Shown: positions 1-64,000 of the stretch, in pieces | How positions within the stretch are numbered: the first letter of the stretch is position 1 | Layout of the letters: each line of letters starts with the position of its first letter | Virus record (IMG/VR): IMGVR_UViG_3300030102_006934 | Location: 310,001-374,000 of that record | DNA: 64,000 nt | Direction: 5' to 3' (one strand) | Position numbers and translations under genes: made by a program | The notes under the pieces: model-generated | Told to the model about the DNA's origin: nothing | The model's input: only the letters and a program-made list of their open reading frames with translations | Databases searched by the model: none

Positions 1-1
1 G

Positions 2-145
2 AGAAAAGGCTTTGATAACCTTAAAGGTGGTGATTTATGTCACTACCATATAAAAGAGTCAAACGATTCTGTTACCACAAAACTTTTAGATATAAAACGA
101 ATGGATTCTGCAACCTATAACTTCAAAAATAGAAACGTAGAATAG
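2..145 (+). CDS. 3' end of a hypothetical protein (truncated by window edge)
   Basis: Open frame RKGFDNLKGGDLCHYH...NRNVE ending TAG at 143-145. Confidence 0.6.
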   Translation, partial: RKGFDNLKGGDLCHYHIKESNDSVTTKLLDIKRMDSATYNFKNRNVE

Positions 146-182
146 AGGTTTTATCCCACCTTTACCCAAAATTTATAAAGGG

Positions 183-341
183 GGTGACCATAGGTAAGTT
201 TAAACGTAGGACAATCCTACACTTGAGGTCGTAAAACATACCTCTTGGATTTGTCTCAAGTAAAATAAAGACATTCAGTGGGGCTGAATTAAAAATCTAC
301 CGTATCTACAGTGGTTACGTGAAAAATAAAAACTGAACACC
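183..341 (+). ncRNA. Candidate multibranch structured RNA
   Basis: Non-coding; outer GGTG/CACC, GACCAT/GTGGTT, GGTA/TACC; hairpins GTAGG-acaat-CCTAC, GAGGT..ACCTC, GTCT..AGAC, ATTCAG-tgggg-CTGAAT; terminator follows. Confidence 0.45.
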
Positions 342-360
342 ATTCCGATATCAAAAAACT

Positions 361-390
361 AGGGGGGGAAATTATTTTCCCCCTTTTTTT
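361..390 (+). terminator. Rho-independent terminator
   Basis: AGGGGGGGAAA-tta-TTTTCCCCCT followed by T-run. Confidence 0.8.
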
Positions 391-447
391 TTATAAAGCT
401 TTTTTTATTTTTAAAAAATAACTATAATTATTTAAAATGTTATAACA

Positions 448-1230
448 ATGAAATATTTTTTCGACATAAAAGAGATAGATAAAAATTTAGCAATAGATTT
501 TATACAAGAAAGACACTACTCTAAAGTACTACCTAGATTGACTAAACACTGGTTGGGTTGTTTTTACGATGGTGAACTAGTGGGTGTTTTAACTTTAGGT
601 TGGGGTACACAGCCTTTACAGACAATAAAAAAATTATTCCCTAAGTTGGTATCACAAGATTATTATGAAATCGGTAAAATGTGTATGGATGATAAAATGC
701 CTAGGAACTCAGAGTCTCAAATGATATCTTCAGTTGTCAGATGGATTAAAATTAATCTACCAGAAAAAAAATTTTTATACACATGGGCTGATGGTATTGT
801 AGGTAAAGTGGGTTACGTTTATCAAGCTTCAAATTTCATATATGGTGGTTTTATATGGACAGATATCTATATATCTCCGAAAGGTGAAAAAATACACCCT
901 AGAAGTTCTAAGTCACTACTAAAAGAAAATGCTGATTTTTTGGGTAAAGATAAGTTATTTTGGATGACCCCAGATTTTATGAAAACAAAGGGTATTAGAA
1001 GGATAAGGGGTAAACAATTTAGGTATATTATACCCCTAAGTAAAAGTTCTAAAAAAATATTAAAAAATGGGTCCACTGTCACTTGGGGTATAGAATACCC
1101 TAAAGCTAAAGATCTATTATGGAAAGAACAAGTTGCTAAAGGTAAATATGATACACTAAAAGAGATACCACAAATGAATTTAAGTGTTGTAGAGATTAAT
1201 GAAAAAAATGTGAACGCACATAAGAATTAA
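448..1230 (+). CDS. Mom-family (GNAT-fold) DNA adenine modification protein
   Basis: FIQERHYS, LVGVLTLG, EIGKMC, PRNSESQMIS, TWADG, GYVYQASNFIYGG motifs typical of Mu Mom homologues. Confidence 0.8.
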   Translation: MKYFFDIKEIDKNLAIDFIQERHYSKVLPRLTKHWLGCFYDGELVGVLTLGWGTQPLQTIKKLFPKLVSQDYYEIGKMCMDDKMPRNSESQMISSVVRWIKINLPEKKFLYTWADGIVGKVGYVYQASNFIYGGFIWTDIYISPKGEKIHPRSSKSLLKENADFLGKDKLFWMTPDFMKTKGIRRIRGKQFRYIIPLSKSSKKILKNGSTVTWGIEYPKAKDLLWKEQVAKGKYDTLKEIPQMNLSVVEINEKNVNAHKN

Positions 1231-1264
1231 ACACTTTTTTTGATACTTATTAATAAAGTGTCAC

Positions 1265-1444
1265 ATGTCAACAATAGAAGATATTCTATACAAAGCTCAA
1301 GAACTTAATCTGAGAGATGAGTTATTCAGAAATTTAAAGAAAATAAAAAATAAAGATGAATATAAATATTTAGATTTAAAGTCTTTATATGAAATAGCCT
1401 TTAATGATTTAGTTTGTGATTTTTCTGAAATTAAAAACACTTAA
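1265..1444 (+). CDS. Small hypothetical protein (59 aa, MSTIEDILYKAQE...)
   Basis: ATG to TAA frame filling the gap; ATACTTATTA motif variant upstream. Confidence 0.65.
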   Translation: MSTIEDILYKAQELNLRDELFRNLKKIKNKDEYKYLDLKSLYEIAFNDLVCDFSEIKNT

Positions 1445-1470
1445 TTATTTTTTATTTAAATTAATTTTAT

Positions 1471-1478
1471 TATATTTG
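1471..1478 (+). promoter_or_regulatory. Bacteroidota-type -7 promoter element TAnnTTTG
   Basis: TATATTTG upstream of ATG 1505; same element near 5968, 6698, 9469, 17912 and on the - strand near 15080, 26238, 27468, 48170. Confidence 0.65.
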
Positions 1479-1504
1479 TGTTATTAAATGTAAAACACAA
1501 AAAA

Positions 1505-2266
1505 ATGAAATACGATTTAATACAAAAATTTATCAACAGAGAGGTCAAAGCTAAAAGTATTTTTACCATCAAAAAGATAAATAAGAGTGAAGCTTATGAC
1601 TTTATTAAAAAGTATCATTATTTAGGTGACGCAAAATTTTTCTCTAAATTTGCGTATGGTTTATTTAGTAGAGAGGATGATGGTCTTATTGGGGTCACCA
1701 CTTTTTCTAACCCACAAGGAGCCACAACTATGAAAGGTTGGTTTAACCTAACTAACCAAGATCAATCTGTTTTGGAACTAAGTAGATTGTGTGTTATACC
1801 AGAACTAAATGGGACTAACGCCACATCTTTCTTATTGGGTAATAGTATTAAGATGTTGAAGAAAGAAGGTATAAGATCAGTAATAACTTTAGCTGATAAT
1901 TCTAGACATAGTGGCAGTATCTACCAAGTTTGTAACTTCACTTATTTTGGTTTATCTAATAAAAAGAGTGATTTTTTCTTATACAAAGGTGATGGTACCT
2001 TTAAGAAAAATTTTAGAGGTAAAACAAATGATGCACAAGGTGTTTGGTTACCAAGAACCCAAAAACACAGATACGCCTATATTTTAGATAAGACACTACT
2101 ATGTAATTATGAACCTAAACCTTACCCAAAGAAAGAAGACTTTGGTGTGAAAGAATGTACTTGTGATAATAACGTTATCCTTGACAAAAGGTTTAACGTT
2201 AAGTATACTTGTCCCAACTGTACCAATGAGTTGAAATTGGTAGAAGAGGAGAAAGAGTGGTTTTAA
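1505..2266 (+). CDS. Second Mom-family DNA modification protein with C-terminal Cys cluster
   Basis: FIKKYHYL, LIGVTTF, LELSRLC, NATSFLL, TLAD, HSGSIYQVCNFTYFG; C-terminal CxC...CxxC; ATG 1505 preferred over GTG 1478. Confidence 0.8.
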   Translation: MKYDLIQKFINREVKAKSIFTIKKINKSEAYDFIKKYHYLGDAKFFSKFAYGLFSREDDGLIGVTTFSNPQGATTMKGWFNLTNQDQSVLELSRLCVIPELNGTNATSFLLGNSIKMLKKEGIRSVITLADNSRHSGSIYQVCNFTYFGLSNKKSDFFLYKGDGTFKKNFRGKTNDAQGVWLPRTQKHRYAYILDKTLLCNYEPKPYPKKEDFGVKECTCDNNVILDKRFNVKYTCPNCTNELKLVEEEKEWF

Positions 2267-2282
2267 TACCGCATTTATTTTT

Positions 2283-3191
2283 ATGAAGGAAAAAATTAGA
2301 CAAATACTTAGAGAAAGACAACTAGAGTTAGACCTACAAGCAAAGTCTAACGATATTGATGAAACCAAATATGATAGGTGCTCACGTTACGAATACAACA
2401 GTAAGCATAAAAATCTATGTTTAGATTTGGCAAGTATGGGTAGTTTTTTACATAAAGATTTAGGTCTTAAAGATATAATAAACTCTAAAATATTACTAAT
2501 GGGGGAGGTCAAAGATCTAAACCACCAATACCAAGAACCCTTAAGTATTTTATATAATAAACCAAACTTTGAAGAAATCAAAAAGGTATCTGATGGTTAT
2601 TATGTTGAACATCTAAACAATAAAGTGGTATTATTTGATGAGTCTGGTCAATGGCACCATGTAAACAAATTGAATACTAATTATTCAGATTTGGCAGAAC
2701 TTTTAACAGAACTTTTTATTAGGAGTGGGGATATTAAAAACATAGTCAATAAAAATAGTTTAGGTTTAAAAAAATACTTATTATCACAAAAAGAAAATTT
2801 AAGATCTTTAATGGATAAACATTTTCAGTTAGAAGAGTATAAAGAATTTGTTAGAAACACAAAGACACTTTCAGAAAGAGGTGAAAGAGCTGAAAACGAA
2901 GTCAAGTCAATATTAGAAAAAGTAGGATTCAAAACACTATACCAAGGAGGGCATGGTGACTTTATTGATATGATATTTGGTATTGATTTAATTATGAATT
3001 ATAATGATGAGGTAGTTACAATACAAGTGAAAAATTCGGAAAGCCAAGCTTTAAAGGCTTCAGAACAATTCACCTATAGAAGGGTTGATTATTTTGCTTC
3101 ACCCACCAATTTAGGCATGGTCATTAAAAACAGAAAGGGTGAAATAACAGAACTAGATAGAGATGGTAGGATAACTAATGAAACCGAATAA
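2283..3191 (+). CDS. Protein with N-terminal KIRQILRE signal and C-terminal PD-(D/E)xK-like nuclease domain
   Basis: GERAENEV...GIDLIM...TIQVK. Confidence 0.55.
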   Translation: MKEKIRQILRERQLELDLQAKSNDIDETKYDRCSRYEYNSKHKNLCLDLASMGSFLHKDLGLKDIINSKILLMGEVKDLNHQYQEPLSILYNKPNFEEIKKVSDGYYVEHLNNKVVLFDESGQWHHVNKLNTNYSDLAELLTELFIRSGDIKNIVNKNSLGLKKYLLSQKENLRSLMDKHFQLEEYKEFVRNTKTLSERGERAENEVKSILEKVGFKTLYQGGHGDFIDMIFGIDLIMNYNDEVVTIQVKNSESQALKASEQFTYRRVDYFASPTNLGMVIKNRKGEITELDRDGRITNETE

Positions 3192-3516
3192 AAGCATACC
3201 TAGTTTTTGTTTTGAATCCCCTTGGTTAAAACCATTTGACCTTTCAACAGAATTTGGGGAAATAAATGTGACTACTAGGGTAATACCTAGGGTAAGACCA
3301 ATTTGGGTTCAAGAACTCACAGTTACTACTGATACCAATAACATCATAACCGAAGAACCTATCGATTCACCACAAGGTAACCTATTTTATTTCGATTACC
3401 AGTTTCAAAATATAACAGATCCCATTGTTTATGGTGATGGTTCTTGGTCTTATGAAAATTTATTTGAAGGTACTATTGGTATTAAATTAGAAATTAAAGA
3501 ACATAAATTTATTTAA
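3178..3516 (+). CDS. Hypothetical protein
   Basis: ORF track, overlapping start/stop. Confidence 0.6.
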   Translation: MKPNKSIPSFCFESPWLKPFDLSTEFGEINVTTRVIPRVRPIWVQELTVTTDTNNIITEEPIDSPQGNLFYFDYQFQNITDPIVYGDGSWSYENLFEGTIGIKLEIKEHKFI

Positions 3517-3560
3517 TGAAACTAGATAATATTTATTAATAAGAAAACAGTTATTAAAAT

Positions 3561-5915
3561 ATGTCTAAAAAAACAAAACTAGGTTCTTGGTTTACCGACC
3601 CAATGAAAAGGGGTTGGATAAATAGAGATACCCTCATAAACGAAGAGGGTGATTTTGATTGGGTCAGAGATGTATCCCCCTCAGTACCAAAGTGGGAAGA
3701 TAGGGAAAAAATAGACTTAGTAGGTTTTTTAATAGAACTAGCAGAATTTGATTTAGGTATTTTAGATGATTTAAATGGTCAAGGAGTTTTAGAACCAACA
3801 GATGAGTATAGAATGGGATACACCGATGACGAATGGGGTGAATACGGTTTTGATAGGTGGAGAGATGTTGATTGGAAGGCAGATGGTATGATGAACACTC
3901 AGTTAGATAGGGAAGCTCTTAGTTTTTCACACGATATTATTTACTACCTAGAAAATGCGAATCACCCAAAATGGGAATTTGTTAAATGGGATACAACAGA
4001 GTACAATCTAGAACACTCAACACACCAAGATGTAATTATTGTTAAAAATAAAAAACAAGATAGATATTTTGCCATTTATTTAGAGGGTTCACCTTGGGAT
4101 GGTATAAATTTTGATGATAACTCAGTAGTTGAGGTTTTCCCAAAGAAAATAACAAAAACCATTTATGAATCAAAAATAACCAATAAAACTATCGTAGAAA
4201 CCGATTTTGAGTGGGCTTCAGAATTTAATTGGTCCAAAGAAATGTTAGATAGTTTATTGGAAGATTGTAAAACATTAAAGGTCGCTAATTTTAATGTTAG
4301 AAACAAGCAACCTTATCGTTCAGCTGGAGGTCCAGCGATTATGTTTTTAAGTAGGTGTAGAGAATGGTGGGATTACTTTAGTAGTTTACCATTAAGTCAT
4401 TCTGGTAGAGGACCAGCAGAATGGTTCACTGAGGACAGTTACAAAAATGGTGAGTATGGGGTTATTTGGAATCCAAATTGGGGTACAAAAAGAATAACTC
4501 CACAGTTAGAGGATTTGAAAAATGGTTATACGTCAGCTATAACAACACCTTGGGGTTATGGTATAGAAAAACAATTAAATGGTATAAGTGGTAGTGAAGC
4601 TTGGTTCGTAGTAGATGAGAACAATAAACCAGTTTACAACTTAATGCCTAATAATGTTAAAGAGTATGCTAAAATATATGAAGAAGAATTTTTTGGTAAC
4701 AAGTTAAATGAATCTGAAGATTTTGAATGGGTTAAAAAATATGATATTAACAACTTCTTTGATGAATATTTTAAAAAAGAAAATTTTTACATGGACACTT
4801 TGGGTGATAACCCAAGTAATTACACTTTAGTATCGGATAATACTGTTTTTGTTTCTGATGATGATGTGTTTATTAATATTTCAGAAGATGATTTAGATGA
4901 AATGATTGACGAGGAAGATTACATTTTAAGGGAACTTCTTAAAACAGGTAAATATGATGATGGTGGTTATGGTTACGAATTTGAGCAAGAGGAAATGAAT
5001 TATATTAGAATACCAGACCCAAAACGACTTGAAACTATTTTACAAGACTATTCTGAAGAATTACCACAATTTATTGAAGACGGTAAGATACAAAATTTAA
5101 TGAACAATAGTAATCTAAATGAAATAGTAGAAATTGTTAAGTGTCCAAAATTCGATGCATTATGGAACGAATTTACTGATAACTTTCTTATTGATTATGG
5201 TTATGTAATTTCTGAGTATAAATCAGAATACGTAACCCAAATTTATAACAGCGTTGTGGAAAATTTAAACTTCGAATTTGGTTGGGATTATGGGAATTTA
5301 ATTTATGAATTTACCTTCAAAAAAGATGATTTCTTTAATTATTTTTCAAACAATAATGGTGAAACTATAGAAGACTACTTATTAGATAAGTTAAAACCTA
5401 TAATTAAAGAAGATATGCAAACGACTTACGCGGATGCATTTGGTGGTGATTACAGTGAATACTTGGATTACCACTATAACAATTTTATAGATAAAGTAGA
5501 AGATTTTGTATGGTCAGGTGAGTTAGAGGGTTGTATTAATAATGTTGAAAAATGGGAATCATTAGGATTTAGTGTCAAAAAAAGTAGCTATGGTCATAGT
5601 CTTGACAACGCTTGGATGGAAATTGTTACAGATAAATTTACGTATGAAAAGGATGTAACACGTTATAATTCTACAGAAAAGAAAACAGAAACAAAACCAT
5701 TTGTTTTTACCGCTAGGTTAAATAGTGATGCCACCCGTTGTATATCATTAAAAGCACAATATCGTGATGTTTGGGGAACACCAATAAAACTATATCAAAT
5801 GGAAGAGAATGATGAGGGCATCACACCTAGACAAACAAAAAAATTGGTAAATGATTTTATAAAAAATAATACACAAAAGTCAGTTAATAAATTACTTTTC
5901 GATGATGAAGATTAA
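3561..5915 (+). CDS. Acidic modular protein with three E-x-D-F-[DE]-W tags
   Basis: LINEEGDFDWVRD, IVETDFEWASE, LNESEDFEWVKK; ATATTTATT upstream at ~3529. Confidence 0.8.
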   Translation: MSKKTKLGSWFTDPMKRGWINRDTLINEEGDFDWVRDVSPSVPKWEDREKIDLVGFLIELAEFDLGILDDLNGQGVLEPTDEYRMGYTDDEWGEYGFDRWRDVDWKADGMMNTQLDREALSFSHDIIYYLENANHPKWEFVKWDTTEYNLEHSTHQDVIIVKNKKQDRYFAIYLEGSPWDGINFDDNSVVEVFPKKITKTIYESKITNKTIVETDFEWASEFNWSKEMLDSLLEDCKTLKVANFNVRNKQPYRSAGGPAIMFLSRCREWWDYFSSLPLSHSGRGPAEWFTEDSYKNGEYGVIWNPNWGTKRITPQLEDLKNGYTSAITTPWGYGIEKQLNGISGSEAWFVVDENNKPVYNLMPNNVKEYAKIYEEEFFGNKLNESEDFEWVKKYDINNFFDEYFKKENFYMDTLGDNPSNYTLVSDNTVFVSDDDVFINISEDDLDEMIDEEDYILRELLKTGKYDDGGYGYEFEQEEMNYIRIPDPKRLETILQDYSEELPQFIEDGKIQNLMNNSNLNEIVEIVKCPKFDALWNEFTDNFLIDYGYVISEYKSEYVTQIYNSVVENLNFEFGWDYGNLIYEFTFKKDDFFNYFSNNNGETIEDYLLDKLKPIIKEDMQTTYADAFGGDYSEYLDYHYNNFIDKVEDFVWSGELEGCINNVEKWESLGFSVKKSSYGHSLDNAWMEIVTDKFTYEKDVTRYNSTEKKTETKPFVFTARLNSDATRCISLKAQYRDVWGTPIKLYQMEENDEGITPRQTKKLVNDFIKNNTQKSVNKLLFDDED

Positions 5916-5989
5916 TTTTATACCATTTTTTCATTAAAAATAGTTGTTTTTATCTTTTTTTAACCTTATATTTGTGTAAATTACATTAA

Positions 5990-6682
5990 ATGGGTGATAT
6001 ATTAAAAATAACATTAATTTCAGACACACATACTAGACACAATAAATTAAATCATTTATTACCTGGTGGGGATGTTTTAATTCATGCAGGTGATGTAACT
6101 TCTGTAGGTAATTTCACTGAAACTTTAGATTTTATTAAATGGTTCGATAAAATAGATAACTACGATAAAAAAATATTTATTGCCGGAAATCATGACTACT
6201 TATTTCAACAAAGACCTGACCAAACACTTGAGATGATTCTTGACCATGAAAGTGTTACCTATTTACAAGATAGTCAAACCTTTTTAGGGATTGAAAATAA
6301 TATCAAAACTTGGGGTACACCTTGGCAACCAGAATTTAAAAGTTGGGCTTTTAATTTAAAAAGGAGAAGTAAAGAAATAAAAGAAAAATGGGCTCAAATA
6401 CCAAAAGACACACAACTACTAATCACACACGGACCACCTTTTGGACGTTTAGATTGGGTCACTAAAAGTTATGAAAACGTTGGTTCTTTAGAATTAGCTA
6501 GAAGAATAGAAATAATCAAACCAAAGATACACGTTTTTGGCCATGTACATGAAGGTTATGGGTATACTCATGATGGTTATACACATTATATAAACGCTTC
6601 TATGGTCAGCCATCAAGACATGAACAACAATCCCATAAATATTATTTGGGATGTAGATAAAAATGAGGTAAAATTTTTGTAA
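5990..6682 (+). CDS. Calcineurin-like metallophosphoesterase
   Basis: SDTH, HAGD, GNHD, THGPP, GHVHE. Confidence 0.9.
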   Translation: MGDILKITLISDTHTRHNKLNHLLPGGDVLIHAGDVTSVGNFTETLDFIKWFDKIDNYDKKIFIAGNHDYLFQQRPDQTLEMILDHESVTYLQDSQTFLGIENNIKTWGTPWQPEFKSWAFNLKRRSKEIKEKWAQIPKDTQLLITHGPPFGRLDWVTKSYENVGSLELARRIEIIKPKIHVFGHVHEGYGYTHDGYTHYINASMVSHQDMNNNPINIIWDVDKNEVKFL

Positions 6683-6709
6683 TAAATAAAAATTTGTTAT
6701 ATTTGAAAT

Positions 6710-7081
6710 ATGAAAAAAATAATAATCTTAATCGTTATAATTTTAAATAGCGTGTTAGTATTATCACAAACCAACACTAACTATTTAATAGAGAATTATA
6801 CAACTAGTAAAGGACAAACTGTGAAGACCAAGAATTATACCCAACAGTATAATTTTTATATTGAAAAGTCTGAAAGACAGAGAAATATAGCAACAATAGT
6901 TGGTTTAGTTGGTGGTTTAGTTGGTGTGGTTGGGTATAACTACTTACCACGTAACACACAAGGAAATTATTATTTAATAATAACTTCGATGGCAACCTCA
7001 TGTATCTCAACAACTTTTTACATAAGGTCATCGGTTAATAGAAGAAAAGCGTATAAACTTAAAAAAAATACTTATTTATGA
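6710..7081 (+). CDS. Membrane protein with signal peptide
   Basis: N-terminal hydrophobic signal, two further TM segments. Confidence 0.7.
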   Translation: MKKIIILIVIILNSVLVLSQTNTNYLIENYTTSKGQTVKTKNYTQQYNFYIEKSERQRNIATIVGLVGGLVGVVGYNYLPRNTQGNYYLIITSMATSCISTTFYIRSSVNRRKAYKLKKNTYL

Positions 7082-7353
7082 TTAACACACTAACATACAG
7101 TTTTATGGCATTAGTTTTTTTAATTTTTATTACAGTACTAGTAATAAAAATTTATAAAATGTACCCCCAATTTGGTATTGCTCTGATGTGGGGTAGTTTG
7201 TTTACCAAGATGTTATTTATTATAACCTATACATTGGTAGTAAAAGATTTGATTGATAATCATATAATATATGCCACCTTTATTCTAATGGCTGTCATAT
7301 ATAGTATGGTACACACACTTATATCACTTAAAAACATTTTTAAAAAAGTATAA
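7078..7353 (+). CDS. Small multi-TM membrane protein
   Basis: Three hydrophobic segments, ATGA overlap. Confidence 0.7.
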   Translation: MINTLTYSFMALVFLIFITVLVIKIYKMYPQFGIALMWGSLFTKMLFIITYTLVVKDLIDNHIIYATFILMAVIYSMVHTLISLKNIFKKV

Positions 7354-7889
7354 TGAAAAAAGATAGGTTTTTATCGGTTAAAAAATTAGCAACAAAACTA
7401 CATGGAGAACAAAAAAGAAAATACTCTGGTGAACCATATGTTACACACACTATTAGGGTTGCTAAAATTGTTGAGGACCATGGTGGTGATGATAATATGA
7501 TCTATGCTGCATTACTCCATGATGTTCTAGAGGATACAGAAACCACTGAATTGGAATTGTTCTCTATGTTGTCTACTATTATAGGTAATACTGACTCTAT
7601 AGATACTCTTCGTTTAGTTAAGGAACTAACAGATGTTTTTACAACAGAAGAATACCCCAAAATAAATAGAAGTGGAAGAAAAGAAATGGAATCTTTTAGA
7701 CTGGGTAAGGTTTCACCTAGGTCACAAACAATTAAATACGCGGACCTATTAGACAATAGTGCTGATATTTTAAGAAATGATCCTAAGTTCGCTAAATTAT
7801 ACCTAAAAGAAAAAGAGATGATTTTAAATCAAATGGACCAAGGTAACCAAACACTTTATAAAAAATGTTTAAATGTCTTGAACCTTTGA
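7353..7889 (+). CDS. HD-domain RelA/SpoT-type small alarmone hydrolase (Mesh1-like)
   Basis: HGEQKRKYSGEPYVTH, AALLHDVLEDT, IKYADLLDN. Confidence 0.85.
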   Translation: MKKDRFLSVKKLATKLHGEQKRKYSGEPYVTHTIRVAKIVEDHGGDDNMIYAALLHDVLEDTETTELELFSMLSTIIGNTDSIDTLRLVKELTDVFTTEEYPKINRSGRKEMESFRLGKVSPRSQTIKYADLLDNSADILRNDPKFAKLYLKEKEMILNQMDQGNQTLYKKCLNVLNL

Positions 7890-7984
7890 TTTATTAATAC
7901 TATATTTAAATAAAGATAAGGGGTTACACAATAACGTTTGGAACTCTGTAACCTTAAAAAAGAACCTTATCTTTTTTTTATTTT

Positions 7985-8056
7985 GGCCCCTTCGTCTAGT
8001 GGTTAGGACGCTAGGTTTTCATCCTAGAAACAGGAGTTCGATTCTCCTAGGGGCTA
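7985..8056 (+). tRNA. tRNA-Glu(TTC)
   Basis: Cloverleaf; anticodon arm CTAGG-TT-TTC-AT-CCTAG; GTTCGATTC. Confidence 0.95.
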
Positions 8057-8147
8057 CTGAGTAGGTTTTCGGTGTAAAACTCTTCGGAGTACCTAATCAA
8101 AATCCAGCCATTGTTCAGAATGGGAGATTATGAATAAAAACCGAAAC

Positions 8148-8221
8148 GGTCTGGTAGTTCAGTTGGTTAGAATACCTGCCTGTCACGCAGGGGGTCGCGA
8201 GTTCGAGTCTCGTCCAGACCG
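8148..8221 (+). tRNA. tRNA-Asp(GTC)
   Basis: GGTCTGG/CCAGACC acceptor; CCTGC-CT-GTC-AC-GCAGG. Confidence 0.95.
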
Positions 8222-8231
8222 CAAATATTTA

Positions 8232-8316
8232 GGAAGATTGGCAGAGTGGTCGAATGCACTGGTCTTGAAAACCAGCATACCGAGAGGTATCGAAGGTTCG
8301 AATCCTTCATCTTCCG
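8232..8316 (+). tRNA. tRNA-Ser(TGA)
   Basis: GGAAGAT/ATCTTCC; CTGGT-CT-TGA-AA-ACCAG; long variable arm; G73. Confidence 0.95.
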
Positions 8317-8322
8317 CAAAAT

Positions 8323-8349
8323 AAACCCAAATACTCTTTGGGTTTTTTT
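8323..8349 (+). terminator. Rho-independent terminator
   Basis: AAACCCAAA-tactc-TTTGGGTTT plus T-run. Confidence 0.8.
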
Positions 8350-8373
8350 GTTAACCCAAACTATTTATTGTTG

Positions 8374-9132
8374 ATGAAACTTTTTGAAGTGTACGAAGAT
8401 ATAGTTATTGAAAACTCTTGGGGTAAACTAGAGGAAATACTACAATCAGGTTTATTTCAAGAAGAAGGTGACTCTAAATTAAATGAATTACTAGAGAAGT
8501 CACAATTGTTAATTTTTAAAGCCTTTGACATAAACCCCAAAGAGGGTGGTAAATATTTTGTTTCTGGTTCCGCTAGACTATTTAAAAATCCTAGATTATT
8601 GAATGTGTTAAACAAACACGATAAATCTTTTGAGTTAGTATTAGGTGATTTAGATGTGGTAATACCTAATCAAGAAAACTGGGAAACATTATACAAAAAC
8701 TATACAAATACAAATTCTGAATTTATAAAAGAGTTGTCACAAAAAATAAGTAAATCACCAGAAGATATTAAAAATAAGTTTTTAGAACAAAAGGGTAATT
8801 TTACAAAAGGTATTTATAGACCTGGTGTTGGCGGTATGGAACTTGTTGATGACGATATGGAAGCTTTTAAAGTTTGGGACCCTAGTAAAGCTAAAGACGC
8901 AAAAGACATGTCTGTTAGGAGCCAAAGTGACATTCTAAAAGACAGTGTTAATATAGGTGGTTATTTTTTTATGAATATAAAAGATGTATTTGATTATAAA
9001 TCAAAATTGAGTAGGGAAAAAGAAAAAAACATTGTGGCTTTCTTAAAAGATTATTTAACAGGAGAAGAGTCCCCACAAAGAGCCGAAGAACTTTTCAATA
9101 AAATAGGTGAAGAACTTGGAAAGGATAAATAA
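8374..9132 (+). CDS. Putative nucleotidyltransferase-fold protein
   Basis: FVSGSARL...GDLDVVI (GS...DxD); TATTTATT just upstream of ATG 8374. Confidence 0.55.
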   Translation: MKLFEVYEDIVIENSWGKLEEILQSGLFQEEGDSKLNELLEKSQLLIFKAFDINPKEGGKYFVSGSARLFKNPRLLNVLNKHDKSFELVLGDLDVVIPNQENWETLYKNYTNTNSEFIKELSQKISKSPEDIKNKFLEQKGNFTKGIYRPGVGGMELVDDDMEAFKVWDPSKAKDAKDMSVRSQSDILKDSVNIGGYFFMNIKDVFDYKSKLSREKEKNIVAFLKDYLTGEESPQRAEELFNKIGEELGKDK

Positions 9133-9150
9133 TTTAACTATCTTTACACA

Positions 9151-9438
9151 ATGAAAGGTAAAGAATACTTTAATAGGTTCACGGAAGATGAAAAAGTGGT
9201 TTGGTTAAAAAATTTCCACAAGTTTGGTTTTAATGATTTTAAGTCTTCAGAACAAGTAATGAAAACTGAATTTAAAAACTACTTTCAGTTTTTTTTCGGT
9301 ATATTCCCAATAGAAAAAACTGAAGAAGGTTATAGTTATTGGTCAAACCTTTTCCACAAATATAGAGAATACGATAAGTTAACTATTAAAATTGGTCATA
9401 ATTTTAAGAGTTATGTAACTGAACCAAAAATTTTTTAG
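9151..9438 (+). CDS. Hypothetical protein
   Basis: ORF track. Confidence 0.7.
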   Translation: MKGKEYFNRFTEDEKVVWLKNFHKFGFNDFKSSEQVMKTEFKNYFQFFFGIFPIEKTEEGYSYWSNLFHKYREYDKLTIKIGHNFKSYVTEPKIF

Positions 9439-9468
9439 AAATAGGTTGTTATATTAAAAAGTTTTATT

Positions 9469-9496
9469 TATATTTGTATCAGTTCTTTGAAAATAT
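9469..9496 (+). promoter_or_regulatory. TAnnTTTG promoter plus boxA-like leader of the tRNA operon
   Basis: TATATTTG-tatc-AGTTCTTTGAAAATAT directly before the RNA; near-identical TATATTTG-tgtt-AGTTATTTGAAATAT precedes tmRNA. Confidence 0.55.
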
Positions 9497-9752
9497 GACC
9501 GTGTGGCGGAATTGGTAGACGCTTACAAGAAAAACTAAAACTATGGTAAAACTTGGTTTATATGTTTCCCTCTCACCCTTGTGTTGGTGAAAAAACATAT
9601 AAGTATAATATAATATAATAATAACAACTAAAAGATTACTAACGCGTTAGTTGAAACAAATTATAATATGATAAATAATAAAGAAAAATCCAGTTGTTTT
9701 AGTTTGATTGTATGAACGAAAGTTCGTGAAGGTTCGAATCCTTCCATGGTCA
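9497..9752 (+). ncRNA. tRNA-Leu-like RNA with a ~180-nt insert replacing the anticodon loop
   Basis: Acceptor GACCGTG/CATGGTC+A73, D arm GCGGAATTGGTAGACGC, anticodon stem TACAA/TTGTA, variable arm GAAC-GAAA-GTTC, T arm GAAGG-TTCGAAT-CCTTC. Confidence 0.8.
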
Positions 9753-9850
9753 CAATAGGGTGGTAGATAAAATAGTAAAAAATCAATAATGCACCGAAAG
9801 GGGGAAATTCAATTTAGCATAAAAATCAATTACAACCACCCACAGTTTTA

Positions 9851-9924
9851 GGACTTTTAGCTCAGTTGGTTAGAGCACTTGACTCATAATCAAGGGGTCG
9901 TAGGTTCGAGCCCTACATGGTCCA
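9851..9924 (+). tRNA. tRNA(CAT), probably Ile2 (lysidine type)
   Basis: CTTGA-CT-CAT-AA-TCAAG; C4-G69 and A73; D arm resembles Ile2; elongator Met not excluded. Confidence 0.85.
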
Positions 9925-9933
9925 CGTTAATTA

Positions 9934-10017
9934 GCTCGGGTGGCGGAATAGGTAGACGCGTCAGACTTAAAATCTGATTCCCAGTTGGGAGTGAGGGTTC
10001 GATTCCCTCTCCGAGTA
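9934..10017 (+). tRNA. tRNA-Leu(TAA)
   Basis: TCAGA-CT-TAA-AA-TCTGA, long variable arm. Confidence 0.95.
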
Positions 10018-10020
10018 CTA

Positions 10021-10231
10021 GAGAGAGTGATGGGTACTCTCGGTGTTAGTAGAGGTCACGAAACTCTACCCCAAAAGCCTACGCGCGGGAAGAGCGAGGT
10101 ATGTGGATACACGGATGGGTCATCCCCCTACCCCCACATCAAGGATTGACTTTTTTATGTGGTAAGACACTAATGAGTATTTTGAATAGGAAAAGAACGT
10201 TAAAATCTAGTACACTAAACCCTAGTGTACG
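10021..10231 (+). ncRNA. Candidate structured ncRNA in tRNA spacer
   Basis: GC-rich; stems GAGAGT/ACTCTC, GTAGAG/CTCTAC, ATGTGG/CCACAT, GGATG/CATCC, GTACACTA/TAGTGTAC. Confidence 0.5.
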
Positions 10232-10236
10232 CATTT

Positions 10237-10310
10237 GGATGGGTAGCTCAGCTGGATAGAGCATCTGCCTTCTAAGCAGACGGTCGCAGGTTCGAATCCT
10301 GCCCCGTTCA
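10237..10310 (+). tRNA. tRNA-Arg(TCT)
   Basis: TCTGC-CT-TCT-AA-GCAGA; GTTCGAATC. Confidence 0.95.
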
Positions 10311-10315
10311 CTATT

Positions 10316-10342
10316 AAAACCTCGACATTAGTTGGGGTTTTT
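10316..10342 (+). terminator. Rho-independent terminator
   Basis: AAAACCTCGAC-atta-GTTGGGGTTTT plus T-run. Confidence 0.75.
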
Positions 10343-10391
10343 TATTGCCAATTAAAATAGGTTACCTACCTTTGTTCTAAACAAATAAGTT

Positions 10392-11132
10392 ATGTTAAAT
10401 ATATTTGAGGTTGGTGGATGTGTTAGAGATGAAATTCTAGGTGTAAGTACCAACGACATCGATTTTACTTTTGTTATAGAAGATACCAACCAAACAGTGG
10501 ATGAGGGTTGGGATCAAATGTTATCTCACCTAAAAGAGGCTGGGTTTAAAATATTTTTAGAAACAAAAGAATGTTTTACTGTTAGAGCTAAATTCCCCAA
10601 AAACCATATTAATGAAGGATTAGTGGCTGACTTTGTTATGGCTAGGAAAGAAGTTGGTTACATTGATGGTACTAGGAAACCTATTTTAGAACTAGGTACA
10701 CTGTTAGATGACTTAGTTAGAAGAGATTTTACAATCAATGCTTTAGCAAAAGATATGGACGGTAATATTATAGACCCCTTCGGTGGTGTAAAACATCTTA
10801 AAGAAGGTATCCTAATAACACCTCTAGATTCAAGAAAAACCATGATGGACGACCCACTTAGAATATTAAGAGCTTTAAGATTTTCTATCACAAAAGGTTT
10901 TGAGGTATCTGAAGACATTATGGAAGCTATGAAGCAACCAAACATTTTAGAGAAATTAAAAACAACAGTTAGCCAAGAAAGAATTAGAGAAGAGTTGACT
11001 AAGATGATGAAATTCGATACAATTAAAACAATGAAACTACTAGTTAATATTGATAACGAGTTTATTCATGGGTTTTTAAATATCATTTTTGAAAAAGACA
11101 TGTGGTTAAACCCAACTACCAAAAACAAGTAA
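10392..11132 (+). CDS. cca: tRNA nucleotidyltransferase (CCA-adding / poly(A) polymerase family)
   Basis: VGGCVRD, DIDF, DLVRRDFTINALA, DPLRILRALRF, VSQERIREE; adjacent tRNAs lack encoded CCA. Confidence 0.9.
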   Translation: MLNIFEVGGCVRDEILGVSTNDIDFTFVIEDTNQTVDEGWDQMLSHLKEAGFKIFLETKECFTVRAKFPKNHINEGLVADFVMARKEVGYIDGTRKPILELGTLLDDLVRRDFTINALAKDMDGNIIDPFGGVKHLKEGILITPLDSRKTMMDDPLRILRALRFSITKGFEVSEDIMEAMKQPNILEKLKTTVSQERIREELTKMMKFDTIKTMKLLVNIDNEFIHGFLNIIFEKDMWLNPTTKNK

Positions 11133-11149
11133 ATTAAAAAACAAAAAAA

Positions 11150-11404
11150 ATGAATTTATTAAATAATATCGTAGATTATTACGAAGAAGAGGAAATATTA
11201 AAGGCAGATGGTTTCGATGAGGCGGTTATTGGTATAGAAGAAGGTACCATGAGATTGATTTATTCAGTTACTAAGTGTATTGAAATACTAATGACTGAAG
11301 ATGATATGTCTATGGAAGATGCTATGGAACATTTTAGATATAATGTTAGTGGTGCTTATGTTGGTAAAAAAACACCTATATGGTCAGAGGATATGTTTTA
11401 TTAA
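11150..11404 (+). CDS. Conserved phage hypothetical protein
   Basis: ADGFDEAVIG...YNVSGAYVGKKTP. Confidence 0.75.
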   Translation: MNLLNNIVDYYEEEEILKADGFDEAVIGIEEGTMRLIYSVTKCIEILMTEDDMSMEDAMEHFRYNVSGAYVGKKTPIWSEDMFY

Positions 11405-11541
11405 CATATTTATATAGTAGTAAAATAACTTTTACATAATTTGTTTTTTTATATAGAAATAATGTACAATATTTTTGAACCAGAGAACATTCATGACGAG
11501 GATGACGAGTTAGATATTTTCTAGTATATTTATTAGAAAAT

Positions 11542-11615
11542 GGGGGATTAGCTCAGCTGGCTAGAGCACCTGCCTTGCACGCAGGGGGTCATCGGTTCGA
11601 CTCCGATATCCTCCA
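11542..11615 (+). tRNA. tRNA-Ala(TGC)
   Basis: G3-U70; CCTGC-CT-TGC-AC-GCAGG. Confidence 0.95.
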
Positions 11616-11678
11616 CAATAAAATTGTTTTTACTCACCACTATCACTTATTAACTATCTTACTATATTTATATTCGAT

Positions 11679-12131
11679 ATGTTAGATGAATTTATATTGA
11701 ATACTAAAGAGGCGAGATTAATACAAATCGATTATAAATTGATTACTGGCGATTTAAATGAGGAGTTACTATCCAAAATGTCACCTCAAGAACAAATTAA
11801 CACATATAACTTAGCTTTACTACTACCTAGTAGAAGTTGTGAAGAAGACGATGAACTTTATTGGGATCAAATACTAGTTGATGAATTTATATTATCTTAT
11901 TTAGAACAAATACTAAATAAAAGAAAAATAAAATATTTTTTAACTGACATAACAAAAGATTATTATAAAAAATCTAGTTACCTTGACCTTGATTTTATAA
12001 AAGATATCGATGGGTTTATGGATACCTTATTAACTATTGATGATGTTTTGGATAGGATAAATGATGTTGGTTTGGATAAGATAAATTTATTGGAGTTATC
12101 TTTTTTAGAAAGGAATTCTAGTAAGTTTTAG
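11679..12131 (+). CDS. Hypothetical protein
   Basis: ORF track; ATATTTATA upstream. Confidence 0.7.
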   Translation: MLDEFILNTKEARLIQIDYKLITGDLNEELLSKMSPQEQINTYNLALLLPSRSCEEDDELYWDQILVDEFILSYLEQILNKRKIKYFLTDITKDYYKKSSYLDLDFIKDIDGFMDTLLTIDDVLDRINDVGLDKINLLELSFLERNSSKF

Positions 12132-12163
12132 TTTAAACGTTAATATTTATAATAAAAGGTCGT

Positions 12164-12673
12164 ATGAAGGTCTTAGTATTGAATATGGATTACAGTCCTA
12201 TAAACGTAACATCCCTACAGAGAGGTTTTAAGTTAGTATTTAAAGGAAAGGCAGAAATAGTAACACACGAAATAAAAAACCCAATCAAAACGGAAAGAAA
12301 AAAATACAGAAGACCAACGGTAATAAGACTTTTAAGATATATTTCAGTACCATTTAGAAAGGTTAAATTAAATAGACAAAATATTTTTAGGAGAGACGAT
12401 TATAAGTGTGTGTACTGTTACTCCAAAGATAACCTCACCTTAGACCATTTAATACCTAAATGTAAGGGTGGTCAAAATAGTTGGTCTAATTTAGTTACTT
12501 CTTGTGGTAGTTGTAATGTTAAAAAGGGTGATAAGGATGTTGACTTATTCTTAGAAGAGAATAACATTGAAATGAGTCATCAACCATTTAAACCAACATA
12601 CTTATATTTTGTAGAAAAAATAAATAATGTAAACCCAGATTGGAAACAGTTTGTGGGTATAGTAAAAAAATAA
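12164..12673 (+). CDS. HNH endonuclease (McrA-like)
   Basis: VLVLNMDYSP, RDDYKCVYC, TLDHLIP, WSNLVTSCGSCNVKK. Confidence 0.9.
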   Translation: MKVLVLNMDYSPINVTSLQRGFKLVFKGKAEIVTHEIKNPIKTERKKYRRPTVIRLLRYISVPFRKVKLNRQNIFRRDDYKCVYCYSKDNLTLDHLIPKCKGGQNSWSNLVTSCGSCNVKKGDKDVDLFLEENNIEMSHQPFKPTYLYFVEKINNVNPDWKQFVGIVKK

Positions 12674-12674
12674 A

Positions 12675-12833
12675 ATGGATTTCGAGTTAGGTAAGGATTA
12701 TTATTTAGAGAATGGTAAAATAGTTTTAACAGAAATATACCATAAAAAAAGAGGTACTTGTTGTGGTTCTAATTGTAGACATTGTGCCTATGAGCCACCA
12801 CATCAAAAAGGTAATAAAAAATTAAAAGAATAA
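12675..12833 (+). CDS. Small Cys-rich protein (DUF5522-like)
   Basis: 52 aa, YHKKRGTCCGSNCRHCAY; below ORF-track cutoff. Confidence 0.75.
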   Translation: MDFELGKDYYLENGKIVLTEIYHKKRGTCCGSNCRHCAYEPPHQKGNKKLKE

Positions 12834-12848
12834 TATATTTATAACTAT

Positions 12849-13559
12849 ATGGAATGGGAAGGTTATGATTGGCAAATAGGTGAGAGATGGGGTATTATTC
12901 ACCCAAATAAACCAATTTGTTATTACGATAAGGACGCGGTTAAAATAAATAAAAAGGGTGAACTAGAATTATACACACACTATAACCCTAGAAAATTTGA
13001 TGGTAAAACTGTTAACACAGGCGTTGGTTTGATTAATTGCAAAGAGAAGTTCGAATATGGTAGGTTCGACATAGATATTAAATTACCTAAAGGACCATCT
13101 TTGTGGCCAGCTTTTTGGATGTGGTCTTATAACTTTTGGCCACCAGAGATTGATGTGTTTGAGGCGTACTCAAATAAAAAGGGTAGTTATTTTAATTGGA
13201 ATATAGATGCTCTTTGGGGGAACTTTTGGAATGTTAAGAGTAATTTACATTTGGGAATTCAACCAGAAAATTATCAATATGGTGCAAAAAGACATTGGTT
13301 GGGCTGGGAATGTCCTAGTAAGGATTTTCATAAGTATAGTGTGGAGTGGTTCCCAAATGAGGTAAACATTCTATTTGACGATAGATTGGTCAGAAAAATT
13401 AATGATGAAAAAACTTTATCACAATTAAGAGATTTCCCAATGAATGTTATTATAAATACACACATTAGGCCAGGTTACCCAGCAGAGGATAAAGAATTAA
13501 TCACAAAAATGGTTTGTAAAAACTTTAGATACTCTAAGTTTTACCCTTACAATTTATAG
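12849..13559 (+). CDS. Glycoside hydrolase family 16 (laminarinase/beta-glucanase-like)
   Basis: YGRFD, LWPAFWM, PPEIDVFE (ExDxxE), FHKYSVEW. Confidence 0.9.
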   Translation: MEWEGYDWQIGERWGIIHPNKPICYYDKDAVKINKKGELELYTHYNPRKFDGKTVNTGVGLINCKEKFEYGRFDIDIKLPKGPSLWPAFWMWSYNFWPPEIDVFEAYSNKKGSYFNWNIDALWGNFWNVKSNLHLGIQPENYQYGAKRHWLGWECPSKDFHKYSVEWFPNEVNILFDDRLVRKINDEKTLSQLRDFPMNVIINTHIRPGYPAEDKELITKMVCKNFRYSKFYPYNL

Positions 13560-13616
13560 AATTGTATTGACAAAAATATTTTTTTGGTTATATTAATAAA
13601 AAAAAAGTTATAAATT

Positions 13617-14048
13617 ATGGATAATTTAAATTTCGGAAGTATGGATGATGATTTATTTAGAAAAGATTTTTTGAATTTTTTAAATCAACACCAAAAAAGG
13701 ATGAGTGATTTCATGAAAAAAATGTATGGTGATAATAATTTAAATTCCGGTCAGTCATTTGACGAAATCATGTCAAGACTAAATATTACCCCCAATAATA
13801 TAGAAAGGGGTGAGGATGAGTATGGGACTTGGGAGAATAGTGAATGGTTCTCAAATGATGGTAATACTCATTACAACTCTTTTTTCAGAGAATTTAACCC
13901 ATATAAAGACATAAAACCAAGGAGTAAAACTCAAGAGATTAGCACCCTTGATTTATTGGAGTCAAAGTTAAACAAGTCTATATTAGAAGAGGATTACGAA
14001 TCCGCGGCTAAAATTAGAGATTTGATGAAGTCTTTGAGTGAAGATTAA
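13617..14048 (+). CDS. Protein with C-terminal UVR (UvrB/C) motif
   Basis: LESKLNKSILEEDYESAAKIRD. Confidence 0.75.
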   Translation: MDNLNFGSMDDDLFRKDFLNFLNQHQKRMSDFMKKMYGDNNLNSGQSFDEIMSRLNITPNNIERGEDEYGTWENSEWFSNDGNTHYNSFFREFNPYKDIKPRSKTQEISTLDLLESKLNKSILEEDYESAAKIRDLMKSLSED

Positions 14049-14572
14049 TGGAACCTAGGAAAGTAGTAAAAAAATTTCAAGAATTTACTGATACTAACTA
14101 TCCCAGAGGTATCTTTAATCACCATATTTATGAACCCACACAATCGATTAGAAGAGTAATGGAATTACCCATGGGTAATGTCTTAGGTATTCTTAAAGTT
14201 GATTCAGAAGCACCAATAATGTTGACGAAACAGGTGGGTTTACCTATAGGGATGTTGGCAGAAGATTTTCCTAGAACGGCGGTCTCTTCCAATTCCCATA
14301 CCCCACGACCAATAAGAATAAGGTTTAGGGACGGTATTAATGTCACAGAAATAGAATTACAAGATAGTATATGGGATTGGGCTGATAGTATGAGTAAAAA
14401 AAATATTTGTATAAAAACTTTAGACCCTACAGGGGTAGAAACAGAAAGATGGGATTTAAGAGGTTGTTTCCCTACACAAATCGGTTATGATTTAATTCCA
14501 GGGAACGATGAGCATCTATATTTAGAAATAACTTTAAATTGGGATTGCTTAACGAAACAAATTTTAGAGTAA
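14048..14572 (+). CDS. Tail-tube (gp19-like) paralog
   Basis: IWDW...KKNI...LDPTGVETERWDLRGCFPT...ITLNWD. Confidence 0.6.
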   Translation: MEPRKVVKKFQEFTDTNYPRGIFNHHIYEPTQSIRRVMELPMGNVLGILKVDSEAPIMLTKQVGLPIGMLAEDFPRTAVSSNSHTPRPIRIRFRDGINVTEIELQDSIWDWADSMSKKNICIKTLDPTGVETERWDLRGCFPTQIGYDLIPGNDEHLYLEITLNWDCLTKQILE

Positions 14573-14663
14573 TTTTTGTTTATACCAGATATTTAATTAT
14601 TGTCAGTAATGTAATCACATCCCCCGACCAAAACAAACTCAATGGGGTTTTTATTGGCAAAAA

Positions 14664-14695
14664 AAAGGGACCTCTAGGGGTCCCAATTTTTTTAT
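14664..14695. terminator. Bidirectional terminator between convergent genes
   Basis: A-run, GGGACCTC-ta-GGGGTCCC, T-run. Confidence 0.75.
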
Positions 14696-15075
14696 ATATC
14701 AATTTGTTTAACATCTTTAAAGTATTTTTCAATACCCTCATAGTCTACAAAACTACCCAAATTATCTAATAAGCCTTGTAGTGTCATGATCTTCCAATCT
14801 AGTAAGTTATGTAAATCGTCTACTTCATTTTGAAGTTTATACCCCCATGTATCGAAATCTTCATCTGAAAGCTTATTTAATTTTTTTTCTACACTCTTAC
14901 GCTTTTCATAAGAAGAATCATTTATTTTAGACAAAGACCACCATATAGAATTTAAATCCATCTCTCCCTTTATTATTTCATCTAAAGTAGTAAATGTTAT
15001 GGTACTATATATATTATTGATTTTGTTAATTTCTTTTTCTACAAAATCCCTATATTTTTTAACTTCTTCTACCAT
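14692..15075 (-). CDS. Hypothetical protein
   Basis: ORF track; TATATTTG upstream on - strand. Confidence 0.7.
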   Translation of the reverse strand: MVEEVKKYRDFVEKEINKINNIYSTITFTTLDEIIKGEMDLNSIWWSLSKINDSSYEKRKSVEKKLNKLSDEDFDTWGYKLQNEVDDLHNLLDWKIMTLQGLLDNLGSFVDYEGIEKYFKDVKQIDI

Positions 15076-15101
15076 AATACAAATATAATAAATTAAGTTG
15101 A

Positions 15102-16532
15102 TTAACCTATTTTAGACCTATTATTTTTAATAAAATCTAAGACTTCATCCTCCATTTGTTCAGAACTAGAATCTACGGAATTTTCTAGGATATCTAAATC
15201 AGTTTTTATACCATAAAACTCCATACCATCATTATTCTCTAATTTTAATTTTAACATATTAATTATTCTATATGAGGCGGGGTCTAATGGATCAACCTTA
15301 AGTAGGTTTATAACTTCTTTGTCTGGTCTGGATAAGAATACGTAAAAATTACTTTGGTTATGTTTTTCTAAATCTTCTGGTGTATAACTCCATTTCCTAA
15401 GTAATACCTTACTATCTGTATTATTTATCTTTTTAGCATCAATCTTACCAGCAATCTCATTTTTCTTTGATTGATCAATTTCATCAGATATGTCTTTCAT
15501 AACTTCAAACTGGTTTAATATGTGTGGATTGTTTATAACAACCAATAATCTTTCATCCACAGTTAAATTATCTCTCATCTCTTTATAATCATTAATACTA
15601 ACCTCACCTTGTGTATATTTGGTTATAAATTCGTTCTTTTGTTTAGGACTTAAATCTCCTGACAATACTTTGAATGTATTTGAGTCTAACTTAACATCTT
15701 TACTATTCAATAATTTATCAACCACGGAACTTCTTTGTTCTGGTTTTAAGATATCATTAAACTTCTTATAATCCCTTATAGTAGGGTTTTTTAAATAAGT
15801 TTGTAGTTGTGCACTTAATTTTTTCTCTTTATGTATAGGATTAAAAGCCTCAACTTTATCCATCATTTCTTGGGTGACCCAAGTTGGTCTGTTTTGACTA
15901 GGGCTATCTTGGGCGTCCCACCAAGTTTGGCCTCCACCATCAGTAAATTTATATTGTAAAGCGTACTTGTAGTCTCTACCAGTTGCTGGAGCATTTTTCT
16001 TAATAAAGAAATAAAAATTAGAATGTCTACTATAATCCTCAAAGTGACTATTAAAACCATCAGCACCGGCAGTTGCCGCAATACACCACTGTGAACCAGC
16101 TCCATACTTACAAGAGGCCTGAACTGTAAAAGGTGCGAAAACAACAACCTCATCATCTTCATATACTTTTTTAGCTTGTTTAGCGAATTTTTTTTCTTCT
16201 GCTTTCTTTTCAGCTTCATCAACAACCGCTTTAAATTCAAATATAGATTCATAAGAATTAATATCTTTGTTTTTAATTCTAGGTAAATTTTTGTGAAACC
16301 CCTTAACCAACTTAACAATTGAATCAGCACTAAGAATATCTTCTTCCGCTTCTAACTTACCTAAAGCTGCTTTAGTCATCCACCCTAAATATTTATTATT
16401 TCCAGATGGATCTTCTTGTGATAATTTATTGATTAGGTCTATATTTTCTTCCCCATATTTTCTTATCACATCTTCTTTTCTACCCTCTAATAATATGGTA
16501 GATTCTAAAATTTGATTTAAATTAAATTCCAT
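15102..16532 (-). CDS. YGAGxxWC-family phage protein (paralog of 33991 and 59117)
   Basis: DPSGNNKYLGWM, KNKDINSY, ASCKYGAGSQWCIA; ATATTTATA upstream on - strand. Confidence 0.8.
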   Translation of the reverse strand: MEFNLNQILESTILLEGRKEDVIRKYGEENIDLINKLSQEDPSGNNKYLGWMTKAALGKLEAEEDILSADSIVKLVKGFHKNLPRIKNKDINSYESIFEFKAVVDEAEKKAEEKKFAKQAKKVYEDDEVVVFAPFTVQASCKYGAGSQWCIAATAGADGFNSHFEDYSRHSNFYFFIKKNAPATGRDYKYALQYKFTDGGGQTWWDAQDSPSQNRPTWVTQEMMDKVEAFNPIHKEKKLSAQLQTYLKNPTIRDYKKFNDILKPEQRSSVVDKLLNSKDVKLDSNTFKVLSGDLSPKQKNEFITKYTQGEVSINDYKEMRDNLTVDERLLVVINNPHILNQFEVMKDISDEIDQSKKNEIAGKIDAKKINNTDSKVLLRKWSYTPEDLEKHNQSNFYVFLSRPDKEVINLLKVDPLDPASYRIINMLKLKLENNDGMEFYGIKTDLDILENSVDSSSEQMEDEVLDFIKNNRSKIG

Positions 16533-16535
16533 TAC

Positions 16536-16949
16536 TTATTTCTTTTTTTTATAAATATCTTGGTTTTCTTTAAATTTCCTTAAAATCTTATGAGATTCTT
16601 CAGTTAATCTAAAACTTTTATCCCTATTCTCTTTTTTAGGTATGAATTTAAGGTTATCCATAGACCCAACTAAGTGAGGTGGTATATTCTCTAAATATGC
16701 GTGAGCGATTGGAAGTACGTGGTCTAATTCATAGCAACCAGACCTACCCCAACAACGTTTGGTGTAGTTTTTTAATTTTTTTAATGGCTGCATTTCAGTT
16801 ACCAACCAAACCCTTAAATAATATAATCTTTTTTTCTTATTCTTTATTTTATCTAAAGATCTTTTTTTAAGTTTAGGCATTATTCGATAGATATCAACCT
16901 CAGTGGTGTCATATAGTTTAAACCCCTTTTTATTTTTCTTTAAACCCAT
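16536..16949 (-). CDS. HNH-like endonuclease
   Basis: ELDHVLPI...NLKFIPKKENRDKS. Confidence 0.65.
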   Translation of the reverse strand: MGLKKNKKGFKLYDTTEVDIYRIMPKLKKRSLDKIKNKKKRLYYLRVWLVTEMQPLKKLKNYTKRCWGRSGCYELDHVLPIAHAYLENIPPHLVGSMDNLKFIPKKENRDKSFRLTEESHKILRKFKENQDIYKKKK

Positions 16950-16994
16950 TTACAATAAACTATTATATGTTATAATTATTATAAAATAAAGATT

Positions 16995-17180
16995 ATGACA
17001 AACGAACAAAAAGGTAAATATTACGATCAGTTACTAAAAGAACATGATCAAAAAGCTTCTAGAGTTAGTAACTTAAAGAATAAAATAGACATTACCAAAG
17101 AAGAAAAGGAAGAGATTAAAAAATTAAAACAAGAAATGGTGGAAATTCAAAGAAAAGCCTATTCTTTAGGAACACTTTAA
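16995..17180 (+). CDS. Small coiled-coil protein
   Basis: ORF track. Confidence 0.65.
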   Translation: MTNEQKGKYYDQLLKEHDQKASRVSNLKNKIDITKEEKEEIKKLKQEMVEIQRKAYSLGTL

Positions 17181-17183
17181 GTT

Positions 17184-17891
17184 ATGGTAGCTTACGTATT
17201 TGATGTAGATGGTACTCTGACACCTAGTAGATTACCCATGAATCAAGAATTCAGTCAATTTTTTACTAATTGGTCGAGGGATAAAGAAGTATTTTTTGTT
17301 ACAGGTTCAAATAGTGATAAAACTATTGAACAAGTTGGTTTAGATATATGGAAAAACATTACCGCATCATTACAGTCTTGCGGGAATCAAATATTCATAG
17401 ATGGTAAAGAAGTTTACAAAAACGAGTGGGAACCTAATGAAAAATTAATTAGTTTATTAGAATACTTTTTAATGAGTTCTGACTATAGAAAAAGAACTTC
17501 TAACCATATTGAAGAAAGGGTTGGTTTATTAAACTTCTCTGTTGTTGGTAGGGATTGTACACAACAAGAGAGAGAAAATTATTACGAGTGGGATAAAACG
17601 GCTCAAGAGAGGGTCTCCATGGTAAAAGAGATTATGGAGAAGTTTACAGAGCTAGAAGCTTCTGTTGGTGGTCAAATATCCATAGACATTCACCCTAAAG
17701 GTGCTAATAAAGGACAAGCTAAAGATTGGATATTAAATCATTTAGGTAAAGATACAAGTATTTATTTTTACGGTGATAAAACAGAATTTGGTGGGAATGA
17801 TTATGACCTAGCAAAAGTACTTACAGAAGATAGACATAAAGTCTTTCAAGTGAGTGGTTGGGAGGAGACTTATAAACTACTAAAAAAATAG
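17184..17891 (+). CDS. HAD-IIB phosphomannomutase-like enzyme
   Basis: FDVDGTLTPSR, IEERVGLLNFSVVGR, GGQISIDI, GDKTEFGGND. Confidence 0.85.
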   Translation: MVAYVFDVDGTLTPSRLPMNQEFSQFFTNWSRDKEVFFVTGSNSDKTIEQVGLDIWKNITASLQSCGNQIFIDGKEVYKNEWEPNEKLISLLEYFLMSSDYRKRTSNHIEERVGLLNFSVVGRDCTQQERENYYEWDKTAQERVSMVKEIMEKFTELEASVGGQISIDIHPKGANKGQAKDWILNHLGKDTSIYFYGDKTEFGGNDYDLAKVLTEDRHKVFQVSGWEETYKLLKK

Positions 17892-17938
17892 ACATCATAA
17901 TAATTTTTTATTATATTTGTGTTAGTTATTTGAAATAT

Positions 17939-18335
17939 GGGGGTATTCTGGATTTGACTTGCAGTAATCAAGATTGGTGTAAGCATGTCGTGAAATGATA
18001 CTATCACGTAAATCTGTGTATTACAACTCTTAAATGGCAACATTTTAGAAAACGCAACAGTAGGTCATTTTGTGGCTGAAGATGCAGCTGTAGTAGCCTA
18101 ATTAGATTAGGACTAACTACCCATCACAACTAAGACTCCGATATTAGAGTATGTGATGTCAACGAATCGGAAACAGACTTAGTATGGTATAGTAGCCAAG
18201 TCGAACTACTATCAATGTTGTTGAACACTGTAAAAAAATCAACTATTTTGGTAAGTTAGAAAACTTAATCCTAAACATGTAGAAGACCGTTAAGATGCGG
18301 TAAGGACATGGGTTCGACTCCCATTACCTCCACCA
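17939..18335 (+). ncRNA. ssrA: tmRNA
   Basis: 5' GGGGGTATTCTGGATTTGAC, 3' GGTTCGACTCCCATTACCTCCACCA, G3-U; tag frame 18036-18101 GNILENATVGHFVAEDAAVVA*. Confidence 0.95.
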
Positions 18336-18480
18336 TTAAGGTTGGTAGTGTCTCTACGGAGAGCTTGTAGAAATACACTGCAGTCCCTGATTTGATCAAT
18401 CAAAAACTACCATTTTTCCTTGTTTTTAAAAAACAAGGTGGTGGAAAACCTAAAAAATGGTTAATCCATTCAAGGCCCCA

Positions 18481-18510
18481 AAAACCCTCACAGAGATGTG
18501 GGGGTTTTTT
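18481..18510 (+). terminator. Rho-independent terminator
   Basis: AAAACCCTCACA-gaga-TGTGGGGGTTTTTT. Confidence 0.85.
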
Positions 18511-18521
18511 AGTTACAAAGG

Positions 18522-18530
18522 ATATTTATT
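18522..18530 (+). promoter_or_regulatory. ATATTTAT(A/T) motif, putative phage late promoter
   Basis: Recurs a few to ~25 nt upstream of starts at 3561, 8374, 11542, 11679, 12164, 12849, 18534, 20726, 23150, 26322, 28678, 42918, 49234, 58426, 59117, 60527 and of - strand genes 16532 and 28425. Confidence 0.65.
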
Positions 18531-18533
18531 ATT

Positions 18534-18731
18534 GTGAGTATCAAAAGAATCATAAAAGAAGAGGTGGATGAATTTGATTGGGTTAAAGATGTTAACCCAA
18601 GACTACCAATATCTAAAAAAGAAATATCTTTGATTAATGAAGTTATAAATTTCCTAATTGATAATGAACAGTATGGTGATGATTGGGGTGAACATATCGA
18701 TACACTTCAAAAAATAATAGACCAAGGTTAA
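18534..18731 (+). CDS. Small DFDW-tag protein
   Basis: IKRIIKEEVDEFDWVKD. Confidence 0.75.
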   Translation: MSIKRIIKEEVDEFDWVKDVNPRLPISKKEISLINEVINFLIDNEQYGDDWGEHIDTLQKIIDQG

Positions 18732-18733
18732 AA

Positions 18734-20182
18734 ATGAACATAAAAAGGGTTATACGAGAAGAGTTGAGTGACTTTGACTGGGTTGAAGAGATACCCAGTG
18801 TATTACCCAAAGATAGTGATTGGTGGATAATCAATGATGTTGATCCCTATAGTTTAGAGGTAAGTGAAGAAATACAAGATTTTGTATTTAAACAAGGTTT
18901 TACTTGGATGTCGGGTCGGAAAAATTTCGTACCCAACAAGGTCGTAGCAATCTCACATCGAGGTGGAACATATGATCAACAATTAGGTAGATTTGGTTTT
19001 TACCGTCCATCTGACCATTCACCAAGTGACATAGAAAGATATGAAACAGGGAAAGATGACCTAGTTTATCGATGGAGTGAAATCGTTAAACCAATTAAAG
19101 AATCGGATGATATGGATTGGATTAGAGATATAAAACCAACAGACCCAATCGGTGATTTCCTCATGAAAAAATTTCATGAGAAAATGGTTACTTATTTATC
19201 GTTGGGTGGTAGAAAAGGTGATGTTATTTCTAGGGAATGGGCTACCGTTGAAGCTTTTTTAATTGAATTAAGGGAATTAAAAGAGAATGGCTTTGTTAAT
19301 TTTTTAAGTAGGGTATTATTACAAAGTCATGTCGATAGACCTTACCCACATGTCTTAAAGGCTATAGAAGACTCAGGTTTTGACGTTAATAAGTCAGAAG
19401 AAACCAAAAGACTTTATAAAATATTTCAGTCTTATAACTCTTTGGGTAATAGAATAAAAAGGACTTTAAAAAAAACTTTCATAAGAGAGAATGACCTAGA
19501 TTGGATTGCTGGTGTTAGTAAAGACTATTGGGATTATTATGATGCTGTGGTTTTCAAAAAAACATTGTTTGATGCTGAATTTAAGAAGTTTATTAACCAA
19601 GCCCTAAAATCCGTACAACCAACCAACGCTTCAGATTGGGAAGAAGATGATGAGATGAGTGATTTAGAGTACTTAAATTATAGGATTAGAAGACATGGCC
19701 AAGCTTTTATCGGAAAATACAGAGATGAAAAAGGTCGGAATGTTTTAGTTTTTGGTCAGGACCCAGATTATGAACTATACCCCCAAGTAAAGGATGCTAA
19801 AACTATAAATTACGAAGATATAAAAAAGGGGTTGTTCGAATCCAACGACTTTAGTTGGATCCAAGATATAGAACCACCGGTATTTAAACAACTAGATATT
19901 GCCACAAAAGATGATAATGATATAAACGTAAAGTGGGGTGATAATGGGGATTTTAGTGAGGTGATAGATTCTAGTGGTCATAGGTATTTTAATCAAAGGG
20001 AATTAGGTTTATTTTTAGGTCTTTCTTATAGAAATTGGTCTGAAACTATTAATAATCTAGGGAAGTCAAATCTACTATTATATATAAAACACTTGATTGA
20101 TTCTATAGAGTGGAGTTTACCAAGAGAACAGGAAGATTATGATGATTTTATTAAATTATATAAAATAGTGGAAAAGTTATGA
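18734..20182 (+). CDS. Four-module DFDW-tag protein
   Basis: IREELSDFDW, IKESDDMDW, IRENDLDW, LFESNDFSW. Confidence 0.8.
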   Translation: MNIKRVIREELSDFDWVEEIPSVLPKDSDWWIINDVDPYSLEVSEEIQDFVFKQGFTWMSGRKNFVPNKVVAISHRGGTYDQQLGRFGFYRPSDHSPSDIERYETGKDDLVYRWSEIVKPIKESDDMDWIRDIKPTDPIGDFLMKKFHEKMVTYLSLGGRKGDVISREWATVEAFLIELRELKENGFVNFLSRVLLQSHVDRPYPHVLKAIEDSGFDVNKSEETKRLYKIFQSYNSLGNRIKRTLKKTFIRENDLDWIAGVSKDYWDYYDAVVFKKTLFDAEFKKFINQALKSVQPTNASDWEEDDEMSDLEYLNYRIRRHGQAFIGKYRDEKGRNVLVFGQDPDYELYPQVKDAKTINYEDIKKGLFESNDFSWIQDIEPPVFKQLDIATKDDNDINVKWGDNGDFSEVIDSSGHRYFNQRELGLFLGLSYRNWSETINNLGKSNLLLYIKHLIDSIEWSLPREQEDYDDFIKLYKIVEKL

Positions 20183-20709
20183 ACCTAAAAAAAATTATAA
20201 AAGAGGAATTAATTAAAGAATCTGGTGTAGAAAATTATCTACAATCAATATCTAGTATAACTTCAGGTAATCAAAAAAAGTATTACCAATGGATTTTAGA
20301 TAATCTAGAAAAAATTCCTGTTGTTAGTTATCGTTCTAACGAAGAACTAAAAGATAAAATAGATTCTTTTGTGGGAAAAATGAGACGCCGTGGTAGTTTT
20401 TGTGAAAAGAAAGGTTGTTTTGATACTGCCTATAATACAGCAATGCATGTTCCTGGAGTTCATTATATAGAAGGTTATGTTCAATCCATGATACCTATTG
20501 TTCACGCATGGAATTATCTTCCAGAAGAAGGTATATATTTTGATTTAATTAACGATATAGCTTGGGAAGAAGAAGATTCACACTTTAACGAATACTATAA
20601 GGTTATAGATTTAGATAAGTCAGGTGTGTTAAAATGGTCCATTGAAACTGGTTACGGTGGTGGATTCCTAGAAAGCCCAAAGTTTGTTAAACATATTTTA
20701 AAACAATAA
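20179..20709 (+). CDS. Transglutaminase/papain-like fold protein with KKIIKEE signal
   Basis: GCFDTA, YIEGYV, HAWN, YFD (Cys-His-Asp). Confidence 0.55.
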   Translation: MNLKKIIKEELIKESGVENYLQSISSITSGNQKKYYQWILDNLEKIPVVSYRSNEELKDKIDSFVGKMRRRGSFCEKKGCFDTAYNTAMHVPGVHYIEGYVQSMIPIVHAWNYLPEEGIYFDLINDIAWEEEDSHFNEYYKVIDLDKSGVLKWSIETGYGGGFLESPKFVKHILKQ

Positions 20710-20725
20710 TTAAATATTTATTATT

Positions 20726-21751
20726 ATGAACATCAAAAGAATTATAAAAGAGGAGATGGATGACTTTGATTGGGTTAGAAATATAGAGGTTGATACTGAT
20801 TTAACCCCTGCTCAACTTTACAATAGAATTAATGATTTACCAAATGGTATAGTTGGCCCTTATGTCGGTGAAAACTTCGCTGATATTAAGTATGAGAATG
20901 GTAGGTACTATTTAATGGTTGATGATTTTTGTGATTTTAAAGAATGGTTTAGTGATAGAGAAAACGGTTCTCAAGGTTATTATATGAATCAATGGGCTTT
21001 TACACAAGCTTTTTGTGGAGAAGATGATTTTTTTGAACCTTATGGTGATTTGGTTTATGATTGGATTGACCAAGTATGGGAACTTGTTGCGGGGGATGAA
21101 AAATTATATAATTATGTAGTTGATTACATTACTGAAAACTTAGTTGGGGATGAGATGAGATTAGATAATGAGGAAAAAATATTAACTTTAGAAGATGTTC
21201 TTACTTGGTCAGCTGATTCAGATGTTTTAGGAATGGTTATAAATGAACTAGATGTTTTTGAGGATTTAAAATGGGAATTAGAGAGATCTTACGAAAATGC
21301 TTATAATACATTTGTTGTTGATAATATGTATAAAGCAGGTAGGGATGCTATCACAGATGTTGTGGGTGATGGTGAAAGAAAAGATGTAGAACTTTATAAT
21401 TCATACAGTAAATCCAATTACAACGCTAATAAATTAGTTTTTGACGTGACGAGTATGTTGTCAGATTATCTTTATGAGGCTATTGAGTATTGTATAGATA
21501 ATAGATGTAAACCTTATTGGAAACCAGAGAATTATGATTTTGAATCGGAGGGTGAGACGGAAGAAGAAGCTTTTGAAGATTTTTGTCATGAGTGTATGAA
21601 TTACCCCTTTGATGACCATGGGTCTTTCCTTTCTTTTATGAAAGAAATATTAGAAGAAAATGGGGACTTATTAAATCCTAGAGTCGATGATTACCCTAGT
21701 AACGATGAGATAGAAGATTATTTTATAGAAGACGTACATGGAAGATTCTAA
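20726..21751 (+). CDS. Acidic DFDW-tag protein
   Basis: IKRIIKEEMDDFDW; DLTPAQ...LLNPR domain shared with next gene. Confidence 0.8.
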   Translation: MNIKRIIKEEMDDFDWVRNIEVDTDLTPAQLYNRINDLPNGIVGPYVGENFADIKYENGRYYLMVDDFCDFKEWFSDRENGSQGYYMNQWAFTQAFCGEDDFFEPYGDLVYDWIDQVWELVAGDEKLYNYVVDYITENLVGDEMRLDNEEKILTLEDVLTWSADSDVLGMVINELDVFEDLKWELERSYENAYNTFVVDNMYKAGRDAITDVVGDGERKDVELYNSYSKSNYNANKLVFDVTSMLSDYLYEAIEYCIDNRCKPYWKPENYDFESEGETEEEAFEDFCHECMNYPFDDHGSFLSFMKEILEENGDLLNPRVDDYPSNDEIEDYFIEDVHGRF

Positions 21752-23102
21752 AAAAACAAATTTAAAATTAATTATACGAGAAGAGTTGGATGACTTTGAT
21801 TGGGTCAGAGACGTGAATACCAATCAAGATATCGCATTAGACATTGTTAATAAAACTAAATTTTTTGTGTTAGACGGTAGTTTAAGGGTAGACCTACCTT
21901 TTATGAGTTATTATGAAGGTTATCCAGTGAAACAGTTATTTAACTCCTCGTCATTACTTAAAAGTAATAGCCCTACTATTATGTTCCTTAATTACGTTAG
22001 CCAAAATCATGGGTTTGAAAGAACCGACTTCATGGCCAAATATAACATAAACGCAAATGTACGTGATATATGGTTTAGGTATAAAAATTTAATGACACAA
22101 AAAGTTTTAGACAACCTTAAAGATAAACCAATTAACGAATCAGATGACTTTGGTTGGGTTAGGGATATAAAGATTGATTATGATTTAACTCCTGCTCAGT
22201 TTTACCATAGGTATGAAGGTAATTTACCACTAAAATTTGTAGGACCACTAATAGATAATGGATTTATTGATATAGACTATGATGGAGATGAACTTTATTT
22301 AAAATTGGAAGACGGTTGGTGTGATTTAAAATCACTTTTTACGGAACATGATACCAGTTCTTCTCAAGGAGCATACATTAACAAAAGTTTAGTTAATAAT
22401 TTATATTGTGATGAGGATTACTTTGAACCATTCGATGGGATAGTTTATGATTGGGAAGATCAAGTTTGGGGCCTTATAACTCAAGATGATGAACTATATA
22501 AATACATAATAGACCATATAAACGAAAATATTGTGGGTTACCAAATGGATTTTGAGGGTGAACAAAGAACTCTAACTAAGGAAGATATTCTTGAATGGTC
22601 TGCCGACTCCGATGGGTTGGGTGAAGTCATCAATGACTTGAATGTTTTTGAGGATTTAAAATGGGAATTAGAACTTTCTTATGAAAATGCTTATAACAAT
22701 GTAATTAGAGATAATATTTACGAATCCGTTAGAAAAAGTGTTGAGGATTATCTTGGTCCGGCTGATTGGTATGGTAATGTTTTAACTTTTAAAGTAACTG
22801 AACCTCTTTTAGAACTTATAGGTAATGAAATTGGTGATTGTTGGGAAAACTGTAAACGACTTTGGGATCCAAAAGAATATGAAGATACTTATATGATGTT
22901 CAATAAAACCGAAGAAGAAGCTTTTGAGGAATACTGTGGTTCTTGTTTTGACCACCCATTTGATTCATATGGTTACTTTTTGGATTTCTTTAGTGAGTAC
23001 TTATCTGAAGAAGGGGAATTACTAAACCCAAGGCTTGATGAATTCGCGTCAGATGCTGAAATGTTACCATATTTTAAAGACGAGGTCTATTCTAGATTTT
23101 AA
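21738..23102 (+). CDS. Two-module DFDW-tag protein, paralog of 20726
   Basis: IREELDDFDW, INESDDFGW then DLTPAQ...VFEDLKWELE...LLNPR. Confidence 0.8.
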   Translation: MEDSKKTNLKLIIREELDDFDWVRDVNTNQDIALDIVNKTKFFVLDGSLRVDLPFMSYYEGYPVKQLFNSSSLLKSNSPTIMFLNYVSQNHGFERTDFMAKYNINANVRDIWFRYKNLMTQKVLDNLKDKPINESDDFGWVRDIKIDYDLTPAQFYHRYEGNLPLKFVGPLIDNGFIDIDYDGDELYLKLEDGWCDLKSLFTEHDTSSSQGAYINKSLVNNLYCDEDYFEPFDGIVYDWEDQVWGLITQDDELYKYIIDHINENIVGYQMDFEGEQRTLTKEDILEWSADSDGLGEVINDLNVFEDLKWELELSYENAYNNVIRDNIYESVRKSVEDYLGPADWYGNVLTFKVTEPLLELIGNEIGDCWENCKRLWDPKEYEDTYMMFNKTEEEAFEEYCGSCFDHPFDSYGYFLDFFSEYLSEEGELLNPRLDEFASDAEMLPYFKDEVYSRF

Positions 23103-23149
23103 TTTTAGGTTTACAAACAATTCAGATATTTATAATTAAAACTAATCAT

Positions 23150-23896
23150 ATGTTATTAGGGTTTAATATCCAATTATTGGTAGCAATATTTTTTATCCCT
23201 TTAATCTACGCTGTAATAATTTATTTTACATCACCATATAAATCAGTTAGTTTTAGAAGGGGGTTATTATACCTATGGGCTGGTTTACTTTCACCTACTG
23301 TAGTTCAAATGTTCTATTTTTTTATACCACACTTAAGGGAAAATCATTCGGATTTCTACCAAATGTTCGCCATCGTAGGGCCAGTTGAGGAGATATCTAA
23401 ATTTATTTTATTTTATACCGTATTAATCGTAACCAAAGAAAAGAAAATTAGTGACCACCCCTTCAAGTATATGTTCTATTTCGCTATGACTGGATTAGGT
23501 TTTGCTATTTTTGAGAATATTCACTATATCATGATGTATGGTGAATCCGTATTACCTATAAGGACTTTTACCAGTACAGTAGCTCACATGATATTTGGTT
23601 TGTTGTTTGGGTATTGGATTGGTTTAGGTACCATTGTTAGGAAAAATTTTGAAGACCGTTCTGTTTTTGGGGTTTTGGTTAGAAAAAACCACGATTTAAG
23701 AAGATTTATTTATTTTATAGTAGGTTTTGTTTTTGCCTTTTTTTACCACGGAATGTTTAATTATAATTTAGCCACGTCAGAAAGTTCAACTATGGTAATA
23801 TTGATAATGTTAATATCTTTTGGTTTGGTAACTTCTAAGTTATTGGCTGATGATTTAAATAGAAAATGGTCTTCTAGGTCTAAAAATAATTACTGA
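23150..23896 (+). CDS. PrsW-family intramembrane protease
   Basis: GPVEEISK, GLGFAIFEN, AHMIF, HGMFN; multiple TMs. Confidence 0.85.
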   Translation: MLLGFNIQLLVAIFFIPLIYAVIIYFTSPYKSVSFRRGLLYLWAGLLSPTVVQMFYFFIPHLRENHSDFYQMFAIVGPVEEISKFILFYTVLIVTKEKKISDHPFKYMFYFAMTGLGFAIFENIHYIMMYGESVLPIRTFTSTVAHMIFGLLFGYWIGLGTIVRKNFEDRSVFGVLVRKNHDLRRFIYFIVGFVFAFFYHGMFNYNLATSESSTMVILIMLISFGLVTSKLLADDLNRKWSSRSKNNY

Positions 23897-25340
23897 AATC
23901 TATAACCCTCCTATTACCAACAAGCTGATGTTTTATTTTGTAGGTATTAAATGAAAACCAGTGATTCTTAATTCCGAATTCAAAAGAACTTAGTTTTTTT
24001 CGTAATGAAATAGATAATAAATCTTCTTCTACGGATCTCTTATTAATTATTCTTTCATAAACTTTATTGAAATATCTTTCTCTAAATAACCCATCCCTTA
24101 CAAACCTTTTCTTAAAATAGTCTATTAACTTAATTTGATTTTCAACGTTATCAACAAAAAATATGTCAGGTTGTATTCTATTAATATGTAGGTATTGGAT
24201 GAAACCGTTAATTCTATTTAAATCTTGTAAATTAAATTCACAATTAAAATAATTCTTAGATAACCTAAGACAACGTAATAAACTTAATCTTAAATAAAGA
24301 TGTTTTGACTTCATCTTATTTTGAAAAATAAATTCGTGTAATTTATTTTTAATTTCATCACTGTATTTATCCCTAAAAAATAAATCCCATATAACTAATA
24401 AACTTTCCTTGTGCCAACTTAACAAATTGGTGATGACTCCCCCATACAAGCTCTCTATTGAGGAGATAATTTTTACCGAATTAAAATCTGGTTTAACCTT
24501 ATAGTAAGTCAAACCATCTTCTTCCATAAAAACCACATCATCACCCTCTCTAGGCGTAACCCACACAAAGTTTTCTGAAAATAATTTAGAGTCTTGATTA
24601 ATTCTAGAAAGCCAAACATTACCAACAGCTAACATACCACCATTCTCAAATCTTAATACCTCTCTAAGGAGAGACATCTCAGAATCAAAATTTTTTGTAA
24701 TAGTCTTTAATTCTGTAGATTTCTTTTTCATTCTGTAAGCTGTTTGAACGGGGTGTTTTAAAGAAGTAACCTCAATCATATCACGAAGTATAAAATCAAC
24801 AAACTCATCTGTATAAACTATTTTTTTTGATACTCTGTTTATACCTGCCATACAACAATTTAAATCAAAAGTGTTGATTAACCCTAAATAATATTTATCT
24901 AAATCTTTAGAATACTCCCCATTGTGATGAAAAACATCTAAAAATATTTTGTTTATAATACCATCTACCTCACTAGATTTCATGGTTATTTGTTCGCCAA
25001 AAGAAGTTATAAAATACTTAGCGTAATCAGAACCAACTGTATTATCTAAATTTATTTGTTGTATTTCCTTTTGTAGACTTAATTGTGAATAGTCGGGAAA
25101 GTAATCTTCCGAGTAATTAAAAGAAAACACATCCACATCGTTTATCGTTGGGTTATTAAGTTTATCCTTATTAAGGATATAATATATTGTGTTGGCTACA
25201 GCACCACCACAAATAAAATGTTCAATAGGAACCTCATCAAATTGAGTGCCACGGATGTGACACTCATGTTTGATTATGTTGAGGACTTCGTTAAAAGTCT
25301 CGTTAGATTCCAGTATTTTAATTACTTCCTCTTTTTTCAT
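23880..25340 (-). CDS. Nucleotidyltransferase-fold protein
   Basis: FICGGAVA, NDVDVF, FDLNCC; ATG 25340. Confidence 0.6.
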   Translation of the reverse strand: MKKEEVIKILESNETFNEVLNIIKHECHIRGTQFDEVPIEHFICGGAVANTIYYILNKDKLNNPTINDVDVFSFNYSEDYFPDYSQLSLQKEIQQINLDNTVGSDYAKYFITSFGEQITMKSSEVDGIINKIFLDVFHHNGEYSKDLDKYYLGLINTFDLNCCMAGINRVSKKIVYTDEFVDFILRDMIEVTSLKHPVQTAYRMKKKSTELKTITKNFDSEMSLLREVLRFENGGMLAVGNVWLSRINQDSKLFSENFVWVTPREGDDVVFMEEDGLTYYKVKPDFNSVKIISSIESLYGGVITNLLSWHKESLLVIWDLFFRDKYSDEIKNKLHEFIFQNKMKSKHLYLRLSLLRCLRLSKNYFNCEFNLQDLNRINGFIQYLHINRIQPDIFFVDNVENQIKLIDYFKKRFVRDGLFRERYFNKVYERIINKRSVEEDLLSISLRKKLSSFEFGIKNHWFSFNTYKIKHQLVGNRRVIDFSNYF

Positions 25341-25341
25341 T

Positions 25342-25629
25342 TTAAACCAAATTATACCTTTTAACCAACCTTTTATCAACTAGGTGAGTTAAACTTTCTT
25401 TTTTAGCTAAGTCCCAAGCGTGTTTAATCGCTTTTAAACTATCATTGAAACCGCCCTCTATAAGTTTGGTTCCTTGGTATATACCAGCACTTGTAGACCC
25501 AGGTGCTGTAGAGACATCACCCAATCTGTTTTTACCTATTTTAGGTTGTGTAATACTGTGTCTAATTTCATAGTAACCAATTTTACAAACTAATTTTCCG
25601 TACTTTGTTGCTCTAGATTTTGTTGCCAT
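25342..25629 (-). CDS. Hypothetical protein
   Basis: ORF track. Confidence 0.7.
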   Translation of the reverse strand: MATKSRATKYGKLVCKIGYYEIRHSITQPKIGKNRLGDVSTAPGSTSAGIYQGTKLIEGGFNDSLKAIKHAWDLAKKESLTHLVDKRLVKRYNLV

Positions 25630-25752
25630 TTTTTATTTATTTTTGTTTATATATTACAAGTATAGTAATTATTTTTCAATAAAAAAAGGGGTTAACCACT
25701 TTTTTATTGTGAAATCTAAATTTTCTATAATTTAAAAATTCTATAATACATT

Positions 25753-26214
25753 TTATCTTATTCTACCTCCACAAATTGGTCCTATACCAGACTTAATTGA
25801 TTGTGGGGTTGTTAGTTTTTTGTGACAAGCCCCACATCTTCCATGGTGGTATACTTTAACCATTGGGTATTTTTCTTGGCTATTAAAGAATTTATCTAAG
25901 AACCACTGAAAAACTACTACTTTTTGATCTTTTTGATAAATTTTAGAATTTCTACTGTGTTTGTATTTTTTATCTGAAAAACACGTCCCAATAAAATCGT
26001 AATTCCCATATTGACCTAAAGTGGAAACAAACCACACATCCTCTTCTTTGTGTTTTTTAACTTTGAAGGTCACGTAATTGTTTGTTAGGGTATTAGCCAC
26101 TGTGAACAAAGAGTTTCCAGCGAATACAAATTCTCTGAGTTGATTACCTCTTAATTCGTTAGCTGGTATAAAATCGTGTTTCTTTTGTTTTGTGGGTATT
26201 TTTACGAAGTCCAT
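25753..26214 (-). CDS. DUF6011-like zinc-binding protein
   Basis: CGACHKKLTTPQSIKSGIGPIC. Confidence 0.75.
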   Translation of the reverse strand: MDFVKIPTKQKKHDFIPANELRGNQLREFVFAGNSLFTVANTLTNNYVTFKVKKHKEEDVWFVSTLGQYGNYDFIGTCFSDKKYKHSRNSKIYQKDQKVVVFQWFLDKFFNSQEKYPMVKVYHHGRCGACHKKLTTPQSIKSGIGPICGGRIR

Positions 26215-26321
26215 GTTTTATTTATTTTATATTTATACAAATATAACACACTTATTTTAATTGGCAAAACTTTAAGTAAAATAAGTCTTTATTTAAAAGT
26301 TGTTTATATTTATATTTGAGT

Positions 26322-26510
26322 ATGTTAAAAACCGAAGTCAAAAAGGGGAATATTGAAAAAGCTTTGAAATCTTACAAAAGTAAGGTTATAAAGACTAGAC
26401 AAATGAAATTACTAAATAGTAAAAAAGAATTTGAAAAGCCTTCTGTTAGAAAAAGAAGGGAAAAACAAAAAGGTGCTTATAAGCAAAAAATAAGAAGGGA
26501 GAACGATTAG
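26322..26510 (+). CDS. rpsU: Ribosomal protein bS21
   Basis: NIEKALKSYKSKV...EFEKPSVRKRR. Confidence 0.85.
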   Translation: MLKTEVKKGNIEKALKSYKSKVIKTRQMKLLNSKKEFEKPSVRKRREKQKGAYKQKIRREND

Positions 26511-26532
26511 TCCTCCCATTACTATTTTAAAC

Positions 26533-27441
26533 CTACTGTATCCTACTCATCCAAACTAATTTATCATTGTTTGTATTAAATATATCACTAAATAATGCTG
26601 AGTTTATTTGACCACTCCCAATAAAGTTACTAGGGACAAAACCACTAAAGTCACCACCAATTGTATAGAAACCGTATAACGTCATTTCAGACATGTTGTT
26701 ACCAATTACATTAGACAATGTGTAGTTTGTTGTTGTACCCCCATTTATTGTGTATTGATTGTTTGATACAAAATGTAAAGTGTCATTAGGGTAATTGTTT
26801 GAAAACCCATCATAGTATTTAGTTACTACCCATTTTGTACCAACGATTTCGTTTTCCTCAGTAGATTGTGTAATTAACCCACCATAAGTATAACCGTACA
26901 AAGCATTTGGTTGACAACTAGTACAGGTCTCCCCTTGTTTAACAAATGTTAAGGTTGAAAAGTAATTATAGTTAGAACCACTAGAAGAAGCGTAACCTTC
27001 TCCTACACGAACTGTTAGTTTTTCTTCTGTGAGTTCTAAAACAATTAAAGACCTAGAACTACCATCCTCCAAACCATTAATTGATACTATTTCAGTAGTA
27101 CCATTCATTTCGTAAGCGTTTTCACCGTTGAGGGTAAAATTAGAATTACCGAAGTTCCATGTTGTAATATCTTGAACTAAACTATCGAAAAGAACGTCAC
27201 TACCATTTATTGGTTGTAGGTTACTAATGTTTTGATTATCACCAAAATGGTCATAGTAAGACTTATCACCATTATCCATGTTCTCCAAATATATCCTACC
27301 ATCTGATAGGATCCAGTTATAACCGATTAGTTCTGCGTTGTTCTCAACTATAACCACATTGTTTTCTGGAATTTCTATAACTTCTTTTTCACAAGATGTT
27401 GATAAAAATATTAGAGTAATAAGGAAGAATAATTTTTTCAT
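26533..27441 (-). CDS. Lipoprotein (lipocalin-like domains)
   Basis: Lipobox LSTSC; LIGYNW and IVGTKW repeats. Confidence 0.7.
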   Translation of the reverse strand: MKKLFFLITLIFLSTSCEKEVIEIPENNVVIVENNAELIGYNWILSDGRIYLENMDNGDKSYYDHFGDNQNISNLQPINGSDVLFDSLVQDITTWNFGNSNFTLNGENAYEMNGTTEIVSINGLEDGSSRSLIVLELTEEKLTVRVGEGYASSSGSNYNYFSTLTFVKQGETCTSCQPNALYGYTYGGLITQSTEENEIVGTKWVVTKYYDGFSNNYPNDTLHFVSNNQYTINGGTTTNYTLSNVIGNNMSEMTLYGFYTIGGDFSGFVPSNFIGSGQINSALFSDIFNTNNDKLVWMSRIQ

Positions 27442-27553
27442 TTTTAATTGTTTTAATAATTTATACTACAAATATAAGTATTTTATTATTATAGGCAAAA
27501 TTTATTATTGACAATATTAAAAAAATGTCTATTTTTTGTGTTAAAATAAAATT

Positions 27554-27769
27554 ATGAATTATAGAAAAGGAGATAAAGTAAGTATAATCACTTATAACCC
27601 ACCATTAGAGGCGACTGTTGCTGATTACTATGAATTACCTTTTGAACAGGTACCTATGGATAATGAAACTTTAATAAGAAAATATTACGGTAAAAAAGTA
27701 CCTATAGTCGAGGTTTTCAATAACGGTAAACTCTTATCTTTTGTTGCTGATATTGTAAAAAAAAATTAA
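27554..27769 (+). CDS. Hypothetical protein
   Basis: ORF track. Confidence 0.65.
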   Translation: MNYRKGDKVSIITYNPPLEATVADYYELPFEQVPMDNETLIRKYYGKKVPIVEVFNNGKLLSFVADIVKKN

Positions 27770-28425
27770 CTTAACTTATTTTTTACTTTATCTAGTACAG
27801 ACTTAACACCAAAAGTGGCTGAAGCCAAAGTTATACCCAATAACATCTGTTTAATGTTGTTCACACTCAAGCCATATTCATTAATTATTTGTGTTAGTAT
27901 GTTAGTTGTTGGTACTAACAAGAAAGTAAAACCTAATATATCAGATAAACTATAGGTTACTTCTATGGTTTTTTTAGTAACGTTATTGATAATCTTTTTA
28001 GTGTTTTTGATGAGTTCTTTAACACCTTTTAAATTAGATTCAATACCCTTTTCTTTTATCTTATTCCTCAAAATAGTCTTATCAGAATCGTTAATTAGTA
28101 TTGATATTGCTGTTATTATCAGTAAAACAATATCTTCCTTTGTCATAGATAAACCAGAACCAGATATTAATTCACTTACAGGATTTACAAAAGCTCCAAT
28201 ACCAGTCCCAAAGGTAAATAAGAATTTTTTGGATATATTTAAATCGTTAATAATATCACTTATTATATTATTAGTATTTTCTTTTTCATCACTTTCTTTT
28301 ATTAATAAACTTAAATCTTTATTATCACCATATTCTGAAATATCGTTATAAAGAGCGTTAACTAACCCCTCTACATAAATTTTTTCTAAAGTTAAATTTA
28401 AGTTTATTTTTGATGTTTTTACCAT
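27766..28425 (-). CDS. Membrane-associated hypothetical protein
   Basis: Hydrophobic segments; ATATTTATT upstream on - strand. Confidence 0.7.
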   Translation of the reverse strand: MVKTSKINLNLTLEKIYVEGLVNALYNDISEYGDNKDLSLLIKESDEKENTNNIISDIINDLNISKKFLFTFGTGIGAFVNPVSELISGSGLSMTKEDIVLLIITAISILINDSDKTILRNKIKEKGIESNLKGVKELIKNTKKIINNVTKKTIEVTYSLSDILGFTFLLVPTTNILTQIINEYGLSVNNIKQMLLGITLASATFGVKSVLDKVKNKLS

Positions 28426-28453
28426 ATATTAATAAATATAAAAAAAATACAAA

Positions 28454-28660
28454 ATGTTAATACTAAAAATATTGTTTTTTTACATACTAACTATCCCAGT
28501 ATGTAATCTATTATTAAATAGAATAATAAACATAGAATACCTAATCACCGAAAAGAAGGTAAGAAGGTTAAAACGTGTATTTTATATACCATTTCTTAAT
28601 ATAAGTACCTATTTCATTTATTTATTGATAGTAATTATAAAATTTAAAAGACCTTTGTAA
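28454..28660 (+). CDS. Small membrane protein
   Basis: Two TMs. Confidence 0.55.
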   Translation: MLILKILFFYILTIPVCNLLLNRIINIEYLITEKKVRRLKRVFYIPFLNISTYFIYLLIVIIKFKRPL

Positions 28661-28677
28661 TATTTATATAGAAAGAT

Positions 28678-29172
28678 ATGAATATGAAAAAAAGAGTCGT
28701 AAAGTTTAATGAGTCGGATCTAGAAAAAATTGTTCAAAAAATACTAAAGGAAGAGGGTGAAGAAAGAAGTTCACGTTATATGTTCTTTTCTAACTTAGAA
28801 CAAATTCATAGACAAGCAGCCATGTTGTTAGAGATGGATGAAGATATGTTGGAACAAATCTTAAATAACGGTCATGATTGGGCACAAGATCACATATCAG
28901 AAGCTAAAAATAACATGGACCAAGTATTTGATTTCATTATGAATAAAATCAAAGAACCCCAAAACGTTTCTGTTGATGAGGGTAGTAATTTAAAAAATAA
29001 TAACTTAATCTCAGAGAGTGGTAAAAACTGTGCAGACACAGAAAAGGGTTGTATTAGAAAAAGAAAGTCTGGTTGGGTTATTTTAAATAATAAAAAAGGT
29101 GGTGTTTGGAGAAAATGTGACTCCAAAAAACACTGTGAAGAAATATTAGATGCGTTTCACGCTAGTAAGTAG
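28678..29172 (+). CDS. Hypothetical protein with IVQKILKEE signal
   Basis: VKFNESDLEKIVQKILKEE; second Cys-containing module after LISE. Confidence 0.75.
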   Translation: MNMKKRVVKFNESDLEKIVQKILKEEGEERSSRYMFFSNLEQIHRQAAMLLEMDEDMLEQILNNGHDWAQDHISEAKNNMDQVFDFIMNKIKEPQNVSVDEGSNLKNNNLISESGKNCADTEKGCIRKRKSGWVILNNKKGGVWRKCDSKKHCEEILDAFHASK

Positions 29173-29174
29173 TT

Positions 29175-30236
29175 ATGGAAATTAAAGAAATTATATTAGA
29201 AGAGTTATTTCTTGAGGCTAAGAAGAAAAAGAAATCTAAAAAAAAGAAGAAAGCTAAAAGAGATGCTTGTTACCATAAAGTTAAGTCTAGATATGATGTT
29301 TGGCCTTCAGCTTATGCTTCAGGAGCCTTAGTAAAATGTAGAAAAGTTGGTGCAGCTAATTGGGGTAACTCAAAGAAAGAATCTGAAGAAATAGAAAACC
29401 ACAACTTAATCACTGAAAAAAAGAAAGGTAAAAGAAAGTTAACTAAAAAGGCTAGTTCAGAATCAAACTTAGGTGATTGGTTCAAAAGAAAAGGAGCTAA
29501 AGGTTCTTCTGGTGGTTGGGTTGATTGTAATGCTCCTGACGGTAAAGGTGGTTATAAATCATGTGGTAGAAAAGAAGGTGAAAAAAGAGCTAAATACCCA
29601 GCTTGTAGACCTACACCTGGAGCATGTAAAGATAAGGGTAAAGGTAAGTCTTGGGGTAAGAAAGCTAAGAAAGAATCTATATCTGAAAGTTTACAATATC
29701 ACATAGACCGTAATATACCTTTAGTGGAAAACATTTATAGATATGGTTCAGAAGGATTCTTTAACCTTATTAATGAAACTAGAGAATTATATAAAAAAGG
29801 TGAGATAGATTTATGTTTAGCTGATAAAGAATTACTCCAAACCAATATAGGCGAGAAAGCTATGTTTGAAGGTAAAGAGGTTTGGTTAGACATCCCAATG
29901 GAAAACACAGAAGTATTATTTGAGGATGATAAGTTTAAAGGTAAAAAGTCTGGTTCCCCAACTAGAGATACTTCTGGTGGTAAAGCTTATAAAGTTTATG
30001 TTGCTGGTTGTTCAAAGAAAACAGATTCAAATCCAAGAGGAATTAAATTAGTTAGATTTGGTTCTGGTGGTTTAAAAGCTAAGTTAAGTAACAAAGAAGC
30101 TAAAAAGTCTTACAACGCTAGACACGGTTGTTCAGAAGGAAGACATAACGATAAGTGTAAGGCTGGTTATTGGTCTTGTAGATTACCACGTTACGCTAAA
30201 AAATTAGGTTTGTCTGGTGGTGGAACTTGGTGGTAA
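29175..30236 (+). CDS. Highly basic multi-module phage protein
   Basis: WPSAYASGALVKCRK; WFK..WVDC..YPACRP; VRFG..ARHGC..AGYWSCR; modules separated by LITE, ISE, LFE. Confidence 0.75.
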   Translation: MEIKEIILEELFLEAKKKKKSKKKKKAKRDACYHKVKSRYDVWPSAYASGALVKCRKVGAANWGNSKKESEEIENHNLITEKKKGKRKLTKKASSESNLGDWFKRKGAKGSSGGWVDCNAPDGKGGYKSCGRKEGEKRAKYPACRPTPGACKDKGKGKSWGKKAKKESISESLQYHIDRNIPLVENIYRYGSEGFFNLINETRELYKKGEIDLCLADKELLQTNIGEKAMFEGKEVWLDIPMENTEVLFEDDKFKGKKSGSPTRDTSGGKAYKVYVAGCSKKTDSNPRGIKLVRFGSGGLKAKLSNKEAKKSYNARHGCSEGRHNDKCKAGYWSCRLPRYAKKLGLSGGGTWW

Positions 30237-30636
30237 AATAGAGTGCCCAATATGTGATTGGGATTGGGAATTAGAATCTGATGATGATAGACCTACATTA
30301 TGTCATAAATGTGGATATGATTCGGATATAAAAGAGTTTGATATGAAAGCTTTAAAAAAATGGGAAAAAGAAAACCAACTACCATTTCAAGAACAAAAAG
30401 AAGAAAGATATATAGTTAGAACTTTTTCCGAATCGACAGAGGATACGGAATTGGTTTGGCATAGAGATAAGGAAGATAGGATAGTTAAAAGTTTAGGTAA
30501 CACTGATTGGTCGATTCAATTGGATAATGAACTTCCTAGACCTTTAACAGAAATGATTTACATCCCTAAGAATAGTTACCATAGAGTTATTAAGGGTACG
30601 GGTGATTTAAAAGTGAGAATTAACAAATTATCATGA
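30217..30636 (+). CDS. Zn-ribbon plus cupin-like protein
   Basis: CPIC...CHKC; WHRD...YHRVIKG. Confidence 0.65.
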   Translation: MVELGGKIECPICDWDWELESDDDRPTLCHKCGYDSDIKEFDMKALKKWEKENQLPFQEQKEERYIVRTFSESTEDTELVWHRDKEDRIVKSLGNTDWSIQLDNELPRPLTEMIYIPKNSYHRVIKGTGDLKVRINKLS

Positions 30637-31472
30637 AAACAATAAATGAGGAAATAAATAGGATTAAACAGATAATGGGACTTCTAAATGAAGAAGGAAA
30701 ACAGTATGGTACAATACTGATATTTGGACCTCAAGGTGTTGGTAAATCCACAATCACAAAACCATTAAGTAAAAAACTTGGGATGGAAGTTATTGGTACT
30801 GATGATTTTATTAATCAAGGTGACTGGCAAAGTCAAGAAACGAAAAAGAAAGGCTGGGAAAAAAGAAAAGAAAATGAGTTTACAGGTATGGTCAGTTTTT
30901 TAAAAAACAATTTAGGTAAACCAGTTATTTTAGATGTAGGTGGTAGTCATGGTGTGTGGGAAAAAGACCATTTAATAGAAATTATGAAATTAATATCAGA
31001 TTATCCTAATAGATTTTTATTGTTACCCTCAAAAGATATGGGAAAATCAAAAGAATTTTTAAGACGTAATATGTTAAACAGAGAAAAAGGGATGGAAGGT
31101 GCTATTAAATACTGGGAAGCGTTATTAAAACAAGACGACAATTTCTCTAAAAACTTTAATGGTGAAGATAAAGTGGACTGGGACAAAAGAATGGAACGTG
31201 TAAAAAGTGGTGATGAAAGTGAAGCCAAATTTTGGATTAATAAAATGCAAACGAGACTAGATTTAATTAAGTCAGGAAAAGTAACATGGGATGAATTTGA
31301 TATTAACGATGATAAAACTTTAATCAAAAAATCAGACCCCACCTATTTTGAAGATTATACTCAGTATTTCATAGAAAACATGAAAAAGTCTGGGATTGGG
31401 AATCATGTGATTTATAATTTAGGTAAAGAACAAGAATCATTAGTTGATGAAATAATAAGCAAATTAAAATAA
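30633..31472 (+). CDS. P-loop kinase (shikimate/NMP kinase-like)
   Basis: GPQGVGKST, TDDF, ILDVGG. Confidence 0.75.
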   Translation: MKTINEEINRIKQIMGLLNEEGKQYGTILIFGPQGVGKSTITKPLSKKLGMEVIGTDDFINQGDWQSQETKKKGWEKRKENEFTGMVSFLKNNLGKPVILDVGGSHGVWEKDHLIEIMKLISDYPNRFLLLPSKDMGKSKEFLRRNMLNREKGMEGAIKYWEALLKQDDNFSKNFNGEDKVDWDKRMERVKSGDESEAKFWINKMQTRLDLIKSGKVTWDEFDINDDKTLIKKSDPTYFEDYTQYFIENMKKSGIGNHVIYNLGKEQESLVDEIISKLK

Positions 31473-31897
31473 TGAAAAATTTAATTAAAAAAGTATTGAA
31501 GGAGTCGATTGGTGGTAATTATTTTTATTTAATAACTACTAAAGATGGTAAGTATTATTTCAACGAAGGTTATGAAACTTTTGATGCTAAACACGAATTA
31601 GTCCCACTAGATGGTACACTTGATTATGATGAGTTGGATAGACTACATCAACCAAGTCGAGGAGGTGGTTATCTCTATCAATCAAGAGAAAGAGCTGAAA
31701 AATCTTTAAAAGCTAAAATAAAATGGTATGAAAAAATTAGAACTGAAATGGAAGATGAGAATTATCAGCAGGATGAGTTTTTCGATAAACCAAGAAGAGC
31801 TTTGATTAATCAAATGGAGGACTTAGGTTATACATGGGATGATTTAGAAGTTAAAGAATATTATTTAGGTTTAATACCAGCAACAACAAGTATATGA
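31472..31897 (+). CDS. Hypothetical protein with LIKKVLKES signal
   Basis: ORF track. Confidence 0.7.
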   Translation: MKNLIKKVLKESIGGNYFYLITTKDGKYYFNEGYETFDAKHELVPLDGTLDYDELDRLHQPSRGGGYLYQSRERAEKSLKAKIKWYEKIRTEMEDENYQQDEFFDKPRRALINQMEDLGYTWDDLEVKEYYLGLIPATTSI

Positions 31898-32226
31898 AAA
31901 ACTTAATTAGACATATATTATTAGAAGAAGCTAGTAAAGTAGAATACCAAGTAAGGGATATTGGTGGTCCTACTTACTATAAACGCCATAAAGGAGAAAA
32001 ATGGACTTTTACAGATGAAGTAGATTTTTTCAAAAACTCTAATAGAAACAATCTAGTTAAATGGGTAGAAAAGAAGCCGAAAAAAGGACCATTCGTTAGA
32101 CAAGTAGAGGTTCCCCAAGAAGATACTGATACTTTGAAATATTTAAAGGTATACTACCAAAATTTATCCCCTAATGATTATTCGGTGAAAATTCAAGGTG
32201 AAGAAATTATTATTAAAGCAAAATGA
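31894..32226 (+). CDS. Hypothetical protein with LIRHILLEE signal
   Basis: ORF track. Confidence 0.7.
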   Translation: MKNLIRHILLEEASKVEYQVRDIGGPTYYKRHKGEKWTFTDEVDFFKNSNRNNLVKWVEKKPKKGPFVRQVEVPQEDTDTLKYLKVYYQNLSPNDYSVKIQGEEIIIKAK

Positions 32227-33911
32227 AAAATTTAATTAAAAATATTTTGAGGAGATCAGATATAGATACATCTATTACTGAAGTTTACAATATATTCGAA
32301 GAAGAAGAGTTTGACCCATTTGGGTATATCACAGACCAAGGTGATGAGGATTTAGAAGCTATGGAATTAGGTGTGGATTTTGAGAAAGATTGTGTTTTAG
32401 GTTTTTCAAAAAACAACGCAAAATTAGAGTGGCCTTATTTTTCTTTACCAGCTGGATATACATGTCCTTTTGCGACTGTTTGTAAAAACTTCCCCGCGAG
32501 ATGGGAAGGGCCCACTAAGGGTGGTAAATTTAAAAAACCTTCTTCTTGGGACAAGAATGTTAAAGCAGGACCAAAAGCTGAGATGATGTGTTACGCGGCA
32601 AGAGCTCAAGGACAATACCCAGGGGCTAACGTACAAGCTTTTAAGAATTTGGATTTGATTAAAAAAATGAAAACCAAAGAAAAGATGGCTGATTTGATAG
32701 TTAAATCAATGAAGTATCATAATTTAGATAATACTGACGTATTAAGAATACATGAGGCTGGTGACTTCTTCAACCAAGAATATTTTGACGCTTGGGTTGA
32801 AGTAGCTGAAAGATTGCCTAATACATTATTTTATGCGTATACAGTCTCACTACCATATTATATGTCTAGAAAAAACAGTTTACCTAAGAATTTTAAGGTA
32901 ATAGCCTCAATGGATAAAAACAATGAGGATTTCATTTTAGATAACAATTTAAGATACTCAAGAGTGGTTAATTCAACAGAAGAAGCAAAAGAACTAGGAT
33001 TACCAATAGATGTGGATGATTCTTTAGCTTTGGGTACTGATGATAATTTTGCTCTAATAATACATGGTGGCCAACCTAAAGGCTCTGAAGCTGCTAAAGC
33101 TTTAAAAAAGAATAGAGAGTCTGGTTTGTATGATAAAATAAAAAAAATGAAAAAGATGAATCAAACTAAAAAAAACACTCTAAGAGATAAAATAAGAAAA
33201 GAGTTAAGGAATGAAGATTTAGAGTATTGGGGTGTTAAGGGTAATAAAATGGGTCCTTTAAAGGAAGATGATTTTTCGTGGACTAATAATAGTAACCTTG
33301 ATGGTATCATTTTTAGGACAAAAGAAAGACCAGATTTAACCTATATTATTAAAGATAATGGTAACCCCACTGTTAGTATATATAAACAAGGTGGTGGGTT
33401 TATTAATTCTATTGTAAGAGACTATGTTAAATCACAATTTAAAACAAATGGATGGTACGTAATAGAAGATGATAAATTAATTCATGAGGTGGACTCTGAT
33501 TTTGGTTCAGAAGATGACGAAATCACATCATTAAAAGGTCACCGTGATTACACTGATTGGGTGTTTATACATAGAAACCTAAATAGACCACCATATTATT
33601 CAATTAAGGCTGGTAAGAGTGGTGGACCAGTTATTGGTTACGATACTGACATCCATTTGAAAGATGTACAATTTAAAGTACAAAAGGGTGGTATGAATAG
33701 AGTAAGGAAAGAAAAAAGAAAAAATGTACACGCTGGTGTTGTGGGTAAAATAATTAGTTCTGGTGGTGAGTACAACACAGATGGTTGGGTTTTAATAACT
33801 TACAACCCATATAAACATGATTCTTTTGTTGAATATGAAACAGAAGAGCCTATATTTAAGGCAGATGAAGTTATACTAAAAAATGAAAGGGAGGTTTGGG
33901 CTAAAAAATGA
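32223..33911 (+). CDS. Gene product 88 (GP88)-like domain fused to two further modules
   Basis: FSLPAGYTCP...CYA...RIHEAGDFF...FYAYT; LKEDDFSW module; C-terminal HRNL...RVRKEKRKNVHA...YNPY domain. Confidence 0.7.
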   Translation: MKNLIKNILRRSDIDTSITEVYNIFEEEEFDPFGYITDQGDEDLEAMELGVDFEKDCVLGFSKNNAKLEWPYFSLPAGYTCPFATVCKNFPARWEGPTKGGKFKKPSSWDKNVKAGPKAEMMCYAARAQGQYPGANVQAFKNLDLIKKMKTKEKMADLIVKSMKYHNLDNTDVLRIHEAGDFFNQEYFDAWVEVAERLPNTLFYAYTVSLPYYMSRKNSLPKNFKVIASMDKNNEDFILDNNLRYSRVVNSTEEAKELGLPIDVDDSLALGTDDNFALIIHGGQPKGSEAAKALKKNRESGLYDKIKKMKKMNQTKKNTLRDKIRKELRNEDLEYWGVKGNKMGPLKEDDFSWTNNSNLDGIIFRTKERPDLTYIIKDNGNPTVSIYKQGGGFINSIVRDYVKSQFKTNGWYVIEDDKLIHEVDSDFGSEDDEITSLKGHRDYTDWVFIHRNLNRPPYYSIKAGKSGGPVIGYDTDIHLKDVQFKVQKGGMNRVRKEKRKNVHAGVVGKIISSGGEYNTDGWVLITYNPYKHDSFVEYETEEPIFKADEVILKNEREVWAKK

Positions 33912-33990
33912 TTGGAATGGTCTTCTTTCTATTCGTTTTTATTTTTTTGGTTACCTGTTCTATCATCGATGATAATATTAATAAGAAAAA

Positions 33991-35454
33991 ATGAAATTAA
34001 ACTTATCTAAAATACTAAATTCTACATTAATCCTTGAGGGTAGGTGGGAGGATGTAATTAAAAAGTATAATCCCCAAGGTAGTGATATAGAAGTAATAGA
34101 TTATCTATCAAGAGAAGATCCTTCTGGAAATAACAAATATTTAGACTGGATGACTAAAATTTGGATGGGTCACACCAAAGAACTACCCACAGATGAGGAA
34201 ATATTGAATTTGGTAAAAAACTTTCATCAGAACTTAAGTAGAATTAAAAACAAAGATATAAATAGTTATACCTCCTTTAAAGAATTAGGGGTGGTTGTTG
34301 ATGAGGCTGTGAGAAAAGCCTACACCAAGAAAGCTAAAAAGAATGTTATAAAAGTTTTCGAAAATGATGATATTTTAGTCTTAGCCCCTTTGAGTATTGA
34401 AGCTTCTTGTAAGTATGGTGCTGGTACTAAGTGGTGTATTGCGGCAACAAATAATCAAATGGTGGGTAACCCACATTTTGAAAGTTACACCAAACACTCT
34501 AGTTTTTATTTTTTGATAAATAAAAAAATGACAAAGGAAGAAAACCCAAGAGAATATAAATACGCTTTACAGTGGAAACGAAGCGGTGATGAATTTACAT
34601 GGTGGGATGCTCAAGATGATTCTCACAGTGTGGCTCCGAATTGGGTTACTGATGAAGTATTGGAAGCTATAAAACAAAATGGGGAAAAAGTTAATAGGGG
34701 TTTACTTAAGACAAAAATTAAAGACTTTTTAAACGCACCTAATATAGATGAGTATATTAAAATGAAAGATGTTCTTAATGAAAAAGAAAAAACCCAAGTC
34801 ATAGACACCCTCATAAAACAAGGTTTTAGTATTGATTACTTTCCGATATTTAAAGAAGATATAACAGAATCACAAATGAAAACTTTAATAGCTAAGTTTG
34901 TTAAAGTATATACTAAAAGTGAAAGGTTTAAGTTTAAAGATTTTAACTTGATAAAGGGTTATTTAAGTAAAGAACAACTTTTTAATATTTTAGAATCTCA
35001 TGTGAGTTTATTGGAAAATGATGAGGTTGTTAATTGGATGGATACTAATTTTTCCCATAAATATAAACACAACTTAGTTAATAAGATAGATGGAATAAAT
35101 AAAATTTCTAACAATTTAAATAATAAACTTATTTTAAAAAAATGGTCTATGACAGAAGAGGAGTTGGAAGAACAATTAGCGATATCTTATTATGCCTTTT
35201 TATCTTCTGGTGATTGGGATACTGGTCAAAGAGAAAATTTTATAGATTCTTTAGTTAAAATAGATAGGCTGGACCCAAGTTCACATAAGACCTTAAATAT
35301 GATGAAAATGAGAAAACAATTTCAACCAGCAACTAAATTGTACATGATTAAAACCAGTGAGGGATTACTAGACGATTATGTGGGTATGTCTGACGAAGAA
35401 ATAGATGACCCCATATTAGACTCTATAAAACAAAGAGCGATAGAAATTAGGTAA
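33991..35454 (+). CDS. YGAGTKWC-family phage protein
   Basis: Full-length paralog of 15102-16532. Confidence 0.8.
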   Translation: MKLNLSKILNSTLILEGRWEDVIKKYNPQGSDIEVIDYLSREDPSGNNKYLDWMTKIWMGHTKELPTDEEILNLVKNFHQNLSRIKNKDINSYTSFKELGVVVDEAVRKAYTKKAKKNVIKVFENDDILVLAPLSIEASCKYGAGTKWCIAATNNQMVGNPHFESYTKHSSFYFLINKKMTKEENPREYKYALQWKRSGDEFTWWDAQDDSHSVAPNWVTDEVLEAIKQNGEKVNRGLLKTKIKDFLNAPNIDEYIKMKDVLNEKEKTQVIDTLIKQGFSIDYFPIFKEDITESQMKTLIAKFVKVYTKSERFKFKDFNLIKGYLSKEQLFNILESHVSLLENDEVVNWMDTNFSHKYKHNLVNKIDGINKISNNLNNKLILKKWSMTEEELEEQLAISYYAFLSSGDWDTGQRENFIDSLVKIDRLDPSSHKTLNMMKMRKQFQPATKLYMIKTSEGLLDDYVGMSDEEIDDPILDSIKQRAIEIR

Positions 35455-35455
35455 A

Positions 35456-36220
35456 ATGAAAAACTTAATCAAAAAAATATTAAAAGAAGATTTTAATCCT
35501 GAAGATTTTGAATGGGTTAGAGAGATAGACCCATTGAACACCTTCAAGGAGTGGGTAGAATCAACTAGTTTAATAAAAAAAAATAATCCTAGTGGAAAAA
35601 CTGATAGACAATGGTTGAACCACATAGAAAGGACTAAAAATTGGGTTGAAGATTTTACAGATGAAACACATACATTATTAGAATATGTAGAAAATTTAAA
35701 CAGTTCAGCTGGTTTAGAACACACAAAAGATATGCTTGGTGCGATACATGATTATATAGGCACTGAAGATGGAAATAGTGAAGGTTATTATGTTGGTACT
35801 TATAGAGAAGGGGAAAGATATTTATGGATGTTTTTAAAATATTTTAGTCCATACGGTGAAAAATATAATCTAACACTAAAAGAGTTATTAGACATATCAC
35901 ATAAGTATTTTGAAAGTCGTGTTGACGCTGATATAGAAAAGTCAGAGTCATTAAGAGAATATAATGAAATTGAAAAAAGAAGTACCACTGAAATCACAAT
36001 ATCTTTATTAAATGAGGCAGCTGACCATTTCGCTAAAGGTTTAAGGTTAATTGAATCGGCGACACAATTTGCTTATGACTCAAACAACGAAGATTTAATT
36101 AGAGATTTGGAAGAACTAAGGATATCAATTCAAAGTGGGAGTGATAAGATGTGGGTTGAAAACCCAAACAGTATGAATATTGTTAATCGTATTAATGATA
36201 TAATCACTAAATATAGTTAA
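35456..36220 (+). CDS. DFEW-tag protein
   Basis: LIKKILKEDFNPEDFEWVRE. Confidence 0.75.
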   Translation: MKNLIKKILKEDFNPEDFEWVREIDPLNTFKEWVESTSLIKKNNPSGKTDRQWLNHIERTKNWVEDFTDETHTLLEYVENLNSSAGLEHTKDMLGAIHDYIGTEDGNSEGYYVGTYREGERYLWMFLKYFSPYGEKYNLTLKELLDISHKYFESRVDADIEKSESLREYNEIEKRSTTEITISLLNEAADHFAKGLRLIESATQFAYDSNNEDLIRDLEELRISIQSGSDKMWVENPNSMNIVNRINDIITKYS

Positions 36221-36787
36221 ATGAGAAAGTTAATTAAAAAGATATTGGTGGAATCTGATTGGGATTGGATTGAAAATGTTAAGTACGTAACATTGGAGTG
36301 GGGTGAAATACCAAAGAAAGGTGAAAAACTGATTTGTGTAGATGGTTATATTAACACCGAAGAATTATCTTATTATATACAAGGTGCGGATGAAGATGTG
36401 TGTGATAAACTAAATGGGGGTCACGGATATTATCCAAAAAAAGAAATAATAGTAGAAAAAACTACTTTAGATGAGTGTACAAATGGTGGTAGTAGAGTCA
36501 TAGTTTGGCCAAGAGTAACCCGAAGAATGCGTAATGAAAATGGTATTATGGGTGATGCGTTAGCGAGAATATCGACTCAACATAAAACGATTAATGAGTC
36601 TTACTTCGACTCCAATAAACTTTACAATAAAAGTTACATAGACAGTGTTACCAAAAACGCTGATAGAAATATAAAACGAATTGTTAATAACCTAGAAGTG
36701 GTTAAATGTAAAGATAAAAATAATAACTCAACTGAGTGTGTTAGAATACCAGAAGTGGTATTTGTTTATATAAATGGTAGATATTAA
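36221..36787 (+). CDS. DWDW-tag protein
   Basis: LIKKILVESDWDWIEN; second module after INES. Confidence 0.75.
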   Translation: MRKLIKKILVESDWDWIENVKYVTLEWGEIPKKGEKLICVDGYINTEELSYYIQGADEDVCDKLNGGHGYYPKKEIIVEKTTLDECTNGGSRVIVWPRVTRRMRNENGIMGDALARISTQHKTINESYFDSNKLYNKSYIDSVTKNADRNIKRIVNNLEVVKCKDKNNNSTECVRIPEVVFVYINGRY

Positions 36788-36789
36788 AA

Positions 36790-37125
36790 ATGAAACATTT
36801 AATTAGAAAAATACTAAATGAAGGTGATTTTGATTGGGTAGAAGATTCAAAAAGTCCTAATATACCCTTAAAAGACATATCTGACTGGGTATATGAAACT
36901 AGATATAAAATTGCTCCAGTCATGCAAAGTATAGATGAATTCAAAAAACAAAACTTTATCAAAGGTGGGTCTAATAATTCGAATACCACTAATTCAGAAG
37001 TACTAGAAGACGTTTTATATTCTATCACACAAATAGGTACTGAAATAAGTAATATATATGATAGTCTTGAACAAATAGACGAAGAACTTCACTCATTAAG
37101 TTTTGTAATTGAAGATGATGAATAA
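36790..37125 (+). CDS. DFDW-tag protein
   Basis: LIRKILNEGDFDWVED. Confidence 0.75.
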   Translation: MKHLIRKILNEGDFDWVEDSKSPNIPLKDISDWVYETRYKIAPVMQSIDEFKKQNFIKGGSNNSNTTNSEVLEDVLYSITQIGTEISNIYDSLEQIDEELHSLSFVIEDDE

Positions 37126-37816
37126 AAAAGACATATTATTGGAAATGGGTAGGTACGACTCCTTAACTAGAAGAATAAGTAATGATATTTTTAGTGAGAT
37201 AAAAAAATCAGAAGGAAAACTAGGTATTACTCGTATAGAACTTCCTTGGGATACAAAGAAAATTCCGGCATATAATCACGAATCTGGTCTTGTTATAGAA
37301 GTAGCTCTAGTAATTAATAGAACTGAGGATACAATACTTTATGGTAATAGGGAATTACCTTATTATGTGTTTACTTATTTAGCTGATGAGGATTCTATAG
37401 TTGTAGAGGTTAGCTTAGACGAATTGTATGGTAAAAGTTTTTATGAGGAGATTATCTACAAAATCAATGAAGATGTTAGACACGAAATAGAGCATTTACT
37501 ACAAGAGATGGGTGTGGGTGACAGAGAGGGTCTAGATTTAAAAAATTCTTCTAATTATGAAACCACTTTCGACCACCATAAAGATAAAGGTGAAGTAGCG
37601 GCCCTAGTACATGGATTTTATCGTAGAGCTAAACTAGAGAAAAAACCAATAGACGTTATAATGTTAGAGGACTTGAATAAAGATATCTTGGATGGTAGAA
37701 TAACAGTAGAAGAGGCAGATAAGTTAATACAACTATGGATTAAGTATTCAATGAATAATCTACCAAAAGCACAGTACACACCAAAAATTAAAAGACGTTT
37801 TATTTTCGAAAAGTAA
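37118..37816 (+). CDS. Putative zincin-like (HExxH) protein
   Basis: VRHEIEHLLQ...GEVAA. Confidence 0.55.
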   Translation: MNKKDILLEMGRYDSLTRRISNDIFSEIKKSEGKLGITRIELPWDTKKIPAYNHESGLVIEVALVINRTEDTILYGNRELPYYVFTYLADEDSIVVEVSLDELYGKSFYEEIIYKINEDVRHEIEHLLQEMGVGDREGLDLKNSSNYETTFDHHKDKGEVAALVHGFYRRAKLEKKPIDVIMLEDLNKDILDGRITVEEADKLIQLWIKYSMNNLPKAQYTPKIKRRFIFEK

Positions 37817-37892
37817 TTTTAGGCTTTAATTTATTAAATAAAAATACTATTATTTTAACAAATAAATTATTTAGTTTAAAAATAGTGTAATT

Positions 37893-38063
37893 ATGCCAAA
37901 ATCAAGAAATAGAAAAAATCATAAGAAAAAAGTAGAAGCTAGAAGAAAAAGAATGGATGCCAAAAAAAGAACTATGGAGAATCAGTTCAGAAAAATGGTT
38001 GAGCAAAGAATGAAAGAAATGAATGCTAATAACGATGAAAGTAAAGAACAAGAAAATGTCTAA
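37893..38063 (+). CDS. Small basic protein (56 aa, MPKSRNRKNHKKK...)
   Basis: Open frame read by eye; overlaps next start. Confidence 0.65.
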   Translation: MPKSRNRKNHKKKVEARRKRMDAKKRTMENQFRKMVEQRMKEMNANNDESKEQENV

Positions 38064-38694
38064 TAAAGAAAGTGATGTATTAGTTAGTGATTTAGTTTAT
38101 GACGGTTATCATAAAATAGAAGAAGTAGTTAGAAACTACGAAGGTAAAGAAATAAAAACTGAAGTTTTAAAAAAAGGCCAAAATGTATCAGCTGTTGTGT
38201 ACAATACTGAAAGTAAAGAGTACATTTTTATCGAAAAATACAAAGTATCTGCTGACGGTGTTACTGTTGAAATAATAAACGGTAACGTTGGTCAAAATGA
38301 AAAACCACAACAATCAATAAAAAGGTTGGTTACGGAGTTGACTGGTTATAAAGTAGAAACAGTAAAAGAAATAACTAACTATTACATGGACACCAATAAT
38401 TCAGATGAGATTTGTTCTTTATACTATATTGAGGTTAATGAATTAGTTGTGGATGATTTGGAGTTTGAGGATTATAAATTAATTAAAGTTGAAAAACTAG
38501 GTTTGGGTGGTAAGCTATTTGTAGAAGACCCTATGAACATGATGAGTTTTAATACAGAAGAAGATAAAAAAGTAAAACCACCATATCAAACTATTGACGC
38601 AAAATCTTTAATAGCTGTTATGTGGGTTGAAAACAACAACATTTTAAAAGATGTTGCAGAACTTATAACTAACGCTAAAATAAGAAGTTTATGA
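38056..38694 (+). CDS. Nudix (ADP-ribose pyrophosphatase-like) protein with degenerate Nudix box
   Basis: GNVGQNEKPQQSIKRLVTELTGY; IDAKSLIA. Confidence 0.65.
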   Translation: MSNKESDVLVSDLVYDGYHKIEEVVRNYEGKEIKTEVLKKGQNVSAVVYNTESKEYIFIEKYKVSADGVTVEIINGNVGQNEKPQQSIKRLVTELTGYKVETVKEITNYYMDTNNSDEICSLYYIEVNELVVDDLEFEDYKLIKVEKLGLGGKLFVEDPMNMMSFNTEEDKKVKPPYQTIDAKSLIAVMWVENNNILKDVAELITNAKIRSL

Positions 38695-38897
38695 TGAACG
38701 AAAAAATAGTGGATGCTTTAAGGACAAAGTATCAATACGACATGAAAAAATCAGTATCTTTAATAGATTCTGAATTAAACAACCCAACCACTGAGACTAT
38801 AATTAATGTAGACCGTTTAATTGGTGAGTTTTATGAAGCTAAAGAAAAAGCTTCCTACTTGGAGGCTATCATTAAGAATTTAAAGGGGGAAGAGTAA
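38691..38897 (+). CDS. Hypothetical protein
   Basis: ORF track. Confidence 0.65.
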   Translation: MMNEKIVDALRTKYQYDMKKSVSLIDSELNNPTTETIINVDRLIGEFYEAKEKASYLEAIIKNLKGEE

Positions 38898-39562
38898 TGA
38901 CAAACAATCAAATATTTTTCAATATAGATACACAACAAGACTTTTTTGATAGGGAGTGTGTAGATATACCAAATGGGGAATCTGTTTTAGAAAATTTAAA
39001 ATCAATTAGTAATTATTTAAGGGATAACCAAATTAAAACTATCCATACAATAAGATGGTTCATAGAGGATTCGGAATTCTTTTCTGAGATGCCAGATTAT
39101 AAAACTAAATTCCCTAAACATTGTATTAAAGATACAAAAGGATCTAGATTTATAAGTCAGACAGCACCTATAGGTTATTTTTTGATAAATTGGGAGGGTG
39201 GTGACTTAGTATTCCCAGAAATACACAGAAACACAAACATTGTGGTAACTAAAAAAAATACTGATTTATTTGGTGGTAACTCTTTTTCCGAAGCTTTAAT
39301 AAATAATCTAGGAATTCCAATGATGCAAAGACCATCTTTTTATCTGTACGGTGTTTCAGTTGGTTCCACAGCATTGTCACTATTAAGAAGAGGTTATTCA
39401 GTGACGGTCATTAGTGATGCCAATATAAACTTAGATGGACAAGTATTTAAAAAAGAGGATATAATAAATAGTACTATAAACCCAGAAACTGGTAAACAAG
39501 TAAATGAGGTGTTACCATTAAATTTTATAACAACAAAAGAGTTAATAGATGGAAATAAATAG
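38897..39562 (+). CDS. Nicotinamidase/isochorismatase-fold protein, catalytic Cys apparently absent
   Basis: IDTQQDF, FPKHC, VTK, YGVSVGSTAL, VISDA. Confidence 0.7.
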   Translation: MTNNQIFFNIDTQQDFFDRECVDIPNGESVLENLKSISNYLRDNQIKTIHTIRWFIEDSEFFSEMPDYKTKFPKHCIKDTKGSRFISQTAPIGYFLINWEGGDLVFPEIHRNTNIVVTKKNTDLFGGNSFSEALINNLGIPMMQRPSFYLYGVSVGSTALSLLRRGYSVTVISDANINLDGQVFKKEDIINSTINPETGKQVNEVLPLNFITTKELIDGNK

Positions 39563-40172
39563 TGAATCAATAGAGAGATGGGGTTCGATAGGTTTGTTAG
39601 AGGGACTACCTATATGGGAGAAAAATGAGTTAGCCTTAATTTTAGATAACGCCACAAAAATATTGTTAGACCAAATTAAGAGAAAATCTTTAAGCGATGA
39701 ATTTTTAGACATTTATGATAATGTGTACATCCCTATTTGTAGAAGATTATATAGAAGGGTTGGCCCTAGGTTTGACATTATTAAGATGATGGATAGATTG
39801 ATGGATGATACGATACTTAATTTTGACTTACTTAAAGGGAAAGTTGAAAACAAAAAAAAGGAAAAACTAAGTCAAAAAGACCCAATAGTAGAGTTCTGTG
39901 TTAATTTTTCCGATTCTTACGAGGATGAAGAAACTCTTAAAAGTTTTTTATCAGAAGAAGATTATGAAAAAAAGGTAGATCTAATTTTAGAAAGAATGCG
40001 GTCTGTGTTATTAAATAATAGGAATGTTTTAAGTTTTAAGAATACTGGTACCGATTGGGATATAAAATTATCGGAAGAGAAAAGGTCAGTTAGTCATGTT
40101 AGGTTTTGGAATCAAAAAATGTCTAACTCTTTTCTACTACAATCTCTATCAGATATAAACAAAGGTATATAA
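39549..40172 (+). CDS. Hypothetical protein; N-terminus resembles that of T4-like major capsid proteins
   Basis: IERWGSIGLLEGL...LALILDN...IPICRR. Confidence 0.5.
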   Translation: MEINSESIERWGSIGLLEGLPIWEKNELALILDNATKILLDQIKRKSLSDEFLDIYDNVYIPICRRLYRRVGPRFDIIKMMDRLMDDTILNFDLLKGKVENKKKEKLSQKDPIVEFCVNFSDSYEDEETLKSFLSEEDYEKKVDLILERMRSVLLNNRNVLSFKNTGTDWDIKLSEEKRSVSHVRFWNQKMSNSFLLQSLSDINKGI

Positions 40173-40657
40173 TGGAAAAGGCAGAGAGGTTAAAAAATCA
40201 AATTTTCTTTGATGATAGGGGTTCATTTAGTCCTCTATCACTTAATTTATTAGATAAAGTATGGGTTCAAAGTAATGTTAGTGTCAACCCCCAAAAATGG
40301 ACTCTAAGAGGACTCCATTTCCAAAAGGGTTGGTACTCACAAGCTAAACTGATAAAAGTTATAAAAGGTGAGATATTGGACTTTGTGGTGGATTTAAGAG
40401 GCGATACCCCATCCAAAGTTGAGTTTTTTCAAATGTCTGAGGGTGATGAAATAATTGTCCCTAAAGGTTACGCCCATGGGTTTATCACTTTAGAAGATAA
40501 TACTGTAGTACAATATTTAGTGGATAATGAGTACAACCCAAGTTCAGAAGGTAATATAGTGTGGACCAATTTCGAATCTATTTTGAATAAAATAAAAGAG
40601 GTTTCCCCAGAATTTGATGATTCTAAAGTGATAATTTCAAAAAAAGATTTAATTTAA
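40172..40657 (+). CDS. rmlC: dTDP-4-dehydrorhamnose 3,5-epimerase
   Basis: DDRGSF, TLRGLHFQ, QAKLI, VVDLR, GYAHGF, YLVDNEY. Confidence 0.9.
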   Translation: MEKAERLKNQIFFDDRGSFSPLSLNLLDKVWVQSNVSVNPQKWTLRGLHFQKGWYSQAKLIKVIKGEILDFVVDLRGDTPSKVEFFQMSEGDEIIVPKGYAHGFITLEDNTVVQYLVDNEYNPSSEGNIVWTNFESILNKIKEVSPEFDDSKVIISKKDLI

Positions 40658-40842
40658 TCACAAAACCTGTTGACCATTTAAAATAAGTTTAGTAGTATTG
40701 TATTGTATTTAAACAGAGAAGTCTGAGAAAAAGAAAGAAGAGAAATTTTTTAAACTTGGTTATCGTGTTAAGTTAAAAAGTTGTAAACTTAATTATTGAA
40801 AAGAGACTTAATGTTTAAGGGGGTATAAAATCCCCCATATAA

Positions 40843-40914
40843 GCGGGTGTAGTTTAAAAGTAAAACATTTAACATCCAGTTAGAAGTTGGCGGTGCGAAT
40901 CCGACCTACCCGCT
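40843..40914 (+). tRNA. Non-canonical tRNA-Gly(TCC), copy 1
   Basis: GCGGGTG/TACCCGC+T73; loop CATCCAG (A33); T arm GGCGG-TGCGAAT-CCG(A)CC; D loop lacks GG. Confidence 0.8.
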
Positions 40915-40952
40915 CTAAAATTAAGAAAGACAGTTATACTGTCAAAATATAA

Positions 40953-41024
40953 GCGGATGTAGTTTAATGGTAAAACGTTTAACATCCAGTTAGAAGTTAG
41001 GAGTTCGATTCTCACTCATCCGCT
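40953..41024 (+). tRNA. Non-canonical tRNA-Gly(TCC), copy 2
   Basis: GCGGATG/CATCCGC+T73; loop CATCCAG (A33); T arm AGGAG-TTCGATT-CTC(A)CT. Confidence 0.85.
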
Positions 41025-41053
41025 CAATTTAAAAAAAGATTAACTCAATTAAA

Positions 41054-41188
41054 ATGAGGAAAAAACATCTAACCAAAAAATACGCTAAGTTAATATCCTT
41101 TAGACTTTTAGCCACTGTAAAACATGTGGACTATGAGTGGTTGGAAAAAGTCCTTTCGGATTTAATAGACGCTTCAAATAAAAAGTAG
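41054..41188 (+). CDS. Small hypothetical protein (44 aa)
   Basis: Open frame read by eye. Confidence 0.5.
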   Translation: MRKKHLTKKYAKLISFRLLATVKHVDYEWLEKVLSDLIDASNKK

Positions 41189-41189
41189 T

Positions 41190-41414
41190 ATGATTAAAAA
41201 AAGAACTTTAAACGAATATAGACAAACAAAAGACTCGGTGTATAAAGTTACAAATGGTAAGGACAATAGTCACCCAAAATACAAATCATTAGATAAACCA
41301 TTACTCACTCAAGAAGATATGTCTGAGTTAATTGATTTAATTAGTAGTACACCTAATGATTGGGATTTAGGTCAAAGAATTAGAGAATATTTTATTAAAA
41401 AAACTCTAGTATAA
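41190..41414 (+). CDS. Hypothetical protein
   Basis: TPNDWDLGQRIR. Confidence 0.7.
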   Translation: MIKKRTLNEYRQTKDSVYKVTNGKDNSHPKYKSLDKPLLTQEDMSELIDLISSTPNDWDLGQRIREYFIKKTLV

Positions 41415-41451
41415 TAAAAAAATAAGGTTCTAACCTTAAAAAAAAAATAGT

Positions 41452-41607
41452 ATGGATAAGATAAAGAAAATAGTTAACTCTTCTTGGTTTAGGTCAGCTT
41501 TAGCTGGTTTAGTTGCCGTAGGTTTGGTCATCAAGGGTGAGTTATTTTACGCAGGTATCGCTATAGGTATTGGTGTTAGAGAATTCTTACTAGCATTTAA
41601 ATCTTAG
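41452..41607 (+). CDS. Small two-TM membrane protein (51 aa)
   Basis: MDKIKKIVNSSWFRSALAGLV...; terminator follows. Confidence 0.65.
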   Translation: MDKIKKIVNSSWFRSALAGLVAVGLVIKGELFYAGIAIGIGVREFLLAFKS

Positions 41608-41624
41608 TATGAAAAGTAAATTAA

Positions 41625-41654
41625 AAAACCTTGTGATTACAAGGTTTTTTTTTT
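41625..41654 (+). terminator. Rho-independent terminator
   Basis: AAAACCTTGT-gatt-ACAAGGTTTT plus T-run. Confidence 0.85.
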
Positions 41655-41700
41655 ATTCCGTAAGGTTGATTTAATGGTTTTAATTTAATATCGTTATTTT

Positions 41701-42171
41701 ATGGACTATAAAAAGGGTGAAATAGTAAAGATTAGTGATGATAGGTTAGTTAAAATAATTAATTTACCAGGATCTTTTATGTCCAACGGATCTTATGAAG
41801 TTGTTGAATGGATAGATAATGGAGTGGGTGAGATAGGGAAACCTTTTTGGGTTAAACCAGAAAAAATCATGTACCCTATCAAAAAGGAAATGTTAGACGA
41901 TATTAACCACTACTTTGAGGTTATATGGGATGAAGATGGTTTAAATTTAATACCCAAAAACTTCTCATTAATAGATATTGAGTCTGATAGAGACGACTTT
42001 AATAGAATTAAATTTACTTTTGAAGAAGGGAGAAAACATAAAACTGTTAATATTCATGTGGGTGGTGTACCAATTAATGATAAAGACAAAATCACCACCA
42101 GACCCAAGAAGAAGAAAAGTAAAGTGAAAAAAATTATAAATGTTTTAAAAGAAAAAGAAGATGAAGTTTGA
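41701..42171 (+). CDS. Hypothetical protein
   Basis: ORF track. Confidence 0.7.
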   Translation: MDYKKGEIVKISDDRLVKIINLPGSFMSNGSYEVVEWIDNGVGEIGKPFWVKPEKIMYPIKKEMLDDINHYFEVIWDEDGLNLIPKNFSLIDIESDRDDFNRIKFTFEEGRKHKTVNIHVGGVPINDKDKITTRPKKKKSKVKKIINVLKEKEDEV

Positions 42172-42628
42172 AAAACCTTTTCACATTAAAATACAACCTT
42201 ATTACAATATTAAAGAACCTACCACTGAAAGAGAAAATGCTGAGACTACTTTAAATGTTAGAGAGTTAGGTGGTATGACAACTACTACGGGTGAAAGACT
42301 AGAAGGACAAGAAGTTGAAATGATTAGAAGTGGTGGTAAAATGGATTGGAACCTTTTTAATGAGTCTAATGGTGGTAAACCCCAAAATAATCTCCATTTG
42401 ATGCGTATTTGGACTCTACAGATGGTGACACAAATGGTTAATGAAAAGGCCTATACTAATGAGTTCCATAGTGAACCTAAATTTGGGGTATCTGAAGAAG
42501 ATAAAAATATAGTTTTAAAAACAATCCGTAAAATGACTAATATTTTAAACGATGAATTAGAAAAAACTAGTAATTCATTAATAACAAAAAAGAAAAATAA
42601 ATTTAATTTTAGTGAAAATGTTGAATAA
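42161..42628 (+). CDS. Hypothetical protein
   Basis: ORF track. Confidence 0.7.
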   Translation: MKFEKPFHIKIQPYYNIKEPTTERENAETTLNVRELGGMTTTTGERLEGQEVEMIRSGGKMDWNLFNESNGGKPQNNLHLMRIWTLQMVTQMVNEKAYTNEFHSEPKFGVSEEDKNIVLKTIRKMTNILNDELEKTSNSLITKKKNKFNFSENVE

Positions 42629-42884
42629 AGAAAAAAAATTATATGAGATAATATCGGACAATGGTTCCTATATCTATTTAGATGAGTTAAATAATGTTAT
42701 CTATGATGCAGACTTTAAAGTTGTGTTAGGTAAAATAAGTGATGAATTTAGGTTCATACCAAAGTCTAATACAGTTTTAGAACAAGGATTAACACCACAA
42801 ATGTTAACTTTAATCTCTAATTTAATTAAAAAGAAGGCGGGTATAGGTGAAAAAAGAGCTGAGTCTATTGAGGTAGAGGATTAA
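42612..42884 (+). CDS. Hypothetical protein
   Basis: ORF track. Confidence 0.65.
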   Translation: MKMLNKEKKLYEIISDNGSYIYLDELNNVIYDADFKVVLGKISDEFRFIPKSNTVLEQGLTPQMLTLISNLIKKKAGIGEKRAESIEVED

Positions 42885-42917
42885 AAACTTATTATAGTAA
42901 CAACATATTTATATGGT

Positions 42918-44147
42918 ATGGGGTTAAGTTCTATAATAAAACATTTTTTAACTGAAGTAGGTGGAATATCTATTGAGTCCAGAAAATGGGCTAAAATAAT
43001 AGAAAAATATGTTTCAGATGTCTTAGAAAAACAAAGGGAAGAACAGAAGAAAAATACACCTCAAAAGGGTTATGGGAAAGAAACAGATTACCCAGAAGAT
43101 TTTGAAAGCTACTACGACTCTTACCCAACTCACTTTATAAATGATGAGGGTCAAGAATATAATGTAGGATATGTCTACGGTTTGGAAATTATTGATTACG
43201 TAGATGAAGATATAAGAGATATTATAGAAAATGTTTTATTCGAAGTTGAGTTTGACTCTGATGGTTTGTTTATAGATGTCGTTAATTTTGAAATAGAGGA
43301 GTTGGAGCCGTTTTTTGGCCAAATTTATGGAGCCGTTGAAGATTACATATTCGATGGTGGTCACTTTATTGATGATGATTACAACCAGTTAGAGGTCGTA
43401 TACAACAAAAATGATCAATTTGATTATTTCTATGAGAGTAACTTAGAATTTTTTTCAACACCAAGCATAGAACAAATAGAAATAGAAGGTAAGTATTTTC
43501 CAGAAGCTTATAAAGATTTTAGTGTAGATAAATGGATTATAAAAAATTCTAATAGAATAGAATACGACCATAGGGAATCTGGTTACGATAAAGATGGTAA
43601 TTATTTAGTTTATCTGAATATGCCATTATACTCTGTTGGTGGGTCAGCACTAAATCATGAGATAAAACACGCTTTCGATGATTGGAACAGAATTAGTAGA
43701 GGGGCTCAACCAATAAGGTCTAGTTGGGAAATTAAAAATATATATACACCAGATTTTGAGAAATTAATTTTAGGGGACTCCCGTAAATTTGGGAGTGTGT
43801 TATCTGAAATAATAAAAAAGTATTATATGGGATCTAAATTAGAAGTACCAGCTTACCTAGAAAGTGAGTTCGATGACCCAACAATGACCAATTATAAAGC
43901 CGTTGCTAAGGATATGATTAATTTTAAGGTTTCTAACTACCTAGATAAAGATGGTAATCCTATGGGACCTTTACAAGAAAATTGGTCTAATTTAATAGGT
44001 AATTATGATATCCCATTTTTTAAGAAGTTTCCAGATGTTTTAGAGTTTTTAAAGTATACTCAGAAACACTTCAATAAAAGAGGTGAATATATTTTAAAGA
44101 AAATAAATAAAATGAGTTATTTAAACGATAAAAACAAAAAAAAATAA
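42918..44147 (+). CDS. HExxH-containing protein with IIKHFLTE signal
   Basis: LNHEIKHAFD...LEVPAY; ATATTTATA upstream. Confidence 0.65.
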   Translation: MGLSSIIKHFLTEVGGISIESRKWAKIIEKYVSDVLEKQREEQKKNTPQKGYGKETDYPEDFESYYDSYPTHFINDEGQEYNVGYVYGLEIIDYVDEDIRDIIENVLFEVEFDSDGLFIDVVNFEIEELEPFFGQIYGAVEDYIFDGGHFIDDDYNQLEVVYNKNDQFDYFYESNLEFFSTPSIEQIEIEGKYFPEAYKDFSVDKWIIKNSNRIEYDHRESGYDKDGNYLVYLNMPLYSVGGSALNHEIKHAFDDWNRISRGAQPIRSSWEIKNIYTPDFEKLILGDSRKFGSVLSEIIKKYYMGSKLEVPAYLESEFDDPTMTNYKAVAKDMINFKVSNYLDKDGNPMGPLQENWSNLIGNYDIPFFKKFPDVLEFLKYTQKHFNKRGEYILKKINKMSYLNDKNKKK

Positions 44148-44194
44148 TTCACATTTTACTTTTCTTATATAGATTTTTTATCTACAATTAAAAT

Positions 44195-44389
44195 ATGAGA
44201 AATAGTTATATAATTAAAAAAATTATGGCGGATGCTAAGGGTGATAAAAAACATGTATTACTTTTAGATTCACAGAATGAAGTTTTAGAGATGAAATCAA
44301 TGAAAGAGGCTAATAAGTTAGTTGACATATTAAATTCAAATTCTGACAGTGGTTGGGTTTACGAAATAATGGAGATTAAAAATAAATGA
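44195..44389 (+). CDS. Hypothetical protein
   Basis: ORF track. Confidence 0.7.
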   Translation: MRNSYIIKKIMADAKGDKKHVLLLDSQNEVLEMKSMKEANKLVDILNSNSDSGWVYEIMEIKNK

Positions 44390-44396
44390 TTTTAAA

Positions 44397-44759
44397 ATGT
44401 CTTGTGAAGGGGAGCCTTTTTGGGCTAAAAAGAAGAGAGATCAATGGGAACAACTAAAGTTTAATTCAGAATTTCTGAAAGAATCTTTAGAAAAAAATGG
44501 AGAGTTACATTGTGAGTATTGTGGGAAGGATAATTTAACTATCTATGAGTGGTGTGAAAAAGTTAATTTTAATGATGTCGCTACTGTAGATCATTTTTAC
44601 CCTAAATCAAGATATCAGAACTTAAAAAAGGATAAAAATAACTTAATTGTATCTTGTTATAACTGTAATAATAAGAAAAAAGATTCTGTTTGGGATATAG
44701 AAAATATAAAACACCCAATGGACCTTGATAAAATTAAAAAAATTAAAAAAATTGTTTAA
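44397..44759 (+). CDS. HNH endonuclease
   Basis: CEYCG, TVDHFYP, NLIVSCYNCNNKK. Confidence 0.85.
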   Translation: MSCEGEPFWAKKKRDQWEQLKFNSEFLKESLEKNGELHCEYCGKDNLTIYEWCEKVNFNDVATVDHFYPKSRYQNLKKDKNNLIVSCYNCNNKKKDSVWDIENIKHPMDLDKIKKIKKIV

Positions 44760-45225
44760 AAAAGGGTTAGATTTTGAGAATTTACTACACAAGTTAAAAC
44801 CAAGTACTGCAATATTTTCATTAATTTTTTTGATAGTAATAGTATTAAGCGAACAACCACTAGAGTCAATATCATCCACATGGGGTACACCTTTACAACC
44901 CATGTTTATAATAACTAACGCCTTAACTAGTTACTTTTTCTTTGAACTTAAAAAGTGGAGGTTAGCCGCTTTATTCCTTTTACTACTAACAGCATTCCCA
45001 CTAGACACTTTCAAAGAAGTTCACGATATTTCAGCAACATTGTTTTTTTTATTTTGTATGAGAGGATTATTTTTTATTAAAAAATTTAGATTTTACTTAG
45101 TAATTTACATGTTTTCCCCAATAATATGGTTAATTTATAATCTTTTTTGGTTCGAAGTTTACGCTATTTTTGTTTTATGTCTTTACCATTTAAATTTAAT
45201 TTATTATATTAGGTTTAAAATATAG
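44725..45225 (+). CDS. Multi-TM membrane protein (start uncertain)
   Basis: Hydrophobic helices; SISSTW, HDISA. Confidence 0.6.
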   Translation: MIKLKKLKKLFKKGLDFENLLHKLKPSTAIFSLIFLIVIVLSEQPLESISSTWGTPLQPMFIITNALTSYFFFELKKWRLAALFLLLLTAFPLDTFKEVHDISATLFFLFCMRGLFFIKKFRFYLVIYMFSPIIWLIYNLFWFEVYAIFVLCLYHLNLIYYIRFKI

Positions 45226-45228
45226 AAA

Positions 45229-45393
45229 ATGGATGAAATTAATCAAAAAAGTATTGGAGATTTAACTGTTTCGGAGGCTATGGTTTTATTAACCCCAATA
45301 AGTTTATCCTATGGATTAAGATTAAATAGATTAAAAGAATTTAAATTAGCTAGATTGATACTAGTTAATTTGTATAGTAGAGAGTTGATTTGA
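45229..45393 (+). CDS. Small hypothetical protein (54 aa)
   Basis: Open frame read by eye; TGATG coupling to a 34-aa ORF at 45393-45497. Confidence 0.55.
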   Translation: MDEINQKSIGDLTVSEAMVLLTPISLSYGLRLNRLKEFKLARLILVNLYSRELI

Positions 45394-45523
45394 TGGGTAG
45401 GTTTTTAAATTTTTTGAGGTCTTGGTGGAAAGAACACATTGTAGACGTTTGCCCACCAGAATTAGAGGACGAAGAGTTTTCTGAAAAATATAGGTAAATA
45501 ATAAAAATTAAAAATAAAAAAAA

Positions 45524-45898
45524 ATGAGTATTAAAAAACGTTTTGTTGAAATGATTAAAAATGGTTACCCAGAGTTTAACCAAGAAAGTGACTCTGTTGA
45601 AATTGAATTTGAAGGTGGAGGGGATGACTTTGGTTCTTTTCATTATATTGACATCTATCCTAATAGAGAGGGTGATGTAGATTTAAATGAAGATGAAAAT
45701 CGTAATCTTCTTTTGGATATTATTGATGCTGGTAATGTACACTATACTTGGATTAACAATGGTACAACTGGTAATATCAAGTATAATGAAGAAGGTGAAC
45801 AGGAATTATCAGTTTATACTTTAGTTAGTGAAGAACATTACGGTTATGTTGAAGAGGAGGAAGAAGTTGAAAACACAAATGAAGAAGTAAATGGCTAA
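45524..45898 (+). CDS. Acidic protein, DUF6878-like
   Basis: VEIEFEGGGDDFG...NNGTTG. Confidence 0.55.
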   Translation: MSIKKRFVEMIKNGYPEFNQESDSVEIEFEGGGDDFGSFHYIDIYPNREGDVDLNEDENRNLLLDIIDAGNVHYTWINNGTTGNIKYNEEGEQELSVYTLVSEEHYGYVEEEEEVENTNEEVNG

Positions 45899-46295
45899 CC
45901 CTAGAGTACATTCAAAGTCTTCAGTAAGATTATGGGGTGGTGAGATAGAAGACTATCTACCACTTCATAATAAAATGGATTGTTCTAAGAAGTATTTTTC
46001 AGACAATAGACATCGAACATTAACACACAATATGTTTTTTATTTTTGAGGTTATGTTGCCTTTATTTGGGGAGTATATAACCAATTCATCTGGTAAAGTT
46101 GTGTCAGTTAAAGATATATGTGAATACCATATACTAGAGGATTACGGTAAGAAATTTATACCCAACGTATCAGACTTTTTATCTGAGATGGATATTAAAC
46201 CTTGGATGGCTAATGGCGTTGGTGAGAATCCATATTCCATCAAGAAAAATGTTTCGGAGGAGAAAAAGGTTTTGAAAAGAATATTAATAGATTAA
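45891..46295 (+). CDS. DUF6915-like protein
   Basis: MANPRVHSKSSVRLWGG...HRTLTH...HILEDYG..FIP. Confidence 0.7.
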   Translation: MANPRVHSKSSVRLWGGEIEDYLPLHNKMDCSKKYFSDNRHRTLTHNMFFIFEVMLPLFGEYITNSSGKVVSVKDICEYHILEDYGKKFIPNVSDFLSEMDIKPWMANGVGENPYSIKKNVSEEKKVLKRILID

Positions 46296-46461
46296 TGTGA
46301 AAAATATATTAAAAAAAATAATAATATTCTTTTTAATTAGGAATATTGGTAAAAAAAATAGAAGTAAATATGATAGGATTTAAATACGTTTTATTAGTTT
46401 TCACACTAACCTTTATATTTATAATTTACTCAGCTAAAAAATGGTATAAAAAAAGTGGTAA

Positions 46462-46683
46462 ATGAAGTCTTTAGATCTCCATGGTATAAAACACGCCGAT
46501 GTCTTTAGAAAAGTGGACACATTTGTTGGTGAAAATATTATACGGGGGGTTAACGAGGTAGAAATAATAACTGGTTACAGTGTGAAAATGAAATCTTTAG
46601 TTAACATAGTTTTAGATGATTATGGGTTAGATTCTGAAGAAGATTTTTTAAATAAAGGAAGATTAGTGGTTAAACTAATTTAA
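46462..46683 (+). CDS. Standalone Smr-domain protein
   Basis: LDLHG...EIITG...NKG. Confidence 0.75.
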   Translation: MKSLDLHGIKHADVFRKVDTFVGENIIRGVNEVEIITGYSVKMKSLVNIVLDDYGLDSEEDFLNKGRLVVKLI

Positions 46684-46710
46684 TATAATAACAAAAAAAA
46701 CAGAAGCAAA

Positions 46711-47016
46711 ATGAAAAAAATGTTTAAACGATTAATTGACTTGTTTAGGTCAAAAAAAGAAGAAAAGGTTACGGAAAGACCTAAACCAAAAGCTAAACCA
46801 AAAGCTAAATCAAAAGCTAAATCAAAAGCTAAACCAAAAGCTAAATCAAAAGCTAAACCAAAAGCTAAACCAAAAAAAACAAAAGTTAACATCACATCAC
46901 AAATGAAAAAAGACTTTGTTAAAGATAGGGAAAAGGGTTTAAGTTTTAAATCTATTGGTGAAAAGTACGGGATACCAACCAGTACTGTAACCTACCATAT
47001 AAAAAATAATAAATGA
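46711..47016 (+). CDS. Basic protein with KAKP/KAKS repeats and C-terminal HTH
   Basis: GLSFKSIGEKYGIPTSTVTYHI. Confidence 0.7.
   Translation: MKKMFKRLIDLFRSKKEEKVTERPKPKAKPKAKSKAKSKAKPKAKSKAKPKAKPKKTKVNITSQMKKDFVKDREKGLSFKSIGEKYGIPTSTVTYHIKNNK
46781..46874 (+). repeat. Coding 12-bp tandem repeat (CTAAA[C/T]CAAAAG) x ~8
   Basis: Read directly; encodes KAKP/KAKS. Confidence 0.9.
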
Positions 47017-47318
47017 GTAAAAAACTCAAAAAGTTAAAACAAGAATACAGAGATTCTACACCTAAAGAAATTAGAGAAGCTATATTAGAAAATACAGTAT
47101 ATGGTTTTTTAGGTTCGACATTAATAGTTTTTATATCTTCTGGTGTAGATATTGCTGTATTAATAAGTTACCTAGTTTACTACTTCTTTTTAGGTAAGGT
47201 TGTTAATAGACCTAAATATGTAACTTCTTTAGGTAAGTTTATATTGTTCCCGGTACCTACATCTTTAGGGGCATTCATAGGATATAAATTCGCTGGTTAC
47301 ATTTCACTAGTAATGTAA
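47013..47318 (+). CDS. Membrane protein
   Basis: Three TMs. Confidence 0.7.
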   Translation: MSKKLKKLKQEYRDSTPKEIREAILENTVYGFLGSTLIVFISSGVDIAVLISYLVYYFFLGKVVNRPKYVTSLGKFILFPVPTSLGAFIGYKFAGYISLVM

Positions 47319-47349
47319 GATCAAAAAAGGGACCTAAGTCCCTTTCATC

Positions 47350-48147
47350 TTAAAAGAATGAGTGTCTAAACCTTCGTGGTTGTTCTTCTACAGATTCTTC
47401 TACTATAGTGTCAATCTCTTGAATGAGGTTCTCACCTACATTAGGTATGTAACTCATACCACCATCAGATAGTCTGTAGTATTGTTTAACCTTATTTTCA
47501 CCTCTTCTATTTTTACTAAACTCTAAGTAACGGTTTCCTATCTCATCATCAAACTTAACATATAACATACCAGTTGTATCAAATTCTATGGAAGAGTCTC
47601 CTTTGAAGGTACCAGATTTAGTTGATTGTTGAATAACTATAAAAGAACTAAAAATATTTTTTTCATTACCACCCTTTTTATGTTTAAACATCAAATCTAA
47701 AACCCACCTACTACTTTGTTTAACATTTAAATCAGTGGTCATGTTAATACGACCAGCAACAACTTCTAAACTATCTAGTAGAACAACATCCCAACCTTGA
47801 TTAAGTACATCAACCAAAACTTTTTGTGGTTCGTTACAACCAGCTAAATATAAAGTATTTAAATCTAATAAACCTGGTATCTTTTGTGAAAGTTCGTAGT
47901 TGTCAACTTCATCTTGTTCACCAGAGATATATAGAACCCTTTTAGTTGGGTTATTTGTTTGTAATTTATGAATAGTGTCAATAGACCAAGAGGTTTTCCC
48001 ACTACCAGCACCACCGACCACAACATAAACACAAGAAGGTAGTAAACCACCCCTATCAGATATAAAATCATCTAGAATGGTATTTGTTTTTATTGGTACT
48101 AAAACTTCTTGTGGAATTTCTAAATTTCTTAATTTGACTATTTTCAT
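47350..48147 (-). CDS. RadA/Sms-like RecA-family ATPase
   Basis: GGAGSGKT, LYISGEQ, VLLDS, QSTKSGTFKG, KNRRG. Confidence 0.8.
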   Translation of the reverse strand: MKIVKLRNLEIPQEVLVPIKTNTILDDFISDRGGLLPSCVYVVVGGAGSGKTSWSIDTIHKLQTNNPTKRVLYISGEQDEVDNYELSQKIPGLLDLNTLYLAGCNEPQKVLVDVLNQGWDVVLLDSLEVVAGRINMTTDLNVKQSSRWVLDLMFKHKKGGNEKNIFSSFIVIQQSTKSGTFKGDSSIEFDTTGMLYVKFDDEIGNRYLEFSKNRRGENKVKQYYRLSDGGMSYIPNVGENLIQEIDTIVEESVEEQPRRFRHSFF

Positions 48148-48246
48148 TTTTACCGTTTTAAATGTTAAACAAATATAAGAAAATTATATGGATAAAAAAA
48201 ATTATAGTTGATTTTTTTTTAATAAATATTTATCTTTAGTTTTGTT

Positions 48247-48411
48247 ATGAATTTAGAAAAATACCCAGAAATATTTAAATTACCATTAATAATAACGAAA
48301 TTAGATTTAGAGATGGAAAAAAGTTATTTAGACTATTACGATGATGAGTATTGGGATAATTATAAGAAAAGAAAAATAAAAAACAGAATCAATAAAAATA
48401 GTCATGAATAA
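48247..48411 (+). CDS. Small hypothetical protein (54 aa)
   Basis: Open frame overlapping the tdk start. Confidence 0.5.
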   Translation: MNLEKYPEIFKLPLIITKLDLEMEKSYLDYYDDEYWDNYKKRKIKNRINKNSHE

Positions 48412-49033
48412 ACTTTATTTTAGGTACGCAACAATGGGAGCAGGAAAATCATTAGACTTATTAAAGACAGCTCATAATTATGAGGAGAGAAATAAGAGAG
48501 TATTTTTACTAACATCAAGTTTAGATGATAGGTTCGGTAAAAAGAAAATAGCCTCAAGGTTAGGTATTAGTAAGAAGGCAGACACTTTTAATAAAGATAC
48601 GGACATATACGAATTAATATATCACAAGAACCAAGTCATTAACTCCCTGAATCAAAAATCAGTTAATGATAAAAAATTATCTTGTGTACTAATCGATGAA
48701 TCACAATTTTTAACAAAAGCACAAGTTTGGCAACTAACAGATGTAGTAGATTATTTAAATATAGATGTTATTTGTTATGGTTTAAGGTCCGATTATCAAG
48801 GAGAACCTTTCGAGGGTTCTACATATTTAATGACTTTATCTGATGAAATAGAGGAATTAAAGACCATATGTGAGTATGGTGATAAAACTTCAATGAATAT
48901 GAGGATGTTAGATGGTAAACCAATATTCAGAGGCAGTCAAATACACATAGCAGCCGATGACTCATACACCCCAGTTTGTAGGAAACATTTTAAAAAAGAA
49001 AGACACAAAAAAACTTTTATCGAAAATGAGTGA
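48404..49033 (+). CDS. tdk: Thymidine kinase
   Basis: YATMGAGKS, IASRLG, LIDESQFL, YGLRSDY..EPFEGS, KTIC, YTPVCRKH. Confidence 0.95.
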   Translation: MNKLYFRYATMGAGKSLDLLKTAHNYEERNKRVFLLTSSLDDRFGKKKIASRLGISKKADTFNKDTDIYELIYHKNQVINSLNQKSVNDKKLSCVLIDESQFLTKAQVWQLTDVVDYLNIDVICYGLRSDYQGEPFEGSTYLMTLSDEIEELKTICEYGDKTSMNMRMLDGKPIFRGSQIHIAADDSYTPVCRKHFKKERHKKTFIENE

Positions 49034-49190
49034 AAAGGAAATACATAACAAATGGAAAAAAATTCTTAGAGGAATTTCTATTGAAGATGCTATTAGGTGT
49101 GAAGGTTACCATGAGGATTTAGAAAATGGATTTTTATCCTATGAGGAAGTAAGAGAACTTATCTACCAAATATCATTAAAATATAGTTAA
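49026..49190 (+). CDS. Small hypothetical protein
   Basis: Internal ATG of ORF 48957. Confidence 0.55.
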   Translation: MSEKEIHNKWKKILRGISIEDAIRCEGYHEDLENGFLSYEEVRELIYQISLKYS

Positions 49191-49233
49191 AATGGTTATA
49201 GTACATTACCACATTGGCTAATATTTATTAAGT

Positions 49234-52200
49234 GTGATGTCAATTAAAAAAATTTTAAAAGAGTATAATAATTTCGATTGGATTAATGATATAAATCCTA
49301 TTTCCCCACATATAGAAAATATTGTGGGTAAAAAACTACGTCATCGAGACAATAACTTAGCACATATACCCAACCACAACGATTTAAGTAAAATAAAAGA
49401 CGGTGGTGTTCTTTTATTAAAACCCAAGATGGATTATTATTTTGTTGTGGACCGTATAGACCGTATAACAAATGAGGTTATTATTAAAATATTCCCTAAA
49501 AGAAAATCTCGCTACAAACAAGAAGAAGTAAGATATTCAATTAGTGATATGGAGAATTTAATTCGGTTGGGTATATGGGTTCTTGATGATAGTATAGAAG
49601 AATCTGATAATACCATAGTAGAAGAAGAGGAAATAGGGCTAGACAATGATGAAAATATATCACAAGAAGAAATAGATTATATTAATAAAGAGTATGGTTC
49701 TTTAAGGGATAGGGAAAATATAAAAAACACATTGAAGAACCCACCTTTTAACTTCAATCCGTCCCAAATAAGAAATGGAAGTATCAACACTTATGTTGTG
49801 AGATATATAGTTTCTAAAGAAGGAAATAAAGGTAATAAAGATGTTTTTGTAAAAGAAAAATTTGAAAATTTTTTGGATAAAGTAAATAGTGTATTGGGCA
49901 CTAATTACAAAAACTCTAGTGGATATAGGGAATTGACATCATCAGCAAAACCCAAAAAACAAGGGGCTTTGACTCAACGACAAATATTGGTACACAACTT
50001 TAATATGAGTAAGGAAGCAATTGAAAGTTGGTTACAAGTAAAACAAAATAACCAAAGAGTTGTTGGACAAAAGAACCTAAGACAGCCAAAAACACAGGAA
50101 GAGATAGATACTAACCTTACTAAACTCATAGATTATTTAGCTAAAACTAAACTTAGTGAAATTATTTTATCATTAGATGGTTTACTAGAAAAGTTTGGGT
50201 TAAGTCGTGATGATAAAAGTAAAAATGACGCAATCCCCAAAAAAGATGAGATTGTTAAACAATTAATTGATGAATTTGAACAGAACTTAAGGGTGAAGTT
50301 TTATTTAAATTACATTGGTGGTAATGTTGTAGATCAAAGGTCTAACTGGGCAACATTTGTGAGGTATTCTAAAGCAATTAAAAAAATTATAGAAAACAGT
50401 GAACTACCAAAAGACCTCGGAATAGACTTTAAAAATAGTAAGAACTATAAAAGGTTAAAGGATTTATTTGAAAAAATAAAAGAAAAAGAATACTGTTACA
50501 TTTTTAGTGAAAACTGTGAATTATCCAGTTCTGATATAGAAAAAGTTATGGACTTTTTCGGTAAAAAATATGAAAATAGTTTTTTAACTAAAGGATTTAA
50601 AAAAGATACTAATAGGGGTCTTGAGTCTAGGATTCATAATTTAGATATGGTGGGGTATAACTTTTCTGAAAAAATAAAATCAAAAGATTTTAATGCGGAC
50701 GAAATTTATAATTATATAACTAAAAACATTAAAAATTATTTAGATAATACAGAAACTATTGTTAAGTATGATTTATTGGCTAAAGGGGAAAGAAAAGACA
50801 ATAAGGGTAATATTATAATACCCAACGAAGGTAAAGTTGAGGTAAAGGATATAAACTATTTAGATAGTTACTTATCAGAATTTTTAGCATCTCCAGTCAA
50901 AAGAGCGGAATATGGGGTGAAAGATGACCCTAAATATTTAAAAAGGTATAATGAAGTGGTTGATAGGGTTTATACCTATTTAACAGAAAATTATAAAGAA
51001 ATCATTATTAGTAAAATTCAAGAAGGTTTAGAAGGTATAATAATATCTAATAATATCTATGTCCCTAATAAAAAAAATAACATTAAATTTTATTTATCCG
51101 ATATTGGTCGAAGTAACCCCAAAAAACAAAGAAGAATTACTGTTAGATACGAGATTAATGAAAGTAACTGGGAAAATTTTTATATAATAGATGATAATGG
51201 TGTGTTACAACCACTAGATGAAGACACCAAAAAAGTGTTAAGATATAAAGGTGAAAAAATTTCTGAATCTAACGACATTGATTGGATAAAAGATGCTTAT
51301 AAAACAGAATGGACTTTTGATGATATCGCACAATTATATTATGCTGGTGACGTTGAAGCTGTTAAAATTGTTAGGTTTAAAGATTTAAAACACTTAAGGG
51401 GAGCTATTGAGTGGTGTCTTGGTGAGGATGCGGAGTTAGATTTTTTCAATGAATTCAAGGTCGGTAATATACGCCAGATACTTTCTACCAATTTAGACAT
51501 TGACGGCCAAATATCACACAATAATTTTACAGTGAGTGATTTAGATTGTGGTTGGTGTCTAGATGACCCAGATTCCATTGGTTATAATTGTAATGAAAGA
51601 CCTAAAACCATGTCTCTACGGGTTGATGGTCAAATATTCGAAGACTCTTTTGCCTTCAGTGAGGATTGGGTTGAGTTAGAACCTATTATGAAATCAGATG
51701 AAATAAATGAATCTTCTGAGGGGTTAGAATGGATTAGGGATGTGGTACCTGACGACAGTGTAAGATTTGATAAAGATAAATTATATTACTTTAACCCACC
51801 ACTAAACCATGATGAGATAATAAATTTAATGAATAGAATACCCAATGAAAGTAAGTATACACAAACCAAAAAATGGTTTGATAGGGTTTTTGGGGGTAGA
51901 GCACCACAGAGGTATATGACTTATTTTAATGTAGATGGTGGTGATCGAAATGATGGTAAATTTTATGTTAGTGGTTGGTGTAGTGAAACTCGTTGGTCTC
52001 AGGTTAATGATGAGTATTATCCACACTCTGAACCAGTAAATGGTAGGGATGAATTTTTTGGACACTATAAAATTTCAGAAGAAAAGGTAAGTGAATCTAA
52101 AGACGATTTTGATTGGGCGAGGGACGTTAATCCAAATCCTTTTCACGGTACAAACATTAAATTCTATATAAACGCTACACCAACTCAAGAACAAGCTGAA

Positions 52201-53970
52201 AAGATTTGGGATTTATTAATTGATGCGGGTGTAACTGATTCGGCTAAAGTTAAAGAATACAACAGGGTGTATAAGTTGATGAGGGGTAGAGGTACATTTA
52301 TGATGATTGACCACGATGGTGACTTTATGTATAATATTGATAACTTATCTGAGTACGTTAGAAATGGAAGAATTAGTTCTGGTAATATTATTAATTTTAC
52401 AGACATTTTTTCAGATGATGAACCTGATGATTATATAAAAGAATCTAAAGATTTTGAATGGTTAGATGATGTACCACTAACTCTTAACCATATTTTTAAT
52501 GAGTTAAGTATTGGTGATGAGTTAACCCTAAAGGGCAATACTTATGGTGCTCATCTAAATATGCAACATTTTAAATACACAGAACCTTTTACAATTACGA
52601 TACAATCAATCGGACCTAGATTAGAAGATTCTGATTTTAAAATATCAGTTAGAGAAAAGGAAGCTATAGTTAACTTAGGTATAAAACATAAGGGTGAACT
52701 ACTTAAAAAGTACCCAAAATTTCATGTGTTTTCAAATAATTCGTTTTTTCCAGAGGATGGCGATTTAGAAGTTGTTTCTTGGGTTAAATCTGAAGATAAA
52801 TTAGAAGAGTCCTCACAAGATTGGGATTGGGCCGAAACTCCAGAAGTAATCATAGGGGGTAAAAACGGTTTACCAAAAGAAAGTGTTCCTTTAGGTACTA
52901 AAGTGGTGAATTATGATGGTGACATATTCACCATAGAGGATATTACTGGAGGGTATATGGATTTCCAACATGTATGGGGTAGTGACCAAAAGACAGCTTG
53001 GTTGGGTCCTAAAGATGATGAGGATAATAAAAATTGGCATAATACCTTATGGTTAAGAAAAGCAACTTCTGAAGATTTAAATGAATCTGAAAATGAGTGG
53101 GACTGGGCAAAGAATATAGTTACTGATGGTTTAGATCTTAAGTTTAGTGAAGGGATGTGTTTACTTAGGAAAGACGGTACTCGATGGTTGGTAGTGGATA
53201 CACCGAAACACGCTTCAAAATCCACAACATTAGTTTGGCTTCAACGAACTCACACAAATGGGATAGATATAACTGAAAAAAAGAGGCCAATCTCACCCTT
53301 TAGAGAATCAACTCTTTCTAGGCAAATACAAAGTGGTGATATAACAATCTGTAATAAACCTTTAAAGGAATCCGATGACTTTGATTGGGTTGATGATATT
53401 GATGCTGTAGACCCTAAAAAACCTAAGCCTGGTTATGTTTATAATTGGAGTGGTTATAGTGATATAATTGATGATGATGAGGTGCTAACCGATACCATAA
53501 TTATTACAAAAATAAAGGGTGATGACGAATGGGTTAGTGGGGGTTTTGAAATTATGTTTGTTCCAGAAGGTACTTCTCCCAATTCCGAAGATGCGGTTCA
53601 TAAACAAGTTTTTGATAAATTAGTTGATAAGGGTGAAATTCAATTTCTTCACAAATTAGATACTGATATGGTTAATGAATCTAAAGATGATTTTGATTGG
53701 GTTAGAGATACAATACCTGTTGAACTAGAAGACCCTCAATCTTGGGTCGGTAGGTCCTTTGGTTATGGTCCTGAAATAGTAGATAACATGGATGGAGCGG
53801 AACTAGCAATGGGTGATGATAAGGAATATTATACTATAGATAGTATTGATGGAAATGGTAATTTAGCTTTAACGAGGCACCACCCCAATAGAAGAAGCAT
53901 GAGTGATAGTAGTACTTCAGTTATTTCTTTAAGAGATTATATTAGTAATGGTAGATGGGTATGGGTTTAA
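49234..53970 (+). CDS. 1578-aa modular polyprotein-like protein with nine DFDW-type tags
   Basis: Tags at N-terminus and ~51259, 51703, 52087, 52435, 52801, 53077, 53362, 53671; contains a KYDL...VEVKD domain shared with 60915. Confidence 0.85.
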   Translation: MMSIKKILKEYNNFDWINDINPISPHIENIVGKKLRHRDNNLAHIPNHNDLSKIKDGGVLLLKPKMDYYFVVDRIDRITNEVIIKIFPKRKSRYKQEEVRYSISDMENLIRLGIWVLDDSIEESDNTIVEEEEIGLDNDENISQEEIDYINKEYGSLRDRENIKNTLKNPPFNFNPSQIRNGSINTYVVRYIVSKEGNKGNKDVFVKEKFENFLDKVNSVLGTNYKNSSGYRELTSSAKPKKQGALTQRQILVHNFNMSKEAIESWLQVKQNNQRVVGQKNLRQPKTQEEIDTNLTKLIDYLAKTKLSEIILSLDGLLEKFGLSRDDKSKNDAIPKKDEIVKQLIDEFEQNLRVKFYLNYIGGNVVDQRSNWATFVRYSKAIKKIIENSELPKDLGIDFKNSKNYKRLKDLFEKIKEKEYCYIFSENCELSSSDIEKVMDFFGKKYENSFLTKGFKKDTNRGLESRIHNLDMVGYNFSEKIKSKDFNADEIYNYITKNIKNYLDNTETIVKYDLLAKGERKDNKGNIIIPNEGKVEVKDINYLDSYLSEFLASPVKRAEYGVKDDPKYLKRYNEVVDRVYTYLTENYKEIIISKIQEGLEGIIISNNIYVPNKKNNIKFYLSDIGRSNPKKQRRITVRYEINESNWENFYIIDDNGVLQPLDEDTKKVLRYKGEKISESNDIDWIKDAYKTEWTFDDIAQLYYAGDVEAVKIVRFKDLKHLRGAIEWCLGEDAELDFFNEFKVGNIRQILSTNLDIDGQISHNNFTVSDLDCGWCLDDPDSIGYNCNERPKTMSLRVDGQIFEDSFAFSEDWVELEPIMKSDEINESSEGLEWIRDVVPDDSVRFDKDKLYYFNPPLNHDEIINLMNRIPNESKYTQTKKWFDRVFGGRAPQRYMTYFNVDGGDRNDGKFYVSGWCSETRWSQVNDEYYPHSEPVNGRDEFFGHYKISEEKVSESKDDFDWARDVNPNPFHGTNIKFYINATPTQEQAEKIWDLLIDAGVTDSAKVKEYNRVYKLMRGRGTFMMIDHDGDFMYNIDNLSEYVRNGRISSGNIINFTDIFSDDEPDDYIKESKDFEWLDDVPLTLNHIFNELSIGDELTLKGNTYGAHLNMQHFKYTEPFTITIQSIGPRLEDSDFKISVREKEAIVNLGIKHKGELLKKYPKFHVFSNNSFFPEDGDLEVVSWVKSEDKLEESSQDWDWAETPEVIIGGKNGLPKESVPLGTKVVNYDGDIFTIEDITGGYMDFQHVWGSDQKTAWLGPKDDEDNKNWHNTLWLRKATSEDLNESENEWDWAKNIVTDGLDLKFSEGMCLLRKDGTRWLVVDTPKHASKSTTLVWLQRTHTNGIDITEKKRPISPFRESTLSRQIQSGDITICNKPLKESDDFDWVDDIDAVDPKKPKPGYVYNWSGYSDIIDDDEVLTDTIIITKIKGDDEWVSGGFEIMFVPEGTSPNSEDAVHKQVFDKLVDKGEIQFLHKLDTDMVNESKDDFDWVRDTIPVELEDPQSWVGRSFGYGPEIVDNMDGAELAMGDDKEYYTIDSIDGNGNLALTRHHPNRRSMSDSSTSVISLRDYISNGRWVWV

Positions 53971-53976
53971 AATAAT

Positions 53977-54186
53977 ATGATGATATTAACAAAAGAAGAG
54001 AAATTATTATTAATGGAGACCACACTAGATAATCTTAAATCTGGTGGTGAAGGTATTTTAATAACAGAAGAAGAATACCAATGGATACTTAATTACTTGG
54101 TATCGGATAATGAAAGATATGAAGATTGTGTTATTTTTAGAGATAATAAAGATAACATTGTGGGTGACATAGGTAATACTTATTGA
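53977..54186 (+). CDS. Hypothetical protein (UVR-like motif)
   Basis: NERYEDCVIFRD. Confidence 0.6.
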   Translation: MMILTKEEKLLLMETTLDNLKSGGEGILITEEEYQWILNYLVSDNERYEDCVIFRDNKDNIVGDIGNTY

Positions 54187-54187
54187 T

Positions 54188-55231
54188 ATGGATTCAGAAA
54201 AAAAAGAAGGTAAAGTTTCAAACGATTTTGATTGGGTAAAAGATGTTAAAGCAAGACTACCTTTAAGAGTTGGTACTTGTTTAACTTTTAAACACTCAAA
54301 AGAGGAAGAAGAATGGGTAGAAGATGAATACGGTAACATGATTGACCACGGTAAAATGAACTGGCATATCACAAGTAAGTTTATAGATGTGTATAATGAC
54401 GATAAACCAACCTTTTCAATGGTAGCCACAGATAGAATGGGTGAAAGTCGTCAAATTTTTATGGAAGTGGAAAAGGTTAAAGAATTGTATGAGGAAGGTG
54501 TTTATGAGCCTTGTAAAAAACAGCCATACCTAAAAAGAGTAATGAAAGAAGAATCCGATGATTTTGATTGGGTTGAGGATGTTTCCAACACTTTACCCAG
54601 AAATGATAATTGGATGTTAATTAACGATGTAGACCCTGATTCTTTGGAAGTGTCTAAAGATATACAAAATTACCTATTCAGTAAGGGTTTGTTTTGGAAT
54701 ACAGGTAGAAAAACCCCATTGTATCAACGTATATTAGCGATACACTATGTCTTACCACACCGAATACATAGTGGTAGCTTTACCTACGTACCTAATAGTA
54801 TACCTCATGAAAAAGCAAGATTAGAAGTTGAGTATGATAGGGAAGAACTTCTCAAAAAAGGAAAACATGTTTACTATTGGAGTCAATTAAAACCAGAAAA
54901 AGATAATATCAAAGAATCAAAAGATTTAAAATGGATCGAAGATATTGATTTTACAGACCCTAAAAAACCCAAACGTGGTTATGTTTATGATTGGAAGGGT
55001 TATAGTGATAGTGTTGCTAATTTAGGATATCAGTTAGGTGAAATTGGGGATATTATAATTATTAAAGAACCATTTAGCAACCCAAGTCATAGGTACCCCA
55101 AGTGGAAGATGCATTACTTCGATACTTTAAATTTTGATTGGGGTGAAGAATTAGATGGTATTTCTGAAATTGAATTCAATAGAAAAATAGATGACGGTAC
55201 CATAACCTACCTATACAAGTTAGGTCAATAA
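54188..55231 (+). CDS. Three-module DFDW-tag protein
   Basis: SNDFDW, MKEESDDFDW, IKESKDLKW. Confidence 0.8.
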   Translation: MDSEKKEGKVSNDFDWVKDVKARLPLRVGTCLTFKHSKEEEEWVEDEYGNMIDHGKMNWHITSKFIDVYNDDKPTFSMVATDRMGESRQIFMEVEKVKELYEEGVYEPCKKQPYLKRVMKEESDDFDWVEDVSNTLPRNDNWMLINDVDPDSLEVSKDIQNYLFSKGLFWNTGRKTPLYQRILAIHYVLPHRIHSGSFTYVPNSIPHEKARLEVEYDREELLKKGKHVYYWSQLKPEKDNIKESKDLKWIEDIDFTDPKKPKRGYVYDWKGYSDSVANLGYQLGEIGDIIIIKEPFSNPSHRYPKWKMHYFDTLNFDWGEELDGISEIEFNRKIDDGTITYLYKLGQ

Positions 55232-55309
55232 ACATTTACCACATTATATAACAATTTTTCTTGATTATTTTAAATTTATTTTCTATCATTAACTAAACAT
55301 AGTTAAGAA

Positions 55310-55969
55310 ATGGGAAAAAATAATAATAAAGCAAACGATGCTTGGCAAGTATTAAGAATTCAAGGAGAATTTGTAAAAGGTTTCGACCAATTATCAGAGT
55401 TAGGTCCTTGTATATCCATATTTGGTTCAGCTAGAACTAAGAAAGATAACAAATATTATAATAATGCAAAAGAACTTGCTGACTTATGTACTAAAAATGG
55501 TTTTGGTGTGATAACTGGTGGTGGTCCTGGAATTATGGAAGCGGCAAATAAAGGAGCTTATAAGTCAGACAAACCAAGTGTTGGTTTATCAATACAACTA
55601 CCTTTTGAGGCCAAAGAAAACGATTATATAGATAATTTAGTGGAATGTAGGTATTTTTTTACTAGAAAAGTTTTCTTCTTAAAATACGCACAAGCATTTG
55701 TTGGATATCCGGGTGGGTTTGGGACTTTAGATGAGTTATTTGAAACCCTAACACTTATTCAATGTGGTCACATGAGAAAAGTACCAGTAGTTCTTGTCGG
55801 TGTAAGTTATTGGAGACCACTTATATATTGGTTAAGAGATACAATGTATAAGGAGGAGGGTAATATTTCTGAAAAGGACTTCGATTTATTTACAATAGTA
55901 GATACCCCACAAGAAGCTATGGAATACATTTTACAAAAACGAAAACATCAAACAGATATTAATTTTTAA
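55310..55969 (+). CDS. LOG-family nucleotide phosphoribohydrolase (TIGR00730-like)
   Basis: IFGSAR, TGGGPGIMEAANKGA, YFFTRK, PGGFGTLDE. Confidence 0.9.
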   Translation: MGKNNNKANDAWQVLRIQGEFVKGFDQLSELGPCISIFGSARTKKDNKYYNNAKELADLCTKNGFGVITGGGPGIMEAANKGAYKSDKPSVGLSIQLPFEAKENDYIDNLVECRYFFTRKVFFLKYAQAFVGYPGGFGTLDELFETLTLIQCGHMRKVPVVLVGVSYWRPLIYWLRDTMYKEEGNISEKDFDLFTIVDTPQEAMEYILQKRKHQTDINF

Positions 55970-55986
55970 ACAAAAACAAAACAAAT

Positions 55987-56439
55987 ATGAAAAAATTTAT
56001 CAAAACCCCAATAATTATACTAATTATGATTCCATTCTTAATGTTTGGACAATCGAAACAACAATTTATAGAAACTAACATAGGATTAGCCGCCATAGGA
56101 AGTTACAAAGTATCTGATATGTACTATCCAGGTTGTAGTGTTCTATATGGTCAAACAAGACATATGTCAGAGAATAGTGTCTTTGAGTGGGAAGTAGGTC
56201 TAGCTGTTCCATGTGTTGTAACGGGTAAAGCTGGAGTTGGATTTGGTACTATTAAAAATAACTTTATGATATCAATTAGACCTTGGCCTTTAACAGTTGG
56301 TCCACAACTAAGAATAGGTGGTCTTGTTGCATCATTTGAATTCGGTACAGAGAGTGAAATAAGCTTTGGTGCGGGATTAATTGGTACAGTTGGGTATAGA
56401 TTCAACCTAAAAAGTAAAAAGAAAAATAATCTTAAATAA
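55987..56439 (+). CDS. Secreted / outer-membrane beta-barrel-like protein
   Basis: Signal peptide; C-terminal TVGYRF. Confidence 0.6.
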   Translation: MKKFIKTPIIILIMIPFLMFGQSKQQFIETNIGLAAIGSYKVSDMYYPGCSVLYGQTRHMSENSVFEWEVGLAVPCVVTGKAGVGFGTIKNNFMISIRPWPLTVGPQLRIGGLVASFEFGTESEISFGAGLIGTVGYRFNLKSKKKNNLK

Positions 56440-56445
56440 AAAAAA

Positions 56446-56727
56446 ATGATTAAAAATAAGTATAAAAAGGAGAAAAAAGAACTAATAGATTCCCTAAATA
56501 AAATGGGTAGACACGTTGCGGTATTAGAAATCAAACTTGTTAGTACATCTAAGGTTGAGGATAATTTAATTTATGAGTGTACATACACGGAGAGTGGTAA
56601 AATAAATGTTGTACCAGTAATAGCAAAAGACGTTACACAAGCTCTAGCAAAATTAGAACAATTCACACAACTAGGTATACCAGAAGATGTTTTAAAATAT
56701 ATGTTAGGTAGTGAGAGGTATTCTTAG
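56446..56727 (+). CDS. Hypothetical protein
   Basis: ORF track. Confidence 0.65.
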   Translation: MIKNKYKKEKKELIDSLNKMGRHVAVLEIKLVSTSKVEDNLIYECTYTESGKINVVPVIAKDVTQALAKLEQFTQLGIPEDVLKYMLGSERYS

Positions 56728-56962
56728 TTTAGTCATACTGTTAAGTAGTTGTAGTGTTGTTGAATATTATAGTGTAGATGGTGAATCTACTTTCGTTGGA
56801 ATTACGAAAAGTGAAAACCATTTTCATGAACATTTTGTAGATAGTACAAATAACTCACACCATTGTTTTTATTATCACGACACAACAACATATAGGTGGA
56901 AAATAGTGGTTGATAATATAGTGAAAAGAAAAAAATTAGTTAGATATAAATTAAAAAAATGA
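56711..56962 (+). CDS. Small lipoprotein
   Basis: Lipobox LSSC. Confidence 0.6.
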   Translation: MRGILSLVILLSSCSVVEYYSVDGESTFVGITKSENHFHEHFVDSTNNSHHCFYYHDTTTYRWKIVVDNIVKRKKLVRYKLKK

Positions 56963-58185
56963 GGGTATTTAAATTTGTAATAATTTTATTAGTGAGTTTA
57001 ACAAGTTATTCACAAAATTTTTGTAAAACTGACGAACACAATAGGTTATTTTTTGAAAAAAATATAAACCACTATAAAGGGGTTGAGGAAAAAATAAAAA
57101 AATATATTAAGAATAATCAAAATAAAGATGGTGACGAAGATATAATAACCATACCAGTGGTCTTTCATATAATATGGCAAGAAGATAAACAAAATTTAGA
57201 TGAAGAAGTTGTAATAGACCAGTTACTATTATTAAATGAGTGTTTTAACGCTGAAAATTCAGACACATCTATTTTGACTGACACTTTAAAAGACTGGGTT
57301 GGTAACTTCGGTATTCGTTTTGAGTTGGCTCACGAAGACCCTAATGGTTTTATGACTAATGGTATAACTAGAACTAAAACAATTAATCCACATTTCTCAT
57401 CATATAATAATCTAGTTAAAAAATCAAACTATGGTAAAGAACCGTGGCCGACTGATAGGTATTTAAATATATGGGTTTGTAACTTATTAGATGACTTATA
57501 TGGTTACGCTCAATTTCCAGGTGGACCAATTGAAACTGATGGTGTTGTGGTCGATTGGCAAACTGTAGGTAATGGTATATACCCTTGGACTTACCCTAGT
57601 TTGGAAAATTTAGCTTGTGGTAAAGTCTTGGTACATGAAATTGGCCATTGGTTAAATTTATATCACCCATGGGGGAACGAACCTTTTGGTTGTGGTGACG
57701 ACTACATACCAGAAACTGGCTTACAAGATGGACCTATTTATTCAAGTGACCAATGTTTTGATACTTTGATTAGTACATGTAATTCTATAGATAGAGTTTT
57801 TGTTAAAACTTATATGGACTATTCAGGTTGTGACTGTATGGTAACATTTACTACAAACCAAGTTGTACGGGGTTTGGCCTCACTACATACCTATAGAGAA
57901 AGTATGATAAATAATTACAAACCAAAACCTAATATTAATTATCTAGAAGAAACAAGGATAAACCCAACCCTAACTAAGGGTTTATTCTACATACATCTAC
58001 CAAATTATAGTGGAATAATTGAAGTATTTATTTTTGATATTGGTGGTAAATTGATAGAATATAGGTCTTTACACGGAAAAACAATTAATATTTTCGATAT
58101 TAGTAATAATGGTAATGGTATGTATTTTATAAAATTAACCCATAACAATTTTATATCAACAAAAAAAATATTAAAATATGACTAA
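56959..58185 (+). CDS. M43 (pappalysin/ulilysin-like) zinc metalloprotease with T9SS C-terminal sorting domain
   Basis: Signal peptide; TIPVVFHII, YLNIWV, GYAQFPG, HEIGHWLNLYH, YMDYS; CTD INP...IFDIGGKLI...GMYFIKL...KKILK. Confidence 0.9.
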   Translation: MRVFKFVIILLVSLTSYSQNFCKTDEHNRLFFEKNINHYKGVEEKIKKYIKNNQNKDGDEDIITIPVVFHIIWQEDKQNLDEEVVIDQLLLLNECFNAENSDTSILTDTLKDWVGNFGIRFELAHEDPNGFMTNGITRTKTINPHFSSYNNLVKKSNYGKEPWPTDRYLNIWVCNLLDDLYGYAQFPGGPIETDGVVVDWQTVGNGIYPWTYPSLENLACGKVLVHEIGHWLNLYHPWGNEPFGCGDDYIPETGLQDGPIYSSDQCFDTLISTCNSIDRVFVKTYMDYSGCDCMVTFTTNQVVRGLASLHTYRESMINNYKPKPNINYLEETRINPTLTKGLFYIHLPNYSGIIEVFIFDIGGKLIEYRSLHGKTINIFDISNNGNGMYFIKLTHNNFISTKKILKYD

Positions 58186-58384
58186 TATGGATAATAATAT
58201 TGATAAAAAATTACTATCTAAAAAAGATGTTATGAACTTACTAGATACTGTCTTTAAAGATAAAATTTTTAATTTTAGGGGGTCCAACAAATTTAAAGTT
58301 TCAGCTAGTAAAGAATATGAGAAGTTGTGTCTCACTTTAGATGATTTAGTTAGACAAAAAGTAGAAGAAAATAAACAAAAATAA
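58178..58384 (+). CDS. Hypothetical protein
   Basis: ORF track. Confidence 0.6.
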   Translation: MTNMDNNIDKKLLSKKDVMNLLDTVFKDKIFNFRGSNKFKVSASKEYEKLCLTLDDLVRQKVEENKQK

Positions 58385-58425
58385 CTAAATAGATTTTTTG
58401 TTTATAAAAGATATTTATTAACGTA

Positions 58426-59058
58426 ATGAGTATTAAAAAAATTATAAGGGAAGAGTTAGAGTCAATGGTTTATTCGGATAAGATTAAGCCCAAACACAAA
58501 AAAAAGATGAGTCGTGAACTTAAGTTTTTTAAAGACTTCCCTATTCGAAAATTTGCTAATATACCACCACCTAAAAACGAATCCATAGAAACTGAAGAAG
58601 AAATAGATTATTTAGAGAGTATACCAGTTAGTAAAAAATTTGTGGACGTGGCAGATGAATTCGAAGATTACTTTGGTGAATTTCTTAAAATTAGAGGATT
58701 AAAATACCCAAAGAAAGAATTATCAGAATTAATAGAAGAGACTAAAACAATAATTCTAAAATTAAAATACCACTATAACAGACCAAGACCATACCAAATA
58801 GCTAATGAAAAAAATATGTCTTTGAATTCTGAAGATTTAGCATCAGCTAAAACACCCTCTTACCCATCTGGACACGCAACACAAGGTACTTTTATTAGTC
58901 GTTATTTAGCCGATTTATACCCAAAATACGAGAAAGAACTTTTAGACATGGGTGAGGATATCGCTTTTAGTAGAAATATGGCAAAAGTACATTACCCAAG
59001 TGACACTGAGTTAGGTAAAATACTTGGTAATGATTTGTATGATTATCTAGGAAAATAG
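58426..59058 (+). CDS. PAP2/acid phosphatase-family protein with IKKIIREE signal
   Basis: KYHYNRPRP, SYPSGH, SRNMAKVHYPSD. Confidence 0.85.
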   Translation: MSIKKIIREELESMVYSDKIKPKHKKKMSRELKFFKDFPIRKFANIPPPKNESIETEEEIDYLESIPVSKKFVDVADEFEDYFGEFLKIRGLKYPKKELSELIEETKTIILKLKYHYNRPRPYQIANEKNMSLNSEDLASAKTPSYPSGHATQGTFISRYLADLYPKYEKELLDMGEDIAFSRNMAKVHYPSDTELGKILGNDLYDYLGK

Positions 59059-59116
59059 TAAAGATAAATCAATCATAATAAAATAGAGTTTTTACACCAC
59101 CATAATATTTATTAGT

Positions 59117-60403
59117 ATGAACTTAAAAACCATCATTAAGTCAGAACTATTATTTGAATCTTTGGAAGATAGGTTAAAATCTGCCTATCGAAAATGGTGT
59201 AAAAAAATGAAATTAAAAGACCAAGACACCCTTGATGATATTAAGAATGCTGATGGTTATGTAGAAGAACTTGATGTATATGCAGAAGAATTTGAGGACC
59301 CTCACAGTAAAATGTACCAAAAAGTTGAAGAACTATACGCCAAGGAAGATTATGAAGGTATACATAATTTGATAGCTGACCACCAATGTAGGGATTTGTA
59401 TATTGGTGCAGTATTTAAAGATTGGCTTTCTTATAGGAACCTAACAAAAAGTTCAGATATATTCCAATATAAAAGTGAGAGAGAACTTGCGGGGGAGTTA
59501 GAGGACGCAAAAGAGAAATCATTTACCAAAAAGTTAAAGAAAGCTTCAGAGGGTGAAGATTTTGATAAAATTTGGGAGAATGATGATATGTTGATTGTTG
59601 TCCCTAAGTCACACGTTGGAGCTTGTAAATTTGGTCAGGGTACTAAATGGTGTACCGCTAGTAAAACTGGTAATTACTTTGATCCTTATTATAAAAAAGG
59701 TATCTTATATAGGGTACTACAAAAAAATGATAATTATAAAGAATTGTTCTCTAATTTTCAGATGAATAATAAGTTAGTCTCTGACATTGAAAACCTAAGT
59801 AAAGTCTCCATAAATCTAAGAAGAAAACAAGACTCTATGTCTATGGTGGATAAAGTAGATTATGCTTTTGGAAATAAATCAACTTTAGAGTTTTTAAACT
59901 CCTTACCTAGTGAAGGTTATAAAGCCATTAAAAATTACCATAGTTTAAACGAACAAAGTATAAAAAATATTATAAGAGAAGAGTTGGATGACTTTGATTG
60001 GGTTAAAAATACTAACCCAATTCCAAATGAAATTTTAGACATAAGTAAGTACCGAGATGGGAATTATAAATTTTGGTTGGGAGATATATCAAAAGAAACT
60101 CAACTACAAATATTGGATTATATAAGTGAGGTGATTAGGGGTGACGATAATTTACATACCAATGGTACATTGTATGAAGTTCGTAAAAGGGTGGATAAAA
60201 ATTTAGTCTCTATTAATTCACTTTTTTTTGAGATTAAACAGGTTGGCTTAAAAAAAGGAATAAATTTATCAATAATGGGTTGGTACCCAAATGACCCACA
60301 TTTTGAAAGAGAAGAAAGATTAGAATATTGTAGAAATTATTTTTATCAAACGGATGATATAAATTTGTCTGATGTAGATTTGGGGGAACAAAATAAAATT
60401 TGA
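59117..60403 (+). CDS. FGQGTKWC-family protein fused to a C-terminal DFDW-tag module
   Basis: GACKFGQGTKWCTAS; internal IKNIIREELDDFDW. Confidence 0.75.
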   Translation: MNLKTIIKSELLFESLEDRLKSAYRKWCKKMKLKDQDTLDDIKNADGYVEELDVYAEEFEDPHSKMYQKVEELYAKEDYEGIHNLIADHQCRDLYIGAVFKDWLSYRNLTKSSDIFQYKSERELAGELEDAKEKSFTKKLKKASEGEDFDKIWENDDMLIVVPKSHVGACKFGQGTKWCTASKTGNYFDPYYKKGILYRVLQKNDNYKELFSNFQMNNKLVSDIENLSKVSINLRRKQDSMSMVDKVDYAFGNKSTLEFLNSLPSEGYKAIKNYHSLNEQSIKNIIREELDDFDWVKNTNPIPNEILDISKYRDGNYKFWLGDISKETQLQILDYISEVIRGDDNLHTNGTLYEVRKRVDKNLVSINSLFFEIKQVGLKKGINLSIMGWYPNDPHFEREERLEYCRNYFYQTDDINLSDVDLGEQNKI

Positions 60404-60472
60404 CGTTCCTTTCAATCGGTATTGAGTGAAATATTGAGTAAATACCCATCTACTAAATAAAGATAAATATAA

Positions 60473-60503
60473 AAAAACCCCCTATCTTATTTAGGGGGTT
60501 TTT
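60473..60503 (+). terminator. Rho-independent terminator
   Basis: AAAAACCCCCTA...TAGGGGTTTTT. Confidence 0.75.
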
Positions 60504-60526
60504 ATGCCTATTAGATATTTATTAGT

Positions 60527-60907
60527 ATGAAGAAAATAATAAAAAGAATTTTAAGAGAAGAATTCAATGATTTTGATTGGATTAAGGACACTGGTGGTGA
60601 TAAATATGTCCCTATAAGAGTTATTCTCAATAAGCTTGATGAGACTTATTATGGGGAAAATCCTAATGAAATTCTAGAATACGAAAATGTTTTCAAAGTA
60701 CCATTAGAAGATTTTGTGAGAATTACAAATAGTACGAATTATACAGACGAGGAATATGAGATTATTACCCCAATAGGTCATAATTTACTTAATTATGCTT
60801 ATGATTGTGAACTTAATCCATTTGTTTGTAAAGAAATTGATGATTTTTTCGATACGGAGGTTGACGAATATATTGAGGGTATAGTATTATTGGATGATAA
60901 TTTTTAA
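60527..60907 (+). CDS. DFDW-tag protein
   Basis: IIKRILREEFNDFDWIKD. Confidence 0.75.
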   Translation: MKKIIKRILREEFNDFDWIKDTGGDKYVPIRVILNKLDETYYGENPNEILEYENVFKVPLEDFVRITNSTNYTDEEYEIITPIGHNLLNYAYDCELNPFVCKEIDDFFDTEVDEYIEGIVLLDDNF

Positions 60908-60914
60908 TTTATAA

Positions 60915-63500
60915 ATGAGAGTTTTAATAAATAAAATATTAAAAGAGTTACATAGTAAAAGTATTATTAAAAAAGTACTTAATGAAAATTACCAGGACGA
61001 AAATATATCACAAGAAGAAAAAAATAGTATCATTGATGAGTATGGGTGGTTAAAAAATGAAGAAAAAATTGAAAGTATTTTAAAAAACCCGCCTTTTTCA
61101 AAGAAAACTAGGACCTATAGAATAGTTAATAGCTATAGGGTTAGGTATATTATATCTAAGGAAATAAAAAAAAATGTATATTTTAATAACGCGGGTTGGG
61201 CTAACTTTGTAAAGAAGGTGGGTCAAGTAATAGGCTTAAAAATAAAAGCAACAGATGATACCGTTTCAAAATTCTTTAAAAATATCGATGAGACCAAAAA
61301 ATATGGTTTAGAGGGGAAACATTTAGAAGATAGAAAAAATACTTCCACGGAGTTAAAAAAGAATTGGAATAAAATAGACCCTGAAGTATACGAAGAAAGA
61401 ATAGAACATACTATTAATTATTTAAAAAATACCAATATTACAGAATTGGAAAATTCAAAGACAAGCTTATTGACACGGTTTTCTTTAATACTAAGATACC
61501 AAGAAGAAATAATGAACTATCTTATTGATTATTTTAAAGATGACCCAAAAATAAGGTTTTATCTTAGTTATCTTAATAAAGGTGGAAAATATTGGGGTAC
61601 ACTTGTAAAATACCAAAAAAAACTAAGTAATGTGCTAGACAACCCTAATATTAGTGAAAAATATGATGACATTGTAGAAATGAAAAAATCATATAAGGCT
61701 ATTATTGAAGAAGAAGCACCTTATTTGTTTAACGAAAAGGGTAATTTTACTAAAAAAGAAAAGGAAATATTAGTAAATTGGTTTAATTTAACAAGTTATG
61801 AACATTCTTTCACAGAATTAGGGTTTTATAAACCAGAAGGAAAAGGTGCGGAGTCTTTAATACATAATCTACACAGTGCAGGTATTAGATACAATGTTAG
61901 TAATGAAATAAAAAATAATACTGATACTGATGACGTTGTAAAATTTGTGATAAACAATATTATTAATTATTTAAAAAACACAAAAGATATAATTAAATAC
62001 GATATTGTTAGTAAAGATACTATAAAAGATATTAATGGAAATGAAGTGATTCCAAAGGGTAGTAAAATAGAGGTTAAAGACATTAAGAATAGTGATAGTT
62101 ATTTTGCTGAATTTTTATCATCACCTGTTAAAAGCGGTTCAGAAATATTGAATAATGAAGTTTATAGAGGAAGGTATAATAAAATAATAGAAGGAATTTA
62201 TAATTGGTTATCTAACGATAGTGTGGGTATGGGTATTAAAAATACTATTAAGTGGTTAATGACTAACGATTTAGAAGGTATAATAATATCTAATAATATC
62301 TATGTCCCTAATAAAGATGGTAACATTGAATTTTATTTATCTAATATTGGTCAAAACAACCCAAAAAATCATATAAGAATTACAATAAGATATAATATTA
62401 ATTTAGATAAATCGAAAAATTTCTATAAAATAGGAGATGGTAAGTGGAAATTAAACGGTAAAGCATCCAAAAAAGGTATTCTTTACCCACTACCAGAAAC
62501 AGAAAGTAATTTAATAAGACCCATAGAGAAACAAATTTATAAAACAATAGAAGAATCTAAGACTAAATCTACAATAAATAAAATATTAAAAGAAGAATTC
62601 GATGATTTCGATTGGATTAAGGACACTTTTACCGAACTAAACAAAAGTGAAAAATGGATGTTGGTTAATGATATAGACCGTGAGAGTATATCGGAAGGTC
62701 ATGAAATACAAAAATATCTATTTGACTTGGGTTATAGTTGGGGTACTGGTGATTTAAAAAATTCACTAAAAGATTTTTGTATCTATACAATATATCATTT
62801 CGGAAATATTAGAAATGATGAACACTTATATTACGGAGATGGTTGTAGAAGTGCTGATATAAGAATTTCAGATAAAGATATTAAAAGTGGTGAACATATA
62901 GTTTATTATTGGAGTGAGTTAAAACCTAAAACAATAAAGGAAGAAAACGATTTTAAATGGATTGATGAACCAAGAAACAACCCATTAGATGGTTTAAGAT
63001 TAACAACACCTATGGGTAGAGCTGGTAGTGGTGGTAGTGGTTTAACAATAAAAGACGATGGTGGTACATATGTTACTGTTACCTCTTCTAACGGTTCTAG
63101 TGAATATCATAGGGGTACTGTTAAAAACTTTATAAGAATGGGTATTTGGTTACCAATAGATTCTATGAATGAATCAGATGATTTTGATTGGGCGAAAGAA
63201 ATAAAACCAACGTTGAATGTTGCCTTTGAAGAAGGTCTGATTAAAGCGGGTGATATTTTGACACTTTCTGGGGAACTAATGGATGATGAAGGAAGACACA
63301 CAATACAAGTTTCAGATTTTAAAATAAAAATAGATCAAATATATGGGCCTAATAGTGTATATAGAGACATCACCAGTTCTCTTTTCATACCACTACAAGA
63401 AAAATATTTCAAACACTTAGGTTATTATGAAAATGAATTTAATGATTCTATCAGATTTGCTAAGAAAGATGGTGAGTTAGAAATATTAGATATATCTTAA
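60915..63500 (+). CDS. Four-module DFDW-tag protein
   Basis: INKILKE repeated; LKEEFDDFDW, IKEENDFKW, MNESDDFDW; large domain paralogous to 49234. Confidence 0.85.
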   Translation: MRVLINKILKELHSKSIIKKVLNENYQDENISQEEKNSIIDEYGWLKNEEKIESILKNPPFSKKTRTYRIVNSYRVRYIISKEIKKNVYFNNAGWANFVKKVGQVIGLKIKATDDTVSKFFKNIDETKKYGLEGKHLEDRKNTSTELKKNWNKIDPEVYEERIEHTINYLKNTNITELENSKTSLLTRFSLILRYQEEIMNYLIDYFKDDPKIRFYLSYLNKGGKYWGTLVKYQKKLSNVLDNPNISEKYDDIVEMKKSYKAIIEEEAPYLFNEKGNFTKKEKEILVNWFNLTSYEHSFTELGFYKPEGKGAESLIHNLHSAGIRYNVSNEIKNNTDTDDVVKFVINNIINYLKNTKDIIKYDIVSKDTIKDINGNEVIPKGSKIEVKDIKNSDSYFAEFLSSPVKSGSEILNNEVYRGRYNKIIEGIYNWLSNDSVGMGIKNTIKWLMTNDLEGIIISNNIYVPNKDGNIEFYLSNIGQNNPKNHIRITIRYNINLDKSKNFYKIGDGKWKLNGKASKKGILYPLPETESNLIRPIEKQIYKTIEESKTKSTINKILKEEFDDFDWIKDTFTELNKSEKWMLVNDIDRESISEGHEIQKYLFDLGYSWGTGDLKNSLKDFCIYTIYHFGNIRNDEHLYYGDGCRSADIRISDKDIKSGEHIVYYWSELKPKTIKEENDFKWIDEPRNNPLDGLRLTTPMGRAGSGGSGLTIKDDGGTYVTVTSSNGSSEYHRGTVKNFIRMGIWLPIDSMNESDDFDWAKEIKPTLNVAFEEGLIKAGDILTLSGELMDDEGRHTIQVSDFKIKIDQIYGPNSVYRDITSSLFIPLQEKYFKHLGYYENEFNDSIRFAKKDGELEILDIS

Positions 63501-63519
63501 ATAACAATTAGTATTTACG

Positions 63520-63546
63520 TACCTCATATTATATGAGGTTTTTTTA
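63520..63546 (+). terminator. Rho-independent terminator
   Basis: ACCTCATA-tta-TATGAGGT plus T-run. Confidence 0.85.
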
Positions 63547-63606
63547 TGCCTAAAATTTGACCGTTTAAAATATTATTAATACATTAGTAATAATTAAAAA
63601 AAGAAA

Positions 63607-63909
63607 ATGAAAAAATATATTGTAATAGAAAGAAGTAGAACAAGAAAATCCTTTGATTTTATCAATGGTGACACTAAAAACTTGGTTGATATATGGCATA
63701 CGAGTTGCCCTTATGAACTATCTGACACTAAAAAAGGTGAGTTGAATCCTTTGTTGTTTGAAAGTAAACAAGATGCTGCCAAGTATAAAAATATACTACA
63801 GTCTGTGGCGAATGAAGATTGGGCGGAGAATAAACACTACCACAAAATGTACGGTGACTCCAAACCAAAATGGAAAGTAGAAGAGTATAATGGTAATTTA
63901 TTTATATAA
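63607..63909 (+). CDS. Hypothetical protein
   Basis: ORF track. Confidence 0.7.
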   Translation: MKKYIVIERSRTRKSFDFINGDTKNLVDIWHTSCPYELSDTKKGELNPLLFESKQDAAKYKNILQSVANEDWAENKHYHKMYGDSKPKWKVEEYNGNLFI

Positions 63910-64000
63910 ACTAGGATAAAAATGGTTCAGAAAAAAATAAACGGAGACTTAATAGAAAAAATAGAAGTATTTGAAGACCCAACTCAGGAGAAAGATTTTA

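What the first reader, a model, noticed from the sequence alone, without database searches (positions are those of the whole stretch)
49234..53970. 1578-aa polyprotein divided by a repeated [ILV]-x-E-S-x(1-2)-[DE]-[FW]-[DE]-W tag
Seen: ISE|SNDIDW, INE|SSEGLEW, VSE|SKDDFDW, IKE|SKDFEW, LEE|SSQDWDW, LNE|SENEWDW, LKE|SDDFDW, VNE|SKDDFDW separate mutually dissimilar ~90-150 aa modules. The same tag follows the N-terminal IKKILKE. Established: T4 prohead protease gp21 cleaves after Glu in (I/L)-x-E. Inference: the protein is packaged in the prohead and cut into ~10 small proteins, each with a new acidic-aromatic N-terminus (SDDFDWV). That N-terminus could be an ejection, docking or host-targeting signal, making this an array of injected effectors.
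Basis: partly seen in the sequence, partly recalled or inferred. Interest (0 to 1): 0.85.

Follow-up and report, generated by a model that had tools for sequence, protein, structure and literature searches.

The report
Tagged module arrays in a huge phage
A 1577-residue protein of an uncultured 380-kb phage is a string of small, independently occurring domains, each preceded by the same short peptide; that peptide contains a T4-type head-protease cutting site and marks dozens of other proteins in a clade of T4-like phages, so it probably labels proteins that are loaded into the phage head and cut apart, which no experiment has yet tested.

Summary
The ORF (ATG 49237, stop 53970) carries the tag once at its N-terminus and eight times internally. 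The full signature is [IL]-[NK]-E-S, then 0-2 residues, then D-D-F-D-W-[VI]-x-D. At N-termini it is preceded by a 10-residue leader, M-N-[IL]-K-R-I-I-K-E-E.

- **Spread:** the window holds 29 copies in 13 ORFs. Seventy of the 78 related proteins retrieved also carry the tag. All of these come from metagenomes; none of 50,697 deposited phage genomes matched.
- **Modules:** they occur alone, fused and in different orders. Whole modules are gained exactly at tags.
- **Structure:** AlphaFold models two modules as compact small beta-barrels. The well-aligned tag itself stays unstructured, so it behaves as a conserved linear motif, not as part of the fold.
- **Head link:** tag-bearing relatives encode a T4 gp21-family prohead protease and a gp23 capsid protein. 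The predicted maturation site of that capsid protein (L-I-N-E|T) is of the same class as the tag. In four contigs, tagged genes lie directly beside the capsid or protease genes.

The capsid-targeting and cleavage reading is therefore the best-supported one, at a confidence of about 0.5. Packaging, cleavage and the role of the DFDW box are inferred only, and this genome's own protease was not retrieved.

The parts
49221..49230 (+). ATATTTATTA promoter-like motif just upstream of the start codon
   Evidence: There are 11 exact copies in the window against 2.35 +/- 1.6 expected. The motif precedes six tagged genes here. In related loci it also precedes tagged genes and the prohead protease gene.
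49237..53970 (+). Tagged multi-module protein (1577 aa from the ATG; an alternative GTG lies at 49234)
   Evidence: The homologues P0001 (90% identity) and P0002 (83%) start at the same Met.
49237..49302 (+). N-terminal leader (M-S-I-K-K-I-L-K-E) plus the first DFDW-type box (Y-N-N-F-D-W-I-N-D)
   Evidence: 27.2 bits.
49264..49590 (+). N-terminal module (aa 10-118). It is homologous to the last module of the tagged protein encoded after the capsid gene in L072 and L077.
   Evidence: 32% identity, E 1e-8.
49594..49605 (+). Degenerate junction I-E-E-S (aa 120-123). It lacks a DFDW box and lies at the boundary between the module and the large domain.
   Evidence: The homologous junction in ORF 60915-63500 carries a full tag.
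49606..51252 (+). Large basic domain (aa 124-672) with no tag and no family match. It is also found in ORF 60915-63500 and in P0006-P0008.
   Evidence: The AlphaFold model is weak (pLDDT 65) and has no fold match. pI is 8.5-9.2.
51259..51297 (+). Tag 2 (I-S-E-S-N-D-I-D-W-I-K-D), aa 675-687
51703..51744 (+). Tag 3 (I-N-E-S-S-E-G-L-E-W-I-R-D), aa 823-836
52087..52128 (+). Tag 4 (V-S-E-S-K-D-D-F-D-W-A-R-D), aa 951-964
   Evidence: P0002 has a whole extra module inserted at this junction.
52435..52473 (+). Tag 5 (I-K-E-S-K-D-F-E-W-L-D-D), aa 1067-1079
52801..52842 (+). Tag 6 (L-E-E-S-S-Q-D-W-D-W-A-E-T), aa 1189-1202
   Evidence: pLDDT is below 50 in the model, whereas the following module is above 90.
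52831..53082 (+). Module aa 1199-1282: a compact small beta-barrel (SH3/KOW/Tudor-like)
   Evidence: AlphaFold pLDDT is about 90. VIA Z is 5-6 to KOW/Tudor domains. Relatives such as P0013 and P0018 carry this module after an N-terminal leader.
53077..53118 (+). Tag 7 (L-N-E-S-E-N-E-W-D-W-A-K-N), aa 1281-1294
53362..53400 (+). Tag 8 (L-K-E-S-D-D-F-D-W-V-D-D), aa 1376-1388
   Evidence: The following module is paralogous to the third module of ORF 54188-55231.
53671..53712 (+). Tag 9 (V-N-E-S-K-D-D-F-D-W-V-R-D), aa 1479-1492
   Evidence: pLDDT is below 50 through D1491 even though 22 or more homologues are aligned there.
53710..53967 (+). Last module (aa 1492-1577), a compact alpha+beta domain. 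Free-standing homologues of 103-106 aa exist, and one of them is encoded directly after the capsid gene in L159.
3561..5915 (+). Tagged protein (2 tags)
18534..18733 (+). Small single-module tagged ORF (GTG start)
   Evidence: 35.3 bits, the best copy.
18734..20182 (+). Tagged protein (3 tags)
20726..21751 (+). Tagged protein (leader, tag and a 320-aa module of family B)
   Evidence: A homologue with the same leader is in L039.
21738..23102 (+). Tagged protein (2 tags; the second module is family B)
35456..37125 (+). Three consecutive single-tag genes (35456-36220, 36221-36787, 36790-37125)
54188..55231 (+). Tagged protein (3 tags), downstream of the large ORF after the small ORF 53977-54186
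59117..60403 (+). Protein with a leader-only N-terminus and one internal full leader plus tag
60527..60907 (+). Single-module tagged protein
60915..63500 (+). Paralogue of the large ORF: the large domain comes first, followed by three tagged modules

Best explanation
The protein belongs to a large, undescribed family of 'leader-and-tag' proteins in a clade of AT-rich, uncultured T4-like phages that probably infect Bacteroidota. Each unit is a short linear signature followed by an independently folding module.

**Proposed mechanism**
1. The N-terminal 10-residue amphipathic leader works like the T4 capsid-targeting sequence and brings the protein into the prohead core (inferred).
2. The gp21-family prohead protease cuts after the Glu of every [IL]-x-E|S. 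This removes the leader and separates the chain into a 113-aa module, a 555-aa basic domain and eight acidic modules of 92-148 aa (inferred).
3. Each product keeps the invariant D-D-F-D-W-[VI]-x-D box at its new N-terminus. This box is a disordered strand-forming docking motif that acts on each module separately, for example by holding it to a head component or presenting it for exit with the DNA (speculative).

**Shown**
- The signature exists and is conserved at the peptide level.
- The modules are independent and are shuffled at the tags.
- The tag is not part of the modelled folds.
- Tag-bearing relatives have gp21/gp23-type head genes and the same class of cleavage site, and their tagged genes lie next to those head genes.
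For: **Signature and significance:**

**Family breadth:** Nearly all of them start with the leader. The tag also appears in other IMG/VR contigs.

**Modularity**
- Paralogous modules occur in different proteins.
- Free-standing single-module genes exist.
- A whole module is inserted exactly between tags in an 83%-identical orthologue, and the module order differs in P0004.

**Structure:** two modules have pLDDT above 90, while the tag residues are below 50 despite a deep alignment.

**Protease link**
- L071 encodes Peptidase_S77 (E 2.5e-28) and Gp23 (E 2.2e-68), with a tagged gene between the protease/core genes and the scaffold-like gene, and another after the capsid gene.
- Tagged genes also follow the capsid gene in L072, L077 and L159.
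- The capsid proteins of the clade carry [LI]-[LI]-[NTS]-E|[TSA] at the position of the T4 gp23 maturation site.
- The scaffold-like p517 is enriched in [LI]-x-E (15 against 8.1 +/- 2.5), including LSES, LKES and IKES.
- Published rules: T4 gp21 cuts after L/I-X-E and the targeting sequence is 10 residues long (PMC9026906). SPN3US gp245 prefers Ser at P1' (PMC10052503).

**Direct link to this ORF:** its N-terminal and last modules are homologous to modules encoded next to the capsid gene in relatives.

**Shared regulation:** the promoter-like motif is shared by tagged genes and the protease gene.

**T4-like head in this genome:** a window ORF mimics the capsid propeptide, which suggests a T4-like head.

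**Weak lead:** the language-model neighbours of a single-module homologue include an 'IpIV internal head protein' cluster at score 0.69.
Against: - No experiment of any kind exists, and no cultured phage carries the tag.
- The capsid and protease genes of the 380-kb contig were not retrieved. Two scans returned only the 80 best of about 598 or more relatives.
- The most conserved residues (DFDWVxD) lie on the primed side of the proposed cut, where gp21-type proteases are not known to need anything. The capsid site has no such box. So cleavage does not explain the strongest part of the signal.
- In the window, and in the one other multi-module context examined (P0033), the tagged genes sit among accessory genes (tRNAs, nucleotide metabolism, homing endonucleases) and not among structural genes.
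- Thirteen tagged proteins in 64 kb is a large number of internal head proteins.
- [IL]-x-E-S is not depleted inside modules (31 observed against 26 expected).
- Only 2 of about 100 loci around related capsid genes carry tags.
Confidence: 0.5

Rival explanations
1. The tag is a docking motif with no proteolysis. It would be a short linear motif that binds one common partner by strand addition. The partner could be a phage or host hub protein, a chaperone, or a capsid surface. Multi-tag proteins would then be multivalent adaptors or decoration fibres that stay intact, in the way the T4 Hoc protein does.
For: - The DFDWVxD core is the most conserved part of the tag.
- It is predicted to be disordered next to folded domains.
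- It alternates acidic and aromatic residues, as strand-forming binding motifs do.
- The modules are small beta-barrels strung like beads.
- Genes placed just after the capsid gene often encode decoration proteins (established knowledge; the placement here is).
Against: This does not explain why [IL]-x-E-S is kept at a fixed distance in 92% of internal tags, with the I/L, E and S preferences of the gp21/gp245 protease class. It also does not explain the 10-residue N-terminal leader ending in I-x-E.
Confidence: 0.2
2. The tag is a structural linker. It would simply be the conserved inter-domain linker and N-terminal cap of a diverged repeat family. It would be kept by common descent and by frequent recombination between repeats, and would have no function in trans.
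For: - All tagged modules could descend from one ancestral unit. At least two are small beta-barrels, and several end in a similar h-x-x-h-I-x-x-G-x-W motif.
- Module gain and loss occurs exactly at tags.
Against: - The tag stays nearly invariant while the module bodies have diverged beyond recognition.
- It is not packed against the module in the model, despite a deep alignment.
- It heads unrelated large domains, such as the 320-aa family B.
- Synonymous sites vary, so selection on the peptide, not recombination, maintains it.
Confidence: 0.15
3. The tag is cut by another protease or serves another sorting route. It would be recognised by a different enzyme or pathway, for example the PrsW-like protease encoded in the window, a host Glu-specific protease, or an export or compartment-targeting system. 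The proteins would then act in the infected cell and not in the virion.
For: - The window encodes a PrsW-family protease and a secreted M43 peptidase.
- In the window and around P0033, tagged genes lie among accessory genes.
Against: - Nothing specifically links those proteases to the tag.
- The site class matches the head protease and the capsid and scaffold sites of the same clade.
- Tagged genes are embedded in the head-gene cluster in L071.
Confidence: 0.1
4. The repeat is a DNA-level signal. It would be conserved as DNA, as a recombination or homing site that drives module shuffling, and the peptide conservation would be a by-product.
For: - Modules are shuffled exactly at tags.
- Homing endonuclease genes are common in these genomes and lie beside tagged genes.
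Against: Codon third positions and Ser/Arg codon families differ freely among copies. The amino-acid pattern is kept across proteins that share less than 50% identity.
Confidence: 0.05

Closest known systems
T4 internal proteins (IPI, IPII, IPIII) with their capsid-targeting sequence, processed by the prohead protease gp21
   Same: - Both have a 10-residue N-terminal leader ending in I-x-E.
- Both are attached to small, fast-evolving, mutually unrelated proteins in T4-like phages.
- The protease family (Peptidase_S77) and the Gp23 capsid protein are present in tag-bearing relatives.
- The cleavage class is L/I-x-E.
- Internal-protein genes are hypervariable among relatives.
(PMC9026906.)
   Different: - The leader sequence is unrelated to the T4 one.
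- A second, invariant acidic-aromatic box follows the predicted cut and would stay on the mature protein.
- The signature is repeated inside long chains, giving up to nine units per protein.
- The modules are mostly acidic, whereas the T4 internal proteins are basic.
- There is no experimental evidence of packaging.
Propeptide-bearing ejection and inner-body proteins of giant phages (phiKZ gp175 substrates, SPN3US gp245 substrates)
   Same: - The host is a giant phage.
- Many head proteins are cut after Glu at a three-residue motif.
- Ser is preferred at P1'.
- Some substrates are cut at several sites.
(PMC10052503; PMC9026906.)
   Different: - Their motif is A/S/G-x-E, not I/L-x-E.
- Their cuts remove N-terminal propeptides; they do not separate a chain into many folded modules.
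- They have no DFDW-type box.
- No sequence or Pfam relationship was found.
Polyvalent proteins of phages and conjugative elements (Iyer et al. 2017, PMC5512222)
   Same: They are long polypeptides that join 2-15 unrelated domains. They are predicted to travel with the DNA into the host and sometimes to be cut into parts.
   Different: - Polyvalent proteins are defined by known conflict domains (zincin-like peptidase, ADP-ribosyltransferase, ParB, methylases and others) and often by an embedded peptidase. None of these was detected here.
- They have no repeated junction signature.
Multi-core precursor peptides and viral polyproteins with repeated recognition sites
   Same: A repeated short recognition sequence flanks each unit of a precursor that is cut into several products (established knowledge).
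   Different: The units here are folded domains of 90-550 aa in a DNA phage. The presumed protease acts in trans inside a capsid. Nothing is shared at the sequence level.

Membership tests
T4-type capsid-targeted internal head proteins (CTS plus gp21 processing) | Encoded by a phage with a gp21-family (Peptidase_S77) prohead protease and a gp23-type capsid | tested here: inconclusive
   Met in the tag-bearing relative L071 (Pfam S77 at 2.5e-28, Gp23 at 2.2e-68). The gp23 capsid gene was also found in L072, L077 and L159. The genes of the 380-kb contig itself were not retrieved. The only indirect signs are shared genes and a capsid-propeptide mimic.
T4-type capsid-targeted internal head proteins (CTS plus gp21 processing) | An N-terminal leader of about 10 residues ending in L/I-x-E | tested here: met
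   This ORF has M-S-I-K-K-I-L-K-E. Of the N-terminal tags, 55 of 61 have [ILVM]-x-E.
T4-type capsid-targeted internal head proteins (CTS plus gp21 processing) | Sequence similarity to the T4 CTS or to known internal-protein families | tested here: not met
   There is no Pfam or PHROG hit and no tblastn hit in 50,697 phage records. The only sign is a weak language-model neighbour at 0.69.
T4-type capsid-targeted internal head proteins (CTS plus gp21 processing) | Present in the virion, cut after the Glu, and released into the host | not testable with these tools
   This needs virion proteomics and a cultured phage.
Polyvalent proteins (PMC5512222) | Several known conflict-related domains (zincin-like peptidase, ART, ParB, MuF and others) in one chain | tested here: not met
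   Pfam finds nothing in this ORF. In 66 relatives it finds only one GNAT, one HTH_8 and one T9SS tail.
Polyvalent proteins (PMC5512222) | Many unrelated domains in one polypeptide of a phage | tested here: met
   The chain holds ten units. They include a 550-aa domain and eight modules that show no mutual similarity once the tag is masked.
phiKZ/SPN3US-type processed head proteins | A/S/G-x-E cleavage motif | tested here: not met
   P3 is I, L, V or M in all 123 scored internal tags.
Hoc-like capsid decoration proteins | Tandem Ig-like domains with a capsid-binding terminal domain | tested here: inconclusive
   The two modelled modules are SH3/Tudor-like, not Ig-like. The other modules were not modelled with confidence. 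Capsid binding cannot be tested here.

The most novel reading that the evidence does not exclude
The leader-and-tag signature would be a previously unrecognised, sequence-readable address system of a whole clade of T4-like phages of Bacteroidota.
- The leader loads cargo into the prohead.
- The head protease cuts long cassette proteins into single modules.
- The DFDW box left on every new N-terminus is a second signal that governs retention in the head or exit through the portal.

Recombination at the tags would then give these phages a combinatorial, rapidly reshuffled set of injected proteins. The whole injected proteome could be predicted from sequence alone.
Probability: 0.25. Interest if true: 0.85.

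Novelty: new variant of a known kind. Interest (0 to 1): 0.65.

Why it matters
If the reading holds, one short peptide identifies the internal or injected proteome of a whole group of abundant uncultured phages. At present none of their tagged proteins matches a known family.

It would extend the T4 capsid-targeting idea in two ways. Tandem cassettes would be cut into many products, and a conserved signal would stay on the mature proteins.

It would also give a simple handle for loading foreign proteins into such capsids. Finally, it would offer a clear example of domain shuffling at a defined peptide junction.

Even if cleavage is wrong, a 20-residue motif conserved across more than 70 protein clusters, while the attached domains diverge freely, points to a strong and unknown interaction.

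Tried and rejected
- **Family searches on the ORF:** Pfam and PHROGs found nothing usable.
- **Deposited phage genomes:** DNA and protein BLAST of the ORF, of two other tagged proteins and of a 30-aa leader-plus-tag found no match.
- **Literature:** no relevant paper contains the motif strings; the six papers that hold one of them are unrelated. One such chance match is a human autophagy LIR-type sequence, which has the same acidic F-x-x-V form. I treated this as coincidence because the genome is clearly a phage.
- **Large domain:** ESM Atlas search and AlphaFold plus Foldseek gave a poor model and no match.
- **Modules:** Foldseek and VIA searches found only generic small-barrel similarity (KOW, Tudor, and the TraI translocation-signal domain at Z about 5). 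That is too weak for a functional call.
- **Four-module alignments:** two alignments were discarded because MAFFT stacked different module families on top of each other. The alignment used (A5) was checked row by row. The two middle modules had essentially no homologues in it and were not modelled.
- **Head genes of the 380-kb contig:** two capsid-protein scans returned only the 80 best of about 598 or more relatives and did not include this contig. A motif-based DNA scan was abandoned because the conserved capsid motif is shared by hundreds of AT-rich contigs.
- **T4 late promoter:** TATAAATA is not enriched.
- **RNA structure at the start of the ORF:** none found.
- **DNA-repeat explanation:** rejected on codon variation.

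Full report
**The observation**

The ORF at 49234-53970 on the + strand is real. It most likely starts at the ATG at 49237, as its two close homologues do. The protein has only ten [ILVM]-x-E-[ST] sites. Eight are the tags. One (I-E-E-S at residue 120) lies at the junction between the N-terminal module and a large central domain. One (I-N-E-S at 640) lies inside that domain.

**The tag is genome-wide**

A regular-expression scan and then a profile built from the copies show that the tag is not special to this ORF. The window holds 29 copies scoring 6.9 bits or more. All are on the coding strand of 13 real ORFs, and noise begins at 4.3 bits. Codon third positions and Ser/Arg codon families vary among copies, so the peptide is under selection and the DNA is not a repeat.

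- The core D-D-F-D-W-[VI]-x-D-[VIT] is almost invariant, often with Pro three residues later.
- Upstream lies [IL]-[NK]-E-S.
- When the signature is at an N-terminus it is preceded by a stereotyped 10-residue leader, M-N-[IL]-K-R-I-I-K-E-E.

**What the genome is**

The window is positions 310,001-374,000 of IMGVR_UViG_3300030102_006934, a 380,343-bp viral contig with 30% G+C. The window carries eight tRNA genes and accessory genes. These include Mom-like proteins, HNH endonucleases, a tRNA nucleotidyltransferase, thymidine kinase, a PrsW-like protease, and an M43 peptidase with a type IX secretion tail. The last of these points to a Bacteroidota host. No structural gene was recognised in the window.

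**The family**

A search of 1.84 billion representative proteins with residues 670-1577 found 72 clusters at E below 1e-3. Other IMG/VR contigs of 24-210 kb carry the same N-termini. A second cluster of tagged genes lies at 111-123 kb of the same genome (L017).

No deposited phage genome has the tag. No relevant paper contains the motif; the six papers that hold one of the strings are unrelated. Pfam recognises almost nothing in 66 tagged proteins.

**Modularity**

With the tag masked, the modules of this protein do not resemble each other, but they have paralogues in neighbouring tagged proteins.
- The central 550-aa basic domain recurs in ORF 60915-63500. It also recurs in proteins that have no tag at all (P0007, P0008).
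- Several modules exist elsewhere as free-standing genes of about 105 aa with just the leader and tag in front (P0021, P0031, P0037, P0059, P0068).
- An orthologue with 83% identity has one whole extra module, with its own tag, inserted exactly at a tag junction.
- Another relative has the same modules in a different order.

The modules are therefore independent units that are gained, lost and shuffled at the tags.

**Structure**

An AlphaFold model of residues 1186-1577 used an alignment whose row placement I checked. It gave pLDDT above 90 for the first and last modules. The two middle modules had no usable homologues and were not modelled.

The tag residues have pLDDT below 50, including the whole V-N-E-S-K-D-D-F-D-W-V-R-D stretch before the last module. 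At least 22 homologues are aligned there. The tag therefore behaves as a conserved disordered linear motif and not as a strand of the fold. One caveat is that packing against the preceding module could not be judged. However, N-terminal tags have no preceding module.

The modelled modules are small barrels of the SH3/KOW/Tudor kind, with only generic matches. Most modules are acidic and the central domain is basic. The model of the central domain was poor and had no fold match.

**Link to head assembly**

The 108-kb contig behind L071 carries tagged genes. It also encodes a Peptidase_S77 protein, which is the T4 gp21 family, and a Gp23 capsid protein. On the coding strand its gene order is:
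1. protease
2. a 179-aa protein with L-N-E-A sites
3. a tagged 128-aa gene
4. a 517-aa highly acidic scaffold-like protein
5. the capsid gene
6. a homing endonuclease
7. another tagged gene

Tagged genes also follow the capsid gene in L072, L077 and L159. The one in L159 is a free-standing homologue of this ORF's last module. The one in L072 and L077 ends in a homologue of this ORF's first module.

All capsid proteins of the clade carry [LI]-[LI]-[NTS]-E followed by T, S or A, a few residues before the conserved mature N-terminal region. This is where T4 gp23 is cut. The scaffold-like protein is enriched in [LI]-x-E, including L-S-E-S, L-K-E-S and I-K-E-S.

Published work states that gp21 cuts after L/I-X-E and that the first ten residues of IPIII are the capsid-targeting sequence. 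It also states that internal-protein genes vary greatly among T4 relatives (PMC9026906). The related SPN3US protease prefers Ser at P1' (PMC10052503).

In 133 internal tags, 92% have [ILVM]-x-E five to eight residues before the Trp, against 9.5% of control windows. P3 is I or L in 83%, P2 is N or K in 72%, and P1' is Ser in 85%.

A promoter-like motif, ATATTTATTA, lies just upstream of the start codon of this ORF and of other tagged genes here and in relatives. It also precedes the L071 protease gene.

**Whether this genome has the same head**

Not shown. Two scans for the capsid gene were capped and did not return this contig. There are two indirect signs. The window shares many genes with tag-bearing contigs and with loci flanking related capsid genes. 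ORF 39549-40172 has an N-terminus that resembles the capsid propeptide and N-arm. The nearest cultured capsid proteins are about 42% identical (Microcystis phage Mel-JY01 and Flavobacterium phage 'immuto'). The Rak2-like jumbo phages are at 33%.

**Interpretation**

The best reading is a variant of the T4 system. A leader loads the protein into the prohead core. The gp21-type protease then removes the leader and cuts the chain at every [IL]-x-E|S. The predicted products are the 9-residue leader and fragments of 113, 555, 148, 128, 116, 122, 92, 95, 103 and 96 residues.

What this does not explain is the strongest signal, the DFDW box. It lies after the cut and is absent from the capsid site. 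It must have its own role on each mature module, most simply as a strand-forming docking motif. I cannot tell whether it holds modules in the head, presents them for exit, or acts in the host.

The rivals are ranked and costed in their own section: docking without cleavage, a structural linker, another protease or sorting route, and a DNA-level signal. My confidence in the capsid-targeting and cleavage model is about 0.5. My confidence that the tag delimits independent, shuffled modules and is a functional peptide motif is about 0.9.

**Novelty**

The principle is known from T4: a capsid-targeting leader plus prohead-protease processing of variable internal proteins. The new elements are the signature itself, its repetition inside long cassette proteins, the conserved post-cleavage box, and a family of more than 70 protein clusters. 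I therefore rate this as a new variant of a known kind.

Noticed in passing
window 3529, 11526, 16389, 18522, 20714, 49221, 58411, 59105, 60515 (+); 28430, 48220 (-): The exact motif ATATTTATTA occurs 11 times against 2.35 +/- 1.6 expected. Most copies lie 2-9 nt before a start codon or before tRNA-Ala. In related loci the motif precedes tagged genes and the prohead protease gene. It may be the promoter of one temporal class that gives nearly leaderless transcripts.
   Followed up: partly
window 39549-40172 (+): The N-terminus of this 207-aa ORF resembles the propeptide and N-arm of the T4-like capsid protein of relatives (E 8e-7 in the window scan, 9e-8 pairwise), including the W-x-S-x-G-x-L-E-G-L and P-I-x-R-R motifs. 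It may be a capsid-propeptide mimic, which would be a second route into the prohead. A homologue lies in L008.
   Followed up: partly
window 56959-58185 (+): This ORF encodes an M43 metallopeptidase with a type IX secretion C-terminal sorting domain, which points to a Bacteroidota host. A 53%-identical homologue lies beside the capsid gene of a 158-kb contig from the same sample (L085).
   Followed up: partly
window 7985-11616 and 40953-41025: There are eight tRNA genes (Glu, Asp, Ser, Met, Leu, Arg, Ala, Gly), seven of them in one cluster.
   Followed up: no
window 20179-20709, 59117-60403, 60915-63500 (N-termini); L071:8711-9184: The 10-residue leader (M-x-L-K-K-I-I-K-E-E type) also occurs without the DFDW box, for example on a SprT-like protein. 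So the leader and the box are separable elements.
   Followed up: partly
L071:7015-8565 (-): A scaffold-like 517-aa protein lies between the tagged gene and the capsid gene. It is extremely acidic, has about nine tandem copies of M-D-E-D-Y, and is enriched in [LI]-x-E sites.
   Followed up: partly
L071:3298-5010 (-), L072:12185-13903 (-): A large homing endonuclease gene sits between the capsid gene and the following tagged gene in two contigs.
   Followed up: no
window 448-1230 and one further ORF of alignment A1: Two Mom-like DNA-modification proteins, a PrsW-family protease, a GH16 glycosidase and sugar-nucleotide enzymes lie among the accessory genes. The exact ORFs of the last three were not resolved, because the scan reports only family counts.
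   Followed up: no
window 49237-53967, residues 640-648: I-N-E-S-N-W-E-N-F, near the end of the large domain, looks like a decayed tag inside a conserved domain.
   Followed up: no
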